The notes: a model not told the origin generated them from the sequence alone. Shown: positions 1 to 64,000, counted from the stretch's first letter. The stretch is 64,000 bases of DNA from an uncultured Anaerolinea sp. (GCA_964531975.1 CAZHFU010000001.1:11051-75050), one strand, 5' to 3'. Numbers and translations: made by a program.

Positions 1-22
1 TTTCTTGGTTTATAATACTTCC

Positions 23-511
23 ATGAGCGGCGTTTTATTTACCCCCTGGCGGATGGCATACATTTTGAGTAAAAAATACCCCCACTGTGTGTTTTGTTTA
101 GCCCGCGATCATTATGAAGACCCCGAACACCTGGTTGTGGTGCAGGGGGAATATAATATGGTGATCTTAAACCGCTACCCTTATACCAGCGGCCATTTGA
201 TGGTTGTGCCGAAGAGTCATGTGGGTCAGTTAGATGAGCTAGACGCGCCCACGCGCTCGGAAATGATGGAGATGGCCTCGCGGGCGGTGAACGTGCTGCG
301 AAAGATCTACTTGCCCCACGGCTTTAACGTGGGCATCAATGAGGGCACAGCCGCAGGGGCGGGCATTAAAGAGCATTTGCATTTGCATGTGGTGCCGCGC
401 TGGAGCGGCGATACAAATTTCATGTCTAGCGTTGGAGATGTGCGCGTTGTCCCCGAAGCATTAGACGTGACCCTGAGCAAGGTTCGAGTGGGCTGGGAGC
501 GGTTGGAATAG
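23..511 (+). CDS. HIT (histidine triad) family nucleotide hydrolase/transferase
   Basis: ORF 5..511 carries the histidine-triad motif HLHLHVVPR near the C-terminus. The first ATG is at 23. The frame is open to the window edge, so the true start is uncertain. Confidence 0.85.
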   Translation: MSGVLFTPWRMAYILSKKYPHCVFCLARDHYEDPEHLVVVQGEYNMVILNRYPYTSGHLMVVPKSHVGQLDELDAPTRSEMMEMASRAVNVLRKIYLPHGFNVGINEGTAAGAGIKEHLHLHVVPRWSGDTNFMSSVGDVRVVPEALDVTLSKVRVGWERLE

Positions 512-572
512 CGGCCCGCCCGCTGGGGGCTTTTGGAGGAAGCAGTAAATTAATCGATGAAGGAGGGCATGG

Positions 573-1787
573 ATGGGTGAGGCAGCACATCAGCCGGTCA
601 TCTTGAGCGCCGCTCGCACGGCGATTGGGCGCTTCCAGGGCAGTTTGAGCAGCATTCCCGCGCCGCGCTTGGGGGCGATGGCGATTAAAGCCGCGGTAGC
701 GCGGGCGGGCATTTCCGAGTTAGACAAAATTGATGAAGTCATCATGGGCAACGTAGTTACCGCAGGCCTGGGCCAGGCTCCGGCGCGCCAGGCGGCCATT
801 TTTGCCGGGCTGCCCGCCGAGGTGGGGGCGCTCACCATCAACAAGGTATGTGGGTCGGGGTTGAAAGCGGTGATGTTGGCCGCCCAGGCGATTCGCGCCG
901 GCGATGGGGCCTTGTTTGTGGCCGGCGGGCAAGAGAACATGAGCCGGGCGCCTTTTCTGGTGGACGCGCGCACCGGGGGGCTGCGATACGGCAACGCGCA
1001 GCTTACCGACGCTTTGCTGCGCGATGGTCTGTGGGACCCGTTCGAGGACTGGAGCATGGGCGACGCGGCCGAGTTTATCGCCCAAGAGTTCGACATCAGC
1101 CGCCAGGAAATGGATCATTTCGCCTATCAGAGCCACCAGCGCGCCTTGCAGGCGATTGAACAGGGTTGGTTTAAGGATGAAATTGTTCCGGTGGAGCTGG
1201 CTGGCAAGAAAGGGGCGGCGACGGTGTTTGCCCAGGATGAAGGCCCGCGCGCGGATACCAGCCTGGAAGCTTTGGCGGCGCTGCGCCCGGCCTTCCAGAA
1301 AGACGGTCGCGTGACGGCCGGCAACGCCCCAGGGCTAAACGACGGAGCCGCGGCGCTGGTGGTGGCTTCTGAAGCTGAAGCGCAGCGCCAGGGGGCCGCC
1401 CCTATGGCGCGCATCGTGGGCTATGCCCAGGCGGCGGTTGCTCCCAAATATCTGTTTAATGCCCCGGCTGTGGCCCTGCCAAAGCTGCTTGAGCGGGTGG
1501 GTTGGAGCCTGGATGATGTGGATCTGATTGAACTGAACGAAGCCTTTGCCGCTCAAGTTTTGGCGAACGGTAAGGCGCTGACTCAATTGGGTTGGAATTG
1601 GGATAAGGTGAACCGGCAAGGTGGGGCGATTGCCTTAGGCCACCCCATTGGGGCCAGCGGCGCACGCATCCTTACCACGCTGCTGTTCGGCTTGCGCCGC
1701 CTGGGGCTTCGACGGGGGATTGCGGCGCTGTGCCTGGGGGGAGCTGAATCGGTGGCGATAGCTGTAGAAATGTATCCGGAGGCGTAA
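573..1787 (+). CDS. acetyl-CoA C-acetyltransferase (thiolase II)
   Basis: 404 aa. N-terminus VILSAARTAIGRF, active-site Cys context NKVCGSGLKAV, C-terminal GGAIALGHPIGASGARI and CLGG motifs. GAAGGAGGG RBS lies upstream of the ATG at 573. Confidence 0.93.
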   Translation: MGEAAHQPVILSAARTAIGRFQGSLSSIPAPRLGAMAIKAAVARAGISELDKIDEVIMGNVVTAGLGQAPARQAAIFAGLPAEVGALTINKVCGSGLKAVMLAAQAIRAGDGALFVAGGQENMSRAPFLVDARTGGLRYGNAQLTDALLRDGLWDPFEDWSMGDAAEFIAQEFDISRQEMDHFAYQSHQRALQAIEQGWFKDEIVPVELAGKKGAATVFAQDEGPRADTSLEALAALRPAFQKDGRVTAGNAPGLNDGAAALVVASEAEAQRQGAAPMARIVGYAQAAVAPKYLFNAPAVALPKLLERVGWSLDDVDLIELNEAFAAQVLANGKALTQLGWNWDKVNRQGGAIALGHPIGASGARILTTLLFGLRRLGLRRGIAALCLGGAESVAIAVEMYPEA

Positions 1788-2636
1788 ATGCAAATCAACA
1801 AAATTTTTGTCGTGGGGGCGGGAACGATGGGCAGTGGGATTGCTCAAACCGCCGCCATTAGCGGATACGATGTGACGATGATGGATATTGCCCCCGAACA
1901 GTTGGAACGCGCCCGCCAGGGGATTGCCAGATCGGCAGGGCGGCTGCTGGAAAAGGGCCACCTTACCCAGGCGCAGTACGACGCCGCAGTGAATTTGCCG
2001 TGCGTGGTTAACATGGACGCGCTGGCAGAGGCAGACCTGGTGATCGAAGCGGCGGTTGAGAATCCCGAAATCAAGCTCGGTCTCTTCCGCCAGATCGACC
2101 AGGCTGCTCGTCCTGGAGCGGTGCTTGCCAGCAACACTTCGTCGATCAGCATTACGCAGATCGCTGCGGCTACGCACCGTCCGCAAGATGTGATCGGCAT
2201 GCATTTCATGAATCCGGTTCCGCTGATGCGCCTGGTGGAGGTGATTCGCGGCTTAGCTACAGGCGACGAGGCGATGCAAACTGTGCTAGCGGTGTGCCGC
2301 CAGATGGGCAAAGAGCCGGTTGAAGCGATGGATTCGCCGGGGTTTATTTCCAACCGCATTCTATGCCCGATGATTAACGAAGCCATCTTTGCGCTGCAAG
2401 AGGAAGTGGGTACTCCAGAGGCGATAGATACGGTGATGAAGTTGGGGATGAATCATCCGATGGGGCCGCTGGCCCTGGCCGACCTGGTGGGTTTGGATGT
2501 GGTGCTGTTTGTGATGGAAGTGCTGCAGCGTGATTTTGGGGATGATAAATACCGCCCAGCCTATTTGCTGCGCAAAATGGTGCAGGCGGGGCGCTTGGGG
2601 CGCAAAAGCGGACAGGGTTTTTACACTTACACATAG
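1788..2636 (+). CDS. hbd: 3-hydroxybutyryl-CoA dehydrogenase
   Basis: 282 aa. N-terminal Rossmann motif VVGAGTMGSGIAQ and 3-hydroxyacyl-CoA dehydrogenase-like body. The ATG directly abuts the thiolase TAA stop (TAAATG), implying co-transcription. Confidence 0.92.
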   Translation: MQINKIFVVGAGTMGSGIAQTAAISGYDVTMMDIAPEQLERARQGIARSAGRLLEKGHLTQAQYDAAVNLPCVVNMDALAEADLVIEAAVENPEIKLGLFRQIDQAARPGAVLASNTSSISITQIAAATHRPQDVIGMHFMNPVPLMRLVEVIRGLATGDEAMQTVLAVCRQMGKEPVEAMDSPGFISNRILCPMINEAIFALQEEVGTPEAIDTVMKLGMNHPMGPLALADLVGLDVVLFVMEVLQRDFGDDKYRPAYLLRKMVQAGRLGRKSGQGFYTYT

Positions 2637-2698
2637 GGGGCCGTCGCCTGGGCCTGCTCAATCGGCCAGGTGAAGACCGCCCGGATGGAGGTTGTAAG

Positions 2699-2748
2699 AC
2701 AAACGGGATGATTTCGCGCCAGGCGGCGTGAACCATCCCGTTTGTTTT
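2699..2748. terminator. hairpin between convergent genes (candidate bidirectional terminator)
   Basis: 12-bp perfect stem: ACAAACGGGATG (2699-2710) pairs with CATCCCGTTTGT (2734-2745), followed by TTT. It lies between the hbd stop and the stop of the minus-strand gene at 2773. The loop is long (23 nt). Confidence 0.45.
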
Positions 2749-2772
2749 AATCTGACCGATGCGGAGCAAGCT

Positions 2773-3621
2773 CTAAAGCCAGGTCAGCTCCCAAGTCTCG
2801 GTGTGCGCGCACGAACCGTCTACCGCCAGCCTTTCCAGTGGGCCAAGAGTTTCAAGCTCGATCATATCAAAGCGGGTGAAAACCTCGCTGTTGCAACCCA
2901 AATCGGGGTGGGGGCGGCCGGCTTGAGGGGTGAATCGCTTGGTGAAGCGCAGCCCCCGGCGCTGATAGGCCACCCAGCCGTGCGGGTTATACAGCCCGAT
3001 TTTGAGCGGCGGGGCTTCGCCGCCGGCATGGCGGACACGGATGGCCTCGCGACCCATGGACAGGCGCGCATCGCTTAGATCGGTGTAAGCCCACACGGCC
3101 AGGCTCGTGGCGGGCAGCAGGTCGGCGGTGTGCGAGCGGCGATCCGGCAGGGGTAAGATGGCCTCGCCGCCCAGGGCCATCTGGGTGATAGCCCATGGGG
3201 CCAGCTCCACCGGCCAGGCCGAGTGGTTGGTCAGGCGGTGGGTGACGATGGCGCGCTGCTGGTCATCGGGCATGGTGATGTGGATTTCTTTAGCAATGCC
3301 CGTGGCGGCTTCGACTTCTTGATAGAAAGCCACGCCGCCCTCCGGGGTGCGTTCCCAGCGCAGCGGAGCGTTATCGGGGCAGTAGGAGCGGGGCGCAGCT
3401 TCGGGGGCATGCCACAGGCGGTGGCCGCCGTAGGCGCGCCAGGCGTCGCCGCCGCTTTGGCCCACCTCGTTCGGGAATTCGAGAAACTGATTTTCGCCAT
3501 CGCCCAGGGCAAAGCGAATGACCCGCGGCCCCACTTCGAGCGTGACCACCATCTCGATGGCGGCGTTGGATAGGCGTAGGGCGCGCTTCCAACCGTGATA
3601 TGAGATTTCCTGGATGTGCAT
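2773..3621 (-). CDS. conserved hypothetical protein (beta-rich, family not recognised)
   Basis: 282-aa ORF with normal coding composition and a GGHRLWHAPE motif. I cannot assign a family with confidence; a mutarotase-like fold is only a guess. Confidence 0.6.
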   Translation of the reverse strand: MHIQEISYHGWKRALRLSNAAIEMVVTLEVGPRVIRFALGDGENQFLEFPNEVGQSGGDAWRAYGGHRLWHAPEAAPRSYCPDNAPLRWERTPEGGVAFYQEVEAATGIAKEIHITMPDDQQRAIVTHRLTNHSAWPVELAPWAITQMALGGEAILPLPDRRSHTADLLPATSLAVWAYTDLSDARLSMGREAIRVRHAGGEAPPLKIGLYNPHGWVAYQRRGLRFTKRFTPQAGRPHPDLGCNSEVFTRFDMIELETLGPLERLAVDGSCAHTETWELTWL

Positions 3622-3634
3622 AAACGGCGCGCTT

Positions 3635-4474
3635 CTAATTGGTAAAATAGCCTACCCCTAAGATGCCCGGCCCGGCGTGCGTAATAATCGCCGGAGGCAT
3701 CGGTATTACAGGAACGTCTTCCTGACCTAACATGCGTCCCAGGTCTTGAGCAAGCCGAGCGCCTTCGACCTGGTTGCCGGCGTAAAGCACGCTCACGTAT
3801 GCGGTTCCGTCATGGGGGGCATGATCGCAGATCACCTCTTTGAGGCGTTCGACGGCGCGCTTAGAGGTGCGCTCTTTTTCGAACTGATCGATTTTGCCAT
3901 TATGCAGGCGCAAGATGGGCTTGATTTGCAGCACAGTGCCCACCAGGGCGGCGGCCCCGCCGATGCGCCCGCCCTTCGCCAGGTACTCCAGCGTATCGAC
4001 CAAGAAATATAACTTACAGCGGGCCGACATATCCATCACCCGCTTTACGATGCTGTCGGCGTCTGCGCCTTCCTCGGCCCACTGGGCGGCCAACAGAACC
4101 AGCGTGCGCAGCGGGCTGGCGATGAGGCGTGTATCCAGGATGCGGATATCCGCCTCGGGGTAGTCGGCGGCGGCCACGGTGGCTGAGCGCACCGTGCCGC
4201 TGATCTCGCTGGATGGGTGAAGGCACAAAATCGGCTCGCCGGTGGGAACCAGGCGCTCAAATTCTTTCACAAATGTTTCGATCGGCGGCGCGGCGGTCTT
4301 GGGTAATTCGGAAGACGCTTTCAGCCGGGTCAAAAATTGTTCCGTGTCGATGTCGATGCCTTCGAGGAAGGAATCATCGCCAAAGGTAATCATTTGCGGA
4401 ACGACGGGGATATGATAGCGCTCGATGTCTTGCCTGGTCAGGCAAGCCGTGCTGTCGGTGATAATATGAACCAT
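3635..4474 (-). CDS. DegV family fatty-acid-binding protein
   Basis: 279 aa. N-terminus VHIITDSTACL, and the length and architecture are typical of DegV/EDD-fold proteins. Confidence 0.88.
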   Translation of the reverse strand: MVHIITDSTACLTRQDIERYHIPVVPQMITFGDDSFLEGIDIDTEQFLTRLKASSELPKTAAPPIETFVKEFERLVPTGEPILCLHPSSEISGTVRSATVAAADYPEADIRILDTRLIASPLRTLVLLAAQWAEEGADADSIVKRVMDMSARCKLYFLVDTLEYLAKGGRIGGAAALVGTVLQIKPILRLHNGKIDQFEKERTSKRAVERLKEVICDHAPHDGTAYVSVLYAGNQVEGARLAQDLGRMLGQEDVPVIPMPPAIITHAGPGILGVGYFTN

Positions 4475-4505
4475 GGAATAATGCCCTCTTTTTTAAAATA
4501 GATTT

Positions 4506-5777
4506 TTATACGCGCAGAGCGCGAAATAAATCAGGCGTCGGTGGAATCTTGATCCGGCAGGCGGCGGGTGGCGTTGGGGTCGTTGGCGGTGGGGCCGGGT
4601 CTTCTAGCAGGCGGCGGGTGGCGAAGGGGTCGTCGGCGGTGGGGGCGGCCGGGTCTTCGGGCAGGCGGCGGGTGGCGGAGGGGTCGTCGGCGGTGGGGGC
4701 GGCCGGGTCTTCGGGCAGGCGGCGGGTGGCGGAGGGGTCGTCGGCGGTGGGGGCGGCCGGGTCTTCGGGCAGGCGGCGGGTGGCGTTGGGGTCGTTGGCG
4801 GTGGGGGCATCGAACACTTCAGCCGGGAATGAAGCGGCAAAACCTTCGTTTGCCATTTCGACCGGCGAATGGGCCTGGGGGACGGCTCCAACAGCTGCGC
4901 CAGGCGGCATGACCTGTTTGTCTACATCTACCGCGGGTTCGCCGCCGGTAACCGGCTGCGCTATGGCGCGGCCCACCAGGTCATCCTGGGGCGAAGGAGC
5001 GGTATGCGAAACGGAAGGTGAACCGGGGGTGGGCAGGGCGATCTCAAGTTCGAGCGCTCCTTGGCGGTAGATCGCCGCGAATATCGCCCAGGCTACCAGG
5101 CTAATATAAAAGGAAAGCGCCCCTAAGACCAGTGGGGTTAGGAAACATAAGATTACCGACATATATAGGAAAATATAAACAAAATACGTCACCGTTAACA
5201 GCCCCAACATAATCAACCAGGCGATAAAGAGATCACCGGCCTTACGACGCACCAGGCGAGTAATCGTGCGGAAGTCAAACGCTCCCGCCCAGCGCTCCCC
5301 GGCGATGGCATGGTTCATTGCCATGGGCAGGGGGATGGCGCCCAGGAGGGTAAAAAAGAAAGTGAGAAGCATACCGACAAATAACACAATCATGGCTATG
5401 AAGAAAAGAAAGCCTATGGCGGGATCACCATTGCGCTGAAAACTTATCGCGAAGACACCAAATATGTAAAAGGAAATGCTTACAAAATAGATCAGCATCG
5501 CCGGCAGGGTATAGACCAGGTTAATCAGGAGGAATTTTATTCCGTCAACAAATAAATTCCCCCAATCCTCCCACGGGGGCATTTCCAATGCCTGTCCTTG
5601 GATAATGCGCCGCATGAGGCGCTGGTAATAACCAAATACAAGCAGCAAAGGGATGATGGGGATGATAAAAGCCAACGTCATCAGGCCAATCCCAACTAAC
5701 AGATGGTTAACAGAGGCCTTATCCCTGGCGGGAAAAGCTAAAAAAGCTTTAATATTGGAGGTATCAAATGTGGTCAC
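4506..5777 (-). CDS. polytopic membrane protein (DUF4013-like) with C-terminal 18-aa tandem repeats
   Basis: 423 aa. The N-terminal ~240 aa are strongly hydrophobic with multiple TM segments. The C-terminal tail carries repeats PTADDPSATRRLPEDPAA. The family name is from memory of similar proteins. Confidence 0.65.
   Translation of the reverse strand: MTTFDTSNIKAFLAFPARDKASVNHLLVGIGLMTLAFIIPIIPLLLVFGYYQRLMRRIIQGQALEMPPWEDWGNLFVDGIKFLLINLVYTLPAMLIYFVSISFYIFGVFAISFQRNGDPAIGFLFFIAMIVLFVGMLLTFFFTLLGAIPLPMAMNHAIAGERWAGAFDFRTITRLVRRKAGDLFIAWLIMLGLLTVTYFVYIFLYMSVILCFLTPLVLGALSFYISLVAWAIFAAIYRQGALELEIALPTPGSPSVSHTAPSPQDDLVGRAIAQPVTGGEPAVDVDKQVMPPGAAVGAVPQAHSPVEMANEGFAASFPAEVFDAPTANDPNATRRLPEDPAAPTADDPSATRRLPEDPAAPTADDPSATRRLPEDPAAPTADDPFATRRLLEDPAPPPTTPTPPAACRIKIPPTPDLFRALRV
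4558..4811 (-). repeat. 54-bp coding tandem repeat, about 4.7 copies
   Basis: Copies start at 4558 (50 nt), 4608, 4662 and 4716 (54 nt each) and 4770 (partial). Copies 4662 and 4716 are identical. The repeat encodes the 18-aa unit of the 4506..5777 protein. Confidence 0.9.
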
Positions 5778-5883
5778 GAATAATTCCTAACTTTCTACAT
5801 TTTTTATCACGATTTATGAGTATACCATTAAAGGGCGCGGCCTGGCTGCTGAACCATAAAAGTGTCCTGTAAAATCGGCTTTG

Positions 5884-8460
5884 TTACGGATATGCCAGGG
5901 CGGCCTGGACGGCGGCATAGGCGTCTACTACGCCGTATCCGGCGGCAGTGGACGGGTATGATTCGGCTTGCAGGCAACCGGGCAGCGCTCCCGTGTAGGG
6001 GCGGGCTGTGCGGCGCAGAATGGCGGCGGTGGCGTCCACCTGGCCGACCAGGTTGGGGTTCGCCGACCACATTAACGCCACCACGCCGACCACGTGCGGC
6101 CCGCCCATGGATGTTCCGGAAAACCGGGCATAAGAGCCGCCAGGGATAGTGGAGAGGATATAGACACCCGGGGCCAGGATGTCTGGCTTGACTCTTCCAT
6201 CGGGGGTGGGGCCGATGCTGCTGAAAGATGCTAACTCTCCGCTCTGATCGATTGCGCCAACGCTAAACACTTCGTCGTAGATGGCTGGCGGGGTGGTTAA
6301 AGAGCCGCAAGCCGGGCCGTCGTTGCCGCCAGAGACCACAACAAATATCCCGGCGGCTTTAAGCGCCCTGGCCGCCGACAGGAACACATCATTATCGCAG
6401 CCCTCCAAGGGTGGGCAGCCCCACGAATTGTTTAGCACCTGTGCTCCCTGTTCGGGAAGCCCTTGAGTGAGGGCATCGCCGCCCTGAGGGTAGGGGGCCA
6501 GCATAAACTGCCAGCAGTCGAGATACAATGCCGGGTTAGCCAGGTTGCGGGCCAGGTTGGAACAAGCGATGAACTGCGCCTGGGGGGCCACGCCCACCTG
6601 ATCGCCTAAAATCGTGCCGGTGGTGTGGGTTCCATGTCCACCCAAATCGTATGGCTGCGCTTTACCGTACCAGGCGTCTAGCCAATTGGGTGATTGAGGC
6701 TCAACAGCGCCGCGATATTTTGCGCGCAGCGCCGGATGGCTGACCTCTACCCCGCTGTCGGATTGGCCGATGAGGATGCCCTGGCCGCGCACATCAAAGT
6801 CTTCCCATACCGCCTCGGCCCGGATGGCGCGAATGTTCCAGGTGGGTTCTCTGGGGGCAGCGGCGGGAGGCGTAAAGCGGCTGGCATTGGAAGTTGTGGG
6901 CGGCAAAGGGCGCAGGCGCGGGCTATCGAGCACCCGGTCCACTTGCGGTTGCAGCGCCAACCAGGCGCGTAGGGGTGGGTCGGCTTGAATTTCAACTGCG
7001 TTCACCAGGTAATAGGAAGTATAGGCGATGCCGAGTTGATTTAATTGGGCGAGCAGGGGGGCCTGGGTTGTTTGGGCGTGGTCACTAAGGGTGCGGTACA
7101 CCCACGCCCGGCGCTCAGTTGGGTTGGTAAACTCTGCGGCCGCGCTAAGATCGGCTTGATCTTTCAGGATGACGAACAGGCGCTCACCGTTCCAGGTCGA
7201 TTGGCGTGTAGACAGCAAAGGCGTTTGGTTGCACACCACTGCCAAAGCCAGGGCGATCAGGAGGATTGAAATGCAGCCCAGCTGGGCGCGGCGTGCGCCC
7301 AACAGGTGCGGGCGGCGAGCGGCCCATATTAACAGTCCCCCGCTGAATAATCCGGCGACAATCGCTACTCCGGCGCTGTAAAATGACATGCCCAAAGCCA
7401 TGGCCCAGATTTCCGATAGACTGTCGGCCAGGTTGATGTTCAGTTCATCGGGGTCGATCCAGGTCAGCGGGCCGAGGGCCGCCAGGCTGAGCAGGGCCGC
7501 CCACACCCACAGGCGCGGGGCAGCGTGACGCAGATTGGGATAGCTTTCCGGCCCAGGGAAGAGGGCGTTCAACCCCGCCAACAGCAGGGCCAGGGCTGGG
7601 AGGATAATGAACAGAAGCAGCTGCAGCCCTCCGAAAGGGAATGCCAGGGCCGAAGCCATTAAGATGAGCAGGCCGGCGGCTCCGAGCAGGGATAGAAAAT
7701 AGGCTTCGCGGCGGTTTGCCGCCAGGCTGCGAAGGGGGGTGAATAGATGATATTCCAACAGCAGCGCCGCCGACAGCCCTAAGGCAAAGGCCAGGCCCAC
7801 TGCCAGCAGCGTATCGAGCGGCGAACCTAACGCCCCGCGGCTGATGAAGGGGATGATGGCGGCGCAGCCAACCACCAGAGCGGTGAGCATCATCAGCAGG
7901 GGGGCAGATTGCTTGGGTGGGAGCGTAGATGAAAGCAGACGGCCATGGCGGGAGGCCATATCGAACAACGCCTGGGCGGCGTTGGCGGGTGGGAGAGACG
8001 CATCTCCCGCTTCCACCGCCGGGGTGAGGCCCACGGAGGCGGTGGGCGCAGCTGCGCGAAGGCGGCGCGCCAAGAGCCATATCAACCCTCCCACTCCAAC
8101 GATTTGAAGCAGGTAGCGCCCCTGCGCTCCGCTGATCCACCACCACTGCGCCGGTAGGGTGACCAAGGGCCAGGCAATGGCCGCCCAGGCCCAGGCGCGT
8201 GAAATAGTCCGGAAGCGCGCGTCGGGGAGAAAACGCCCGGCCAGCACCAGGGGGGCGCCAATCAGTAAGATTTGAATCAGCTGGCTGATGGCTCCTGAGC
8301 TGGTGAACCATTTCAGGCTGGTGGATTGATCGGATTGCAAGGCTCCCAGCCGAATGAAGGTAACTATGGCGATGAAGACCAGGGTGAACAGCAGTCCAAG
8401 CCAGTTTAGCATGCCGGCGCAGCCGGTGGATTCTTTTTGGGGAGGTGTTGGAGGGGTCAT
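5884..8460 (-). CDS. subtilisin-like (S8) serine peptidase fused to a large N-terminal polytopic membrane domain
   Basis: 858 aa. The catalytic triad contexts are GQSDSGV (Asp), GHGTHTTG (His) and SGTSMGGPHVVG (Ser), all in the C-terminal ~380 aa. The N-terminal ~430 aa form many hydrophobic helices. Confidence 0.85.
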   Translation of the reverse strand: MTPPTPPQKESTGCAGMLNWLGLLFTLVFIAIVTFIRLGALQSDQSTSLKWFTSSGAISQLIQILLIGAPLVLAGRFLPDARFRTISRAWAWAAIAWPLVTLPAQWWWISGAQGRYLLQIVGVGGLIWLLARRLRAAAPTASVGLTPAVEAGDASLPPANAAQALFDMASRHGRLLSSTLPPKQSAPLLMMLTALVVGCAAIIPFISRGALGSPLDTLLAVGLAFALGLSAALLLEYHLFTPLRSLAANRREAYFLSLLGAAGLLILMASALAFPFGGLQLLLFIILPALALLLAGLNALFPGPESYPNLRHAAPRLWVWAALLSLAALGPLTWIDPDELNINLADSLSEIWAMALGMSFYSAGVAIVAGLFSGGLLIWAARRPHLLGARRAQLGCISILLIALALAVVCNQTPLLSTRQSTWNGERLFVILKDQADLSAAAEFTNPTERRAWVYRTLSDHAQTTQAPLLAQLNQLGIAYTSYYLVNAVEIQADPPLRAWLALQPQVDRVLDSPRLRPLPPTTSNASRFTPPAAAPREPTWNIRAIRAEAVWEDFDVRGQGILIGQSDSGVEVSHPALRAKYRGAVEPQSPNWLDAWYGKAQPYDLGGHGTHTTGTILGDQVGVAPQAQFIACSNLARNLANPALYLDCWQFMLAPYPQGGDALTQGLPEQGAQVLNNSWGCPPLEGCDNDVFLSAARALKAAGIFVVVSGGNDGPACGSLTTPPAIYDEVFSVGAIDQSGELASFSSIGPTPDGRVKPDILAPGVYILSTIPGGSYARFSGTSMGGPHVVGVVALMWSANPNLVGQVDATAAILRRTARPYTGALPGCLQAESYPSTAAGYGVVDAYAAVQAALAYP

Positions 8461-8609
8461 AGGTTAAATTATAAACCCACAACCAACAAAAGTCGGAAGT
8501 GGGTTTATAACGCGCCTGCGCCCTCGGCCTGGACGGACACCCGCGAAGGAGAACCGGTCGTCCACCACGCGCGGCAGGCTTATGACGGCAGCCAGCGGGC
8601 GGCGCAGGG

Positions 8610-10001
8610 CTAGCGCGGGAAGAAAGGCTTGCCGGCCATGGGGTCGAAGCCGTTTTCCTGAATCACCTGGCGGTACCAGTATCCGCTGTCTTTTATCATG
8701 CGCCGTTGGGTGGCGAAATCGACATACACCAGGCCAAAACGCATTTCGTAACCATAGGCCCACTCAAAGTTGTCCATCAGGCTCCAGGCGAAGTAACCCT
8801 TTAAAGGCGCTCCATCTTGAATGGCGCGGTGGCATTGGATCAGGTGGTCGCGCAGGAAGCGTGTGCGGCGCACATCGCGGATGCGTTGGTCGGCGTCCAC
8901 GCCGTCGGGCATGGCGGCTCCGTTTTCGGTGACGAAGAGTTTGGGCAGATGGTAATCGTTCCATACCCGCATTAGCGTCTCGTATAGACCTTGCGGGTAG
9001 ATTTCCCACAGCAAGGTATATTCATGTCCTTCAGGGTGAACATCGCTAAAGTTGACCAGGAACATTTCGGGGTTGTAGCGCATGACGGTGCGGTTATAGT
9101 AATTGACGCCTAAGAAATCTAGTTCGGCGCTAATAACGCTCATATCGTCTGCGCCGATGGGCGGCAGGATGGGGCCGAATAGTTCCACCATATCATTCGG
9201 ATATTCAGCGCAGAAGAGGGCGTCTAAAAACATGCGGTTTTGGATACCATCGAAGCGGCGGGCGGCCTGGCGGTCGGCTTCTGCGCCGCTGGCGGAATGG
9301 ACGCTGGTGAGGTTGAGGGTAATGCCCACCTCGACCGGGCGGGCGGCGGCAGTGCGAATGCGCGGCACGGCGTAGCCATGCGCCAACAGCAGATGATGCA
9401 CCGCCTTGACCGCGGCGGTCACATCTTGAATGCCGGGAGCATGTTCGCCGGTAAAATAGCCGGCCATGGCGGCCACAAACGGCTCGTTTAGGGTTGTCCA
9501 ATAGTTAACCCGGTCGCCCAGGCGGCGGGCGACCATCTCGGCAAAGTCGGCGAAGCGCAGGGCGGTATCGCGCACCGTCCAGCCGCCGGCGTCTTGCAGC
9601 ACTTGGGGCAAATCCCAATGATACAGGGTAAGATAAGGGTCAATATCCTTCGCCAGCAGCCCATCCACCAGGCGGTCGTAAAAATCTAGCCCGGCCGGGT
9701 TGGCCGCGCCCATGCCCGCCGGTTGAATGCGCGGCCAGGCGACCGAAAAACGATAGGCGTTATGATTCAGGTCTGAGATAAGCTGAATGTCGTCGCTCAT
9801 TCGGCAGTAGTGGTCGCAGGCCACGTCACCGGTATCGCCATTGCGAGTTTTGCCGGGAGTGTGGCTGAAAGTATCCCAAATCGAAAGGCTTCTTTCGTCG
9901 GTGTTGAAAGAGCCTTCAATCTGGTAGGCGGAGGTGGCGCTGCCCCAAACAAAACCTTCTGGAAATGTAATAAATGATCTAGTGGTCATACCATCCTTCA
10001 A
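8610..10001 (-). CDS. GH1 beta-glucosidase
   Basis: 463 aa. It has the acid/base motif TLNEP, the nucleophile motif FVTENGAA and the N-terminal signature FxWGxATSAYQIEG. Confidence 0.93.
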   Translation of the reverse strand: MKDGMTTRSFITFPEGFVWGSATSAYQIEGSFNTDERSLSIWDTFSHTPGKTRNGDTGDVACDHYCRMSDDIQLISDLNHNAYRFSVAWPRIQPAGMGAANPAGLDFYDRLVDGLLAKDIDPYLTLYHWDLPQVLQDAGGWTVRDTALRFADFAEMVARRLGDRVNYWTTLNEPFVAAMAGYFTGEHAPGIQDVTAAVKAVHHLLLAHGYAVPRIRTAAARPVEVGITLNLTSVHSASGAEADRQAARRFDGIQNRMFLDALFCAEYPNDMVELFGPILPPIGADDMSVISAELDFLGVNYYNRTVMRYNPEMFLVNFSDVHPEGHEYTLLWEIYPQGLYETLMRVWNDYHLPKLFVTENGAAMPDGVDADQRIRDVRRTRFLRDHLIQCHRAIQDGAPLKGYFAWSLMDNFEWAYGYEMRFGLVYVDFATQRRMIKDSGYWYRQVIQENGFDPMAGKPFFPR

Positions 10002-10179
10002 TTCTTAAACTGCGCGATGACGAGGCGGGGGGGTCCCCGGTGTGCCAGTTACTCTGGAGGGGCTCGCCGCGCGAGTGGAGTAGTCAATTTTGTCATTCAC
10101 TCAGGGTATGGCCCAGACCGCTTCCATACCGCCCCCTGCGGAGTGAGACGCCAGGTTCTATATACCATAAAACCAGCCG

Positions 10180-11589
10180 CTAAGCTGTAGGACCAGCGCC
10201 GGGTTTTAGTAGGGTGGGTACTAAGGCCAGCAAGGCAACCCCGGTGGCCGCCAAAAAGGCCATCCGAGCGGCGTATATGATGGCGGTTGGGTTGGGGGGG
10301 GCCATTGCCCCAGAAAGGCTGGTGAAGATTGCCCCGGCCAGGCCCACACCCAGCACCATGCCCAGGTTGCGGGAGGTGGCTTGAATGCCGGCGGCAATGC
10401 CCTGGCGGGGAAGGGGGGCCGCCCCCATCAGGGCGCTGGTGTTGGGGGAAATGAATATGCCTGTGCCCAGGCCCACCAGTCCTAATCGCCAGGCGATGCC
10501 GAGCCGGGTGGTTTCCGCCCCCAGGGTGGACAGCGACCATAAACCCAAAGCCATCATAAACAGCCCCACCAGGCCGGGCAGGCGCGTTCCAATGCGGTCG
10601 GATAGGATGCCGCTGATGGGGGCGGCCACCGCCATGACGATGGGCATGGCGGTGAGCAGCAAACCGGCTTCGGAGGGGCGAAAACCGCGTCCTTGCAGCA
10701 GATAAAACGGCATCAGGAAGGTGATGGTATACAGGCAAACGTAATTGAGAACTGCGCTCAGCGCCGAACCAGAGAAGGTGGCGTTGCTAAACAGACTTAA
10801 GTCTAGCATGGGCGAGGGCAGGCGCCCTTCTAAGTACACGAAGCCGATCAGGATCAGAGCCGAAACCAGCAGGGAACTGAGGATGACTGGCGACAGCCAG
10901 CCTAAAGCATGACCCTGGTTGAGGCCGAAAAGCAGCAAAGACAGCCCGGCCATGAAAGCCACCGCTCCTTGCCAATCGAATCGCTCGGTCGAGTGGTCGG
11001 GGCGGTCGGAGGCGATGAAGCGCAGGCTAAGCAAGAAGGCTATCAGCCCAACGGGAATATTGATGTAGAAGACTGCGCGCCAGGAGAACGCTTCGGCCAA
11101 CCAGCCGCCCAGGGATGGGCCAATGGTGAGGCCCATATAGGTCATGGTGGCTTGTAGGCCCAGGGCCTGGCCGCGCCGGCGGGCGGGAAAACTCTTGGTG
11201 ATGATGGCGGGTGAATTGGCCGAGAGCATGGCTGCACCGATAGCTTGCAAGGCGCGGAAGGCCACCAGCATGGGCACGTTTTGCGCCATCCCGCATAAGG
11301 TGGATGCAACCAAAAACACGGCGAATCCGGCCATGTAGGTGCGTTTGTGGCCCTGCAGGTCGCCCAGGCGGCCAAACGAGAGCAGCAGTCCGCTAAGAAC
11401 CAACAGGTAAACGGTGACGACCCATTCAGAGGAAGCCAGGCTGCTGTTCAGGTTCCTGGTGATGATGGGGAGGGTGGTATTGACGACGGAACCGTCGAGG
11501 GCCGACATAAAAGTGCCAATGCCAACGGCAATCAGCACGGCATAGGGGCTGCGGGAATGGGTGGATGAAGGGGAGGTTTGATTTGACAT
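10180..11589 (-). CDS. MFS transporter, DHA2/EmrB-like (14-TMS type)
   Basis: 469 aa and hydrophobic throughout. It has the MFS motif GRLGDLQGHKR after TM2, and its length fits the 14-TMS drug:H+ antiporter group. Confidence 0.85.
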   Translation of the reverse strand: MSNQTSPSSTHSRSPYAVLIAVGIGTFMSALDGSVVNTTLPIITRNLNSSLASSEWVVTVYLLVLSGLLLSFGRLGDLQGHKRTYMAGFAVFLVASTLCGMAQNVPMLVAFRALQAIGAAMLSANSPAIITKSFPARRRGQALGLQATMTYMGLTIGPSLGGWLAEAFSWRAVFYINIPVGLIAFLLSLRFIASDRPDHSTERFDWQGAVAFMAGLSLLLFGLNQGHALGWLSPVILSSLLVSALILIGFVYLEGRLPSPMLDLSLFSNATFSGSALSAVLNYVCLYTITFLMPFYLLQGRGFRPSEAGLLLTAMPIVMAVAAPISGILSDRIGTRLPGLVGLFMMALGLWSLSTLGAETTRLGIAWRLGLVGLGTGIFISPNTSALMGAAPLPRQGIAAGIQATSRNLGMVLGVGLAGAIFTSLSGAMAPPNPTAIIYAARMAFLAATGVALLALVPTLLKPGAGPTA

Positions 11590-11827
11590 AACGGCAGCAG
11601 GCTAGAGAGAGATATGAGTAAGAAAGACGTGCTTCGAGGGGAAGAGCCGGAGAGCGGGGGGCGAAATGCCTGCGGACGGCGGGGTGCTGCGCATAGCCAC
11701 TGGCCGCCGGTTGGGTCCGTGATAGCCTTCGCCGCCGACTGACTGGGGATGCTGATCGTCGCAATCCAGCCGGCGGAGGGGAGACAGCCGGTGACTTTGG
11801 GATCGAAAGTAAACCCCCATTGAACCG

Positions 11828-12778
11828 TCAGGCCAGGATCAGTTTTTCGGAGATGCTCACGCCGCTGTGGACGCGATTGATGATCTCGGCTAACATTGGG
11901 GCGACCGAAAGGACTTCGATTTTGGGGTGCATCTTCTCCGGTGGAATGGGAATGGTGTTGGTGGTTACCAGTTTGGCTATGCGGTCGTCGCGGTCGAGGA
12001 TTTCCAGGGCGCTGGGCAGCAGAACGGGATGGGTGATGGCAAAGTAGGTTCGACCCACCGCGCCGCGATCATACAGCGCATCGATCTGTTTTAGCACCGA
12101 GCCGCCGGCCATCAGGTCGTCGATGATGATGGGGCGCATGCCGGTAATATCACCCACCACATGGGTGGTCTCGGTGTGAGAGAAACCTGTGCGGCGTTTT
12201 TGCATAATCACCAGGGGCAGATTCAAACGTTCGGCCCAGCGCCCGGCCATACCTGCTCGCCCCACGTCGGGGCTGACTACCACCGAATTGGCGAACTCCG
12301 GTTTGCGGAAATAATCGGCCAACAGCGGAATGGCGGTGAGTGGGTCTACCGGAATTTTGAAGAAGGCCTGCGTGGCGCGGTTGTGAATGTCTACGTAGAT
12401 CACCCGCGCCGCCCCTTGCGATTCGATCAGGTCGGCCACCACGCGGGCGCTGATGGCCTCGCGCCCGCGCGCCATGCGATCTTGCCGGGCATAGGGGAAA
12501 TAGGGGATGACGACGCTGACGCTGTGCGCGCTGGCGCGGCGGAATGCGTCTAAAAAGAGCAGCAGTTCGAGCAGGTTGTCATTAACCGGGATAGAGCAGG
12601 GTTGGATAAAGTAAATATCCTGATCGCGGATCACTTCGTCGATCATTACGTACACTTCGCTATCGGGCAGGTGTTTGGTAGTGGCTTTGCCCACCGGAAG
12701 GTTGAGGATGCCGGCAATTTCTGCTGCCAGCGCAGGGTGAGCCGAGCCGGAAAAGATACGCAGTGGTCGGTAAGGCAT
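11828..12778 (-). CDS. prs: ribose-phosphate diphosphokinase (PRPP synthetase)
   Basis: 316 aa. The N-terminus [13 protein letters not shown], the YARQDR loop ([11 protein letters not shown]) and the PRPP-binding loop [12 protein letters not shown] are all present. Confidence 0.93.
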
Positions 12779-12880
12779 TTGACCTCTTCTTATGTGAAAT
12801 GAACTGACATCGTTTTAGGATTATAACGGCGTTTATCTAAATTTGACCCAAGACTTTCTTTAGATTTGTTGACCGGCAGG

Positions 12881-15319
12881 TTACGGGCGCGGTTTAAGCG
12901 TCAGCAGATGCCTGGTATGCTTGTGCACAGATTGGCGGGAGAACAGCATGGGGTGATAGCCGGCTTTAAACCAGGCTGAAACCTGATCGTCATAATGATG
13001 ACTGGCCGGGTTGCCGGATTGCCCTGGGGCGAGCAAGCTCAGGGAGGCGTCCCAGTCGCTCAGGTCAATCAACATGCGGTAGGGAGGGCCAACCACCTGG
13101 TCATCGGAAAGTTTGTAGTAACTGCCGCCCGTGGCCCACACGGTGGTGTGATCGCCGCCCAGGGGGAATGGGCCGCGGTTAAAGATGGCCGCCATGAGCG
13201 GGCTGCTGGCTAAGGCATGGCGAAACACCAGGCGGTGCAGTCGCCCCCAGGCCCACTGGCGCCTGTCTTTGCCCAAGCGTTTGGTTAAAACGGCCAGGGC
13301 GTCTCTCAGCGCCGAACGGATGAGATCGTCGCGCTGAGGGTGATTGGGTAAGTGATTTAAGACCCATGGCAGCCAGATTTCCCCATACCAGCTTTTCTCG
13401 GCCAGCACCGGGGTTGGGCCGGCGCCCATCAGGCGTTCTAATAAGGTGGGTGAGCGCGGGCCAGGCTGATCTTTTGAGCGGCGAACCAGGCGGTTGTCAT
13501 CCCCCAAATGCTGGCCCATCATGCGCCAGGCCAACCGGCGAATAAAGGCCTGGTAAAGGGCGGCGGCGGCGCTGTCGGCGTTTAACTGGCCGTCCCACTC
13601 TTTGAGCATCCGCACCGCTGCGTGGATTTCCGTTTCGGGGTTTTGCACTTTGTAATCCAGCGGCAGCTGCCCCACCAGGCGCGCCATTACGCGCGCAGAC
13701 GGGGAAAGCAGGTCGAACTGCATGCGCTGCATAAAAGCCAGGTCGATTTTTTCGCTGCCATTGCGCAGGCTGGGGTCGAGGATCATTTCGGAGATGCGCT
13801 GGGCGCGGTCGCCGCTGATGGGTTCAAGCTCAATCGGTAAGGGGTAATCGTCGGCGAAGGCGCGGTTGTTGGCGCTGGCGATGTAGCCCTGTGGGGGGTC
13901 GATCTGATGGGGCAGGCTGTCGTAAAGGAAGTAGCCCAGCCATTCATATTCTTCTGTCCACCCCGGCGCGGGCAAGCGGCCGTGGCCGCCGGCGCGCAGC
14001 GGCAGTTTGCCGGGAAAGGTGTAGGCAATGTGGCCTTGCACATCGGCATAGACCACGTTCTGGGTGGGGCAGGTCCAGGTCTCTAGGGCTTGATGGAATT
14101 CGCTCACGCTGCGGGCGCGCAGCAAGGCAAACACGCCCTGCGCCATGGTGTCTGGCTCGAGGGCGGTCCAGCGCAGCGCCAGGGGTTGTTCGCCGGCTGC
14201 ATCTGGGGCCAGGTTGTTGATGATGGGGCCATGACGGGTGATCACCACTTCCTCAACCGCATCGGGGCGGCCTTTGACGTGGATGACTTCCTTGAGCGTG
14301 ATGCCCGGCAGCCAGCGACCGTTAACTTCCATTTCGACGCCGCCGGTGGGGGTGCGGCGCAAGTGTTCGATGTAGAGGTCTTGAACATCGGGAAAGCCGT
14401 TGGTGAAACCCCAGGCTACATACTGGTTATGACCGGCGATGACGCCGGGCAAGCCGGGAAAGATGACGCCGGTGACGTCGATCTCGGCGGCGCTTAAATG
14501 ATTCTCGTACCATATGGCCGGGGCGCTGAGGCCAAGGTGCATATCGTTGGCAAGCAGGGGTTTGCCGGTGACGCTGCGTTCGCCGCTAATTACCCAGTTA
14601 TTGCTTCCCAGGCCTTCATAGGGCGATGGTCCGGTGAAGGGGCGCGCCCGTTGGGCGCGCTGCAGCGCGGCAGGCCCATCTACGCCGTAATCGCTGCCAG
14701 GCGGAACCACAAAGGGCCAGCGCGGCAGGTCTTGGTTCTCTAGCTCGGCGGCGGCTTCGGGGCCAAGATTTTCGAGCAGCTGCTGCCGCAGCAGCTCGGC
14801 TTCCCAGTTCACCGACAGGCTCCAGGCCATCATCTTAACCCAGGCCAGTGAATCGGCGATGACCCAGGGCTGTGGGCGATAGCGCAGCAAGGCGCATTCT
14901 ACCGGCATTCGCCCGGCAGCCATGAAGGCGTTGACGCCGTTGGCGTAGGCCTGGAAAAAAGCATGGCCTTCTTGGTTAAGCAGAGCAACTTCGGCTTCGG
15001 CCACGCGTCGGATGGTGAGGGTGCGCATCCAGCGATCAAGCTGAAGAGAAGCCGGCCCCAAAATCTCCGACAGGCGGCCCGCGGCCAGGCGGCGGTTAAA
15101 GTCCATTTGAAACAGGCGATCTTGGGCATGCACGAAACCCTGGGCGAAAAAGAGATCGGGCAGGTTTTCGGCGCTAATATGCGGAACGCCCCAGGCATCG
15201 CGGCGCACTTCCACGGGTTGGTGTAAGCCTGCCAGGGTAATTTGCCCGGAAAGCTTGGGCAGGCGCGCCCTGGCGACCATGCGCCCTAACGGTTTGAGCA
15301 GCCACGAGCTTTTGACCAT
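12881..15319 (-). CDS. penicillin/AHL acylase family Ntn-hydrolase
   Basis: 812 aa with an N-terminal hydrophobic segment. The autoprocessing site context is GLGSNNWVISG (nucleophile Ser). Size and layout are typical of the alpha-spacer-beta precursor. Confidence 0.88.
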   Translation of the reverse strand: MVKSSWLLKPLGRMVARARLPKLSGQITLAGLHQPVEVRRDAWGVPHISAENLPDLFFAQGFVHAQDRLFQMDFNRRLAAGRLSEILGPASLQLDRWMRTLTIRRVAEAEVALLNQEGHAFFQAYANGVNAFMAAGRMPVECALLRYRPQPWVIADSLAWVKMMAWSLSVNWEAELLRQQLLENLGPEAAAELENQDLPRWPFVVPPGSDYGVDGPAALQRAQRARPFTGPSPYEGLGSNNWVISGERSVTGKPLLANDMHLGLSAPAIWYENHLSAAEIDVTGVIFPGLPGVIAGHNQYVAWGFTNGFPDVQDLYIEHLRRTPTGGVEMEVNGRWLPGITLKEVIHVKGRPDAVEEVVITRHGPIINNLAPDAAGEQPLALRWTALEPDTMAQGVFALLRARSVSEFHQALETWTCPTQNVVYADVQGHIAYTFPGKLPLRAGGHGRLPAPGWTEEYEWLGYFLYDSLPHQIDPPQGYIASANNRAFADDYPLPIELEPISGDRAQRISEMILDPSLRNGSEKIDLAFMQRMQFDLLSPSARVMARLVGQLPLDYKVQNPETEIHAAVRMLKEWDGQLNADSAAAALYQAFIRRLAWRMMGQHLGDDNRLVRRSKDQPGPRSPTLLERLMGAGPTPVLAEKSWYGEIWLPWVLNHLPNHPQRDDLIRSALRDALAVLTKRLGKDRRQWAWGRLHRLVFRHALASSPLMAAIFNRGPFPLGGDHTTVWATGGSYYKLSDDQVVGPPYRMLIDLSDWDASLSLLAPGQSGNPASHHYDDQVSAWFKAGYHPMLFSRQSVHKHTRHLLTLKPRP

Positions 15320-15412
15320 GGATTAATTCCTGTTGAGATGCCTGGTTGGGGCCAAAATGCACCAGGGTGCTTAGACGGTCGCCCATCTAAACACCCTGGT
15401 AAAAACAACACC

Positions 15413-16057
15413 TTAATCGCCGATAGATTGACTCTTGGCGCGTTCTTTAAGCCCATAGCGATTGACATTCCGTCCAATGCCGCGGCGTTTGGCGTCATTT
15501 TCGGTTTGCATGGCGCGGGCTGCGGCTTTGCGTTCTTGGATTAACTTGTCGATGCGCCGCTGAAGATATGGAGTGAAATGACCTTTGTAACGCTCCCATA
15601 GCTCGGGTCGTTTCCAATCATCACCAGTGATCCGAATGCGACACTTGGGTGAGCCGCATTCACACTCGAACTCGTCGTAATCGGTGCCATCCGTCATGGC
15701 ATAATCAAAGCAGACCTGTTCGCCCGGCTGAATATCGCGCAAGGCGTTGAGGCAAATTTGACCGACGATCCCAGCATTGGGGTCACAGGAGTGGTTAAAA
15801 CAATCCGCCGGACCAACTTCCCGGGGAACCAGGTACAGGCCTTCTTCGACCTGTACACTCAAACTGCGCATTTTATCGGGCTGCTGCATGAACGTTTCGT
15901 GCGTCATGACATCGCCGCCCCAACAAGTGAGCAGTTCACCGGCCTTGACAAATGCGCGGGCGTAAACGCCATCACCTTCAGGGCCGAGGCGCGTCTCCAG
16001 CTTGGGAGAGAGGTAGTGCGTTAGGCGTGTGTTCACTTCATATGGGTTCCTTATCAT
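15413..16057 (-). CDS. SET-domain protein (putative lysine methyltransferase)
   Basis: 214 aa. It has the SET core motif NHSCDPN, a later FDYAM motif, a post-SET-like Cys cluster CECGSPKC, and a basic C-terminal tail. Confidence 0.8.
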   Translation of the reverse strand: MIRNPYEVNTRLTHYLSPKLETRLGPEGDGVYARAFVKAGELLTCWGGDVMTHETFMQQPDKMRSLSVQVEEGLYLVPREVGPADCFNHSCDPNAGIVGQICLNALRDIQPGEQVCFDYAMTDGTDYDEFECECGSPKCRIRITGDDWKRPELWERYKGHFTPYLQRRIDKLIQERKAAARAMQTENDAKRRGIGRNVNRYGLKERAKSQSIGD

Positions 16058-16435
16058 GGGGGTGAAAGAATGGATAGGTAAACAAACCGATCAACGATTA
16101 TACCTCCAAACAAACCGGAAATGCGATAAATCGAGCTTAAATTTTTCATCTTGACCAATGTCCTCGATGGTGTTAAAGTAAGCCTGCGTGACGATATAGA
16201 ATGAGAAGGTGGTGGTGGCATGGATGCCGGCTTAAGGCGTCGGAAAGAGACGCACAAAATTAAGCGAACTGGTTCTGAAGGTTTGGCGCACAACCCATGG
16301 GGTGCGGCGTGCATCATGTCCCCTTCTCCCCAGGAGCGGCGTTTGCGGGGTTAAATCTGCCTTCCCGTCCTTAAGGGCGCACAGCGCCATACAGGGGTTT
16401 TATGACGCCTGACTGCGTTACCCTCACGCCAGTTC

Positions 16436-16476
16436 GCTGCCGGTTATAGGTTTAACCTGGCGGCTTTTTTGTTTTT
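16436..16476 (+). terminator. Rho-independent terminator/attenuator in the leader of the Mg-transport gene pair
   Basis: 8-bp stem: GCTGCCGG (16436-16443) pairs with CCTGGCGGC (16457-16464), including G-U pairs. It is followed directly by TTTTTTGTTTTT (16465-16476) and sits ~40 nt upstream of the ATG at 16514. An alternative pairing uses CGCCAG (16427-16432) with CTGGCG (16457-16462). Confidence 0.6.
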
Positions 16477-16513
16477 ATCTCGGGCGGCAAGATCGATGGA
16501 TGGAGGTGCAGCG

Positions 16514-17764
16514 ATGGCGTTTCTAAGCGAGCTTCTGGGGCGTCCGGTTACGGATAGCGATGGCAGGATGGTTGGCAAGCTGCAGGATGTGGCGGCGCGC
16601 TCTCTGGAGACGATGCCGCACCCGGTGGTGCAGGCGATTGTGATTGACGGCGACCATCAGCGGTTAACTGTGCCCTACAGCCAGGTGGCGGCGCTGCTTT
16701 CTAAAGCGGTGCCTTTGAAGTCGCCAATCGACGGGCTGGAAGCTTACCAACCAGTGGATGGGGATATATTCCTGGTAAGGGATGTATTAGATAAACAGAT
16801 TATCGATACTGATGGGGCGCGCGTGGTACGGGTGAACGATCTGGAATTGCTGCGCGTGAATGGATCGGTGCTCATTAGCAATGTGGATGTGGGGATGACC
16901 GGCATTTTGCGGCGCCTGGGCATGGGTCGCCTGGCAAACATTTTCGGTCGGCGCTTTGAAAGCGCGGTGAGTTATATCTCGTGGGATGATATGGAGCTGC
17001 TGCCACAAGACAGCGCTCTGCAGCTGCGCGTACCGGCCAAGAAAATTCGCGACCTGCACCCGGCGGATGTGGCTGAGATTATTTCAGACTTGAACCGTAT
17101 GCAGGGCATGAAGCTGCTGGAGTCTTTCGATGTGAAGCAGTTGGCCGACGCCCTGGAAGAGGTGGAGCCTGAATTCCAGGCCAACCTGATTGAGAACATG
17201 GATGATGAGCGCGTGGCCGATATGTTGGAAGAGATGGACCCCGACGACGCCGCCGATCTGCTGGCCGAGCTGGACCCGGAGCGCTCGCAGGATTTGCTGG
17301 AGCTGATGGAGGCGGACGAGGCGGAAGACGTGCGCAAGCTGCTTTCGTACGATGAGGACACGGCCGGTGGGTTAATGACCACCGAGTTCGCCGCAATTCC
17401 ACCGGGTCTTACTACTGCCGAGGCCATACAGCATCTGCGCGAACACGCCGACGAAGCCGAGACGATCTTTTATGTTTATGTGATCGACGTGCTGGAGCAT
17501 TTGGTCGGGGTGTGTTCTCTATCCAACCTGGTGCTGGCTGCCCCCGATACACCGGTGGCGGAAATTATGAAAACCAATGTGGTTTCGGTGGAGTTAGACG
17601 CCAGACAGGATGAGGTGGCGCAGCTTATCTCTAAGTACAATCTCCTGGCGGTTCCAGTGGTGGATAATCACCACCGCTTACATGGCATTGTCACCTCTGA
17701 AGACGCCCTGGATAAAATCATCCCCACGGCATGGAAGAAGCGCCTGCCGCGCTTTTATCGTTAG
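16514..17764 (+). CDS. soluble MgtE-N / CBS-pair protein with N-terminal PRC-barrel-like repeats (no membrane pore domain)
   Basis: The acidic MgtE intracellular N-domain (DVAEIISDL...DDERVADMLEEMDPDDAADLLAELDPERSQDLLELM) is followed by a CBS pair. The protein ends at ...KKRLPRFYR with no TM helices. N-terminus: LLGRPVTDSDGRMVGKLQDV. I moved the start to ATG 16514, which has a GGAGG RBS 7 nt upstream; the track uses TTG 16469. Confidence 0.85.
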   Translation: MAFLSELLGRPVTDSDGRMVGKLQDVAARSLETMPHPVVQAIVIDGDHQRLTVPYSQVAALLSKAVPLKSPIDGLEAYQPVDGDIFLVRDVLDKQIIDTDGARVVRVNDLELLRVNGSVLISNVDVGMTGILRRLGMGRLANIFGRRFESAVSYISWDDMELLPQDSALQLRVPAKKIRDLHPADVAEIISDLNRMQGMKLLESFDVKQLADALEEVEPEFQANLIENMDDERVADMLEEMDPDDAADLLAELDPERSQDLLELMEADEAEDVRKLLSYDEDTAGGLMTTEFAAIPPGLTTAEAIQHLREHADEAETIFYVYVIDVLEHLVGVCSLSNLVLAAPDTPVAEIMKTNVVSVELDARQDEVAQLISKYNLLAVPVVDNHHRLHGIVTSEDALDKIIPTAWKKRLPRFYR

Positions 17765-17787
17765 CTTATTGCAGGAGGCGACAACTT

Positions 17788-19089
17788 ATGCAGCCCGTTT
17801 CGTCTTATCCTGGGCGCTCGCCGCGCCGACCGCGCTCCGCATACTCTAATATCCTGCGCAAGCTGGCGCTGTTCTTAACCGTGTTTGGCCCGGCGACAAT
17901 TACCGCCATGGCCGATAACGACGCGGGCGGGGTGGCGACTTATTCGATCGCCGGGGCGGCGCTGGGCTACCCAATATTATTCCTGCTCCTACCGATAACC
18001 ATTCTCCTGGCGATCACCCAAGAGATGGGCATGCGCTTGACGGTGGTCACGCGGCGCGGCCTGGCCGATCTGATTCGCGAGCGTTTTGGGCTGCGCGTGT
18101 CGGTGTTTATTTTTGGCTGCTTGCTGCTGGCGAATATGGGCACGCTGGTTACGGAGCTTTCGGCGGTAAAGACCACCAGTGCTCTGCTTAACATCCCGGC
18201 TGTGCCGGCAGTGTTGGCGATTGTGCTGATTTCCTTTTTGTTCATCACCCGCGGCAGCTATAAGCTTACCCAGAATATTATGCTGCTTTCGAGCATCTTC
18301 TACATCTCGTATATCATCTCGGCGGTCAAGGCGCGGCCCGATTGGGGGATGGCGCTGGGCAATATTTTTTATCCCCACGGCGTGGTATTTGACCAACAAT
18401 ATATGCTCCAATATCTTTTGATCGGGATGGGAGTGCTGGGCACTACTATTACGCCATGGGGGCAGTTTTTTGTGAGCAGCTTTGCTTACGACAAGAATAT
18501 TGACAAGAGCAAGATTTTCTTCGCGCAGATGGAGACGTATTGGGGGGCGTTTCTGACCGACTTCTTCTCATTCTTTATGATTATCGCGACTGCATCCACG
18601 CTCTTTGTGCATTCCATCCTGCTGGTTTCAGGGGAGCAGGCGGCGTTAGCCATCCAACCGTTCGCGGGGCGGCTGGCGGGCGAGTTGTTCGCCCTGGGTA
18701 TTCTTAACGCCGGTTTCATGGGGTTGGTGGTGGTTTCGCTCACCGGAGCATACGCCTTTGCCGAGTTCTTCGGACTTTCGGGCAGTCTTAACGCCACCTT
18801 TGGCGAGAGTAAAACCTTCTACTTGCTGTTTATTATCCAACTGGTGATTGCCACGGCGATTAGTTTGTTTCCGGGCGTCACCCTATTTAAGTTAGCCGTG
18901 GCAACGCAAACCCTGAATGCGATGATGCTGCCATTTGTGTTTTATTATTTGATTAAGCTCACCAGTGACAAGGAATTAATGGGCGGGTATGCCAACAACC
19001 GCTTTCAGAGGTATTTTGCGGTGATTTGCACCGTGGTCATTTTATTGGCTTCGGGCTTCACCCTGGCAGTTACGTTCTGGCCCAGGTAG
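17788..19089 (+). CDS. NRAMP/SLC11-family transporter with non-canonical metal-site residues (NRMT-like, candidate Mg2+ transporter)
   Basis: 433 aa from ATG 17788, with an AGGAGG RBS 9 nt upstream. It has ~11 TM segments. The TM1 motif is DNDAGGV where canonical NRAMPs have DPGN. The TM6 motif is GTTITPWGQ where canonical NRAMPs have GAxIMPHN. Confidence 0.8.
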   Translation: MQPVSSYPGRSPRRPRSAYSNILRKLALFLTVFGPATITAMADNDAGGVATYSIAGAALGYPILFLLLPITILLAITQEMGMRLTVVTRRGLADLIRERFGLRVSVFIFGCLLLANMGTLVTELSAVKTTSALLNIPAVPAVLAIVLISFLFITRGSYKLTQNIMLLSSIFYISYIISAVKARPDWGMALGNIFYPHGVVFDQQYMLQYLLIGMGVLGTTITPWGQFFVSSFAYDKNIDKSKIFFAQMETYWGAFLTDFFSFFMIIATASTLFVHSILLVSGEQAALAIQPFAGRLAGELFALGILNAGFMGLVVVSLTGAYAFAEFFGLSGSLNATFGESKTFYLLFIIQLVIATAISLFPGVTLFKLAVATQTLNAMMLPFVFYYLIKLTSDKELMGGYANNRFQRYFAVICTVVILLASGFTLAVTFWPR

Positions 19090-19185
19090 GGGGGATATGG
19101 CTGTGCAAGCGCGCTGCAACCATCTCCCGGCAGGCTCGGATGGGCCGGAAAGACCCGCCGCCAGAGCTGCCCAACCGCGCCGGGG

Positions 19186-20436
19186 TTACACAAGGGTGCG
19201 CAGCTTCGGGGCTTTGAGCAGCAATCCTAAGGCGAAGAACACCAGCACCGTCCCGCCGACTTGCAGGGCGGCGGGTTCGTTAATGTATTCCGCCAACCAA
19301 CCGATCAGGAGCGAACCCAGCGGCATAAAACTAAAAAAGGTCAAGCTGTACAGGCTGGAGACGCGCCCGCGCAATTCTTCTACTACGCTGGTTTGGATCA
19401 GCGAATTAGACAAATTATTAATCATCACGATAGCCACACCGATACCGGCCAAGAATATGAGGGAAAGGGGTAAACGCCGTGCAAAGGAGAAGGCCAGCAG
19501 CAGCAGTGGGAATGATAGGGTTCCCAGGGTGAGAATTTTCCCCCGGCTGCTGCTGCGCCCCATAGATGCAATCGCCAGCGCTCCCACCAGCGCCCCCACG
19601 CCCTGGCCGGAGCGCAGCAGTCCGTTTGTGGTCACATCCCCTTTTAGCACATCCACCGCCCAGGCCGGCAGCAGCGATTGAAAGGAATAGCCAAAGATGC
19701 TCATGCAAGCCATGATGATGAGCAGCAACAGGACGGTATGATTGCTGTGGATGACATAATCGATGCCCTGGCGAATATCTTTGAGCGCCGAACGGCCTTG
19801 CGACAGGCGTCCTGGTGTGGTGCGAGCGGGGAGCTTCATCAGCGCCAGCGCCAGGATGACGGCCAGAAAAGACACCCCATTGACCACAAAACACCAGGCG
19901 GGGCCAACCCAGGCATACAATAAGCCAGCGATGGTTGGGCCAATGATAGTGGCCAGGTTAAACATAGCGGAATTGAGGGCGATGGCGTTGGTAAGGTCTT
20001 CGGGCGAGACGAGTTCTGGCGCAAGAGACAGGCGGGCGGGCGCATCGAAGGCATTCACCACGCCCAGCACTGCCGAAAGCACTAAGATGTGCCAGGGCTG
20101 TACCAGGTTGGTAAACACCAGCCCGGCTAATATGAAAGCCAACACCAGCATAGCCACCTGGGTGACCAACATCAGCTTGCGCCGCGGCACACGATCGGCA
20201 ACGACCCCACCATACAACATGAGAATGCTGGGCACACCGGCCACAAAGCTGACATAGCCCAGGTAGGCGGGCGATTTGGTTAATTCGTAGATCAGAAAGC
20301 CTTGGGCGGTGTTCTGCATCCAGGTTCCGAACAATGAGACCACCTGACCGATAAACCACAGCCGGTAATTGGGGTGGCGCAGCGCTGCAAAGGTTTGCCC
20401 CATCCGAGATGATGCGGGCCGGGTTGAGATTGACAT
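19186..20436 (-). CDS. MFS transporter (12-TMS)
   Basis: 416 aa and hydrophobic throughout. The loop motif VADRVPRRKLM follows TM2. Confidence 0.85.
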   Translation of the reverse strand: MSISTRPASSRMGQTFAALRHPNYRLWFIGQVVSLFGTWMQNTAQGFLIYELTKSPAYLGYVSFVAGVPSILMLYGGVVADRVPRRKLMLVTQVAMLVLAFILAGLVFTNLVQPWHILVLSAVLGVVNAFDAPARLSLAPELVSPEDLTNAIALNSAMFNLATIIGPTIAGLLYAWVGPAWCFVVNGVSFLAVILALALMKLPARTTPGRLSQGRSALKDIRQGIDYVIHSNHTVLLLLIIMACMSIFGYSFQSLLPAWAVDVLKGDVTTNGLLRSGQGVGALVGALAIASMGRSSSRGKILTLGTLSFPLLLLAFSFARRLPLSLIFLAGIGVAIVMINNLSNSLIQTSVVEELRGRVSSLYSLTFFSFMPLGSLLIGWLAEYINEPAALQVGGTVLVFFALGLLLKAPKLRTLV

Positions 20437-20515
20437 TGGGCCAATTATACGCTTTTATCGGCGTTCACAGCCCGCGGCAAGGCGAAATACGAATATTCTT
20501 ATTCCACCAGGCTTT

Positions 20516-21982
20516 TCAATTGACGAGAACCGCCTGCGGTTTCTTTACCTGGGTGAGCGCCAGGGTGGAAAGCAAGAATAAGGCTGCGTAGATGCCGAAG
20601 ATCAGGGCGTAGCCGAGGCCGGGCAGCTGCGGAGCGACGCGAGTGAAGTGATCGGCGATGGGGCCGCCCAGGTAAGCGCCGCCTGCGCCGGCGCCTGCGC
20701 CGGCCAGATTGGCGATGCCCAGGTAACGCCCGGCTTGCCCTGGTTTAACTAATTCTGTGCCTAAAGCCCAGTTGGCGGTGTAAAAGGCCCCGGTGGCAAC
20801 GCCCACGAACGCGCCGGCCACGTATACCATGGTGAGGTTGGTTGACAAAGCCAATAGCACGCCACCGATGGCGGCTACCAGCCCACTGATGGCAGCCACC
20901 GGCTTACGTCCGATGCGGTCGCACAGCCGTCCAGACAGCGGTGCGGTGATGAGAATTAGCCCGCCGATAACGATAAACAAGTTCGCCACTGCCCCCGCCG
21001 CTGAAGTTTTGCTTAACCCCAGGCGGCCTTGTAAGAAGTAGATCGCAAAACTGGGGATATTGGTGGCTCCGACCAAAAAGGCCAGCCGGTTTATCACCCA
21101 CCAGACGAAAGATGAATTGCGGCGCGCTTCTTCGCCTAACGCCAACCCGGCCCCGGCTAAGACCCCCAGAATTACGGCCGCCGCCATCGCCGCCAGGCCG
21201 GCCAGTCCCATGCCCCACAGCGCCAGGCTAGAGCCGGCTCCGGCGGGGAACAGGCTGCTCAGCCGGCGCACCGCTTCTCCCAGGCCGAGGATAATGAGGG
21301 TGAAGGCGGCGGTCATCAGCGCCAGGCGGGCCAGGGGAGCAAAGTCCAGCGGGGCGGGTTTGTCTTCGAGCTGCTTTTCGGGCGCAAACATTGTAATCAG
21401 CATGGTGGTCAGCAGCACGGCGATGAGCACCCCAATCGCCGGCCAGAAATGTCCACCGGCGATTAGTTTACCGATAGTGAGCGATGTGAATATGAATGGA
21501 ATGGGCACTTCTAAGACGGCCTTGATAGACGAGAACAGCCCGCGCTTGTTTTCGGGAACCAGGTCTGGAATCAGGCCCTGCTGCGCCCCATGGGCGGTGT
21601 TGGAGGTAACCATCATTAAAATGAGCAGGCTGAATAAGGTCCAGTAACCCACGTCGCCTTGCAGGTTAGAGGTCAGGCCAATTGCGATCACCACCACCAC
21701 CGTCGCCAGTGTTCCGGCCATGATGAAGGGACGGCGGCGGCCCCAGGGCAGGCGGCTGCGATCTGAGAGCATGCCCATCATGGCTTGCATAAGCAGGGCG
21801 GTCATCAACGTCCATAAACGGATGGCCCCGTAGGCGCTAGCCTGGCGCTGCTCGCCCACGAACTGCTGCACCAGCAGCGGAACCACCAGGGGCGTCATCG
21901 TTTGGGAGAGGGTGGACAGGCCGGTATAATAAATGTTGATGATGATGGTATCGAACCCACGCAGAGGGCGGCTAGTTAGCAT
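20516..21982 (-). CDS. MFS transporter
   Basis: 488 aa, polytopic, with the loop motif LSDRSRLPWGRRRPF. The substrate is unknown; it has a glycoside/cation-symporter-like flavour. Confidence 0.8.
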   Translation of the reverse strand: MLTSRPLRGFDTIIINIYYTGLSTLSQTMTPLVVPLLVQQFVGEQRQASAYGAIRLWTLMTALLMQAMMGMLSDRSRLPWGRRRPFIMAGTLATVVVVIAIGLTSNLQGDVGYWTLFSLLILMMVTSNTAHGAQQGLIPDLVPENKRGLFSSIKAVLEVPIPFIFTSLTIGKLIAGGHFWPAIGVLIAVLLTTMLITMFAPEKQLEDKPAPLDFAPLARLALMTAAFTLIILGLGEAVRRLSSLFPAGAGSSLALWGMGLAGLAAMAAAVILGVLAGAGLALGEEARRNSSFVWWVINRLAFLVGATNIPSFAIYFLQGRLGLSKTSAAGAVANLFIVIGGLILITAPLSGRLCDRIGRKPVAAISGLVAAIGGVLLALSTNLTMVYVAGAFVGVATGAFYTANWALGTELVKPGQAGRYLGIANLAGAGAGAGGAYLGGPIADHFTRVAPQLPGLGYALIFGIYAALFLLSTLALTQVKKPQAVLVN

Positions 21983-22754
21983 GGTGGTTTCCAGTCTGTG
22001 ATGATGGGTTTAGGTGCAGCCGATGGAGAAATGCCAGGGTGAGGGTTACGGTTTGTTCCCATTCCCTATCGAGGATAATGCAGTGAGCCGATTGATCTAA
22101 CCAGTGGGTTTCGATCACCTCGGATCGAATGGCCGATGCAATTTGCTGCGGCACGTGGGGGTCTACCGTGCGATCCAGCCGACCTTGCAGAATGAGGGCC
22201 GGCTGCGTGACCAGATGCAGCCCCGGCTTAACTTCTTTTTGCAGAGCCAGCAGCTGTTTCACGCCTTTGAGCGGGTTAACCGGGTAGCCTTGCCATGGCG
22301 TATGCGCATCCATGTTGGGCTTGGGAAGCCAGGGAACGAAAGGCGCGGCCAGGCGCAGACGCAGCTCATCCACGGGGCGCATGTTGAGTTTGAGCGCCAC
22401 AGCGTAGAGCAGCAGGGCGGCGATTTCGGGGTGGCGCTGCGCCAGGTAGAGCGAGAGCAGCCCGCCGGTGGATTCGCCGCCGACGATGATTTGCCCGGTA
22501 CGGGAGCGCAGCGCCTGGTAGGCGTCCTCCACCGTTTCGACCCAATCTTGCCAGCGGACACGGTTGAGGTCGGACGGATGAGTGTAATGGCCCGGAAGCA
22601 GGGGGGCGGAAATGCTGTAGCCGGCCTGGTTCAGGCGTTCGGCCAGGGGGCGCACTTCGGCGGTGGTGGCGGTGAAGCCATGAATAAGCAAAATTCCTGG
22701 CGACCCGCCCGGTAAGTCGAACGGGCCGCCTTGAAGGTGTGGGTTGACAATCAT
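21972..22754 (-). CDS. alpha/beta-fold hydrolase (carboxylesterase/lipase-like)
   Basis: 260 aa. It has the oxyanion region LLIHGFT and the nucleophile elbow GGESTGG (GxSxG). Its 3' end overlaps the downstream MFS start by 11 nt. Confidence 0.85.
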   Translation of the reverse strand: MIVNPHLQGGPFDLPGGSPGILLIHGFTATTAEVRPLAERLNQAGYSISAPLLPGHYTHPSDLNRVRWQDWVETVEDAYQALRSRTGQIIVGGESTGGLLSLYLAQRHPEIAALLLYAVALKLNMRPVDELRLRLAAPFVPWLPKPNMDAHTPWQGYPVNPLKGVKQLLALQKEVKPGLHLVTQPALILQGRLDRTVDPHVPQQIASAIRSEVIETHWLDQSAHCIILDREWEQTVTLTLAFLHRLHLNPSSQTGNHHAN

Positions 22755-22758
22755 CGCT

Positions 22759-24105
22759 TTAGCGATAGATCAACATATTGATCCAACCGGCGGCGTCTTG
22801 TCCTTTTTCGGAGTAGCCGCGCACCCGGAAGGTAAACATGACATATTGGTTCGTGAAGTCAAACGCTCCGCCGCTAATCGATTGATCGATCAGGGTGTGG
22901 ATCACGCCGTCATACACTTCATTAAACTCTGGGGTGAGGGGCGTCTTGGCTCCCCCCAGGAATTGGTAGAGAATTTGGAAGGTGACATTGCATTTTTCGT
23001 ACCCGGACAGGCATCCCACTGAAGCCCGGATGCGATCTCCGTTTTGGATGAGAAGAGCAGTGAAAGTGCCGCTAATTTCGCGATTCCCGCTGGTGGGAGG
23101 GCTGGTCCATAACACTCTTGGATAAGTTACGCCGTCTTCCATGGTGGCCGGGAAGTTCTTCTTGCCGATTTTTGCGGGGAGCGAGGCCAGGAAGCCGCTG
23201 TTGCTCAGGAATGGACCAGGGCATTTCAGGTTTTTGCTCCCAACCTTCCAGGAAGCATCGCACAGGCGTTTCTTGTTTGAAAAATCCCAAATTTCTCCGG
23301 TGGTATTTGCAGAAATGAAGTTGACCGAAAAGTAAGCCTCATCGGCGGGGGTGATGAAGTTGGCTTTATCAATGCGAATAATGAAGCCTTCAAAATATTT
23401 GCCTGGTGTAATCGGGGCCACTAAGGTAATGGCGAAATCGGCCTCTTTGCCTGGCTCAACTTCCGTGCCAACAGGGGCGGAGATTCCATCCCACAGGGAG
23501 TTTTTGGTAGATTTTGCCGCCACCATGCGGGTGGTAATGGGCCATGTGCAGCTACCGGTATTTTTAACGCGCCAAATTTTGGTGAAGACGGTTCCGGGGC
23601 GAAGAATTTCCCCATCGGGGATGGTGAGGTTGCGTGAAAGCGCCGCCCGGTAACAGGGCACGGAATTTCCTGTGCCCCCGCTGCCGCCCCCGCTGCCGCC
23701 ACCGCTGCTCGATCCGCCGGATGATGATCCCCCTCCGCCTACGATCCGACCGGTTGGGGTGGGGAAAGGCGTGATGCTAGGGGTGATGGTGGGCGTCTCG
23801 GTTGGGAGAGGCGTTATCATGGGCACTTCTGTATTTGTTGGCGAGGGGGTGACGCCCTCGCTCCACAGTGTTGGAGTGGGCATGGGCGTGTTGGTTGGGG
23901 GTGCGACCGTAAAGGTGGGGGTGGCGGAGAGGAAGGCCATGGTTTCCATAGCAGACCAGGTTCGGGCCGCGGCGGTGGACGGCCAACCGGGTATATCGGC
24001 CACGGGGTTGACCGCGGTGGTAAGGGTGCAGGCCAGGACGGTGAAGAAGCTTAGCGCCAAGAACACCAGGCGTCGCCAGGGTTTAGCCGTGCCGTTTGTA
24101 AACAT
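22759..24105 (-). CDS. lipoprotein with NBR1-FW (N_BRCA1_IG-like) domain plus unknown C-terminal beta-rich domain (paralogue 1)
   Basis: 448 aa. Layers in order: signal peptide with lipobox VLAC, a Pro/Thr linker, a Gly/Ser run (GGGGSSSGGSSSGGGSGGGSGG), then PDGEILRPGTVFTKIWRVKNTGSCTW. Confidence 0.75.
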   Translation of the reverse strand: MFTNGTAKPWRRLVFLALSFFTVLACTLTTAVNPVADIPGWPSTAAARTWSAMETMAFLSATPTFTVAPPTNTPMPTPTLWSEGVTPSPTNTEVPMITPLPTETPTITPSITPFPTPTGRIVGGGGSSSGGSSSGGGSGGGSGGTGNSVPCYRAALSRNLTIPDGEILRPGTVFTKIWRVKNTGSCTWPITTRMVAAKSTKNSLWDGISAPVGTEVEPGKEADFAITLVAPITPGKYFEGFIIRIDKANFITPADEAYFSVNFISANTTGEIWDFSNKKRLCDASWKVGSKNLKCPGPFLSNSGFLASLPAKIGKKNFPATMEDGVTYPRVLWTSPPTSGNREISGTFTALLIQNGDRIRASVGCLSGYEKCNVTFQILYQFLGGAKTPLTPEFNEVYDGVIHTLIDQSISGGAFDFTNQYVMFTFRVRGYSEKGQDAAGWINMLIYR

Positions 24106-24180
24106 CGCGCCTCCTTAAAGTTATATGAATACATCCTTAGTATAGGCAATAAAGCCGTTGATGACAAGGGGTAAAAGCGT

Positions 24181-24219
24181 AAAAAATCCCTGGCCGCCAG
24201 ATGGTAGACCAGGGATTTT
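24181..24219 (-). terminator. Rho-independent terminator after paralogue 2
   Basis: 11-bp stem: AAAATCCCTGG (24183-24193) pairs with CCAGGGATTTT (24209-24219). On the minus strand the hairpin is followed by a T run. It lies ~50 nt downstream of the stop at 24269. Confidence 0.7.
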
Positions 24220-24268
24220 GCACAATCAATGGGGGACGATTTCACGAATCGTATTTTTTGCAGTGCGG

Positions 24269-24922
24269 TCAGGATGGGGGCGCCGGGGTGGGCGGTTTGG
24301 TGACGATGGAGACGGAAATAGGCTGGGAGCCATCGCTCCCCACGCCAAACAGGCTTCCATCGGGGGCTTGCAGCATCCAGCTGCCCACAAATGCGCCGGT
24401 TTCCGCCGGGGTGGTCAGGTTCAGGCGCAGGTCGATGGTGGCGCCGGGCGGTGTTTCGGCGGAAAGCGCCATCGTGGCCGGCCCATTGAAAGCCTGCCCG
24501 GTGATAAACACCAGCTGATAGGCGGTTGTCCAGGTGCAGGTTCCAATGTTCTTGATCTGCCAAATTTTGGCGAAGGTCTGGTTTGCGCTAAGCAGGGTGT
24601 TATCGCTAACCGACAGGTGTTTGATAAATTCGGCGATGTTGGTGCAGCTGGGGGTGGGGGAGGCGCTATCGCTGGAAGGGGCCGAGGCGGTGGGTCGGGG
24701 GGTGAAGGTAGGAAAAGGGGTGGGGGTGGGGGCTGGGGTAAAGGTGGGCGGTATGGCGGTGGGGGGCATGCCGGTTAGCACGGTGTCCAGGTTCAGCATA
24801 CGCACTGCCTCGTCGGTAGGAACATCGCCGCCATCGTTTGCGGGCACAGTCGCCGCCGGCGCACATGCGGCCAGTAAAACCAGTAAGCTAACTATCAGTA
24901 AAGCAATGCGTTTCAAGTTCAA
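24269..24922 (-). CDS. lipoprotein with NBR1-FW-like domain (paralogue 2)
   Basis: 217 aa. Lipobox LLAAC, a Pro/Thr-rich linker, then CTNIAEFIKHLSVSDNTLLSANQTFAKIWQIKNIGTCTW. Confidence 0.8.
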   Translation of the reverse strand: MNLKRIALLIVSLLVLLAACAPAATVPANDGGDVPTDEAVRMLNLDTVLTGMPPTAIPPTFTPAPTPTPFPTFTPRPTASAPSSDSASPTPSCTNIAEFIKHLSVSDNTLLSANQTFAKIWQIKNIGTCTWTTAYQLVFITGQAFNGPATMALSAETPPGATIDLRLNLTTPAETGAFVGSWMLQAPDGSLFGVGSDGSQPISVSIVTKPPTPAPPS

Positions 24923-25068
24923 CCTCCATCATTTATGGAAAAACAAGCCCATTAAACCACACTTTAGCCGTTTTGTTTCAAGCGGTTTAAGGGTTGAACG
25001 GCCTGGCCGATGTTTGGTATCTGTTGTGTTGAGGCGAAGCGGCGCAACGCGCCGCGGGGCGAGCGTTA

Positions 25069-25899
25069 TCAGCCGCAGTTGTAATTGAATGGTTTTGGCC
25101 CGTCGGGGTCGCGCACCACCAGGCTAAGGGTAAGGGGTTGATCGAAGGTTGGGCCAACCCCAAACAGCCTGCCGGCGGCATCTTGCAGCAGCCATTGGCC
25201 AAGGTAATCGCCGGGGGTAAGCGGGGCCGCCAGGCTGAGATGAATGTCTAAAGTTTGCCCTGGCCCGGTTTCACCTGTAAAGTACTGCTGCTGTGGATTG
25301 CGCCAGTCCTCCCCGGACTGCCACACCAGGCTGTAAGATGTGTTCCAGGTGCAATCGCCAACGTTGCGGATGCGCCACACTTTGCCAAAGGCCGTGAGGG
25401 GCATGAGGGCGGTGTGATCGGAGATAGAGAGATGCCGTACAAACTCGGCGCGATTTGAGCAAGTTGATTGCGGGTTTGAACCTGGCCCGATGGGGGAGGG
25501 GGTGAAGGCCGGGGCGACCGGCGCGGCGGCCGTGGGATGGTTGGAGGTGGGCGGTGCGAGAGCGGCCTGCCCGGCAGCGGTGGGCCGGGGCGCGGTTGGA
25601 GTGAGCCGCGCAGCCGGGGGGGCGAACCTCGTCTCGTCTGCGCAGGGCGTCAGGAGGTTGCCAACCTTACACATTCCGCCGGTGGTTGAGGCGTTGGCGG
25701 TGGTAAAAGCATCTTGGGGAGAGGGGGCAGGCGGTTTGGGGTCATCGGCGGGCGAGGGGTGATTAAACAGGCCGCCGGGCTGCTGCATGGCGGCGCTTGT
25801 CCATCCCCCCGGCTGAGCAGTTGGGTCTGTGAGCGCGGCGGAAGAACAGGCCGCCAACGAACCGAGCGCCACGAGCAGCCAAAACAATCGTTTAACCAT
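25069..25899 (-). CDS. lipoprotein with NBR1-FW-like domain (paralogue 3)
   Basis: 276 aa. Lipobox SLAAC, a long Pro/Ala linker, then CSNRAEFVRHLSISDHTALMPLTAFGKVWRIRNVGDCTW. Confidence 0.8.
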   Translation of the reverse strand: MVKRLFWLLVALGSLAACSSAALTDPTAQPGGWTSAAMQQPGGLFNHPSPADDPKPPAPSPQDAFTTANASTTGGMCKVGNLLTPCADETRFAPPAARLTPTAPRPTAAGQAALAPPTSNHPTAAAPVAPAFTPSPIGPGSNPQSTCSNRAEFVRHLSISDHTALMPLTAFGKVWRIRNVGDCTWNTSYSLVWQSGEDWRNPQQQYFTGETGPGQTLDIHLSLAAPLTPGDYLGQWLLQDAAGRLFGVGPTFDQPLTLSLVVRDPDGPKPFNYNCG

Positions 25900-25963
25900 T
25901 CCCGCACCTCGAGTAAATTTTGGTCAACGCACCGGCGTCACGCGCCGGCATGCTTTAGCGTTG

Positions 25964-26668
25964 TCAGCCGCCGCCGCCGCAGAAGCCGCCATTGGGATAC
26001 TGCCCGCCGGCCACTTCTATCGAAACCCAAAAGGCGTTCTGTCCCTCCTTGCCGGTTCCGAAATAGGTTCCTGAAGGATCGCGGAACATCCAATTGCTTT
26101 TATAGGAGCCATCGGCTTCGGGGCAGGCGAAGGGAATAGAGATGTCCACTGTTTTTCCGGGCGGCACTTCTTGCCCCAGCAGCATCATTTCAACCAGGCC
26201 CAAGGGGTCCCCACCAACATACACTAATTGATAATCTTTTGTCCAGGTACAAGAGCCGATGTTTTTGAAACGCCAGGTTTTGATAAAGCTCGATTTGCTT
26301 TTTAGACGTGTGTTATCGGGGATATTGACATCGTCTACGAATTCAGCCGCATTTTCGCAATCAAGATTATCCTGGCGGATTTGATCGTTGATCTTTAAAG
26401 GCGTGGGCTGCGCTGGGGAGGCGGACTCTGGCGGAGGCAAAGGGAGAGACGCCGGCTGAGCGGCGGTGGGTTCCACCCTGCTCGCCGCCGGCGCAGTGGT
26501 GGGTGAGGGTTGGAAGGGCCGCCCGATGCCATGTTGGGCGGTGAGGGTTTGTACTGCCAGGGTGGCTTCCAGGCCTGGAATAGACGGTGGGGCTGTCTTC
26601 TCTCCACTGCATGCGGCTAAAGCCAGCCCCGCCAAAGTTACTAGTAACAGAAAGCGCATCGGTTGCAT
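25964..26668 (-). CDS. lipoprotein with NBR1-FW-like domain (paralogue 4)
   Basis: 234 aa. Lipobox ALAAC, a Pro/Ala linker, then CENAAEFVDDVNIPDNTRLKSKSSFIKTWRFKNIGSCTW...LVYVGGDPLG. Confidence 0.8.
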   Translation of the reverse strand: MQPMRFLLLVTLAGLALAACSGEKTAPPSIPGLEATLAVQTLTAQHGIGRPFQPSPTTAPAASRVEPTAAQPASLPLPPPESASPAQPTPLKINDQIRQDNLDCENAAEFVDDVNIPDNTRLKSKSSFIKTWRFKNIGSCTWTKDYQLVYVGGDPLGLVEMMLLGQEVPPGKTVDISIPFACPEADGSYKSNWMFRDPSGTYFGTGKEGQNAFWVSIEVAGGQYPNGGFCGGGG

Positions 26669-26790
26669 GGCAGGCTCCTCGGGTCAACGAATAAGGGGTT
26701 TCAATAATGGTTTGCGTACTGCTGATATTATACACCCATCTTTGCAGCAGGCAGCGTGTGCCATAAACAGCGGTAGAGCAGCAATTAGCA

Positions 26791-26829
26791 AGAGAGGGGG
26801 CAAGGCCGGTTGGCGCTTGCCCCCTCTCT
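26791..26829 (-). terminator. strong hairpin terminator closing the hydrogenase/FDH operon
   Basis: 14-bp perfect stem: AGAGAGGGGGCAAG (26791-26804) pairs with CTTGCCCCCTCTCT (26816-26829), with an 11-nt loop. It starts ~22 nt after the fdhA stop (26851). The U-tract on the minus strand is weak (TTGCTAATTG). Confidence 0.6.
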
Positions 26830-26850
26830 ACACATTTTATGAGGCGAGGA

Positions 26851-29628
26851 TTACCCTGCGCTCACTTTTACGGCGCAAATCTTGAACTCGGGTATCTTGG
26901 CGGTGGGGTCAAGGGCTGCCAGGGTGAGTTCGTTGGCGCAAGCTTCGGGGAAGTGGAAATTGGCGAAGACCATTCCGGGCGGAACCCGCTCTGTGACCCA
27001 GGCCTGCGCTTCGATTTTACCCCGGCGCGATTCCACACGCACAGGTTGTCCATTATCCAGGCGCAGATGGGCGGCGTCGCTGGGGTTAACTTCTATTAAC
27101 GCTTCTCCATAGACTTCCATCAGGCCCGCAGCGCGGCGGGTCATTTCGCCGCCGTGCCAATGGTACAAAACGCGCCCGGTGGATAGCAGCATGGGGTAGG
27201 CGTCGTCGGGCATCTCTTGCGGAGGAATATGTTCGATGGGGGCAAACTTGCCTTTGCCGCGTGTAAATTGGCCTACATGCAGAATGGGTGTGCCCGGGTG
27301 GGTGACATCTTTCACCGGCCAATGCAGGCGGTCGCCATTTTCCAGGCGCGGATAGGTGACGCCGGCGTAGGAGGGGGTGAGCGCGGCGATCTCGTTCAGC
27401 ATGGCGTCTGGGGCCGGGTAGACCCAACCAGCAAAGGGGGCCGATGGGTCTACCGTGCGGGTGGCGCTTTTTGCCAGGATGCGCTGGGCGATGGAGGCGA
27501 TGATCTGCCAATCGGGCAGCGCCTGGCCGGGAGGAGCCACGGCGGGGCGAACTAGCTGGATGCGCCGCTCGGTATTAGTGAACGTGCCATACTTCTCGGC
27601 GAAACTGGCCCCGGGCAGCAGCAAATCGGCATAGGCGGAGGTTTCGGAGGGGAAGATTTCTTGCAGGGCGATAAACTCGCATTCTTCCAGACATTGGCGA
27701 ATGTGCTGGCTGTTGGGGTCGCTCATCACCGGGTCTTCGCCCAAGATATAGAGGGCTTTGATCTTTCCGGTCTCGATGCCGGGGATCATTTCGGTCATAG
27801 TCAGGCCCACTTTATCCGGCAGGGAGACGCCCCAAGCGGCCTCAAATTTCTGACGAGACGCCTCTGCGGTGACGGGTTGATAACCGGCATAAACGTTCGG
27901 CAAGCCGCCCATGTCGCAGGCGCCTTGCACGTTGTTTTGTCCACGCAAGGGGTTCACGCCGCCGCCGGGAATGCCCAGGTTGCCAAGCAGCATTTGCAAG
28001 TTCGCCAGGTCCATTACATTGCGCACCCCCACAATGTGCTGGGTAATGCCCATCGCCCACATTACCGCCATGGGGCTGTTTAAGGCCAGGATTTCGGCGG
28101 CTTCGTAAAGTTTTTCCACCGGCACACGCGTAATGGCGCTTACGTTTTCAGGGGTGTATTCTTCCAGCACCGCTTGAAATTCCTCAAATCCCTCGGTGCG
28201 GGCATCGATGAAGGCCTGGTCTTGCCAGCCTTTCTTTAAAATGATATGCATGAGGCCGTTGATTAGAGGGATATCTGTGCCGGGGCGATGCCGCAAATGC
28301 AGGGTTGCAAATTCAGTAATATCGATGCGGCGGGGGTCGGCTACTACCAGTTTGACGCCGCGGCGAAGCACCGCCTGGCGGATCATTGCGCCGAACACGG
28401 GGTGTTGTTCGGTGGTATTTGAGCCAATGATGAACATGGAGGCGGCATGCTTAGCGATGTCTTCCATCGTGTTAGTCATTGCGCCCGAACCAAAGGAGGC
28501 GGCCAGACCGGCCACCGTGCTAGAGTGTCAGAGACGAGCGCAGTGATCGATATTGTTCGTACCGATGACTTGCCGCGCCAGTTTGTTCATCAGGTAATTT
28601 TCTTCGTTCAGACATTTGGCAGAGCAGAGCACTCCGATGCTATCGGGGCCATGTTGATCCCTGGCGCCGCCCAGTTTGTCGGCCATCAGGTTGAGAGCGG
28701 TATCCCAATCAATCGCCACCCAATCGCCGCGTCCATGGGGGCGGGGTGTGCCTTCGAGCAGGTAGCGGCGCGCCATCGGCTGGGTGAGGCGTTCGTGGTG
28801 GTGGATAAAATCGTAGCCGTAGCGGCCCTTGACGCATAAGTGATTGCCATTTACGGTTTCGCCAGGATGACTGGTGACCCGAATGACGCGCCCGCCGGGC
28901 ACATCGTCTTTCATGTTCAGGTCTAGCTGGCAGCCCACGCCGCAGTAGGTGCAAGTGGTGGTAACTTTGCGGTCGGCCTGGCCGGCAGACATTGACATTT
29001 TATTGTTGAGCGCGCCGGTGGGGCAGTAGGCTACGCACGCCCCGCACGATTCGCAGCGGGCGTCTAGTAAGGTTTGCCCGGCTCCTGCGGCCACATGTGT
29101 GCCGAAACCGCGCCCCGCCAAGGTCCACACAAAGCGGCCTTGCACTTCGGCGCAGGCGCGAATACAACGTGTACATACAATACATTTGTTTAGATCTACC
29201 CATAAAAATGGGTTGGGGTCGCTATCCACCACATGGATAGGGTGATCGAGCATATAGTCTTTTGGATCGAGGCCATAATAATGCACCCAGTGCATTAGTT
29301 CGGTTTCGCCCTGGCAATCATCGTAGCCCGCGTCGTAATAATTGGAAAGCAGCATTTTTAGGATGACCCGGCGCGAATCTGCCAGGTCTTCATTTTCGGT
29401 CGTGACTTGCATGCCCTCCTGAACCTCCAGGGCGCAGGAGGCCATCGGCGTGCGCCAACCTTTAACATCGACCACACACAGGCGGCAGCCGCCGTAGGGC
29501 GTCAGATCGGGGTGATCGCACAAAGTCGGTATGGTAATGCCCGCCGCTCTGGCGGCGCTTAGCACCGTGGACTTTGGTTCTACTTGGATTGTCTTACCGT
29601 CAATCGTCAATGTAACAAGTTTATCCAT
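26851..29628 (-). CDS. fdhA: selenocysteine-containing formate dehydrogenase alpha subunit (NuoG-type N-terminal Fe-S domain plus Mo/W-bis-PGD domain); UGA-Sec at 28528..28530
   Basis: Track ORFs 28528..29628 and 26851..28515 are in the same frame. The junction reads [29 protein letters not shown], the FDH active-site context. The N-terminus has a 2Fe-2S motif (CDHPDLTPYGGCRLC), two 4Fe-4S motifs (CIVCTRCIRAC, CESCGACVAYCP) and CTYCGVGC. The catalytic Arg context LRGQNNVQGACDMG is present. An AGGAGG RBS precedes ATG 29628. Confidence 0.88.
28498..28516 (-). promoter_or_regulatory. SECIS-like hairpin downstream of the in-frame UGA
   Basis: On the minus strand, 11 nt after the UGA: GGUGGCC (28516-28510), loop GGUCU (28509-28505), GGCCGCC (28504-28498). 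This gives a 7-bp stem including one G-U pair. The loop resembles the GGUC apical loop of the E. coli fdhF SECIS, as I recall it. Confidence 0.7.
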
Positions 29629-29722
29629 GGGACCTCCTAAAACACCGGATGAGTGAATTATATTGTATGTGACCTGGGAAGCCGGGGTTAGTGGTAAAGC
29701 TCCTAATAATAGAGAACAAATA

Positions 29723-30184
29723 TCATATTAGGATCAATTCTAAGGCTTGATCCAGGCGAGCTTGCGCGGTGGGACTAAGGCCGCGTTTGAAACCGAAGTT
29801 TTCGCCCTTAATGGACACCAGGCGTCCGGCGGGGCGGGATTGGAAGACCTGCTGAGTGATGGAAAGCAGCATTTCGGGGGTGAGGTGGTGGGTGAGAGGG
29901 CTGGTTTGTAAGGCCGGCTGCACCTCAACCACGCGTACGTCTTCCGCGTAAGCGCCGGTGTGGGCGTCTACAAAAATCACTTCATCATACGCGGCTATGT
30001 CTTCGCTCATTTCAGGGGTTAATTGGAGAACAAACCATAAGTCGGGGTCTAAGCCAATGGGGGAAAAGCCCTCTTCAACGGTAGAGCTGGGGCGGCCTAA
30101 ACGCTCGGCGATTTGCAGAAGAGCATACCAGGCCAATCCGTCGTCTTCGCGGTCGGGGTTGCCAAAACCAATAATCAGTTTCAT
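29723..30184 (-). CDS. hoxW: [NiFe] hydrogenase maturation endopeptidase
   Basis: N-terminus MKLIIGFGNPDREDDGLA (typical GNxxxxDDG protease motif), ~153 aa. I trimmed the start to ATG 30184; the track's 30286 adds 34 atypical residues. Confidence 0.85.
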   Translation of the reverse strand: MKLIIGFGNPDREDDGLAWYALLQIAERLGRPSSTVEEGFSPIGLDPDLWFVLQLTPEMSEDIAAYDEVIFVDAHTGAYAEDVRVVEVQPALQTSPLTHHLTPEMLLSITQQVFQSRPAGRLVSIKGENFGFKRGLSPTAQARLDQALELILI

Positions 30185-30347
30185 CGCAGCGTATTTATCC
30201 AGATGTGGAAAGCGGCGCAGGCCTATCGGTTGCCTGAACCACTTCCGCTCATTTCCATCGGTTTGCCGGAGTGATTGGCGAGACAAAACGAGTGGGGGCT
30301 GTTCAATATCTGGAAATTGAACAGCCCCGCGGGAAGGTTTTATGAAG

Positions 30348-31772
30348 TTATCGCGCCAGTTCGTCGATCACGCGCCCGGTGGGATCGAGCATTTCGATTT
30401 GGATCGGCATTTGACCAGCGGCATGGGTGGAGCAAGACAGGCAGGGGTCGTAGGCGCGCACCGCCGCCTCAACCCGGTTGAGCATGCCTTCGTGGATCTT
30501 GGGGCCGGTGATGTAGGTTTTGGCGACGCTATCTACGGCTTCGCACATGGCCCAGTTGTTATGGCCGGTGGCTACAATCAGGTTAACTCGTTCGAGCTGG
30601 CCTTGGTCGTTAGCCCAGTAGTGATGGAACAGGGTTCCGCGCGGCGCTTCCAACACCCCTACGCCCACGCCCTGGTAATTTTGCACCGTGTTGAGAATAT
30701 CGGTGCTGAGCGTATCGGGATCGTTCAAGATCGCCTCGATGCGTTCGAGGGCGAAGATCACTTCGATCAGGCGGGCATAGTGGTAGTAGAGCGTATTTTC
30801 CACCGGGCGGCCTGGATTGAGCGCCTTGAATTTTTGCAGCTCGGCGTTCGCCAGGGGTGTGTCGATGCTGTCGCAGGCGTTCAGGCGGCCCAGCGGCCCA
30901 ACCCGGTAGACGCCTTGCGGGAAGCCCATCTTCTTGTAGTAGGGGAACTTGAGGTACGACCAATCTTGCACCCGTTCTGCAATGTAATCCAGGTAGTTAT
31001 CGGCGTTGAATTTCTCTAGCTGAACACCATTTTGATCAACCAGGCGCACATCGCCCTGGTAAAGCTCCAGGCTGTTGTGGGGGGTTACCAGGCCCATATA
31101 GCCGGTAGAGAAGACGGCGAACTTATTGATATCTTCGGCGTTCTTTTCCGCCCAGTCTTTGATAATCTGGACGCCGATTTGGGCAGTGGCAATGTTTTCC
31201 GCCACGTCGGCCAGGAGAAGGTCGCGGTCGGCCTGGCTGAGGGCCTTGTTGACCCCCCCGGTGATGGCGAAGTTGGGGTGAATGCGCCGCCCGCCCAAAA
31301 CGCGGATGACGTTTTGGCCGAATTTGCGCAGGCCGATGGCCTTTTTGGCAAGCTCGGGGTTAATGGAGGCCAGGCCAATCACATTGCGCACGGCCGGGTC
31401 GGCGTCGAAGCCCAGCAGCAGATCGGGGCCGGCCAGCTCGAAGAAGTGCATGCCGTTGGACTGCACAATCTGGCCCATGTGCATCAGCTCGCGCAGCAAG
31501 TTGGCCGGGCGCGGGGGTGGGCAGCCGTACACCTCATCGGCAGCCTTGGCCGCCGCTAGGTGATGGCTCACCGGGCAGATGCCGCAGATGCGAGGGGTGA
31601 TGGAGGGCATTTCGATGACCAGGCGGCCTTCGCAAAACTTTTCGAAGCCGCGGAATTCGTTAATATGCAAGTAAGCATGATCAACCTGGCCGGCGTCATT
31701 CATGCGAATGGTGACCTTGGCGTGCCCTTCGATACGGGTCACGGGTTCAATGGTAATTTTTTGCATCGTCAT
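30348..31772 (-). CDS. hoxH: [NiFe] hydrogenase large subunit, group 3 (Hox-type)
   Basis: The N-terminal Ni-binding motif is [10 protein letters not shown]. The C-terminal motif DPCLSCSTH is followed by a 24-aa extension that serves as the endopeptidase substrate. PVTRIEGH lies near the N-terminus. Start ATG 31772 has an AAGGTGG RBS; the track uses GTG 31781. Confidence 0.92.
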
Positions 31773-31803
31773 AATTTCCACCTTCTCTCAATACCAGTCA
31801 GGT

Positions 31804-32346
31804 TTAGTGCCAGTGGAGCAGCTCGCCCTTGAGTTCGGGCTTGCGACCTTGGGCCAGTTCGCTTAACACATAGAAGATAACATCGGCTTCGGGCGGGCAG
31901 CCCGGCACACTAATGTCTACCGGAACGACTTCGTGAATGGCGCGCACCGGGGTCATTTCGGCTAATTCAGGATCGGAAGGGATTTGCCCCACGCCGTCGG
32001 TGCTTTCTGTCTCCAGGTAAGCGCGGTTGAGCGCTTCTTGCATGCCACAGAAATTGCGCAGCGCAGGCACACCGCCAAACACGGCGCAGTCACCTAAGGC
32101 GACCAGGATCTTGGAGCGGGCGCGCATTTTGCGGGCCACTTCTTCGTTGGCGGAATTGTTGATCCCGCCTTCGAGAATGCCCACGTCCACCCCGTCTTCG
32201 TCCGGCTCTTTCAAATCGGTGATGGGGGTAGCGCGTATATCGGCCAATGCAGCCACTAACAGCAGACGTTCATCCATATCAAGCAGCGACATATGGCAGC
32301 CGGCGCATCCGGCCATCCAGTCGCTTGCAATTTTAGGTTTTGCCAT
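31804..32346 (-). CDS. hoxY: [NiFe] hydrogenase small subunit, group 3 (single proximal 4Fe-4S type)
   Basis: 180 aa. The Cys ligand contexts are GCAGCHMS, GDCAVFGG and PGCPP, and there is no Tat signal. Confidence 0.9.
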   Translation of the reverse strand: MAKPKIASDWMAGCAGCHMSLLDMDERLLLVAALADIRATPITDLKEPDEDGVDVGILEGGINNSANEEVARKMRARSKILVALGDCAVFGGVPALRNFCGMQEALNRAYLETESTDGVGQIPSDPELAEMTPVRAIHEVVPVDISVPGCPPEADVIFYVLSELAQGRKPELKGELLHWH

Positions 32347-32372
32347 GATTTCGGTATCCTTCCTGTTTACCG

Positions 32373-34316
32373 TTAATTGATTTGCAGCGCTACCGGCGAC
32401 ACACGGCGCAGCAAAGCGTTCTTCCAGTCGTCGCGGGTAGGAATATTAAGCATCATGCTCAGGTTGGCGAGCGTTTGGGCGGTGGTGGGCGCATCGTCGG
32501 GAGCTTGAATAACGGCCCTGGCAGCTTGCAAACGTCCATCGAGGTTGAGGTAATGGCCGGTTTGTTCATTCCAGGCGACGGTAGGCAGCACCACATCGGC
32601 CATTTCCGTGGCAGGCGAGGCATAAACAGCCTGAACCACTTTGAAGGGCGCTTTTTCGATGCGGCCCAGCAAGCGGGAGGTAGCGTAGTCGTCGGCCAGG
32701 GCCAGGAACACGGCCTGCTGTCCGTTAATTGAAAAGACTTTATCCAGGCCATATTGTGCAGCAGCCAGGCTGTTGGCTTCGCCCTTCATGCTCAAGAGGG
32801 CGCAAGTTTTGCCCAGGGCGCGCAGATCTTCAACCAGGCCAAACACCGAGCGCAGCGCGTTCATATCGGTTTGAGCGGTGAGGCCCTTGCCGTAGATGAC
32901 CACCGGGCGTTGGGCGGCGAAGATAGCCGCGCCCAGTTTCTCGGCGGTGGTTTGGGCTTCTGCCGCACAACCGGCGGATAGATTTTTGATGTATTGGCGT
33001 ACGCTTTCGATGACGGCTGAATCTTGCCCGGCTTCGGGTTCTAACACCATGCGGGCGACTGCCTTCATGCTGTTCTTGCCGGGGTCAATCACGGCCAGGG
33101 GTACATTGTTGGGCAGCAATCGCTTGATGAAGAAGCCGGCCACCTGGTGGCTGGAGGTTAAGTCGGCGCCAATGACGACCGCCATATCGGTATCTTTCAA
33201 ACTATCGAGGCGGCTTTCGTAGGGGCAGCCCAGGGCTTCAGCCATGCGAGACGCCCCGGCGGTGGGGTAGCCTTCTTCTATGCTGGTGACCATGGCGCTG
33301 CCCAATCCTTCGGCGAACAGATTGCGGAAGGCGAAGAGGGCTTCTGCGGGTAGGCGAGTGGAGGCGATGGCCGCCACGCCATCGCCATTCCGCCCGGCCA
33401 GGGGGGCCAGCCTGGCGGCTACCAGGCTCATGGCTTCATCCCACGTGGCGGGCTGCAGCGCCCCATCCTTACGCACCATGGGGGTGGTAATGCGCTTGCG
33501 CATGTCTTTCATGGGGTCAAAGCGACCTTTTTCGCATATTAACCCCTGGTTGAGGGCTGCGTCCCAATCGCCTTCGATGCGGGTGAGCTGGTTGTCGCGC
33601 GTCCATAGGGTGACCCCGCAGCCCACCGAGCAACCGACGCAGGTGGAGCTTTCGGCTTCCCAATTTCTGCGATGGCCTTTGTAGGCGCTGGCGCGGTCGA
33701 TGATGGCGCCGGTGGGGCACACCTGGGCGCACATGCCGCACGAAATGCACGACGATTGCCCTAAAGGCAGACCGAAATCTGCGGTGATGAGCGTGTCGGT
33801 TCCGCGTTCGCTGGCGGTTAAGGTGAAGTTGCCCACCAGGTCGGAACAGGCGCGGATGCAGCGGCGGCAAAGGATGCAGCGGTTGTGATCCAGCACCAGG
33901 TCGGCGTGGCTGGCGTCTAGTTCGAACTTCTTCCACTGGGGCGGGAAGTCCCAGGAGGTCATGCCTTCATGGTAGGCGGCATTTTGCAATTCGCAATCGC
34001 CGCCAGAGACCTGGCAGAAGGGGCAGAAGTGATTGCGTTCGCTAAACAGCATATCCAGGATGAACTTGCGCGAAGTGCGCAGGTTTACGGTGTCGGTCTC
34101 AACTACCATGCCATTTGCTACCGGAAGTGTGCATGAGGCGGTGGGAGCGCGCCAGCCTGCAATCTCTACGATGCACAAGCGGCAGCCGCCAAAAGGCTTC
34201 ACTGCGGGGTGGTCGCACAGGGTGGGAATTTCGATGCCGGCCTGGCGGGCAGCTTGAAGAACGGTGGTTCCTTCAGTGGCTTCAATTACTTTACCGTTAA
34301 TGGTTATTTGAACCAT
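32373..34316 (-). CDS. NuoG-like Fe-S subunit in the HoxU position (degenerate formate-dehydrogenase-like C-terminal domain)
   Basis: ~647 aa. It has 2Fe-2S (CDHPAVKPFGGCRLC), a His-ligated 4Fe-4S (HFCPFCQVSGGDC), two 4Fe-4S (CILCRRCIRAC, CISCGMCAQVCP) and CVGCSVGC...C. A molybdopterin-oxidoreductase-like domain follows but lacks the CARLUH active-site segment. Start ATG 34316 follows a GAAGGAG RBS. Confidence 0.85.
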   Translation of the reverse strand: MVQITINGKVIEATEGTTVLQAARQAGIEIPTLCDHPAVKPFGGCRLCIVEIAGWRAPTASCTLPVANGMVVETDTVNLRTSRKFILDMLFSERNHFCPFCQVSGGDCELQNAAYHEGMTSWDFPPQWKKFELDASHADLVLDHNRCILCRRCIRACSDLVGNFTLTASERGTDTLITADFGLPLGQSSCISCGMCAQVCPTGAIIDRASAYKGHRRNWEAESSTCVGCSVGCGVTLWTRDNQLTRIEGDWDAALNQGLICEKGRFDPMKDMRKRITTPMVRKDGALQPATWDEAMSLVAARLAPLAGRNGDGVAAIASTRLPAEALFAFRNLFAEGLGSAMVTSIEEGYPTAGASRMAEALGCPYESRLDSLKDTDMAVVIGADLTSSHQVAGFFIKRLLPNNVPLAVIDPGKNSMKAVARMVLEPEAGQDSAVIESVRQYIKNLSAGCAAEAQTTAEKLGAAIFAAQRPVVIYGKGLTAQTDMNALRSVFGLVEDLRALGKTCALLSMKGEANSLAAAQYGLDKVFSINGQQAVFLALADDYATSRLLGRIEKAPFKVVQAVYASPATEMADVVLPTVAWNEQTGHYLNLDGRLQAARAVIQAPDDAPTTAQTLANLSMMLNIPTRDDWKNALLRRVSPVALQIN

Positions 34317-34364
34317 ATGATGCACTCCTTCGACGTGATAAACACTTTGATTAATTTGTTTTAT

Positions 34365-36014
34365 TTAAGCGTGTTGAGGCACGGCCTCTTCGGGCGTCAT
34401 GGCGCATACACCCGTGGGGCAAACGCCCAGGCGAATGTGCGCTTCCACTTCGGTGCGAAAATGCTTGAGCATATCTTTAATCGGGGTGGAGGCGGTTTGG
34501 CCCAGGCCGCAGTTGGAAAGCCGTTCCATCTGCTCAATAATGGGGTTCAGGCTGCCCAAGTCTTCCAGCGTGGCCTGGCCTTCGGTGATGGCCTTAACAA
34601 TATCGAAATTGCGCTGCGTGCCGATGCGGCACGGGGTGCATTTACCGCAGCTTTCAAAGCGGAAGAATTGCAGCAAAGTTTTCACCAGGTCTACCACGCA
34701 GGTCTCGTCATTGCAGATGAGCAGCGCCCCCGAACCAAGCGAAACGCCGGCTTTGCGGTACGATTCGAAGTCCATGGGGGTATCTTGTAAGGCGGCGGGA
34801 ATAAGCGAGCCGCTTGAGCCGCCGGTCTGCGCCAGTTTAAAGGGCGAGTCGCCTTTCATGCCTTTGGCGTAGATGTTGATGACTTCGCGCAAGGTAATGC
34901 CCATGGGGACTTCGATCACGCCGGTGTTGTTGACATTGCCGAAGATCGTGTATACCTTTGTACCTGGGCTGGAAGGGGTTCCAAACTGGCGATACCAGGC
35001 TCCTCCATGACGAAGGATGGGCGGTACGTTGGCGAGGGTTTCGACATTGTTTACCAGGGTGGGTTTACCCCATAAACCATGGGTGGTGGGGTAAGGCGGG
35101 CGAGAACGCGGTTCGCCGCGCTTGCCTTCAATCGATTCGATGAGGGCGGTTTCTTCGCCGCAGACGTATGCGCCGGCCCCTGAATGGACATGCACATGGA
35201 AGTTGAACCCTGAATCGAAGATGTTTTCGCCGAGCAGGCCGTAGGCCTCTGCCTGTTGAATGGCGTGAGCAAAACGCTGCTGCGCCAAGAGATATTCGCC
35301 GCGAATGTAGATATAGCCTTCATCGGCCCCAACACTGTAGCCGGCGATGATGATCGCCTCTAGCACGGCGTGGGGGTCGCTTTCCAAAAGAACGCGGTCT
35401 TTGAAAGTGCCGGGTTCGGATTCGTCGGCGTTGCAGATGACATATTTCTTGCTGCCTGGCGTGCCGGCCACAAACGACCACTTGCGTCCCACGGGGAAGC
35501 CTGCTCCGCCGCGGCCTTGTAGGCCAGAAGCATTGAGTTCATCAATGACTTCCTTGGGGGTCATTTGAGTCAGCGCCTTTGCCAGGGCCTCGTAGCCACT
35601 GTTGGCGATGTAATCGTCTATGTTTTCGGGGTCAATTTTACCGGCGCGTTCGAGGATGATCCGTTGTTCGGCGGGCATTGAACCTTTGCGAGCGTTTAGC
35701 CAGGCAATTCGCCCGGTGAGTTCTCGCTTCGGGGCCAGCAGTTCCTCGGCCACACGACCCTTATAGAGATGTTCTTCGACGATGCGGGTCACATCTTCCG
35801 GTTTGATGGGGCCATATACCACCGCTTCGGGATAAATAATCACCATGGGGGTGGCGTCGCTGCGTCCTACGTCTACGATGGTGGAAAGGGCGATTTCGTC
35901 GCTCAGGCCCAGGCGGTCGATTTCAGACTCTAAGCGGCGGAATACCTCTTCTGAGCCACGCAGCTGACTGCGCGGATCGTTTGAGACTAACACCATTGCG
36001 CGTTTGATTTTCAT
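34365..36014 (-). CDS. hoxF: NuoF-like NAD(H)/FMN/4Fe-4S diaphorase subunit (module 1, no C-terminal ferredoxin domain)
   Basis: It has GLQGRGGAGFPVGRKW (FMN), CNADESEPGTFKDR, ESCGKCTPCRIG and SNCGLG. The N-terminal thioredoxin-like domain has no Cys ligands. Start ATG 36014 has an AAGGAG RBS 5 nt upstream. Confidence 0.9.
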   Translation of the reverse strand: MKIKRAMVLVSNDPRSQLRGSEEVFRRLESEIDRLGLSDEIALSTIVDVGRSDATPMVIIYPEAVVYGPIKPEDVTRIVEEHLYKGRVAEELLAPKRELTGRIAWLNARKGSMPAEQRIILERAGKIDPENIDDYIANSGYEALAKALTQMTPKEVIDELNASGLQGRGGAGFPVGRKWSFVAGTPGSKKYVICNADESEPGTFKDRVLLESDPHAVLEAIIIAGYSVGADEGYIYIRGEYLLAQQRFAHAIQQAEAYGLLGENIFDSGFNFHVHVHSGAGAYVCGEETALIESIEGKRGEPRSRPPYPTTHGLWGKPTLVNNVETLANVPPILRHGGAWYRQFGTPSSPGTKVYTIFGNVNNTGVIEVPMGITLREVINIYAKGMKGDSPFKLAQTGGSSGSLIPAALQDTPMDFESYRKAGVSLGSGALLICNDETCVVDLVKTLLQFFRFESCGKCTPCRIGTQRNFDIVKAITEGQATLEDLGSLNPIIEQMERLSNCGLGQTASTPIKDMLKHFRTEVEAHIRLGVCPTGVCAMTPEEAVPQHA

Positions 36015-36041
36015 GCTCACTCCTTTACCCGTTCTACACCG

Positions 36042-36539
36042 CTAGACGTATTTGCTCAAGATTTCAGGCAGCTGATCTGGCGTGACATTGCCATACATAT
36101 CTTCGTCAATCACTACCACCGGGCCAATGCCGCACACCCCCAGGCAGCTGGTCGTTACCAGGGAGAAGCGGTTATCCGGTGTGGTTTCGCCGGCTTTCAG
36201 GGCGAGGGCGTCTTGCAGGGCTTGCCAAACCTGGCGGCCGCCCATGACGTGGCATGGGGCGCTTTCGCAAAACAGTACCACATGCCGCCCGCGAGGCTTG
36301 GTGGAGAGCATATGATAGAAGCTTGCCAGGCCGTAGAGCAGGCTGGTTTGCACGTGCATCCCGTCTTTGCTCGAAAGCAGTTGACGGCGCATTTCGACCA
36401 GCGCTTCACCAGGAATGTACCCGTAAGTGTTGTTGATCTCTAGCAAGATCGGAATGATCGAATCGTGGTGGCGGCCATTCTTTTCGATGGCGGCTTCTAC
36501 AATCGCAGTGAATCCATCTTTGGTCAACATATCGGTCAT
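36042..36539 (-). CDS. hoxE: NuoE-like 2Fe-2S subunit (module 1)
   Basis: The Cys ligand contexts are CESAPCHVMGG and SCLGVCGIGPVV. I trimmed the start to ATG 36539, because AGGAGG lies 6 nt upstream and the track start at 36647 overlaps the preceding gene. Confidence 0.88.
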   Translation of the reverse strand: MTDMLTKDGFTAIVEAAIEKNGRHHDSIIPILLEINNTYGYIPGEALVEMRRQLLSSKDGMHVQTSLLYGLASFYHMLSTKPRGRHVVLFCESAPCHVMGGRQVWQALQDALALKAGETTPDNRFSLVTTSCLGVCGIGPVVVIDEDMYGNVTPDQLPEILSKYV

Positions 36540-36549
36540 GTGCATCCTC

Positions 36550-38358
36550 CTAAAGAGCCACAGTGAGAGGTTCCGAGACAACTTTAACCGCGTTAAAGTT
36601 GCAGACCTGCAAACAAATGCCACAGCGGATACAGGTATTGATATCAATTACGTGCGTATGGCGGCGTTCGCCGGAAATGGCTTCCACCGGGCAGTTGCGG
36701 GCGCATACGGTGCAGCCGGTGCAGGCTTCCTCGGAGATATCATAGCGAATGAGGGGCTTGCAAACCTTGGCCGGGCAGTATTTGCCGTAGATATGCGCTT
36801 CGTACTCGTGGCGGAAATGTTTAAGGGTGCTGACAACCGGGGCAGGCGCACCCTGGCCCAGGCCGCACAAACTGTTCTTGCTCACTTCGTGGCACAATGT
36901 TTCGAGCTTTTCGATGTCGCCATGTTCGCCATCGCCGTTGCAAATCTTTTCGAGCAGATCGAGAATACGGCGTGTGCCGATGCGGCAAGGGGTGCACTTG
37001 CCGCAGCTTTCATCTTGGGTGAATTCCATGAAGTAGCGGGCGATATCCACCATGCAGGTTTCGTTATCCAAGATCACCAGGCCGCCGGAACCCATCATGG
37101 CGCCTGCAGAGATGAGCGATTCATAATCAATTTGGTAATCGAGGTATTGCTCTGGCAGACAGCCGCCCATTGGGCCGCCGATTTGGGCGGCTTTGAAGCC
37201 TTTATCATCCACAATGCCGCCGCCCACATCGTACACGACTTCGCGCAAGGTGATGCCCATGGGAACTTCGATCAGGCCGGTGTTGCGCACGTCGCCGGCG
37301 ATGGCGAAGGTCTTTGTGCCTTTCGAGCGTTCGGTTCCCATCGATGCAAACCATTCGGGGCCGCGTAAAATGATTTGCGGGACGTTGGCGTAGGTTTCGA
37401 CGTTGTTAACGTTCGACGGCTTTTTCCACAACCCGGCCTGGGCGGGGAAGGGCGGGCGCGGACGGGGTTCGCCGCGGCGGCCTTCGATCGAGGCGATGAG
37501 GGCGGTTTCTTCGCCGCACACAAAGGCGCCTGCGCCCATGCGCACTTCCAGGTCGAATGAGAAATTGCTGCCCATGATGTTTTCGCCCAGCAAGCCCAGC
37601 TCGCGCGCCTGGCGAATGCCGATCCTCAGGCGTTCAACGGCGATGGGATATTCGGCTCGACAGTAGACGAATCCCTGGCTGGCTCCGATGGCGTAGGCGG
37701 CGATGGTCATGCCTTCGATGACCGAATGCGGATCGCTTTCAAGGACGCGCCGGTTCATGAACGCGCCGGGGTCGCCTTCATCGGCGTTGCAGATGACGAA
37801 CTTCTGATCGCCGGGGTTTTGGCGGCACAGCGACCATTTTCTCCCCGTCGGGAACCCGGCTCCGCCGCGCCCGCGCAAGCCGGAACTGCTGACGGTCTCG
37901 ATCACGGTTTCGGGGGTCATCTCGTTGAGCGCCTTCGCCAACGCCATGTAGCCGTCTTCGGCGATATATTCTTCGATATTGGTGGGATCGATTTTGCCGC
38001 AGTTGCGCAGCACGATACGCACTTCTTTTGGCTTAGGCGGGCCAAGCTCTTCATCGGCGGCGGCGGCGGCTTTTAACAGGAATTTACTCACCACCCGCCC
38101 TTTGAGGAAATGTTCTTCCACCAGGTAGGGGATGTCATCTGCAGAGAGATTGATGTAATGCACGTTCTCCGGGTAGACGACCAGGTCTGGCCCGAATTGA
38201 GTGGGTTCGCCCAGGCGAGAGGTTTCCAACACCTGGACCTCGGCAATCAGACCCTGCGCCACCAACTCGTCGTGCAGCGCGTCGATGATCTCGTACGCGC
38301 CTCGCTCCAAACATTCTGGGTCTACCGATACGAGTACATGTGAACGATAAAATGGCAT
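36550..38358 (-). CDS. NuoF/HydB-like subunit with C-terminal 2x[4Fe-4S] ferredoxin domain (module 2, bifurcating-type architecture)
   Basis: 602 aa. It has GLRGRGGAGFPTGRKW, CNADEGDPGAFMNR, ESCGKCTPCRIG and SLCGLG. The C-terminal tail carries CTGCTVCARNCP and CIRCGICLQVC. Confidence 0.88.
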   Translation of the reverse strand: MPFYRSHVLVSVDPECLERGAYEIIDALHDELVAQGLIAEVQVLETSRLGEPTQFGPDLVVYPENVHYINLSADDIPYLVEEHFLKGRVVSKFLLKAAAAADEELGPPKPKEVRIVLRNCGKIDPTNIEEYIAEDGYMALAKALNEMTPETVIETVSSSGLRGRGGAGFPTGRKWSLCRQNPGDQKFVICNADEGDPGAFMNRRVLESDPHSVIEGMTIAAYAIGASQGFVYCRAEYPIAVERLRIGIRQARELGLLGENIMGSNFSFDLEVRMGAGAFVCGEETALIASIEGRRGEPRPRPPFPAQAGLWKKPSNVNNVETYANVPQIILRGPEWFASMGTERSKGTKTFAIAGDVRNTGLIEVPMGITLREVVYDVGGGIVDDKGFKAAQIGGPMGGCLPEQYLDYQIDYESLISAGAMMGSGGLVILDNETCMVDIARYFMEFTQDESCGKCTPCRIGTRRILDLLEKICNGDGEHGDIEKLETLCHEVSKNSLCGLGQGAPAPVVSTLKHFRHEYEAHIYGKYCPAKVCKPLIRYDISEEACTGCTVCARNCPVEAISGERRHTHVIDINTCIRCGICLQVCNFNAVKVVSEPLTVAL

Positions 38359-38402
38359 AATGATCCTTCTTTGTATTCTATGCTATGAAGCGCGCCGTCA
38401 AA

Positions 38403-38765
38403 CTAAATGACGAATTCTTTGACGATTTGGCCGCCAATGACGTGCCGGCGCATAATCTCACGAGCCACTTCGGGGGTAACTTTGCCGTAGGAAACAGCCG
38501 GCTGATCGCCCACGATAACCTGGATGATCGGTTCAAACGAATCGATGCCGATGTTGCCGGTTTGGCGCACCATAATCTGGCTGAGATTTTCGGTTTCGAT
38601 GATTTCCAGGATGGCCTTCATGGTGTCGCGCGCGCCCGCGGCGATGCCAGGTGTGCCCATACCAACCACAATTTGCACGTGCCCAGGCTCGTTTTTGATA
38701 TCGCGTTTTTGCAAAGCCTCTTCGCGAATACGCTTCAGGTCTTCGATTGATTTAATGGTAGGCAT
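38403..38765 (-). CDS. thioredoxin-like [2Fe-2S]-ferredoxin-fold protein with no cysteines (cluster-less)
   Basis: 120 aa. VVGMGTPGIAAGA and QTGNIGIDSFEP align to the canonical C-x-G-T-x-C and T-G-C-x-G-x-C-x-x-x-P patterns of HydB-N/standalone Trx-like ferredoxins. The protein contains zero Cys. Confidence 0.75.
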   Translation of the reverse strand: MPTIKSIEDLKRIREEALQKRDIKNEPGHVQIVVGMGTPGIAAGARDTMKAILEIIETENLSQIMVRQTGNIGIDSFEPIIQVIVGDQPAVSYGKVTPEVAREIMRRHVIGGQIVKEFVI

Positions 38766-38785
38766 TTGTAATCTCCTGTTTATTA

Positions 38786-39406
38786 TTAGCTGCCAGACTG
38801 GCCTGAGCCAATGCGATTGGCGCGGGTCAGATGGGGGTTGAGGTTCGTGCGAATTCGACTTACACCTTCTTGAAGGGTGGTGCGCAGGAAGGCTAGCACG
38901 TCGGGATTAGTTAGCAGATCGGGGTCGCCCAAAGCCAGTTTAATTTCAGCGTCGTCAAAGATGAAAGGCTCCAGGGCCTGGCCGGCGGCGGTGCGGGCCT
39001 GGTATTCCAGCCGCCAGTGAATTTCAGGGTGGCCCACCACCAGGGTGAGCATTAGCCCGGCCACATCGCCCAAGGGCATGCGATCAATGTGGGTATGCTG
39101 GAAATCTACGGCCACGGTGGCGCCCTTGCCCAGGCGCGAGTTGATCGACATTTGACCGCGGCACATTTCGGCGGCGGCTTTTAGAAGCGGCAGACCCAGG
39201 CCCACCTTACGAGTGGTGCGGCTGGTGACAAATGGGTCGAGGGCGGCGCGGGCCGTTTCTTCGCTCATCCCCCGCCCATTATCCTGGACGCGCAGCGTTA
39301 GTCGGTCGGCCAACAAATCCTCTTCGATGAAGATTGTGATTTGGGTGGCGCGCGCCGCAACGCTGTTCTCGGCAATATCCAGGAGGTGCAGGGACAATTC
39401 TTTCAT
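38786..39406 (-). CDS. stand-alone GHKL (histidine-kinase-like) ATPase embedded in the diaphorase module
   Basis: It has an N-box HLLDIAENSVAA, a G1 box VQDNGRGM and a G2 box GLGLPLL. There is no DHp/phospho-acceptor His domain. I trimmed the start to ATG 39404-39406, 5 nt after the upstream stop. Confidence 0.8.
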   Translation of the reverse strand: MKELSLHLLDIAENSVAARATQITIFIEEDLLADRLTLRVQDNGRGMSEETARAALDPFVTSRTTRKVGLGLPLLKAAAEMCRGQMSINSRLGKGATVAVDFQHTHIDRMPLGDVAGLMLTLVVGHPEIHWRLEYQARTAAGQALEPFIFDDAEIKLALGDPDLLTNPDVLAFLRTTLQEGVSRIRTNLNPHLTRANRIGSGQSGS

Positions 39407-39410
39407 GCGC

Positions 39411-39923
39411 TTATTTTGGTTCCTGAACTTTACGCAGAATTTGGGGGAATTTGTTTGGTTTGACGCGCCCTTGAGCTTCGTCATCCACTACCACAACCGG
39501 GGCCTGGCTGCATGCTCCCACGCAGCGGCAGACTTCGAGGGTAATTAGCCCATCGGCGGTGGTCTGTCCTATGTCGATGCCCAGGGCTTGCTTGGCTTTT
39601 TCGATTAGCTGCGGTGTGCCGCCGACATAGCAGGCGGTTCCCATGCAGAACTTGATGACGTGCTTGCCGCGCGGCTGCGTGGTGAAGAAGGAATAGAAAG
39701 TCACCACCCCATGCACAGAGCTGACGGGGACGTGCAGCTTCTGGGCCACGTAAGCTTGCATCGGTTCGGAAATGTGGCCGATGCGATTTTGTAGATCATT
39801 GAGTACCACCATAACTGCACCGGGTAAATGCTCGTTTTCCGCGAGTACCTGGTCGATGATGGCGCGCTGCTCGGGCATGCTAATCGGGTCGTTTACGGGA
39901 ATGTTATCTAGTTGAAGTTTCAT
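39411..39923 (-). CDS. NuoE/HydC-like 2Fe-2S subunit (module 2)
   Basis: 170 aa. The Cys ligand contexts are CMGTACYVGG and CRCVGACSQAPVV. It is the first gene after the AT-rich spacer. Confidence 0.88.
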   Translation of the reverse strand: MKLQLDNIPVNDPISMPEQRAIIDQVLAENEHLPGAVMVVLNDLQNRIGHISEPMQAYVAQKLHVPVSSVHGVVTFYSFFTTQPRGKHVIKFCMGTACYVGGTPQLIEKAKQALGIDIGQTTADGLITLEVCRCVGACSQAPVVVVDDEAQGRVKPNKFPQILRKVQEPK

Positions 39924-40087
39924 TCATCTCTCCAAATGTGAAAAAACGCACAATAAGTTTACCTGAATAGTCTAATATTTGTAATGGCAGAATGTCATCT
40001 TTACGTGTGATAGTTGTCTATGTAACCGACACGGCAGGTAACACGATTACGTCGTTTCCGGCGAAGGATGACGGATTGTTTTTCCTA
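39924..40087 (-). promoter_or_regulatory. AT-rich intergenic spacer, likely promoter/operator of the diaphorase-hydrogenase-FDH operon
   Basis: This is the only gap longer than 100 nt inside the 16.5-kb cluster, and it is much more AT-rich than its surroundings. The minus strand carries TGACAT...TATTAG-like hexamers and a GGAGAG RBS before ATG 39923. No hexamer pair is a clean consensus. Confidence 0.35.
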
Positions 40088-40828
40088 TTATTCAGTGGCG
40101 CGCAATGAGCGTCCTTTGACGCCCATCACCGCCCATTCGATATCTTGCACGGTGAGCGCTTCCACTTGGTAAAGGTTTACAGATTGAAAATCCGCGGCGT
40201 AATGGACATCTCCGCCTAACACAAGCGGGTAACGCTGAATTTGCGGGAAGCGCCGGCGCGCTTCGAGCGGAGGGCAGCGGCGCGAAACCTCCAGCACTTC
40301 GACCTCCAACCCAGGGGGGACAAACCCCAAGGTGGGCAGTAATCCAAACGCCTGGCGGTCTACATGGGCGGGGATGGGCAGCCCACCCAGGGCGCGCACC
40401 CCACTTACGGCTTGTTCGAGCGTCATGTGGCAAGATACGATCAGGAGGCGTTTTTCTTCGCCCAGCAGATCGCCGGTGTAATCGACCAGGTATTGCTCGC
40501 CAATCTTTTCGGGGTCGTTTTCCAGGTGGGGCAATTGGGCGTCTACGATGGCTTGCCAGGCGGCCAACTGGCCGATTGTATCGAACAAGCATAGTAAATG
40601 CACATCCTCGCGGGTTTGTAGCTCCATGCCGGGGAGCACCAACAGGGGTGTGCCTTGGGCGGCTTCCATCACCGCGGCGCAGTTGCCGGTCGCGTTGTGG
40701 TCGGTAATAAAGATGCAATCTAAACCAGTCTCTAAAGCGCGCGTAACGATCACGGGGGGAATCATTTCCACCCCGGCGCACGGGGATAACACCGTATGAA
40801 CGTGCAGCTCGATCCGCGCTGTGATCAT
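40088..40828 (-). CDS. PHP-domain phosphoesterase
   Basis: 246 aa. It has the N-terminal metal motif ELHVHTVLSPCA, then ITDHN and later His/Asp motifs typical of the PHP fold. Confidence 0.8.
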   Translation of the reverse strand: MITARIELHVHTVLSPCAGVEMIPPVIVTRALETGLDCIFITDHNATGNCAAVMEAAQGTPLLVLPGMELQTREDVHLLCLFDTIGQLAAWQAIVDAQLPHLENDPEKIGEQYLVDYTGDLLGEEKRLLIVSCHMTLEQAVSGVRALGGLPIPAHVDRQAFGLLPTLGFVPPGLEVEVLEVSRRCPPLEARRRFPQIQRYPLVLGGDVHYAADFQSVNLYQVEALTVQDIEWAVMGVKGRSLRATE

Positions 40829-40834
40829 GGCCTT

Positions 40835-41182
40835 CTAACCGGCTGGAAGGCCCATCTCGTAAAGCCGACCCACCACTTCATATAATGTCAGGGGGGTAGA
40901 CAGCAAGGTCACTTCTTGATCGGCGGCCTTGGCTAACACGTCGGCTTCGGGCACGCCGTTTTCGGTAATGATCACGGCGCTTTGTTCGAGCAGCGCCGCG
41001 ACCGCCACCACATTGATGTGAGATTGCAGCGTGACCCACACCCCGCCGTTTTTAGCGCCCGCCATAACGCAGCTAAGCAGATCGGAGGCGTAGCCCGAGG
41101 TGGGGAAGGATTGGTTGAAATCTTGCTGATTGGTGAGAACTTTGAGGTCTAAAGCTTCGATTATATTTTGCAGAGTAATCAT
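40835..41182 (-). CDS. DRTGG-domain protein
   Basis: 115 aa. It matches the DRTGG-family pattern (ASDLLSCVMA...VWVTLQSHINVVAVAAL...VTLLSTPLTLYEVVGRLY). Its ATG overlaps the upstream TAA by 1 nt. Confidence 0.8.
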   Translation of the reverse strand: MITLQNIIEALDLKVLTNQQDFNQSFPTSGYASDLLSCVMAGAKNGGVWVTLQSHINVVAVAALLEQSAVIITENGVPEADVLAKAADQEVTLLSTPLTLYEVVGRLYEMGLPAG

Positions 41183-42183
41183 TAGTCGTCTTCTCCACTG
41201 AAATGAGAACTTTCGCGAAAACTTTCATCCGGTTGCAGATAGATTTTCATTTCTAACTTTGTGCCTTTGCCTGCGGTGGATTGAAGGCTCATTTTATCGA
41301 CGCAGCGTTTAATGTTGAGCAGGCCCATGCCGGCCCCAAAGCCTAATTCGCGGATTTGCTCCCCGGCGGTGGAATAGCCCGCTTGCATGGCAAGGGGAAC
41401 ATCGCTAATGCCGGGGCCTTCATCGATGGTTTGCATTAGGATTCGGTGGGGTTCAATTTCGACTCGGATGATGCCGCCGGAGGTGGTGTGAATGATGAGG
41501 TTCATTTCGGCTTCATAGATGGCAATGCCGCAGCGGCGTGCAATTTGCGGGTTCGCGCCCAGGCGCAGCAGCGCGCGCTTAATGTTGCTAGAGGCATCGC
41601 CGCCATGCAAAAAGTCGCCGTTTTTGATGCGGTAGCGTAAGATCAGGCTGGTGCGGTCGGATCGTATGTCTTCGAACAGGTGGCTGGCGCGGTAACGGCG
41701 CACTTCTTCGGTTTGATAGTCGGTTTGCAAGGCGTTCAGCAGGCCGCGGGTTATGTCGCCCTTGGTAATCATGCCCACCAGGGCGCCTTCGTGGTTAATT
41801 ACTGGCAGGCGGCCCACTTTGCGCCGTCCGAAGGTCTCCATCGCTTCCACGGCGGCGTCAAATTCCTGAATGGTGATCAGTTCGGAACTCATATATTGCG
41901 AGATAGGGGCATTAAGATCATTCGCCTGCATGGCGCGAATCAGATCTTCCAGGCTAACCACGCCACACAGCTTTCCTTTGCATACCACCGGTAGGCCTGA
42001 AATGCGGCGCTGTCGCAGCGTTTCGAGGACGTCGTTCATCGTATCGGTTGGCGACGCAGTGCTGAGGTCGGTAGACATGACCTCGCGCACTTTGAGGTCG
42101 TAAGCTAACTCTTCAACACGACTGATGAGGTTGGCGTCTTCATCCGTAACAATTCGCTTACCGGAGGGGGATAAGGCAGCCAT
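41182..42183 (-). CDS. CBS-pair plus GHKL Ser-kinase-like (RsbW/SpoIIAB-type) protein
   Basis: Two CBS motifs lie in the N-terminal half. The C-terminal half has the N-box YEAEMNLIIH, G1 IDEGPGI and G2 GFGAGMGL. I trimmed the start to ATG 42183, directly after the upstream stop at 42185. Confidence 0.8.
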   Translation of the reverse strand: MAALSPSGKRIVTDEDANLISRVEELAYDLKVREVMSTDLSTASPTDTMNDVLETLRQRRISGLPVVCKGKLCGVVSLEDLIRAMQANDLNAPISQYMSSELITIQEFDAAVEAMETFGRRKVGRLPVINHEGALVGMITKGDITRGLLNALQTDYQTEEVRRYRASHLFEDIRSDRTSLILRYRIKNGDFLHGGDASSNIKRALLRLGANPQIARRCGIAIYEAEMNLIIHTTSGGIIRVEIEPHRILMQTIDEGPGISDVPLAMQAGYSTAGEQIRELGFGAGMGLLNIKRCVDKMSLQSTAGKGTKLEMKIYLQPDESFRESSHFSGEDD

Positions 42184-42184
42184 G

Positions 42185-42556
42185 TTATTCTCCCAGGCAT
42201 TCGGGCAGATTGTTCTCGAAACTAGGCAGCCCGGCGCGATAGAGGCGGCCACAGACCTCGAACATGCCATAGGGGGTGGTGATGAGAGGAATGCCTTCGG
42301 CCTCGGCTAGCTCGATGGTTTCTTTGGGGGGCTGTTTGCCGCGCACAAACACAATGGCGCGCACATCGGCCATTTGCGCGGTGCGTACTACCTGCGGATT
42401 GCATAGTCCGGTGAGCAAGACAGCTTCGGGTTGAATGGAGGCCAGCACATCGCTCATTAAATCCGCTCCGCAGCCCCCGGCCACCTCCTGTTCAAGAGAA
42501 ACTTGAGTGGTAAAGCATGTTCCGCGAACGATTTCGATAACATCTTTGATTTTCAT
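42185..42556 (-). CDS. DRTGG-domain protein
   Basis: 123 aa. GADLMSDVLASIQPEAVLLTGLCNPQVVRTAQMADVRAIVFVRGK...IPLITTPYGMFEVCGRLY. Confidence 0.8.
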   Translation of the reverse strand: MKIKDVIEIVRGTCFTTQVSLEQEVAGGCGADLMSDVLASIQPEAVLLTGLCNPQVVRTAQMADVRAIVFVRGKQPPKETIELAEAEGIPLITTPYGMFEVCGRLYRAGLPSFENNLPECLGE

Positions 42557-42568
42557 AGACTATTTCGC

Positions 42569-43381
42569 TTACTTAAAATCGATCCTTTCGGGTATTGTAT
42601 AGACAATGAAGCGTTGTTTGGCGGCATAGCCAATTAAAGTTATGCCGTATTGCTGCGCCAGATTTAGCGATAGGGTAGAGGGGGCGGTGCGCGAAATGAG
42701 CAGGTGCGCGCCAATGCGGTGCGCTTTCTGAAGCATTTCAGAGGAAATGCGCCCGGTGGTTAGCACAACCTGGGCCGGCTGCGGCGGCGGCTGCATGAGC
42801 AGACGGCCGGCGAGCTTATCGAGTGTGTTGTGGCGCCCAATATCATCGGCGCTAAACAGAACGCGTTGGCCGTCGCTTAAAACGGAGGTGTGGATACCGC
42901 CCGCCAATCGATATAAGCTTTGGGATTCGAAGAGAGAATCTACCAGATCGGTGATTTGTTGGGTTGAATAGCGACCGACTTCTTCCGCCGGAATAGCTAA
43001 GGGGGCGGATGCGGGCGAATCTTCCTGAGAGTGTACGCTGGTGGCGCCGCCGGTACAGCCGCTGGTGCGGCGCCAATCGGGGGGTTGGGCGACGGTTTTG
43101 TTGAGCCACACATCGATATTATCGCCGGCGTCGCACACGCGCACCGAGGCGGTTTCATCGTAACGTTGGATCACGCCTTCGTTGAACAGAAAGCCGAGCG
43201 CCAGCGCTTCAAGATCAACCGGGGTACACATTAAGGTCAGCCAGGTGGCGCCGTTGACAGAGAGAGAAACCGGTTGTTCGACAATAACCTGGCCGAGGTT
43301 GGGGCGCGCCCCTTGGGCGTCAACTTGCAGCCAGGTGAAGGGCCGACTGGGGGGGAATGGATTAGAATGAGAGATAGTCAT
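42569..43381 (-). CDS. fdhD: formate dehydrogenase accessory sulfurtransferase FdhD
   Basis: 270 aa. EQPVSLSVNG, LALGFLFNEG, the Cys loop RRTSGCTGG, GGIHTS, IGRHNTLDKL, and a C-terminal ISRTAPSTLSLNLAQQYGITLIGY. Confidence 0.88.
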   Translation of the reverse strand: MTISHSNPFPPSRPFTWLQVDAQGARPNLGQVIVEQPVSLSVNGATWLTLMCTPVDLEALALGFLFNEGVIQRYDETASVRVCDAGDNIDVWLNKTVAQPPDWRRTSGCTGGATSVHSQEDSPASAPLAIPAEEVGRYSTQQITDLVDSLFESQSLYRLAGGIHTSVLSDGQRVLFSADDIGRHNTLDKLAGRLLMQPPPQPAQVVLTTGRISSEMLQKAHRIGAHLLISRTAPSTLSLNLAQQYGITLIGYAAKQRFIVYTIPERIDFK

Positions 43382-43427
43382 GGTGCACCGGTAAGCCGCT
43401 TAGCTCCAAATTTCACAAACGGGCCGT

Positions 43428-43436
43428 ATTATAACA
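43428..43436 (-). promoter_or_regulatory. extended -10 promoter element (TGTTATAAT) upstream of fdhD
   Basis: The minus strand reads TGTTATAAT (the TGnTATAAT form) ~47 nt upstream of the fdhD ATG. No convincing -35 is present, which is compatible with an extended -10 promoter. Confidence 0.4.
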
Positions 43437-43544
43437 GAGAATTGTCGTTGGAAGACTGTTCTCCGCTTCAATGAGAGCATTTTAGTGTTGTGATGTGCGA
43501 TCTGGTGAAGATGTCTGACCACTTGATGATACCATGAGAACGGC

Positions 43545-44036
43545 TTATTCACGCAGCATGATCCACATCATTTCATTAAACACCCGCAGCCGGTAAAGGA
43601 TAGCGGCCACACGCCACAAGCGTTGGAACGCCGGAGGTAGGGTGGGCGGCGTTACGCGCCGGAAACCAAAGCGGAGGTAGAAGCTGCCCATGGATGGGCG
43701 GCAGGTGAGGTAAAGCGGGCCGGGGTGAGTTTCAACCAGGCGCGCAATAATGGCCGAGGCTGCGCCTTGACCACGGGCCTTCTCCACCGTGGCGATGGAA
43801 GCCAGTTCTTGGGTTCCATCGCCATGGCGTTTGACTTGACCACAAGCTAAGATTTGTCCATTGCCATCAACCGCCAGCCAGAAACGCGGCCAGTGCAGCC
43901 CCAGGGGGTTAATATGCACCTGCCGGATGAGGGCGCGGATGGCCGCCTGGTCGGCGGGTGTGGCTGGCCGCAGGATAAATGGCGAGGCGTGGGGCGAAGC
44001 CGCCTCGCCCGGTTGATCTGTCAGGGCAGCGTCCAT
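43545..44036 (-). CDS. GNAT family N-acetyltransferase
   Basis: 163 aa. It has the acetyl-CoA-binding motif ARGQGAASAII (Q/RxxGxG/A) and a C-terminal FYLRFGF. Confidence 0.85.
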   Translation of the reverse strand: MDAALTDQPGEAASPHASPFILRPATPADQAAIRALIRQVHINPLGLHWPRFWLAVDGNGQILACGQVKRHGDGTQELASIATVEKARGQGAASAIIARLVETHPGPLYLTCRPSMGSFYLRFGFRRVTPPTLPPAFQRLWRVAAILYRLRVFNEMMWIMLRE

Positions 44037-45307
44037 AGGCTAAGCTGCCGCAGCCCCACTTGCAGATTGGGTGTGCCGCCGGAACCGATTATCAGCCCAA
44101 ACAGACCGCCCGAGTAGGTGGGGTCATTAAACTGCGCCAGCAGTTGACCATTGGCCGACAGGCTGAGCATTGCTCCCTGGCCGGCGACCTGCATCACATT
44201 TTCTTGATTGGCCCCGGCTCGGATAGAGGGCGCGTTGGTCCAGTTATATAGGCCGGTGTAATTGCCATTATCCATGCGATAGATACGGAATTGTCCATCG
44301 CAATTGAAGGTGAATATATAGCCGCTATCGATGATGTTATCGGGCTGCGAAGGGGCGCGCGCCAGCAAGCCGTAGCTGTCGCGCCCGGCGCACTGCGCTC
44401 CGGTAACGAAGCGTGCTTCGAGAGCGAAGTTGGCGATATACGATCCTTCGGCCACGCGCCACATATCGCCGGTGGTGAAGGCGGTCATGATGAGCATGTT
44501 GTTGTTGACTTTATAGGAAACGCTGCTGTCGTCTCCTAGATAGAAGGGAGCTTTGTTATTGTTGAAGCTCCAGGTTTGGCTGGGCGGCCCCAGGGTGGAG
44601 GCGGAAACTGGTGTGGGGATGGAGGCGGGCGGATTGGCTGCGGTGGGGGCTGGCGCGCCTGGGCTGACTCTGATTTTCACCCAAAAGGCCACGGAGGCGT
44701 TTTGGCCCAGGGCGAAGTCGCCCCCGGCCGGGCTGCGCAGCATCCAAAAGCCTTGGTGTTCGCCGGCAGCCGCCGGGCTGGTTTGGGGCAGGTAAATTTG
44801 AAGGCTGCCGCCGGGGGGCGTGGTCTGCCCAATCGGCTGCGGGCTGGTTCCGCCCATTTGTTCGCCGCGGCTGAATACCAGGGCGTATTCGGGCGTCCAG
44901 GTGCATGTGCCGGCGTTTTGGATTGTCCAGGTCTTCATGAATGGGGTGTTAGGGGGGAAGGCGCTGCCATCCGGAACGGTTTCTCCCACAAACTTTGCCA
45001 GGTTGGTGCAGTTGGCGGGCTGCTGCACGGGGGCGGCGGGCGGCGCGGCGGGGGTTGCCTGGGCCAGCTGTGTGGCCGCGGGGCTGCCGGAGGTGGGGGC
45101 CGCCCCCGCAGTGGAGGCAATGGCCGTGCCGGTGGCCTGCCCGGCGGCTGCAACCGAGGTGACGATTGCCGCCTGGGTTTGCTCAACCATTATTTCTAAA
45201 TCGGGGGTGGGGCTGGTAGCTGCGGCCGGTAGATTGCATGCCCCTAAAAGTAAAACTGCCAACACCAGGAAAATTCGATGGAATTGCATAATAAACCTCC
45301 AATTCAT
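44021..45307 (-). CDS. lipoprotein with NBR1-FW-like domain plus C-terminal concanavalin/LamG-like (DUF1080-type) domain (paralogue 5)
   Basis: 428 aa. Lipobox LLGAC and an Ala/Pro linker are followed by CTNLAKFVGETVPDGSAFPPNTPFMKTWTIQNAGTCTW. The C-terminal ~190 aa follow a jelly-roll-like pattern (FALEARF...YGLLAR...GYIFTFNCDGQFRIYR...GLFGLI). Confidence 0.75.
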   Translation of the reverse strand: MNWRFIMQFHRIFLVLAVLLLGACNLPAAATSPTPDLEIMVEQTQAAIVTSVAAAGQATGTAIASTAGAAPTSGSPAATQLAQATPAAPPAAPVQQPANCTNLAKFVGETVPDGSAFPPNTPFMKTWTIQNAGTCTWTPEYALVFSRGEQMGGTSPQPIGQTTPPGGSLQIYLPQTSPAAAGEHQGFWMLRSPAGGDFALGQNASVAFWVKIRVSPGAPAPTAANPPASIPTPVSASTLGPPSQTWSFNNNKAPFYLGDDSSVSYKVNNNMLIMTAFTTGDMWRVAEGSYIANFALEARFVTGAQCAGRDSYGLLARAPSQPDNIIDSGYIFTFNCDGQFRIYRMDNGNYTGLYNWTNAPSIRAGANQENVMQVAGQGAMLSLSANGQLLAQFNDPTYSGGLFGLIIGSGGTPNLQVGLRQLSLWTLP

Positions 45308-45413
45308 CTATACTTTACCCTAGACTGGCTAGAAAGGCAAATAGTTCCCCGGCGGTGCGGGGTTCGCAACCGGCATAAGATGCGCAGGAGGATGAATGGC
45401 CGGAAAGTGAGGG

Positions 45414-46268
45414 TTAGCCGGCGCTCTTGCCCAACATCTGGTTGACGCTCTCCTCCATACTTATTTCCCCGGCTATCACGGCGCTTTGATAGCGCACCGC
45501 CCACTGGTAGAGCATCGAGTGGGCTTCCAGCAGCTCGATCAAGATCAGCCTGGCTAGCGGGCCGCCTTGGCCCATAAAACCGGATGTTTCAAAGTCGTGG
45601 GCGGCGGCTTGTAGATCGTAGTCTACGCGCGCGATCTGCGCCTGCCAGCGGCCGTCTTCTTGCCAAATTTGGGCATAAGATGGGCGGGTGTCAAGGTCGA
45701 ACGGCATACCGGCCGAGCCGGCGTTGACTACCAGCACGCCTTCGTGCCGGAGGATGAGGGGGCGATGGGTGTGGCCTGCCCCAAACACCGCCAGGCGATG
45801 CGGGGGGTTGCCATGTAAACCGATCAGCTGGTGCAGTTCGGATGGTTGGGTTTTAGGGTAGATGCCTTTTCGCAGCCCTAAAACCGACCCATGGTAGAAG
45901 CGCAGCAGCCGACCGTCGCTATCGGTTAGGGTTACCCTTTCGGGCAGGTCTTTAAGAGGGGCGATGTCGCCTAGTTGCTCATATGTCCAGTAAGAGGCGC
46001 GGTGCGCTTCAAGCGCCGGGCCGCTGTGGGCCGCGCCGGGCAGGTCGTGGGAGACGACGTAATCTTCATGGTTGCCGCGCAAAATGCGCCAGCCGTAGGC
46101 CGCCTGGCCCTCCAGGGCAAGTTCCAGGCATTGGCGCGGGCGCGTGCCGCGATTTACCAGGTCGCCCCCGATGATCACATGATCGGGTCGCCAGGCCTGC
46201 ATGTGCTCGAGGACGGCCTGAAAGGCGAACAGGTTGGCGTGGACATCGGTGATCAAGGCGATTTTCAT
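45414..46268 (-). CDS. metallophosphoesterase
   Basis: It has MKIALITDVHAN, GGDLVNRG and GNHED motifs. I trimmed the start to ATG 46268, which overlaps the upstream stop (ATGA). Confidence 0.85.
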   Translation of the reverse strand: MKIALITDVHANLFAFQAVLEHMQAWRPDHVIIGGDLVNRGTRPRQCLELALEGQAAYGWRILRGNHEDYVVSHDLPGAAHSGPALEAHRASYWTYEQLGDIAPLKDLPERVTLTDSDGRLLRFYHGSVLGLRKGIYPKTQPSELHQLIGLHGNPPHRLAVFGAGHTHRPLILRHEGVLVVNAGSAGMPFDLDTRPSYAQIWQEDGRWQAQIARVDYDLQAAAHDFETSGFMGQGGPLARLILIELLEAHSMLYQWAVRYQSAVIAGEISMEESVNQMLGKSAG

Positions 46269-47545
46269 GATGAGGCTCCGTCCGGCTCGGCCGGCGGCAG
46301 CGCCTCCACGGCGGCCTCCGACGCTAAACGCCGCCGCGACTGGAGATAAAAAGCTAAAAATAACAGGCTGCTCACCGAACCGACGATAAAACCGCCTTGC
46401 CAGGTTGCCAGGGGGCCGAATTGATCGCTCAGAATGCCGCCAAACAGCGGCCCCAGCCCACTGGCGAGCGGCCATGACAGCCCAAACAGGCCGATATAGC
46501 GGCCACGCTTATCGATGGGGGCCAGGTTGGCGGCGTAGGTGCTGGAGATGGGCGCTAAGATGAGTTCTCCCACCGTCATCACCACCATGGCGATCCAAAA
46601 ACCACTAAAACCTACCGCGCGGGCCACCAGGGCCATGGCGGCGGTGTAGAACAAGGCGCCAATCGTCATGGCGGCCAGGGGGTGGTAGCGACGGAAGAAC
46701 CAGGTGATGCCGGTTTGAAACAGCACCACCATGATGGCATTTGTCATAGGTATATAGGCGTACTGCCTTTCGGCTACCCCGTAAATGCGGTTGGCATGCA
46801 CCGGCATAACCGTCCAAATCAGGATGGCGGTGACGGTGATGGCGGCGAAGTTGAACACAAAGCGCATAAATTGCCAATCGCGCAAGATTTCCAGGTAGCC
46901 GCCAAATCGCTCTGGAGGCGCGGCCCGATTGGATTGAGATGTGGGCGCGGGGTGCGCCGGCATCGTTTCCAGGGCGAATATCGCCATCAATACGCCGTAC
47001 GCCGCCAATCCGATGGCTGCGCCGTAAAAGGCTAACGTATAGGATGTGGCCGCCATGGTTCCGCCAATCACCGGGCCGAGGCTGATGCCCAGGTTATTGC
47101 TCAGGCGCATCATAGAATAGCCCTGGACGCGATTTTTGGGTGGGATCATATCGGCCACCATGGTGTCGGCGGCGGTGCGGTAGAGCGGGTTGACAGCCCC
47201 GGTGATGGTTTGCAATAAAGCGAACTGCCACCAGGCGCCGGCATGGCCCATAACGGCGTAGGCGATTCCATTAATCACCAGGCTGAAGACCATAATCCCC
47301 TTGCGACCAACCCGGTCGATGACCGGGCCGCCCAACAAAGAAGCCACCAGCGACGACACGGCGCTGATGGTGAGTAAGCTGGCGGTGACAGTGAGGGGCG
47401 TGTTGAGCTTTTTGCTGATATAGATCATCAGGAACGGCCAAATCATGCTGGAGCCGATGGTGCTGATGAGCATGCCGGCAAACATGAGCCAGAATTGGCG
47501 CGGATAAATAGCGAAGATTTGTGACGCTCGATTGCGGAGAGACAT
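46265..47545 (-). CDS. MFS transporter
   Basis: 426 aa and polytopic, with the loop motif GGPVIDRVGRKG. Confidence 0.85.
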   Translation of the reverse strand: MSLRNRASQIFAIYPRQFWLMFAGMLISTIGSSMIWPFLMIYISKKLNTPLTVTASLLTISAVSSLVASLLGGPVIDRVGRKGIMVFSLVINGIAYAVMGHAGAWWQFALLQTITGAVNPLYRTAADTMVADMIPPKNRVQGYSMMRLSNNLGISLGPVIGGTMAATSYTLAFYGAAIGLAAYGVLMAIFALETMPAHPAPTSQSNRAAPPERFGGYLEILRDWQFMRFVFNFAAITVTAILIWTVMPVHANRIYGVAERQYAYIPMTNAIMVVLFQTGITWFFRRYHPLAAMTIGALFYTAAMALVARAVGFSGFWIAMVVMTVGELILAPISSTYAANLAPIDKRGRYIGLFGLSWPLASGLGPLFGGILSDQFGPLATWQGGFIVGSVSSLLFLAFYLQSRRRLASEAAVEALPPAEPDGASS

Positions 47546-47706
47546 AAGTTCACTCTGCTGCGGTGGATTGATGCGGTTAGATAACGAATCGCAACCGCTT
47601 ATTATACCAGCCTAAAACCTTTGGCTTGGCAGGCGGTGAGGCGGGAAAATGCGGCGAAATTGGAGAGAGGCGCGCCAGGGTGGTAGGGCGCTAACCGCGT
47701 AAAGCG

Positions 47707-47740
47707 CCCCACCTCCAGCGAGCAATCGTCGGAGGTGGGG
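47707..47740 (-). terminator. GC-rich hairpin just after the ABC exporter stop (possible terminator, no clear U-tract)
   Basis: 10-bp perfect stem: CCCCACCTCC (47707-47716) pairs with GGAGGTGGGG (47731-47740). It begins 23 nt downstream of the stop at 47763. Confidence 0.35.
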
Positions 47741-47762
47741 CGGGAAAGGATGGGGCCTGGCG

Positions 47763-49583
47763 CTACGCGGCGGCGGCGCCGGTGAGCTTATCCAGCAGGT
47801 ATTCTTCACCGCGTTGGCGGCGGAACTGCTGGGTGTATAGATTGTAGTAGTGGCCGCGCAGCCGCAGCAGTTCGGCATGTGTGCCCATTTCGGCGATGCG
47901 CCCGTTCTCGATCACGACGATGCGGTCGGCGCGGCGGATGGTGCTGAGGCGGTGGGCGATGACAAAGCTGGTGCGCCCCTGCATCAGGTGTTCCATCCCT
48001 TTTTGGATGAGCGCTTCGGTGAGCGTATCGACCGAGCTGGTGGCCTCATCCATGATGAAGATTTCGGGTTGGGCCAGCACGGCGCGCGCCAGGCTGATGA
48101 GCTGCTTTTGCCCGGTGCTGAGCAAATTGCCGCCTTCGCCCACTTCGGCGTCGTACCCCTTATCGAGTTCGCTGATGAAGGTGTGCGCCCCGGCAAGTTG
48201 CGCGGCCTGCTCCACTTCTGCGTCGGTGGCGTTCAACCGTCCGTAGCGAATGTTCTGGCGGATGTTGCCGGAGAACAGGTGCGGGGTTTGCAGCACGATG
48301 CCCACCCGCGATTGGATGGCGTGTTGGGTGAAATGGGTGTAGTCTTTCCCACCAATGCGCACCTGGCCGTGTTTAGGTTCATAGAAACGACACAGCAGGT
48401 TTACGATGGTGGATTTTCCGCCACCGGTGGGGCCGACCAGGGCGATGGTCTCGCCCTGGCGCACGGTCAGGTTGAAGTCTTCCAACACCGGTTTGCCTTC
48501 TTCATAATAGAAGGTGACGTGATCGAATTCGATATCGCCCGCCAACGTGCCGGGGTCAATGGCATCGGGGGCGTCGCGCACTTCGGGAACGGCGTCGATG
48601 AGTGAGAACATGCGCTCGGCGGAGGCGATGGACTGCTGCATTTCGGCGTAAACCCGGGCCACATCCTGAATCGGCCACATCATGAAGGTAATATATGATA
48701 TGAACGCCTGGATGCCGCCGATGGTGATAAATCCCAGGTTGGCTTGTAAGCCCCCGAACCACACCACCGCGCCTAAAGCCAGCGAACTGATGATTTGCAC
48801 CGCCGGCAAGAACAGCGCCGATAGCCAGGCGGCGCGATAGGAGGCGCGGTACATTTCGTGGCTCAGGTTTCCAAATTCCTCCAGGTTCTTATCTTCACGC
48901 CCCAGGGCTTTAATCACCCGCACACCGGTGATGTTCTCGTTATACGCGCCGGTGATTTTTGAGTTGACTTTGCGCACCTGCCGGAACTCGCTCAGGATGC
49001 GTTTGCGAAACTCCACCGCCACGCGCAGGATGATGGGGATGATAACCATTACCGCCAGGCCAAGCTTCCAGTTGATGCGAATCATGAAGTAGGCTGAGGT
49101 GAGGATGTTGGTTACCGCCCAGCTTACATCTAGCAGCCCCCAGGTCACCAGGTCGGAGACGCGCTCCGTATCCGAGGTGACGCGCGACATGATCCACCCG
49201 ACCGGGGTGCGGCTGTAATAAGACAGCGATAGGTCTTGCAGGTTGTTGAATAGCTTTTTGCGCAGATCGTAACGCAGCCTTTCGCCCAACACTGCTACGA
49301 GGTAGATAAAACCGAACACCAGCACAGCTTGAAGGAGCAGCATTGCCCCGTAGATGGTGGCGATGTGCACCAAAGCAGACTTATCGCGCGCGATGATGCC
49401 TTCGTCAATCATGCGCTTGCTTAGGAAGGTGAAATAGCCATCGAGAAATGAGACAATGGCGATGGTGACCAGGAAGGCGGCAACCTGCTTCCAGTAAGGA
49501 GCGGTTTGGGCGATGATCCGCCGCACGGTCTTGCCGCTGAACTGGGTTGTAAATTCTTCTTCTTCAAAGTAGTTGTCAGTCAT
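47763..49583 (-). CDS. ABC exporter half-transporter (TMD-NBD), consensus Walker B, degenerate signature
   Basis: 606 aa. Walker A is GPTGGGKST. The signature is LSTGQKQL (degenerate). Walker B is IFIMDEATSSVD, with the catalytic Glu present. Confidence 0.9.
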   Translation of the reverse strand: MTDNYFEEEEFTTQFSGKTVRRIIAQTAPYWKQVAAFLVTIAIVSFLDGYFTFLSKRMIDEGIIARDKSALVHIATIYGAMLLLQAVLVFGFIYLVAVLGERLRYDLRKKLFNNLQDLSLSYYSRTPVGWIMSRVTSDTERVSDLVTWGLLDVSWAVTNILTSAYFMIRINWKLGLAVMVIIPIILRVAVEFRKRILSEFRQVRKVNSKITGAYNENITGVRVIKALGREDKNLEEFGNLSHEMYRASYRAAWLSALFLPAVQIISSLALGAVVWFGGLQANLGFITIGGIQAFISYITFMMWPIQDVARVYAEMQQSIASAERMFSLIDAVPEVRDAPDAIDPGTLAGDIEFDHVTFYYEEGKPVLEDFNLTVRQGETIALVGPTGGGKSTIVNLLCRFYEPKHGQVRIGGKDYTHFTQHAIQSRVGIVLQTPHLFSGNIRQNIRYGRLNATDAEVEQAAQLAGAHTFISELDKGYDAEVGEGGNLLSTGQKQLISLARAVLAQPEIFIMDEATSSVDTLTEALIQKGMEHLMQGRTSFVIAHRLSTIRRADRIVVIENGRIAEMGTHAELLRLRGHYYNLYTQQFRRQRGEEYLLDKLTGAAAA

Positions 49584-49592
49584 AAACGCCTC

Positions 49593-51455
49593 TTAATCTT
49601 CCAGCGCCACGTTTTCTAAAGCGCCGGCGAGGGATGCTGCGGTGGGTGCGGCTCCCCCAAGTTCTTGTTCCAGCTCGGTTTCGATGCGCATCTGGATATC
49701 GTAGATGCGGCGGTAGATGCCGGTTTGGTCGGCCAGTAAGTCTTCGTGCCGGCCCATCTGTACCACCTGGCCTTGATCTAACACCAGGATCAGATCGGCG
49801 TTCATGACGCTTTGGATGCGATGGGCGATGATGAAGGTGGTGCGATCTTGCATCAGGTTTTGCAGCGCCGAGCGAATCTCGGCCTCGGTCTCCGTGTCTA
49901 CCGACGAGGTGGAATCGTCGAGGATGAGAATGCGAGGGTTCTTAAGCAGGGTGCGGGCGATTGCCACGCGCTGCTTTTGCCCGCCTGAGAGGGTGACGCC
50001 TTTTTCGCCCACCATGGTGCGGTAGCCTTCGGGGAAGCCGGCGATGACATCGTGAATGGCGGCTGCTTTAGCGGCGGTTTCCACTTCTTCGTCTGAAACC
50101 TGGCGGCCAACGCCGTAGGTAATGTTTTCACGAATGGAGCGCGAGAACAGAAACGGTTCTTGTTCCACAATGCCCATGTGGCGGCGCAGATAGCGGCGCG
50201 GGTATCGCTTTAGCTCGACGCCATCCAGGGTGATGCGCCCGGAGGTGTATTCGTGAAAGCGCGGCAGCAGATTCACCAGGCTGGTCTTGCCGGATCCGGT
50301 AGAGCCGAGCAGAGCGATGGCCTGTCCGGGGGCGCAGGTGAACGAGATGTCGTGCAAAACCGCACATTCATCGTCGGTGTAAACAAAGCTCATATCTTCA
50401 AAGGTGATTGCGCCTTGGGGAGCGCCTTCCGGCAGGTAATCGCCGTCGTCGAGAGGTTCGCGGTCTTCACGAATGATAGCGACCACCCGCCCGAAAGACA
50501 CCATGCCGGTGGAAGTTTGCACGATGAGACGGCCCAGGTTGCGCAACGGCCAGATCAGCCACACCACCAGGCCAATATAGGCCAGGTAGGTTCCTGGGGT
50601 GATGATGCCATCGATAGCCATGAGCGCGCCGGTGATGTATCCGCCGAGCAGCTGCGCCCCGCAAATGATGTCGGAGGCCGGCCAAAACAGCGCATGCATG
50701 AGCATCAATTTGCGCCCCCGCCCCAGCTTCTCGAAGTTTTCTTTCTCGAACTTATCGCGCTCATATTCCTGGCGAGCAAAGGCTTTGACCACGCGCACCC
50801 CGGCCAGGTTCTCTTGCAGGGTGGTGGAAAGGACGGCTTCTTGTTCCTGGTAGGCTTCGTACACCTTGGTGAGCTTGCGGAAGAAGAAGATGGATGTGAC
50901 GAAGATGAACGGCACGGCAATTACCGAAATTAACCCCAGGCGCACGTTCAGGCTGAGCAGGGCGACAAAGTTGATAATGAACAGTAGCAAGATGCGGCCG
51001 ATGCCAATGGCCTGTTCGGCGTAGAAGCGGCGCAGCGCGTCGACATCGGAGGTGACGCGTTCGATCATCTCGCCCGTTTTCGCTTTTGAATGGTAGGCGA
51101 AGCTGAGGCGCTGAATATGATCGAACAAGTAATTGCGCAAGCGGCGGGTGACGCCTTCGGCAGTGAAAGCCGCCATGCGCCCGGCCAGGAAGGTGAAGGC
51201 GCCTTCGGCGGCGGCGAAACCCATAAAGCCCAGGGCAACCAACGGTAAAAGGTTGTTGGAGGCCGGCTTGCCCAATACATTATCGATGAAGTAACGCAGC
51301 AGCAGAAAGGTGAGCGTTTTAAGCAGGGCCGCCATGGCCTGGCCGCCGTTGGCCGCCAGGTAAGCGCCTCGGTAACCGGCGGTCATTCGCCACATACCTT
51401 GGAGGCGGTTGTTGGACACAATCGACTTTAGATCGAAATTTGCATGCTGATCCAT
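49593..51455 (-). CDS. ABC exporter half-transporter (TMD-NBD), consensus signature, Walker B lacking the catalytic Glu
   Basis: Walker A is GSTGSGKTS. The signature is LSGGQKQR. Walker B is ILILDDSTSSVD, with Asp in place of the catalytic Glu. Start ATG 51455 has GGAG 6 nt upstream; the track uses TTG 51473. Confidence 0.9.
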   Translation of the reverse strand: MDQHANFDLKSIVSNNRLQGMWRMTAGYRGAYLAANGGQAMAALLKTLTFLLLRYFIDNVLGKPASNNLLPLVALGFMGFAAAEGAFTFLAGRMAAFTAEGVTRRLRNYLFDHIQRLSFAYHSKAKTGEMIERVTSDVDALRRFYAEQAIGIGRILLLFIINFVALLSLNVRLGLISVIAVPFIFVTSIFFFRKLTKVYEAYQEQEAVLSTTLQENLAGVRVVKAFARQEYERDKFEKENFEKLGRGRKLMLMHALFWPASDIICGAQLLGGYITGALMAIDGIITPGTYLAYIGLVVWLIWPLRNLGRLIVQTSTGMVSFGRVVAIIREDREPLDDGDYLPEGAPQGAITFEDMSFVYTDDECAVLHDISFTCAPGQAIALLGSTGSGKTSLVNLLPRFHEYTSGRITLDGVELKRYPRRYLRRHMGIVEQEPFLFSRSIRENITYGVGRQVSDEEVETAAKAAAIHDVIAGFPEGYRTMVGEKGVTLSGGQKQRVAIARTLLKNPRILILDDSTSSVDTETEAEIRSALQNLMQDRTTFIIAHRIQSVMNADLILVLDQGQVVQMGRHEDLLADQTGIYRRIYDIQMRIETELEQELGGAAPTAASLAGALENVALED

Positions 51456-51500
51456 AAAAAGCTCCGTACTCAAATAGTGAACAGGTTAGGAAAGGGCCAA

Positions 51501-51541
51501 TAAAACAAAAAACCACGGGCTTGTAATGCAGCCCGTGGTTT
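51501..51541 (-). terminator. Rho-independent terminator-like hairpin in the 329-nt spacer upstream of the ABC exporter
   Basis: 8-bp stem: CCACGGGC (51513-51520) pairs with GCCCGTGG (51531-51538). On the minus strand it is followed by TTTTTTTGTTTT. It lies ~260 nt after the stop of the upstream gene (51803) and ~50 nt before the exporter start. Confidence 0.6.
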
Positions 51542-51802
51542 GGAAAGACGATAGGGGTGAGTCTACCGGGCAACAGGCGCAATACGATAAGGCAGCACAG
51601 CGTTCCCGCTATCGACGATAACAGGGGCATATGCGATGTGGCTGGTGAATAATTTGGTCATTGCGCCGTTCTCCTCTCTAAAGATTGCTGCTGCGGAAGG
51701 CAACCCAATAATGTTACCACAGGAATGATTCGGGTGTCAAGGCCATTTGCGTTTGGAAAATTTGGCCGGAGGAATGGCGTTTCTGAATCGATTTTGACCG
51801 GG

Positions 51803-52789
51803 TTAGTTTTTCTTTGGAAATAGTTCCTTTAGCCCAATTCCCATTTTCATCGTCCCCCAGATGCCGAACAGGTTTACAAACACCATTTCGATCACATTCA
51901 TTACCAGGCTGTAGGAAGTCAGCAAGTTACGGTCGTAACCAAGCAAGGTTAATGGGAGCGCCACCGAAATCTGGTACATGCCGGGGAGGCTGGAGGCTGA
52001 GGGGGGGGCCAGGGCCAGTGAGCCGAGCGAGATGGCTAGAATATCGGAACGGGCCAGGCCTGGCATAATCGCTAATAAGGCCAGGTAATGAAAACCCCAG
52101 AAGCACGCCCAGCACAGCACCGAGCTAAACAAGCCTTCGGCCATGCGCCAGGGGCTGGAGAGGGCGGCAAAGCCTTCAATCAGATGGGCCAGGCCAATGC
52201 GGGCGCGCACTTGTGTCAGGCGGGGCAGGCGCGCTAACAGGGGGGGCAGCTTCTTCAAAAGCCAGGTTTGGTTATGGTTTGCCCATATCATAAAAAGATA
52301 AGCCCCGGCCAACGCAGCCACAATCACGCCCATGGAAAGATGCGATACCGGCAGCCCCGATCCAAATAAGACCCCCGCCACGAAGGCAGTTACACGCATG
52401 ACTTGCTCGTACCAACGCTCCACTACCAGGCTGGAGGCGATTTGCATGCCAGATAACCCATTGTGGCCGCGCAGGATAAAGGCGCGCAGGGGGTCGCCGG
52501 GGCGCAGCGGCAGCAGGGTGTTGACCATATTGCCGATGTTATTGGTGTGAAAGGCGGGGAGCATATCGGCCTGGCCTTGCAGCAAGATGCGCCAGCGCCA
52601 GGCCAGGCCAATATAGCCGGCGATTAGTAAGGCGGCGGATACGCCCAGGGTGAGCCAATTGGCGCGGCGCAGCAGTTGCCACACCTGACGCCAATCGATA
52701 AACCAGGCTAAGCCTGCCAACAGGAGAAGGAAAAATATAACAGACGCCAGGTAACGGGCGCGTCCTTGCGCTAACCTGTGCAACCACAT
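51803..52789 (-). CDS. LPG-synthase-TM-like (flippase-like, UPF0104) membrane protein
   Basis: 328 aa with ~8 TM segments. The N-terminal pattern WxxVWxxLRRANW and the conserved RWRILL segment are typical of this family, recalled from memory. Confidence 0.65.
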   Translation of the reverse strand: MWLHRLAQGRARYLASVIFFLLLLAGLAWFIDWRQVWQLLRRANWLTLGVSAALLIAGYIGLAWRWRILLQGQADMLPAFHTNNIGNMVNTLLPLRPGDPLRAFILRGHNGLSGMQIASSLVVERWYEQVMRVTAFVAGVLFGSGLPVSHLSMGVIVAALAGAYLFMIWANHNQTWLLKKLPPLLARLPRLTQVRARIGLAHLIEGFAALSSPWRMAEGLFSSVLCWACFWGFHYLALLAIMPGLARSDILAISLGSLALAPPSASSLPGMYQISVALPLTLLGYDRNLLTSYSLVMNVIEMVFVNLFGIWGTMKMGIGLKELFPKKN

Positions 52790-52827
52790 GGCTGTATGCT
52801 AGTTGAATTATGGGCGTTCGTCAATAT

Positions 52828-53901
52828 TTAGGAGGTGGATTGATTGAATCTCCATACACGAATTAACGGGATGACGGCTGCCAGGGCCACAATGACCCCC
52901 GCCGCCATAGATAAGCCGCCCAAGATGGCAGTGGGTGGGGCCACCACGCTCGCCAGCGCCAGGCCGCCGCCCAACACAAACAGCAGCACTCCCACCGCCA
53001 GGATGATGAGCGCCGAGCGCTGAGCCGCCTGCATCGACGCCCGGCGTACGCCAGTGATGCGGCCACTTTTCCCATCGATCCACACTGGTTGACGGCGCTG
53101 GTCGTCATCGATGTAATAGCTGGTATAGACGGGCTGCAAGAGCAGCGTCCAGTTAAGGTTGGAGAAAGCCGGCGACCATGCAAAAGCGCGGATTTGATCG
53201 GCCTGGCAGGCCAGGCGGCATTCATCGGCGGCGGTTTGCTGCAAAGACGGCTGGACATCGGGCCAGGCGTCGGCGGAAGGGCGGTCGGGCAGACGCACCA
53301 TCGCCTGGAGGGGCTGGCGCGGATGGTAGGGCTGCGCCTGGCTGGGGGCCGGCGGGCCGAGCAGAGGGGCCAGGCGAGCGTGGTCTTCGAGCGCGGGGGC
53401 GGGCCGGTTGGGGTAGCTGCGGGAAAGATTGCCCAAGCGCGGTTCCCAGCGGGTGCGCTGTTCTTCCACCTGGCGGGTGCGCCAACCGCCGCCGTCAAAG
53501 CGTTCCTGGTGGCTCACCACTTGATAGTAAAAACCGGCTTCAGCTTTCCATTCGGCGGTCGCCCAGACATCCACCAGCCACACCGGCAGGTAAAGCGCCT
53601 GCAGCCGGGCCTGGAGGGTGTGGGGGTTGAGATCGGCCGGGGGATAGGGCAGCCCATTGGTAAATGCTTGAACCTGGCTTGCCGCCACGCCGGGGGCCAC
53701 CTGGAAAGGCTGCACTAACTCGGGGGCAGCCAGGAGGGGGATGCTTTCGATTTCCGCCGGTTGGAGGGCGGGGGCGTGGCAGCGCGGGCAGTCTACCGGC
53801 GGAGCGTCTTCTTGCGGGCGAATAAAGCGGGCGTCGCAGTGTTGGCACAGGTAGGTTTGGGGGGTAAACCCCCAGGCAGCGGCAGCGGTTTGGGCGTCCA
53901 T
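52828..53901 (-). CDS. zinc-ribbon protein with C-terminal TM anchors (paralogue of the next gene)
   Basis: 357 aa. It has an N-terminal CQHC...CPRC ribbon. It shares blocks with the neighbour: LYLPVWLVD...WKAEAG and LLLQPVYTSYYIDD...VWIDGKSGRITG. Two C-terminal hydrophobic helices follow. Confidence 0.6.
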   Translation of the reverse strand: MDAQTAAAAWGFTPQTYLCQHCDARFIRPQEDAPPVDCPRCHAPALQPAEIESIPLLAAPELVQPFQVAPGVAASQVQAFTNGLPYPPADLNPHTLQARLQALYLPVWLVDVWATAEWKAEAGFYYQVVSHQERFDGGGWRTRQVEEQRTRWEPRLGNLSRSYPNRPAPALEDHARLAPLLGPPAPSQAQPYHPRQPLQAMVRLPDRPSADAWPDVQPSLQQTAADECRLACQADQIRAFAWSPAFSNLNWTLLLQPVYTSYYIDDDQRRQPVWIDGKSGRITGVRRASMQAAQRSALIILAVGVLLFVLGGGLALASVVAPPTAILGGLSMAAGVIVALAAVIPLIRVWRFNQSTS

Positions 53902-53909
53902 GGTATGTC

Positions 53910-55196
53910 CTAAATATCATCCATTTGGTCGGCTTTTTTGTAAAGCATGATTGCCAGGATAACGCCAATCACCAGCAAAACCAGGCCGAACAGGCCAATG
54001 AATAGGCCAGCTCCGGCTAACGGGAGGGTGATCAGGCCCAATAAACCAAACAAGCCTCCCGGAGCAAGCAAGGCGATGATTGCGAGCCAAACTTTATTCC
54101 AGTCCACCGGTCGTTGACCGGCGATGTGGCCGTTTTGACCGTTAATCATAGCCTGGTAGGGCTGCCCGCCGTATTGGTAAGCCAGGATATACACCGGCAA
54201 GAGCAGATAACGCCAGGTTTCATCGGCAAAATCGAGCTGCATACTAAAGTTGCGCACCAGCGAAGAGCTGGCGCGTTGAATGCATGCCAGGCGCGTGGTT
54301 TCGCGCATGCGGCTGCGGGCAGTTTGCCAGGCGCTCTCGAGGGGCAAGTCATAGGCCTGCGCCCCATAACCGGCCAGGTAATCGGGAGAATAATCCTTGA
54401 GGGCATGTAAATCGAAGGCGGCGCACTCATTCAATAAGCGTTGGCTCAAGTGAGACGCGCCGGGGATCAGTACATCGCGGTGGGGGATTTCCACACGCCC
54501 CGACTCCCAGCGCCAGTGCGTGACGGTGCGGGTCTTCCATTCGCCTCCGGAATAGTATCGCTCGGTTTTGGTGTGCCCCACTTCGGCTTTCCAATCTGCG
54601 GCGGCTTGCGAATCGAAGCACCAATAGGGCAGGTAGAGGGCGGTGAAGCCCCCTAAGGCGGCGCGAGATTTCAGATCGGAGGGGGTTAGCCAACTATTGC
54701 CAAGCCAGGTTTTGGCGATGGCTTCGCAAGCGTCGGCTGGAATGGTGAAAGGAATGAGCATGCGGGGGCGCAGAACATCCTGGGCGGCCTGACGCTGGAG
54801 CACCTTGTTGGAGCCGCAAAACGGGCAGGTGTATGCCAGGCGGGTCTCTTCGACGGTGGCGACTGCGCCGCAGGCTTCGCACGCCATCTCTTTACGGGCG
54901 GCGCCCCAACCCTGTTGGGGGCGATTCTCAGCCGATTGGCGCAGGGTCTCGACGGTAAATTCGAGGCGCTGGGCGGGCAAGGGGGCGGCGGGCTGGGGGA
55001 GCTGCGTGTAGCCACAACTGCGGCAGGTTAGCTCTCCGTTGGCGGCGGAATAAGCCGTGGTATCGCCGCACTGCGGGCACTTGAACTCAACCACCGGCCT
55101 TTCGTCTCCGGCTGGCGTTGGCGCAGGGACGAAAACGGTGACGCCCTCGATAGCCGAGGGAGCGGGGGTATATCCGGATGGAGGAAAGGCGCACAT
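53910..55196 (-). CDS. double zinc-ribbon protein with C-terminal TM anchors
   Basis: 428 aa. It has ribbons CPQC...CRSC and CEAC...CPFC, blocks LYLPYWCFD...WKAEVG and LLLPVYILAYQYGGQPYQAMINGQNGHIAG, and C-terminal hydrophobic helices. Confidence 0.6.
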   Translation of the reverse strand: MCAFPPSGYTPAPSAIEGVTVFVPAPTPAGDERPVVEFKCPQCGDTTAYSAANGELTCRSCGYTQLPQPAAPLPAQRLEFTVETLRQSAENRPQQGWGAARKEMACEACGAVATVEETRLAYTCPFCGSNKVLQRQAAQDVLRPRMLIPFTIPADACEAIAKTWLGNSWLTPSDLKSRAALGGFTALYLPYWCFDSQAAADWKAEVGHTKTERYYSGGEWKTRTVTHWRWESGRVEIPHRDVLIPGASHLSQRLLNECAAFDLHALKDYSPDYLAGYGAQAYDLPLESAWQTARSRMRETTRLACIQRASSSLVRNFSMQLDFADETWRYLLLPVYILAYQYGGQPYQAMINGQNGHIAGQRPVDWNKVWLAIIALLAPGGLFGLLGLITLPLAGAGLFIGLFGLVLLVIGVILAIMLYKKADQMDDI

Positions 55197-55235
55197 AGTC
55201 TCTATTATAACGTTGCGAGCATCGCGAAAGTCGCG

Positions 55236-56540
55236 TTATTTACAGATTAAATCGTCTGCGCCTGGCTGTTTGCCGGCCGCATAAACCTTTTGAAATTCTT
55301 GCTCGTATAAGGCGGCGATGGCAGCGTCATGAATAATCAGCACGTTGTCATCGTTGATCTGTTCGGCGGCTTTGGTAAAGTTATAGGAACCGGTGATAAC
55401 TATTTGTTGATCGATGATGATGACTTTGTGGTGCATGGTATAACGATTGCCGTCTTGGCGCACCGGCAGCCCGGCGCAGAATAAGGTCGGCAGCACCCCC
55501 TGCGATGCGCCTCGGTTCTCGATCACGCCTTGCACCTCCACGCCGGCCTGGGAGCGTGCAATCATGGCGGCCGCCAGGTCGGCGTCGGTATAGGTGAAGG
55601 CCATGAAATGGATCGAGCGCTTGGCGTTGACCACATGGTGGATGAGTTTATCCATGACTCGATCGGGCGGTGAGAAGTAATTTTCCACCTGCACCCCGTT
55701 TAAGATCAGGGCTGAACGCAGCGCGCCCACTTCGGCGCGCGCGCCGAATTGACCGGCGATGAACATCTCGTTAAACTTGGCCTGGTAGTTGGCGATTACT
55801 TCCGGGGCGGTGATGCGCAGCAGGTTATTTTCGTTGCGGTATGTATCATTATACGAGGCGTTCCATGAACCGATGAAAAGTGTTTGGCCGTCGATAATAA
55901 ACAGCTTGTCGTGCATTAACCCATTCGAGCGTCCGCCGTCTACCACGGCAATATTGGCAGCTTGCAGCGCCTTGAGGGCGTCAAAATCGGCCTGTCCATT
56001 ATCGGCGCCGTTTTTAAGTTGGGTGGATCCGTTAAGCTGATCCAATACGGCGCGTACCTGCACCCCGCGGCGGGCGGCGAGGGTGAGGGCGGTGGTGATG
56101 CTGGGCAGGTTGAAGTCGAAGGAGGCCAGGTCGATGGAAGTTTTGGCCTGCGCCAGGGCGCCAATCACCACCGCGTCGATGCCGGGGGTGGTTTCCAGCG
56201 GCGGGGCGGCAGCCCGGTTAGTGAAGCCGAGGGTTGTGATGAGGGGTGTGAAGGCGTTTTCAATTCCTTCTAAAAAGCTGGTTTTGGGTGGTGGAGCTGG
56301 GCTGGTGAAGTACACCTGGAGCCAGGCGGAGGCCCCAACCTGGCTTGCATCTGCGCTGGGCCAGGGGGTGATGGCGGCGGTTGGCAGCGGCTGGAGGGTG
56401 GGCGAGGGTGAGAAGACGCCCAGCAGGTCGCGGCCATTGATGATGAAGATCAGGCCAAAAATGGCTAGCACCGCGGTCAGAACGATGACAGTTGCAGGCG
56501 TTACAGAAGGGTGGGTGGAATCTTTAGGAGATTTCGCCAT
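55236..56540 (-). CDS. membrane-anchored phospholipase D superfamily protein with two HKD motifs
   Basis: 434 aa with an N-terminal TM helix and a Pro-rich linker. HKD-1 is HDKLFIIDGQTLFIGSWN. HKD-2 is HHKVIIIDQQIVITGSYN. Confidence 0.85.
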   Translation of the reverse strand: MAKSPKDSTHPSVTPATVIVLTAVLAIFGLIFIINGRDLLGVFSPSPTLQPLPTAAITPWPSADASQVGASAWLQVYFTSPAPPPKTSFLEGIENAFTPLITTLGFTNRAAAPPLETTPGIDAVVIGALAQAKTSIDLASFDFNLPSITTALTLAARRGVQVRAVLDQLNGSTQLKNGADNGQADFDALKALQAANIAVVDGGRSNGLMHDKLFIIDGQTLFIGSWNASYNDTYRNENNLLRITAPEVIANYQAKFNEMFIAGQFGARAEVGALRSALILNGVQVENYFSPPDRVMDKLIHHVVNAKRSIHFMAFTYTDADLAAAMIARSQAGVEVQGVIENRGASQGVLPTLFCAGLPVRQDGNRYTMHHKVIIIDQQIVITGSYNFTKAAEQINDDNVLIIHDAAIAALYEQEFQKVYAAGKQPGADDLICK

Positions 56541-56597
56541 ATGGATGATCCTTTGAAATTTAAATAAACTGATCTTCGGGAGGGCGGCTCATGCAGC

Positions 56598-57116
56598 CTA
56601 TCCGAATTTCTCTTTTAATAGGTTGCGCAAAGCGGCGATTTTTTCTACCGGCGTGGCGGCCTGGTTAAGCTGATCGAGCAGCATTTGGCGCTGCTGGGGT
56701 GAAATTGTTACGCCGGGCAAGAGCCGCAGGGTTTGATCGAGGATGGTTTGGGATAGGGAAGAATCGGAAGAAGATGAGACCGCCCATTCCGAAATGGAGC
56801 GCAGGGTTTGGCGGGCGGCGTCGAAGCTGCCGGATAATCGCTGCTCCGCCTCCTGGTCATCCAGGGCGGCGGTGGACTGGGCCAGCCGGCGCATCCAGTC
56901 CGCGCCCATATCAACGAGCATGCGCGCCGGATCGTCCTCCAGGTCGGAGGTGAGGCTTTCGTTGTCTAGCAGGCTGTCGATTGCCAGGCGGGCGCGCCGG
57001 GCGGTTTTTTCGTCCATGCCTGTGGTTGGCGATGGCTCCGGGCGCGGCGGGGGAAGTGGCGCGCCTGCGGGCGCGCGGCGTCGAAATCGGGCGATGAGTT
57101 TATCGATCCAGCGCAT
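56598..57116 (-). CDS. hypothetical acidic helical protein
   Basis: 172-aa ORF heading the five-gene minus-strand cluster. No recognisable motif. Confidence 0.5.
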   Translation of the reverse strand: MRWIDKLIARFRRRAPAGAPLPPPRPEPSPTTGMDEKTARRARLAIDSLLDNESLTSDLEDDPARMLVDMGADWMRRLAQSTAALDDQEAEQRLSGSFDAARQTLRSISEWAVSSSSDSSLSQTILDQTLRLLPGVTISPQQRQMLLDQLNQAATPVEKIAALRNLLKEKFG

Positions 57117-57400
57117 TGGGCCTCCTGGGATAGTTTGACAATGTAATCATATACCAAAATTGGCGGGAATGGCGTCCAACTTCATGAGATGATCATATTC
57201 CTGGTGAAAAACATGCTCTTTAAGGAGAAGGATTGGCGAAAGGGCCGATGACATGAATTTTTAGTGACGAAAGTCACAACCTACCGGAAGAAAATCCCTA
57301 AAAAGTGCGATAGAATACAATTGATATGGGCGTTGGCCCACAATGCCGCACAGGCCACGCCTTCTGTTGTTTAGAGCAAACCTAATTCAGGAGGATAAGA

Positions 57401-58237
57401 ATGAAACGAACTATTTTCTCGCTGCTGTTGATTGGCGCGTTTTTGCTAGGTGCATGCGCCAGCCCAGCTACCCCGGCGCAGCCCGCCGCTTCCGAAGCCC
57501 CGGCGCAGCCCGCCGCCCCAACCCATTTGGACAAGATCAAATCCGCCGGAACGATTAAAGTTGGCACATCGGCCGACTACCCTCCGTTTGAATATGTGGA
57601 CGACACGGGTAAGAAGATCGGTTTCGATATTGAGCTGATGGAAGAAATCGCTAAGCGCATGGGCGTGCAGGTTGAATGGGTGGATATGCCCTTCGACAGC
57701 CTGATCGCTGCTGTGCAAGAAGGCAAGATCGACGCCGCGATTTCGGCTTTCAATTATACGGAAGAGCGCGATAAGACGATTGATTTTACCGACGCCTATT
57801 TCACTTCCGAAGACTCTTTTATCGTGGCCGATGGCTTCACTGGTAAGATCGATAAGCCCGAAGATGTGGCCCAGTACCAGGTGGGCGCGCAGACCGGCAC
57901 CACGCAGGATGGTTGGCTGACCGACAACCTCGTGACCCCCGGCACATTGCCCGAGGGCAATTTGTTCCGCTACGACCGGGTTGACCAGGCTGTGTTGGAT
58001 CTCCAAAATGGCCGCATTCAGGTGCTAATGGCCGACTCGGTGGTGGCTGAAGTGCTGGTGAAGCAGCAGAGTGGTTTGAAGATCGTCTACACCGGGGTGC
58101 TTTCCAGCGGCCCCATGAACATTGTTGTTCCCAATGACGATACCGCTCTCGCCCAGGCGTTCAACGATATCATCAAGGCGCTCCAAACTGAAGGCTGGGT
58201 CGATGCGCTAGCCGTCAAATACATCGCAGGAGAGTAA
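57401..58237 (+). CDS. polar amino-acid ABC transporter substrate-binding lipoprotein
   Basis: 278 aa with lipobox LLGAC. The type-3 SBP pattern is GTSADYPPFEY...GFDIELM. An AGGAGG RBS is present. Confidence 0.9.
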   Translation: MKRTIFSLLLIGAFLLGACASPATPAQPAASEAPAQPAAPTHLDKIKSAGTIKVGTSADYPPFEYVDDTGKKIGFDIELMEEIAKRMGVQVEWVDMPFDSLIAAVQEGKIDAAISAFNYTEERDKTIDFTDAYFTSEDSFIVADGFTGKIDKPEDVAQYQVGAQTGTTQDGWLTDNLVTPGTLPEGNLFRYDRVDQAVLDLQNGRIQVLMADSVVAEVLVKQQSGLKIVYTGVLSSGPMNIVVPNDDTALAQAFNDIIKALQTEGWVDALAVKYIAGE

Positions 58238-58337
58238 ATTTCCCTGGTTATAATGAATGGTCGGCTTTGGCCGACCATTCATTATATAGGGCTTAAGCTG
58301 GCATCAACTGATTGAAGGTTAAACAAGAAAGCTTTAT

Positions 58338-58982
58338 ATGCTTCAAAATTTCCTGTTTTATATCGGTCAAGGCACAGCCACTACCCTGGCGGTTACCCTC
58401 ACGGCGCTGCCGATGGGGGTTGTGATCGGGATGATCTTGGCGCTGGTGCACGTCTATTCCAGGCGCTGGATATCGGGCCTGGTGACAGTTTACAGCACGG
58501 TGATGCGCGGTGTGCCCCCCCTGGTCTTGTTATTCATTTTGTATTTTGTGATCTCAGGTTCGATCAACCTGTCGCCTTTCTGGGCGGGGTCGTTGGCGCT
58601 GGGGGTGGTGAGCAGCGCCTATCAACTGGAAATCTTCCGCGGGGCGCTGCAGTCGGTGAGCGGCGGTCAAATGATGGCGGCCCGCGCTTTGGGGATGAGC
58701 CGTTTGACAGCTATCCGCCATGTGATTTTGCCCCAGGCGCTGCGCCTGGCAATTCCGCCGTGGTCGAATGAAGCTTCGATTGTGTTAAAAGATTCTTCAC
58801 TGGTTTACGCCTTGGGTGTGCCGGAGATTTTACGTCGCGCCCAACTGCTAAGCGCATCGACGCAGCAGCCTTTCCTGGCTTATGGAACGGCCACGTTGAT
58901 CTATTTCGTGCTGGTCTTTTCCACCAATCGCCTGCTCGACTGGGTGGATCGTAAGACCCGCATTCCTACTAATTATGCTTGA
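58338..58982 (+). CDS. amino-acid ABC transporter permease
   Basis: 214 aa. It has HisM/GlnP-type permease features, including the EAA-like loop [28 protein letters not shown]. Confidence 0.9.
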
Positions 58983-59800
58983 GGAGCGACCTCGTGGCCC
59001 CTATTCTACGCGCTAAAAACTTGACCAAAATTTACGGCGAAAATGTCATTTTCAAAGACATTTCCATCTCGATTAACGAGGGTGATACGGTGGTTATTAT
59101 TGGCCCCAGCGGTACGGGCAAAAGCACACTGCTGCGCTGCTTTAACCTGCTCACCCGGCCAGATGGCGGCCAAATCTGGCTCGATGAAGAAGAGATCACC
59201 GCCCCACATTGTAATGCGGATAAGGTGCGCCAACACATGGGGATGGTTTTTCAGAACTTTTTGCTCTTCAACCATATGACGGCGCTCGATAATGTTCAAG
59301 TGGGTCTGAGCCGGGTTAAGAAGATGCACAAAGCTGCGGCCCGCGAAAAAGCGATGTATGAATTAGAACGGGTGGGCCTGGGCGACCGGGCCGACCATTA
59401 CCCCGGTCAGCTTTCGGGTGGACAGCAGCAGCGCGTGGCGATTGCACGGGCCTTGGCCATGGATCCACGGGTGATGCTGTTTGATGAGCCAACTTCGGCC
59501 CTGGACCCGGAGCTGATTGGCGAGGTGCTGACGGTGATGCGCGACCTGGCCCTGGCGCATATGACGATGGTGGTGGTTACGCACGAGATGGGTTTTGCCC
59601 GCGAGGTAGCCAACCGCATCGTATTCATGGAAAAGGGCAGCATTGTAGAAGAAGGCTCTCCCGACGATCTCTTCTACCGGCCTAAATTCCCCCGTACACG
59701 CGAATTTTTATGGAAGATCACCGAGTTGTATGGTGGTAAACAAGAGGAAACGCCGCCTTCTACCGAAGACGCGCTGCCGGGGAGTGGTGAAACCGCATGA
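58979..59800 (+). CDS. amino-acid ABC transporter ATP-binding protein
   Basis: 273 aa. Walker A is GPSGTGKST, the signature is LSGGQQQR and Walker B is [12 protein letters not shown]. It overlaps both neighbours by 4 nt. Confidence 0.93.
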
Positions 59801-60456
59801 AAGAATGGCTGGAATTACTCATTCGTTCTCTGCCGGATTTTTGGGCCGGCGCGCTGATTACATTGGAGCTTACCGCCGTGGGCCTGGTTGTTGGCCTGGT
59901 TTTAGGCATGCTGGCGGCGCTGGGGCGGGTGTATGGCGGCAAGGTCGTCAGAGCCATCTCGATTGCCTACATTGAGCTATTCCGGGGGACGCCGCTGCTG
60001 GCGCAGCTGTTCCTGGTGTATTACGGCTTGCCAAGCCTGGGCATTACCTTCTCCCGCATGGGCGCGGCCTTCCTGGCGTTGGGCTTTAACAGCGGCGCTT
60101 ACCAGGCGGAGTATATACGCGGGGCGATTCAGTCGATTGGCGACGGGCAGATGATGGCCGGGCGGGCGATTGGCATGAGCCGCTGGCGCACGATTGTTCA
60201 CATCATTATGCCGCAGGCGCTGCGATTGGTGATCCCGGCCTGGTCGAACGAGCCGATTTCGCTGCTTAAAAGCACAGCAATCGCATTCTTGATTGCCGTG
60301 CCCGACCTGATGACGCGCGCCAAATCTATCGCCGCCCGCACCTACAACCCAATCGGCACGTACCTGGCGGTAGCAGTGGCCTACCTGGCGATGGCCTTCG
60401 TGCTAAATGAAGGGCTTAAGTTCCTGGAACGCAAAGCGCGCATCCCTGGCTTTTAA
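59797..60456 (+). CDS. amino-acid ABC transporter permease
   Basis: 219 aa with the EAA-like loop [28 protein letters not shown]. Confidence 0.9.
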
Positions 60457-60582
60457 GCGGCGCGGCGAAGCACTGCGGCGGTGGGCCACATATCAAATTG
60501 AGGCGAATTTGGATGTGTTCTCTTGAATGGTTTAGCAGCGCCAGCCAGGCTCGCCTGGCGGCTTGAATCCGATCCCTTAAAA

Positions 60583-60615
60583 CAAAAACGCTCCGTTTAC
60601 CGGAGTGTTTTTGTT
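60583..60615. terminator. bidirectional Rho-independent terminator
   Basis: AAAAACG-CTCCG-TTTAC-CGGAG-TGTTTTTGTT: a 5-bp core stem flanked by an A-run and a T-run. It serves the plus-strand ABC operon and the minus-strand tRNA-His. Confidence 0.6.
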
Positions 60616-60617
60616 AG

Positions 60618-60690
60618 GGTAGGCGATGGGGCTCGAACCCACAACCCTCGCATCCACAGTGCGATGCTCTGCCATTGAGCTACGCCCACC
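60618..60690 (-). tRNA. tRNA-His (anticodon GUG) with genome-encoded G(-1)
   Basis: The reverse complement folds as G(-1), acceptor GTGGGCG/CGCCTAC, D arm GCTC/GAGC, anticodon stem TCGCA/TGCGA with loop CTGTGGA, T arm GTGGG/CCCAT with TTCGAGC, and discriminator C pairing with G(-1). The 3' CCA is not fully encoded. Confidence 0.92.
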
Positions 60691-60769
60691 ATAAGCGGGC
60701 TGTATTCTATCATGAAGGTTTTTTTCAGGCAAGGTTAATTTTTTAATTTATTGGACGCCAGATTGCTTG

Positions 60770-60797
60770 TTGATTTTCCGCAGAAAGAGCATACAAT
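60770..60797 (+). promoter_or_regulatory. sigma70-like promoter candidate for panB
   Basis: TTGATT (60770-60775), a 16-nt spacer, then TACAAT (60792-60797), in an AT-rich region ~55 nt upstream of the panB ATG. Confidence 0.4.
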
Positions 60798-60853
60798 AAC
60801 ATAAGCGCAAAATTTCCCCCATCATCAGTTCTAGACCATTTTGGAGGCCTCAT

Positions 60854-61708
60854 ATGACCGATCGAAAAAAAGTGTCCATTCCTGATTTATTCAAGAAGGT
60901 TCAGAATGGCGAGCCGATAAGCTGGCTCACTTGCTATGATTATCCAACTGCCTATTTGCAAGACCAGGCCGGGATGGATATGATCCTGGTGGGCGATAGC
61001 CTGGGGATGACTATGCTGGGCTATGAATCCACTCTGCCGGTGACAATGGAAGATATGATCCGGCACTCGCAGGCGGTGCGGCGCGGCGCGCCGCATGTTC
61101 ATTTGGTAGGCGATATGCCTTATATGAGCTATCAACCTTCAACCGAATCGGCCATTCGCAACGCCGGTCGCTTTATGGCCGAAGCGATGTGCGATTCGAT
61201 CAAACTGGAGGGCGGCGCGGAGATGTGCGGACGCATTGAGGGCATCGTCGCGGCAGGTATTCCGGCCATCGGCCACCTGGGGCTAACGCCGCAGAGCGTA
61301 AGCGCCTTGGGCGGCTTCCGGGTGCAGGGTAAGGGCGCAGCGCAAGCCAAGAAGATCATCGATAACGCTAAGGCGCTTGAGAATGCGGGCGCATTTGCCA
61401 TTTTGCTTGAAATGGTTCCGGACCGGGTGTGCGAGTTGATTACCCAACGCGCCGAGAACTGCATTATTATGAGCTTGGGGTCTGGCCCCAAGGCGCATGG
61501 TCAGCTGCTGATTTATCACGATATGTTTGGGCTTTACCCGCGGTTTAAGCCGCGAATGGCAAAAGTCTTTGGTAATGCCGGCGAAGTGATCTTGAACGGG
61601 TTGAAGCAGTATGTGGCGGAGGTGAACGATGAAAGCTTCCCGCAGCCGGAAAACTGGTTTGGCATGAAAGATGAAGAATACGAAGAATTGCTGGACCTGC
61701 TTGGATAA
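60854..61708 (+). CDS. panB: 3-methyl-2-oxobutanoate hydroxymethyltransferase
   Basis: 284 aa. It has LTCYDYPTA, ILVGDSLGM and KLEGG motifs, typical of PanB. Confidence 0.93.
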   Translation: MTDRKKVSIPDLFKKVQNGEPISWLTCYDYPTAYLQDQAGMDMILVGDSLGMTMLGYESTLPVTMEDMIRHSQAVRRGAPHVHLVGDMPYMSYQPSTESAIRNAGRFMAEAMCDSIKLEGGAEMCGRIEGIVAAGIPAIGHLGLTPQSVSALGGFRVQGKGAAQAKKIIDNAKALENAGAFAILLEMVPDRVCELITQRAENCIIMSLGSGPKAHGQLLIYHDMFGLYPRFKPRMAKVFGNAGEVILNGLKQYVAEVNDESFPQPENWFGMKDEEYEELLDLLG

Positions 61709-61713
61709 ACTCA

Positions 61714-61757
61714 ACCTGCCTGCTGCTAACCGTATGATGGTTTGCGGCAGGTTTTTG
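61714..61757 (+). terminator. weak terminator-like hairpin after panB
   Basis: 7-bp stem: ACCTGCC (61714-61720) pairs with GGCAGGT (61746-61752), followed by TTTT. The loop is long (25 nt). Confidence 0.35.
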
Positions 61758-61785
61758 ATTAGCCGGGATAACTTCGGGAGAATAT

Positions 61786-63057
61786 TTGATGGACGATAAA
61801 ATTCGCCAATTGCTAAAAATACCTTATACTCGCCTGGATGACCTGAACGCGGTGCTGCTCGACCCCAACACCGAAGTGATCAACCGCGTCCTGGCGGTAG
61901 TGGAAAAGTATGGGACGCCTGAAGAGATTAATGAACGGGCGCGTGTGGCGGGGCGGCTGCCCAATTTGCTGAAGCAGGTTGAAGCCACCCAGCCCGAATT
62001 TTTGAAAGACCTGGAATGGCTGGCCGCGCAGCGCGATGCGGGGGCCTTTGTTAGTGTGCCGGAATACCGCCGCGGCGTGCTGGGTGAGCGGGCCGGTGAG
62101 ATGACTTTCGCCGACGAATTCGCGGTGACGCTGGAGATCAGCGCGGCGCAGTATTTCCCGTGGGTGATGGCCGCAGCCAAAAAGGCGCTGGCCGAGCGCA
62201 GCCTGATGCCCGGCCGTTTTATCAAAGTGCGCAAGATGAAAGAGCAAGAAGCCGATGGCGACCTGCCGGCGATTGCGGCGGCGATGCAGATCATCGGGGC
62301 CAGTTATGTGGAAACGCTGGACACCAAAGGCACCGATGGCTCGAACATTCACCTGAATGGCCCGGCCACCATCACCGGCTATTTCGGCGGGGTGGGGCAG
62401 CCTAATCACTATCCGCTCAAATGGCTGGACGAATTTCTATATTATTATACGAAGTTCGGTGTGCGCCAGGTGCTGAATGTCAACCCCGGCACAGTGCTGG
62501 TGGGTTATATCCTCTATCGCCTGGGGGTTGATATTGAGTTCAAGATTTCGGTCTTCATGGGCAACGACAGTCCCTACGCCGCCTTGTGGACCTTGATTGG
62601 GGCCAAGTTGTTCGCGCGTGATGATGGGACTTCGCCGCTGATTGGCTTCAACTGGTCCAATTCGATTAACAATGAGACGATGGAACTAACCGCTCAATTC
62701 CGCAAAGCGTTGGGGTTCGAGGATGTGGTGCGCTTTGAGCACCATATCACCGAAACGTATAAGTCAATCGTGCGCCAGCCGTATAATCGCCGCGCCGAGC
62801 TGATGGAGGTTGCGGACCATGTGAAGAATATCTCGGCCAAGCACGAAGGCGGCGACCCTGAAATCGACCAAACGCGGGACCACCCTTCGGATATCCTGGA
62901 TTACTTCCGCGATAAGAGCGAGATCGTGGCGTCCGGCGATTGGGAAGCGATGCAAGGAAACTTCTTAGATAAGTTTGATGCGGTCAATGCCACGGCCCGA
63001 GCGCTAACCGAATGTGGATTAGCTTTTGTTGCGGCCCAGAAGCTGCATAAAGGGTAA
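61786..63057 (+). CDS. conserved hypothetical protein (family not recognised)
   Basis: 423-aa ORF with normal coding composition and no TM segments. I saw no nucleotide-binding or metal motif that I can name. Confidence 0.55.
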   Translation: MMDDKIRQLLKIPYTRLDDLNAVLLDPNTEVINRVLAVVEKYGTPEEINERARVAGRLPNLLKQVEATQPEFLKDLEWLAAQRDAGAFVSVPEYRRGVLGERAGEMTFADEFAVTLEISAAQYFPWVMAAAKKALAERSLMPGRFIKVRKMKEQEADGDLPAIAAAMQIIGASYVETLDTKGTDGSNIHLNGPATITGYFGGVGQPNHYPLKWLDEFLYYYTKFGVRQVLNVNPGTVLVGYILYRLGVDIEFKISVFMGNDSPYAALWTLIGAKLFARDDGTSPLIGFNWSNSINNETMELTAQFRKALGFEDVVRFEHHITETYKSIVRQPYNRRAELMEVADHVKNISAKHEGGDPEIDQTRDHPSDILDYFRDKSEIVASGDWEAMQGNFLDKFDAVNATARALTECGLAFVAAQKLHKG

Positions 63058-63236
63058 GTTGATGGGCGTGAAATATCCGCCCTGGCGGTAACGCCGCAGC
63101 GTGAAGCGTGGGCGTTAGCGCGCTGCGCCAGCCCTGGGGAGTTTCTCTGGCTGTGCGGCGCGCCAGAAGACCGGTGAAACCTCAGGTTGGGAGATTTTTA
63201 GCTGCTTAGCGGGGCTAAAGGCTCCCGACCTGTTGT

Positions 63237-64000
63237 TTATCGGGTGTGAAGCAGCTTGAGGAGGGCGGCTTCTTTCTCGGGGGCCAGGCCGGCGCGCCAG
63301 GTGTAGCCGGCGGGGCGAGCCTGGGCGAAGGTTAAGGCGTCGCGCACGGTTTGGGCTAGCGGGCGAAAGGTCAGGCCGGCCTTGAGCGCCTTCTCAACCG
63401 ATACCGCGTACAGCCCATGGGTTTCAGGGTCGGAGGCGGGCAGCCATAAGGGCAGCTCAATCCAAGGGCCGACATCGTGCGATAGTAAAAATTCATCATC
63501 GGCCCAGGTGAAGCGCGCGTCTGAGCCGGAGACCCGCCGGCAGGTGTCGAAAAGCGATCCTAAGGGGATCGATTCGGGTTGGGAAGTGGCGTTGAACGCG
63601 CCGCGGTGCTCCGTTTCAAGCAGGTGGATGATCCAGCTTGCCAGGTCGCGCACATCGATAAACTGCACGGCGCGCGCTGGCGAAGCCGGGGCCAGGGTTT
63701 CGCCGCCTTGGGCGATGCGCCACGGCCAATAGGTAAAGCGGTCGCTGAGATCGTGCGGGCCGACGATCAGCCCAGGGCGGATGATGAGATGGTTGGCGGG
63801 GAAAGCGCGGCGCACTTCGGCCTCGCACAGCGCCTTGAGCGGGCCATAGAATTCGCCCACTTCGGTCAGGCTGTCTGGTGATAAACCGGCGGGCAGGCGT
63901 GCCAGCGGCGCGTTCTCATCGACGCCCTTCTGGGCCAGGCTTTCGTAGGCCGAGATGGTGGAGATGAAGGTATATTGGTCGGCGAAAGGCTGCAGCGCGG
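63237..64000 (-). CDS. NAD-dependent epimerase/dehydratase (SDR) family protein, 5'-truncated by the window edge
   Basis: The track ORF 63237..63860 starts at an internal GTG. The same frame stays open upstream to position 64000 (...FISTISAYESLAQKGVDENAPLARLPAGLSPDSLTE-). The C-terminal body is typical of extended SDRs (RPGLIVGPHD). Confidence 0.75.
   Translation of the reverse strand, partial: ALQPFADQYTFISTISAYESLAQKGVDENAPLARLPAGLSPDSLTEVGEFYGPLKALCEAEVRRAFPANHLIIRPGLIVGPHDLSDRFTYWPWRIAQGGETLAPASPARAVQFIDVRDLASWIIHLLETEHRGAFNATSQPESIPLGSLFDTCRRVSGSDARFTWADDEFLLSHDVGPWIELPLWLPASDPETHGLYAVSVEKALKAGLTFRPLAQTVRDALTFAQARPAGYTWRAGLAPEKEAALLKLLHTR

What the first reader, a model, noticed from the sequence alone, without database searches (positions are those of the whole stretch)
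40088..42556. DRTGG / CBS-GHKL-kinase / DRTGG / PHP cassette attached to a NiFe-FDH operon without any sensory hydrogenase
SEEN: four tightly packed genes, with 1-nt and 1-2-nt junctions, sit between fdhD and the structural operon. They are two DRTGG proteins, a CBS-pair fused to an RsbW/SpoIIAB-type GHKL kinase domain (N, G1 and G2 boxes present), and a PHP phosphoesterase. No PAS domain, H-cluster domain, STAS partner, sigma factor or DNA-binding domain is encoded anywhere in 26851-43381. ESTABLISHED (from memory): similar DRTGG/GHKL-kinase/PHP genes accompany PAS-containing sensory [FeFe] hydrogenases next to bifurcating HydABC operons in Firmicutes, such as the Thermoanaerobacterium saccharolyticum hfs cluster and the Ruminococcus albus HydS neighbourhood. 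Their targets are still unclear. INFERENCE: here the cassette is combined with a NiFe/FDH system, and a CBS pair (an adenine-nucleotide or metabolite sensor) may replace HydS as the input. The phosphorylation target could be one of the diaphorase subunits or a DRTGG protein.
Basis: partly seen in the sequence, partly recalled or inferred. Interest (0 to 1): 0.6.

Follow-up and report, generated by a model that had tools for sequence, protein, structure and literature searches.

The report
CBS-sensor kinase cassette of bifurcating hydrogenases
Four small genes ahead of a hydrogenase/formate dehydrogenase operon form a widespread but unstudied regulatory cassette, in which a nucleotide-sensing (CBS) domain fused to a protein kinase takes the place of the hydrogen-sensor protein found in the better-known version.

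Summary
Four tightly packed minus-strand genes at 42556-40088 encode DRTGG1, a CBS-CBS-GHKL kinase (SpoIIAB/RsbW type), DRTGG2 and a PHP phosphoesterase. They lie between fdhD and an operon whose best solved-structure matches are the Acetomicrobium mobile electron-bifurcating NiFe-HydABCSL. That operon also carries a second NuoEF pair and a selenocysteine FDH.

A scan of one genome per species found at least 599 relatives of the kinase. In the best 80 loci the cassette is nearly always beside NuoE/NuoF genes, and it comes in two mutually exclusive forms:
- 35 loci have a free 140-aa kinase followed by a PAS-less [FeFe]-hydrogenase-like gene of the group D/M2e kind. Their catalytic partner is mostly [FeFe] HydA.
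- 45 loci have the CBS-fused kinase and no such gene. Their catalytic partner is mostly NiFe or FDH.

The arrangement is a common variant across many phyla, not unique to this window.

The hfs and Ruminococcus albus HydS systems are PAS-containing and use a Ser/Thr phosphatase. A second GHKL ATPase at 39406-38786 also belongs to the module.

The kinase's target and the PHP enzyme's substrate are inferred only. This is a new variant of a barely described system.

The parts
42185..42556 (-). DRTGG1: 123-aa single-domain DRTGG protein, the kinase-partner paralogue
   Evidence: Pfam DRTGG 2e-7. It lies directly upstream of the kinase in 78 of 81 loci (80 loci plus this window), with motif D32-L-M-S35 conserved at 99%. 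In other lineages it is fused N-terminally to the kinase (P0213, P0217, P0246, P0251, P0267); these score 90-129 bits on the DRTGG1 profile and 34-53 on the DRTGG2 profile.
41182..42183 (-). CBS-CBS-GHKL protein, 333 aa. CBS pair is about residues 29-155 (nt 42099-41719). SpoIIAB/RsbW-type GHKL domain is about residues 183-320 (nt 41637-41224).
   Evidence: Pfam CBS x2 1e-28, HATPase_c 2e-8, HATPase_c_2 8.5e-6. NCBIfam anti-sigma F factor 2e-12. PDB profile search: SpoIIAB 8e-13, RsbW 1e-4. N, G1 and G2 boxes are invariant. The G-h-h-S/T-x-x-D motif is present in both CBS domains and conserved across 81 homologues. An identical protein is called in public data.
40835..41182 (-). DRTGG2: 115-aa DRTGG protein, always between the kinase (or sensor) gene and the PHP gene; candidate phospho-acceptor
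   Evidence: Pfam DRTGG 6e-5, below the cut-off. AlphaFold pLDDT 95; Foldseek matches AF1212 (TM 0.80), the DRTGG domain of CBS-PPase (TM 0.74) and the HPrK/P N-terminal domain. D34, L36, S37, W49, T51 and N57 are invariant in 71 orthologues. S37 lies in the first turn of helix 36-42 in the model.
40088..40828 (-). PHP-family metal-dependent phosphoesterase, 246 aa
   Evidence: Pfam PHP 1.3e-5. AlphaFold pLDDT 96; Foldseek matches EndoQ (TMq 0.71), TrpH-like phosphoesterases, RNase AM and TM0559. Residues at the PHP metal-ligand positions are invariant. Present in 72 of 80 kinase loci.
38786..39406 (-). Second GHKL protein: a stand-alone histidine-kinase-type ATP-binding domain, 206 aa.
   Evidence: Pfam HATPase_c 1e-14. 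Best PDB sequence matches are histidine-kinase catalytic domains. Present in 63 of 80 loci. Fused to PHP in L075 and adjacent to PHP in many CBS-type loci. It appears to be the gene called 'HisK' in the A. mobile NiFe-HydABCSL operon, which was not found in the purified enzyme (PMC8880783).
38403..38765 (-). HydD-like thioredoxin-fold ferredoxin homologue, 120 aa, with no cysteine in this genome
   Evidence: NCBIfam 2Fe-2S ferredoxin 2.5e-8. Present in 64 of 80 loci. The window and its nearest relatives have 0 Cys in the domain (L004 and L011 have one Cys, outside the cluster motif), whereas most others keep 3-4.
39411..39923 (-). NuoE/HydC-type subunit: first gene of the structural operon and part of the invariably linked diaphorase module
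   Evidence: Pfam 2Fe-2S_thioredx 8e-46. NuoE is present in 68 of 80 kinase loci.
36550..38358 (-). NuoF/HydB-type flavoprotein with C-terminal 2x[4Fe-4S] (bifurcating type); candidate output target
   Evidence: Best solved-structure match is 7T2R chain B, HydB of A. mobile NiFe-HydABCSL, at 6e-252. NuoF is present in 64 of 80 kinase loci.
42569..43381 (-). fdhD (formate dehydrogenase maturation), 12 nt upstream of DRTGG1; a neighbour, not a conserved member of the cassette
   Evidence: Pfam FdhD-NarQ 7e-65. Seen upstream of the cassette in only 2 other loci, L004 and L005.

Best explanation
The four genes, together with the second GHKL ATPase at 39406-38786, form a conserved signalling cassette dedicated to NuoE/NuoF-containing (HydBC/Bfu-type) electron-bifurcating oxidoreductases. 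In this window the enzyme is a NiFe-HydABCSL-type hydrogenase with a linked selenocysteine formate dehydrogenase.

Shown:
- The core is a SpoIIAB/RsbW-type GHKL kinase paired with DRTGG1.
- The sensory input is interchangeable. In Bacillota and Bacteroidota-type loci it is a PAS-less group D/M2e [FeFe]-hydrogenase-like protein, encoded next to or fused to the kinase.
- In the clade to which this window belongs, it is an N-terminal CBS pair.

Inferred mechanism:
1. The CBS pair binds an adenine nucleotide (AMP/ADP/ATP, Ap4A or similar). Energy state, rather than H2, then gates the kinase.
2. The kinase, held in complex with DRTGG1, phosphorylates the invariant serine of the D-L-L-S motif of DRTGG2 (S37). 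In the model this serine lies in the first turn of a helix.
3. The PHP phosphoesterase, working with the second GHKL ATPase, reverses this step.
4. The phosphorylation state of the DRTGG proteins controls the activity or assembly of the NuoEF diaphorase/bifurcation module, or less likely its transcription.
For: - Domain identities.
- Linkage: in the best 80 of at least 599 confirmed kinase loci (one genome per species), DRTGG is present in 80/80 (two or more copies in 73), PHP in 72, NuoE in 68, NuoF in 64, the second ATPase in 63 and HydD-like in 64. The window's gene order is the commonest one, in 20 other loci.
- Sensor swap: 45/45 CBS-fused kinases lack a hydrogenase-like sensor nearby, and 35/35 unfused or sensor-fused kinases have one. 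The sensor is 2xFer4 + Fe_hyd_lg_C + FeS with no PAS. The GHKL tree gives two pure clades with one transition.
- Natural fusions link partners: DRTGG1-kinase, kinase-sensor and PHP-ATPase2.
- The catalytic partner varies (FeFe, NiFe, FDH, HdrA-like fusions) while NuoEF stays. This points to the diaphorase module as the common denominator.
- CBS ribose-binding motifs are conserved.
- No sigma, STAS, PP2C or DNA-binding family recurs in the flanks.
- An independently annotated contig carrying a PHP protein named from the cultured Thermanaerothrix daxensis shows the same order.
Against: - No biochemical data exist for any member.
- The nearest structural relatives of the PHP protein are EndoQ, RNase AM and pAp-phosphatase-like enzymes (16-20% identity). 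None of the 50 listed matches is described as a protein phosphatase.
- DRTGG is not a STAS fold and is not known to be phosphorylated. In CBS-pyrophosphatase it is part of a nucleotide-regulated insert (bioRxiv 10.1101/2020.04.07.028951).
- The association of sensor type with enzyme type rests on a single evolutionary split, so the Fisher p of 9e-9 is not phylogenetically independent.
- The 80 loci are those closest to the query, not a random sample.
- A hydrogenase-like sensor elsewhere in this genome cannot be excluded from 64 kb.
Confidence: 0.6

Rival explanations
1. A true anti-sigma or partner-switching system acting on transcription. The GHKL protein sequesters a sigma factor or another transcription factor encoded elsewhere, and a DRTGG protein plays the anti-anti-sigma role.
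For: The closest solved relatives of the GHKL domain are the anti-sigma F factor SpoIIAB (8e-13) and RsbW. The NCBIfam anti-sigma F model hits at 2e-12. The 164-nt gap before nuoE holds a promoter-like site, so the structural operon could be controlled separately. Land et al. note an AraC-type regulator next to TamHydS (PMC8163306).
Against: No sigma factor, STAS or PP2C gene is in 26851-43381, and none recurs in the flanks of 80 loci. The invariable neighbour is NuoEF, not a regulator. The NCBIfam score of 47 bits is far below the 135-bit cut-off of the anti-sigma F family.
Confidence: 0.15
2. A nucleotide-signal module without protein phosphorylation. The CBS pair and the DRTGG proteins assemble into a regulator like that of CBS-pyrophosphatase, which binds AMP/ATP/Ap4A. 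The GHKL domains act as ATP-driven conformational switches. The PHP enzyme hydrolyses the nucleotide signal (pAp, Ap4A or a cyclic or linear oligonucleotide). The complex regulates NuoEF allosterically.
For: DRTGG2 matches the CBS-PPase regulatory region (3L31/3L2B, TM 0.74). NCBIfam places both DRTGG proteins and the CBS region on CBS-pyrophosphatase models. The closest PHP relatives act on nucleotides or nucleic acids, and relatives are annotated by JGI as 3',5'-nucleoside bisphosphate phosphatase or TrpH. CBS-PPases are regulated by adenine nucleotides and diadenosine polyphosphates (PMC11172384).
Against: The hydrogenase-sensor form of the cassette has DRTGG and PHP but no CBS domain, so nucleotide sensing by CBS cannot be the core function. 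The GHKL domain keeps all kinase-type ATP-binding motifs of the Ser-kinase SpoIIAB family.
Confidence: 0.15
3. An assembly or maturation system rather than a regulator. The two GHKL ATPases, PHP and the DRTGG proteins help insert FMN or Fe-S cofactors into the NuoEF module, or help assemble it.
For: Feng et al. leave open 'maturation and/or regulation' for the extra genes of the A. mobile operon (PMC8880783). The accessory proteins were not among the five subunits of the purified A. mobile enzyme (PMC8880783). Linkage is to NuoEF whatever the catalytic subunit.
Against: Complex I and many NuoEF enzymes mature without such genes (established knowledge). CBS pairs and sensory hydrogenase-like domains are typical signal inputs, and an interchangeable sensor makes little sense for a chaperone.
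Confidence: 0.07

Closest known systems
Gene cluster around group D (M2e) putative sensory [FeFe]-hydrogenases upstream of trimeric bifurcating HydABC (TamHydS of Thermoanaerobacter mathranii; TTE0887, Cthe_0335, Csac_1857)
   Same: The same kinase family (44-50% identity in the GHKL domain). The same DRTGG - kinase - DRTGG - PHP order. The same NuoE / GHKL ATPase / HydD / NuoF neighbours. The literature notes only 'proximity to protein kinases' and a flanking 'histidine kinase-like ATPase' (PMC3561251, PMC8163306).
   Different: The window has no hydrogenase-like sensor gene; the kinase carries an N-terminal CBS pair instead. The enzyme is NiFe plus FDH, not [FeFe] HydA.
RsbW-RsbV-RsbU / SpoIIAB-SpoIIAA-SpoIIE partner-switching modules
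   Same: The GHKL Ser-kinase fold and motifs. The logic of small single-domain partner proteins plus an opposing phosphoesterase gene.
   Different: DRTGG replaces STAS and PHP replaces PP2C. There is no sigma factor. The system is linked to a metabolic enzyme operon.
   Same: A putative sensor linked to hydrogen metabolism that signals through protein phosphorylation.
   Different: These have a PAS domain and a Ser/Thr phosphatase partner, and in R. albus and the hfs cluster are co-encoded with a ferredoxin-only hydrogenase (PMC11837493, PMC6776011). DRTGG, GHKL and PHP genes are not described for them in those papers.
Regulatory insert of CBS-pyrophosphatases (CBS1-DRTGG-CBS2)
   Same: A CBS pair combined with DRTGG domains. 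DRTGG2 superposes on 3L31/3L2B. Regulation by adenine nucleotides and Ap4A is established for that insert (PMC11172384).
   Different: Here CBS and DRTGG are on separate polypeptides, the output domain is a kinase, and nucleotide binding is untested.
Acetomicrobium mobile NiFe-HydABCSL operon (PDB 7T2R/7T30)
   Same: The structural genes of the window are its closest solved relatives: HydB 6e-252, large subunit 8e-171. That operon also holds 'HydD' and 'HisK' genes of unknown role (PMC8880783).
   Different: That paper does not mention a kinase or CBS protein. The window adds a second NuoEF pair and a Sec-FDH.

Membership tests
SpoIIAB/RsbW partner-switching system | GHKL serine kinase / anti-sigma factor homologous to SpoIIAB or RsbW | tested here: met
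   The profile of the GHKL domain hits SpoIIAB structures at 8e-13 and RsbW at 1e-4. N, G1 and G2 boxes are invariant. The protein scores below the NCBIfam anti-sigma F cut-off (47 vs 135 bits), so it is a relative, not an orthologue.
SpoIIAB/RsbW partner-switching system | STAS-domain antagonist (RsbV/SpoIIAA) as phospho-acceptor | tested here: not met
   No STAS domain in any of the 17 genes. The small partner proteins have the DRTGG fold, and none of the 50 listed structure matches is described as a STAS-domain protein.
SpoIIAB/RsbW partner-switching system | PP2C-type phosphatase (RsbU/RsbP/SpoIIE) | tested here: not met
   The only phosphoesterase is PHP-family. No PP2C is found in the window operon, and no unlabelled family resembling one recurs in the 80 loci.
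SpoIIAB/RsbW partner-switching system | Cognate sigma factor under its control | tested here: inconclusive
   None in 26851-43381 and none recurrent in the flanks. A sigma factor elsewhere in the genome cannot be excluded.
Group D (M2e) HydS-associated cassette of bifurcating HydABC | DRTGG - GHKL kinase - DRTGG - PHP genes next to NuoE / GHKL ATPase / HydD / NuoF | tested here: met
   Same order and homologous proteins in 35 sensor-type and 45 CBS-type loci.
Group D (M2e) HydS-associated cassette of bifurcating HydABC | PAS-less [FeFe]-hydrogenase-like sensor (2x[4Fe-4S] + H-domain + C-terminal Cx2Cx4C..C) adjacent to or fused with the kinase | tested here: not met
   No such ORF anywhere in the 64-kb window. 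The rest of the genome could not be examined.
Group D (M2e) HydS-associated cassette of bifurcating HydABC | [FeFe] HydA catalytic subunit in the regulated operon | tested here: not met
   The NuoG-like subunit has no H-cluster. The catalytic units are NiFe (7T2R_D, 8e-171) and a molybdopterin FDH.
Group C sensory hydrogenase systems (HydS/HfsB with PAS plus Ser/Thr phosphatase) | H-cluster protein with a PAS domain | tested here: not met
   No PAS or H-cluster domain in the window operon. The sensors that accompany this kinase family elsewhere also lack PAS.
CBS-pyrophosphatase-type CBS/DRTGG nucleotide sensor | CBS pair with ribose-phosphate binding motif, and a DRTGG domain | tested here: met
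   CBS x2 at 1e-28. G-V-V-S-L-E-D and G-M-I-T-K-G-D motifs are conserved. The DRTGG fold matches 3L31/3L2B.
CBS-pyrophosphatase-type CBS/DRTGG nucleotide sensor | DRTGG inserted between the two CBS domains of one polypeptide; binding of AMP/ADP/ATP/Ap4A | tested here: not met
   The architecture differs: the DRTGG proteins are separate genes. Nucleotide binding itself is not testable with these tools.
NiFe-HydABCSL (Bfu-type electron-bifurcating NiFe hydrogenase), for the adjacent operon | HydB/HydC (NuoF/NuoE) with a HydA-like NuoG subunit lacking the H-cluster, plus NiFe small and large subunits | tested here: met
   7T2R_B 6e-252 and 7T2R_D 8e-171. Pfam/NCBIfam identify NuoE, NuoF, a NuoG-like 650-aa protein, the small subunit and the maturation protease. 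Bifurcating activity is not testable here.

The most novel reading that the evidence does not exclude
A widespread, undescribed signalling system, present in at least about 600 species. It has five components: DRTGG1, a SpoIIAB-like kinase, DRTGG2, a PHP phosphoesterase and a histidine-kinase-like ATPase. It controls flavin-based electron-bifurcating NuoEF enzymes after translation. DRTGG proteins would be a new class of serine phospho-acceptor, functional analogues of STAS proteins. A PHP enzyme would be a new kind of protein-serine phosphatase. The sensor would be modular: H2 or redox through a group D hydrogenase-like protein, or cellular energy charge through a CBS pair.
Probability: 0.22. 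Interest if true: 0.8.

Novelty: new variant of a known kind. Interest (0 to 1): 0.55.

Why it matters
How electron-bifurcating hydrogenases and formate dehydrogenases are regulated is an open question. These enzymes set the H2 and formate economy of fermenters and syntrophs. For the group D 'sensory' [FeFe]-hydrogenase, the published question is how any signal is transmitted (PMC8163306).

The comparison made here shows three things:
- The transmitter is probably the adjacent SpoIIAB-like kinase with its DRTGG, PHP and ATPase partners.
- This transmitter is tied to the NuoEF module rather than to the catalytic metal site.
- Nature has swapped its sensor at least once, for a CBS pair.

This gives concrete experiments: nucleotide binding, phosphotransfer to DRTGG2 S37, PHP activity on the phosphoprotein, and the effect on HydABCSL activity. 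A cultured carrier, Thermanaerothrix daxensis, is available. It also suggests that in Anaerolineae and many other anaerobes H2/formate cycling responds to energy charge rather than to H2 itself.

Tried and rejected
- Literature searches for DRTGG with hydrogenase, PHP/anti-sigma/NuoE, Bfu with CBS, and locus tags of the Clostridium/Thermoanaerobacter cassette genes found no study of these proteins. The Zheng 2014 R. albus paper is not held.
- Rfam found no riboswitch or other RNA family in the operon region; the only hit in the window is a tRNA at 60618-60689.
- The promoter/terminator scan gave only weak, chance-level sites, including one promoter-like site in the PHP-nuoE gap.
- A 174-aa ORF in L055 that hit the sensor query is only a polyferredoxin 8 kb away. 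It was rejected as a sensor.
- Long 'DRTGG' ORFs of 328-529 aa in L035, L070 and L074 are stop-to-stop artefacts of high-GC DNA, not fusions.
- PHP as a CpsB/YwqE-like protein-tyrosine phosphatase was considered, but none of the 50 listed structure matches is described as such an enzyme.
- The structure tools return no coordinates, so the kinase-DRTGG interface in natural fusions could not be inspected.
- The Fisher test on sensor type versus enzyme type is reported but discounted, because the tree shows a single split.


Full report
**1. What is in the sequence**

All genes of the region are on the minus strand. Reading 5' to 3', with Pfam/NCBIfam assignments:

| Gene | Coordinates | Note |
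|---|---|---|
| fdhD | 43381-42569 | |
| DRTGG1 | 42556-42185 | |
| CBS-CBS-GHKL protein | 42183-41182 | |
| DRTGG2 | 41182-40835 | |
| PHP phosphoesterase | 40828-40088 | followed by a 164-nt gap |
| NuoE | 39923-39411 | |
| second GHKL ATPase | 39406-38786 | stand-alone ATP-binding domain |
| HydD-like ferredoxin homologue | 38765-38403 | 120 aa |
| NuoF | 38358-36550 | C-terminal 2x[4Fe-4S] |
| second NuoE/NuoF pair | 36536-34365 | |
| NuoG-like subunit | 34325-32373 | 650 aa, no H-cluster |
| NiFe small and large subunits | 32346-30348 | |
| maturation protease | 30184-29723 | |
| formate dehydrogenase | 29628-26851 | interrupted by an in-frame TGA |

The junctions inside the cassette are 12 nt, 1 nt, a 1-nt overlap and 6 nt.

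The kinase starts at the ATG at 42183, giving 333 aa. The identical protein is called in public assemblies, with the same neighbours.

Two of the four domain calls sit at or just below Pfam's curated cut-offs: DRTGG2 at 23.2 vs 25.2 bits and PHP at 26.0 vs 26.4 bits. I therefore checked them by structure.
- The AlphaFold models are confident, with pLDDT 95 and 96.
- DRTGG2 superposes on the DRTGG protein AF1212 (TM 0.80), on the DRTGG domain of the CBS-pyrophosphatase regulatory region (TM 0.74), and on the N-terminal domain of HPr kinase.
- The PHP model matches PHP enzymes only.
- Residues at the canonical PHP metal-ligand positions are invariant in 58 relatives.

A profile of the GHKL domain finds the anti-sigma F factor/Ser kinase SpoIIAB (8e-13) and RsbW (1e-4) as the nearest solved relatives. 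The N, G1 and G2 ATP-binding boxes are invariant across 35 diverse homologues.

No PAS, STAS, H-cluster, sigma or DNA-binding domain occurs in 26851-43381. No hydrogenase-like sensor ORF exists in the whole 64-kb window.

**2. The neighbouring operon**

The best solved-structure matches are the B and large subunits of the Acetomicrobium mobile electron-bifurcating NiFe-HydABCSL: NuoF1 at 6e-252 and the NiFe large subunit at 8e-171 (7T2R). [quoted passage not shown] It says nothing about a CBS protein or kinase (PMC8880783).

**3. Relatives of the kinase**

An exhaustive search of 50%-identity cluster representatives shows the GHKL domain, at 44-50% identity, in four architectures:
- CBS-CBS-GHKL.
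- Free GHKL of about 140 aa.
- DRTGG-GHKL fusions.
- GHKL fused to 2x[4Fe-4S] + [FeFe]-hydrogenase H-domain + C-terminal FeS motif.

The best 80 loci come from Chloroflexota, Desulfobacterota, Planctomycetota, Acidobacteriota, Fidelibacterota, Bipolaricaulota, Spirochaetota, Bacteroidota and Bacillota.

I mapped these loci with the window's own proteins as queries. Nearly every locus has DRTGG - kinase - DRTGG - PHP beside NuoE, the second ATPase, HydD-like and NuoF. The window's exact order is the commonest, found in 20 further loci.

Two forms exist and they exclude each other:

| | Sensor form | CBS form |
|---|---|---|
| Loci | 35 | 45 |
| Kinase | free (fused to the sensor in L074) | CBS-fused |
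| Sensor gene of 420-480 aa directly after the kinase | yes | none within about 10 kb |
| Catalytic partner, where visible | FeFe 15, FDH 2, NiFe 0 | NiFe 20, FDH 6, FeFe 1 |

The sensor has 2xFer4 + Fe_hyd_lg_C + PF04060 and no PAS.

A neighbour-joining tree of the GHKL domains gives two pure clades and a single transition. The swap therefore looks like one old event that then spread. The Fisher p of 9e-9 for sensor type versus enzyme type should not be read as many independent associations.

An independently annotated contig, carrying a PHP protein that NCBI names from the cultured Thermanaerothrix daxensis, shows the same cassette. It is followed by NuoE, ATPase, HydD, NuoF, NuoE, NuoF, a formate transporter and FDH.

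**4. What the literature says**

The sensor that accompanies this kinase family has the features of the group D / M2e [FeFe]-hydrogenase.
- Land et al. characterised TamHydS. [quoted passage not shown] They asked how the signal is transmitted (PMC8163306).
- Carere et al. list TTE0887, Cthe_0335, Csac_1857 and others upstream of trimeric bifurcating hydrogenases. They class them as sensory because of 'their proximity to protein kinases' (PMC3561251).

- HfsB and R. albus HydS are group C, with a PAS domain.
- They are paired with a Ser/Thr phosphatase.
- They are co-encoded with ferredoxin-only hydrogenases (PMC11837493, PMC6776011).

Only 18 papers in the library contain the word DRTGG, and none concerns this cassette. 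I found no description of the CBS-fused form.

**5. How it most likely works**

Shown:
- The cassette is a conserved unit linked to NuoEF-type enzymes whatever their catalytic subunit.
- Its sensor is interchangeable.
- Natural fusions tie DRTGG1 to the kinase, the sensor to the kinase, and PHP to the second ATPase.
- DRTGG1 plus the kinase is the minimal core, because it survives in reduced loci such as L039, L040 and L043.

Inferred:
- Both CBS domains keep the G-h-h-S/T-x-x-D ribose-binding signature (the meaning of the motif is from established knowledge of CBS domains). The input is therefore probably an adenine nucleotide or a related ligand.
- Both DRTGG families share an invariant D-L-(L/M)-S motif. 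In the DRTGG2 model the serine (S37) lies in the first turn of a helix. From memory, the phospho-serines of SpoIIAA and HPr occupy the same kind of position. This makes S37 the best candidate acceptor.
- PHP, with the second ATPase, would reverse the modification.
- The output would act on the NuoEF module.

Points against:
- The closest structural relatives of the PHP protein are EndoQ, RNase AM and pAp-phosphatase-like enzymes, not protein phosphatases.
- DRTGG is known as part of a nucleotide-regulated insert, not as a phospho-acceptor.

A phosphorylation-free, nucleotide-signal model is therefore a serious rival. So is a genuine anti-sigma role with an unlinked sigma factor. A maturation role seems least likely, because an interchangeable sensor makes little sense for a chaperone.

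**6. Verdict**

- The 'CBS replaces the hydrogenase sensor' idea is strongly backed by comparative genomics.
- The precedent was misremembered: it is group D without PAS, not group C with PAS and a Ser/Thr phosphatase.
- The NiFe/FDH linkage is the norm for this variant rather than a peculiarity of this window.
- The cassette has at least five members, not four.

This is a new variant of a barely characterised kind of system. It is of moderate interest to specialists because it makes the signal-transduction question for bifurcating hydrogenases experimentally approachable.

Noticed in passing
window 28498-28530 (minus strand); FDH ORFs 29628-28528 and 28515-26851: The formate dehydrogenase is interrupted by an in-frame TGA at 28530-28528, in the context [31 protein letters not shown]. 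By recollection this is the selenocysteine position of FdhF-type enzymes. A hairpin GGUGGCC-GGUCU-GGCCGCC (28516-28498) follows directly and looks like a bacterial SECIS element. The gene is probably one selenoprotein of about 925 aa, not two ORFs.
   Followed up: partly
window 38786-39406 (minus strand): A second GHKL protein, a stand-alone histidine-kinase-type ATP-binding domain, sits between nuoE and the HydD-like gene. It occurs in 63 of 80 kinase loci, is fused to the PHP enzyme in L075, and lies next to PHP in many loci. It appears to be the 'HisK' gene of the A. mobile NiFe-HydABCSL operon, whose role is unknown.
   Followed up: partly
window 38403-38765 (minus strand); also the N-terminal ~95 residues of NuoF1 (38358-38074) and NuoF2 (36020-35736): The HydD-like thioredoxin-fold 'ferredoxin' has no cysteine at all in this window, so it cannot bind a 2Fe-2S cluster. 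L005, L007 and L008 likewise have none, and L004 and L011 have one Cys outside the cluster motif; most other homologues keep 3-4 Cys. The homologous N-terminal domains of both NuoF proteins also appear to lack the usual Cys ligands (by eye only).
   Followed up: partly
window 34365-39923 (minus strand): The operon carries two NuoE/NuoF pairs. One NuoF has 602 aa with a C-terminal 2x[4Fe-4S] domain (bifurcating HydB type). The other has 551 aa without it. The same double arrangement recurs in many Anaerolineae loci (L009-L015, L020, L022, L084).
   Followed up: no
L010, L028, L031, L035, L036, L040, L044, L045, L055, L056, L064, L068, L070 and others (e.g. L070:19028-19873): A protein of about 280 aa, with a response-regulator receiver domain and a Cys-rich C-terminal part but no recognisable DNA-binding domain, recurs in 16 of the 80 loci, mostly of the CBS form. 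It is absent from the window.
   Followed up: no
L031:10003-13266, L045:11900-15178, L056:11901-15179, L068, L070, L035, L036: In Planctomycetota, Acidobacteriota and Bacteroidota loci the CBS-type cassette sits next to a fusion of about 1090 aa. It joins a NuoG-like N-terminus (2Fe-2S, 4Fe-4S) to an HdrA-like flavoprotein, and is followed by NiFe small and large subunits. This appears to combine NuoEF and HdrA modules in a single locus.
   Followed up: partly
L016:13891-17025, L019:12452-15610, L021:15874-18993, L025, L028, L029, L055, L070: NuoF proteins of about 1040-1050 aa carry a C-terminal extension that, by eye, resembles a GltD-type pyridine-nucleotide oxidoreductase. They occur in several CBS-type loci, which suggests NADPH-linked variants of the regulated enzyme.
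   Followed up: no
window 25964-26668 and 44021-45307 (also 25069-25899, 24269-24922), minus strand: Secreted or lipoprotein-like proteins with Pro/Ala-rich linkers and a C-terminal N_BRCA1_IG (Nbr1-type Ig-like) domain flank the hydrogenase/FDH region on both sides, as a small paralogous family.
   Followed up: no
L084:16431-17303: In the Thermanaerothrix daxensis-type contig a formate/nitrite transporter gene lies between the second NuoF and the FDH. This fits a formate-cycling role for the regulated enzyme set. The window has no such gene in the operon.
   Followed up: no
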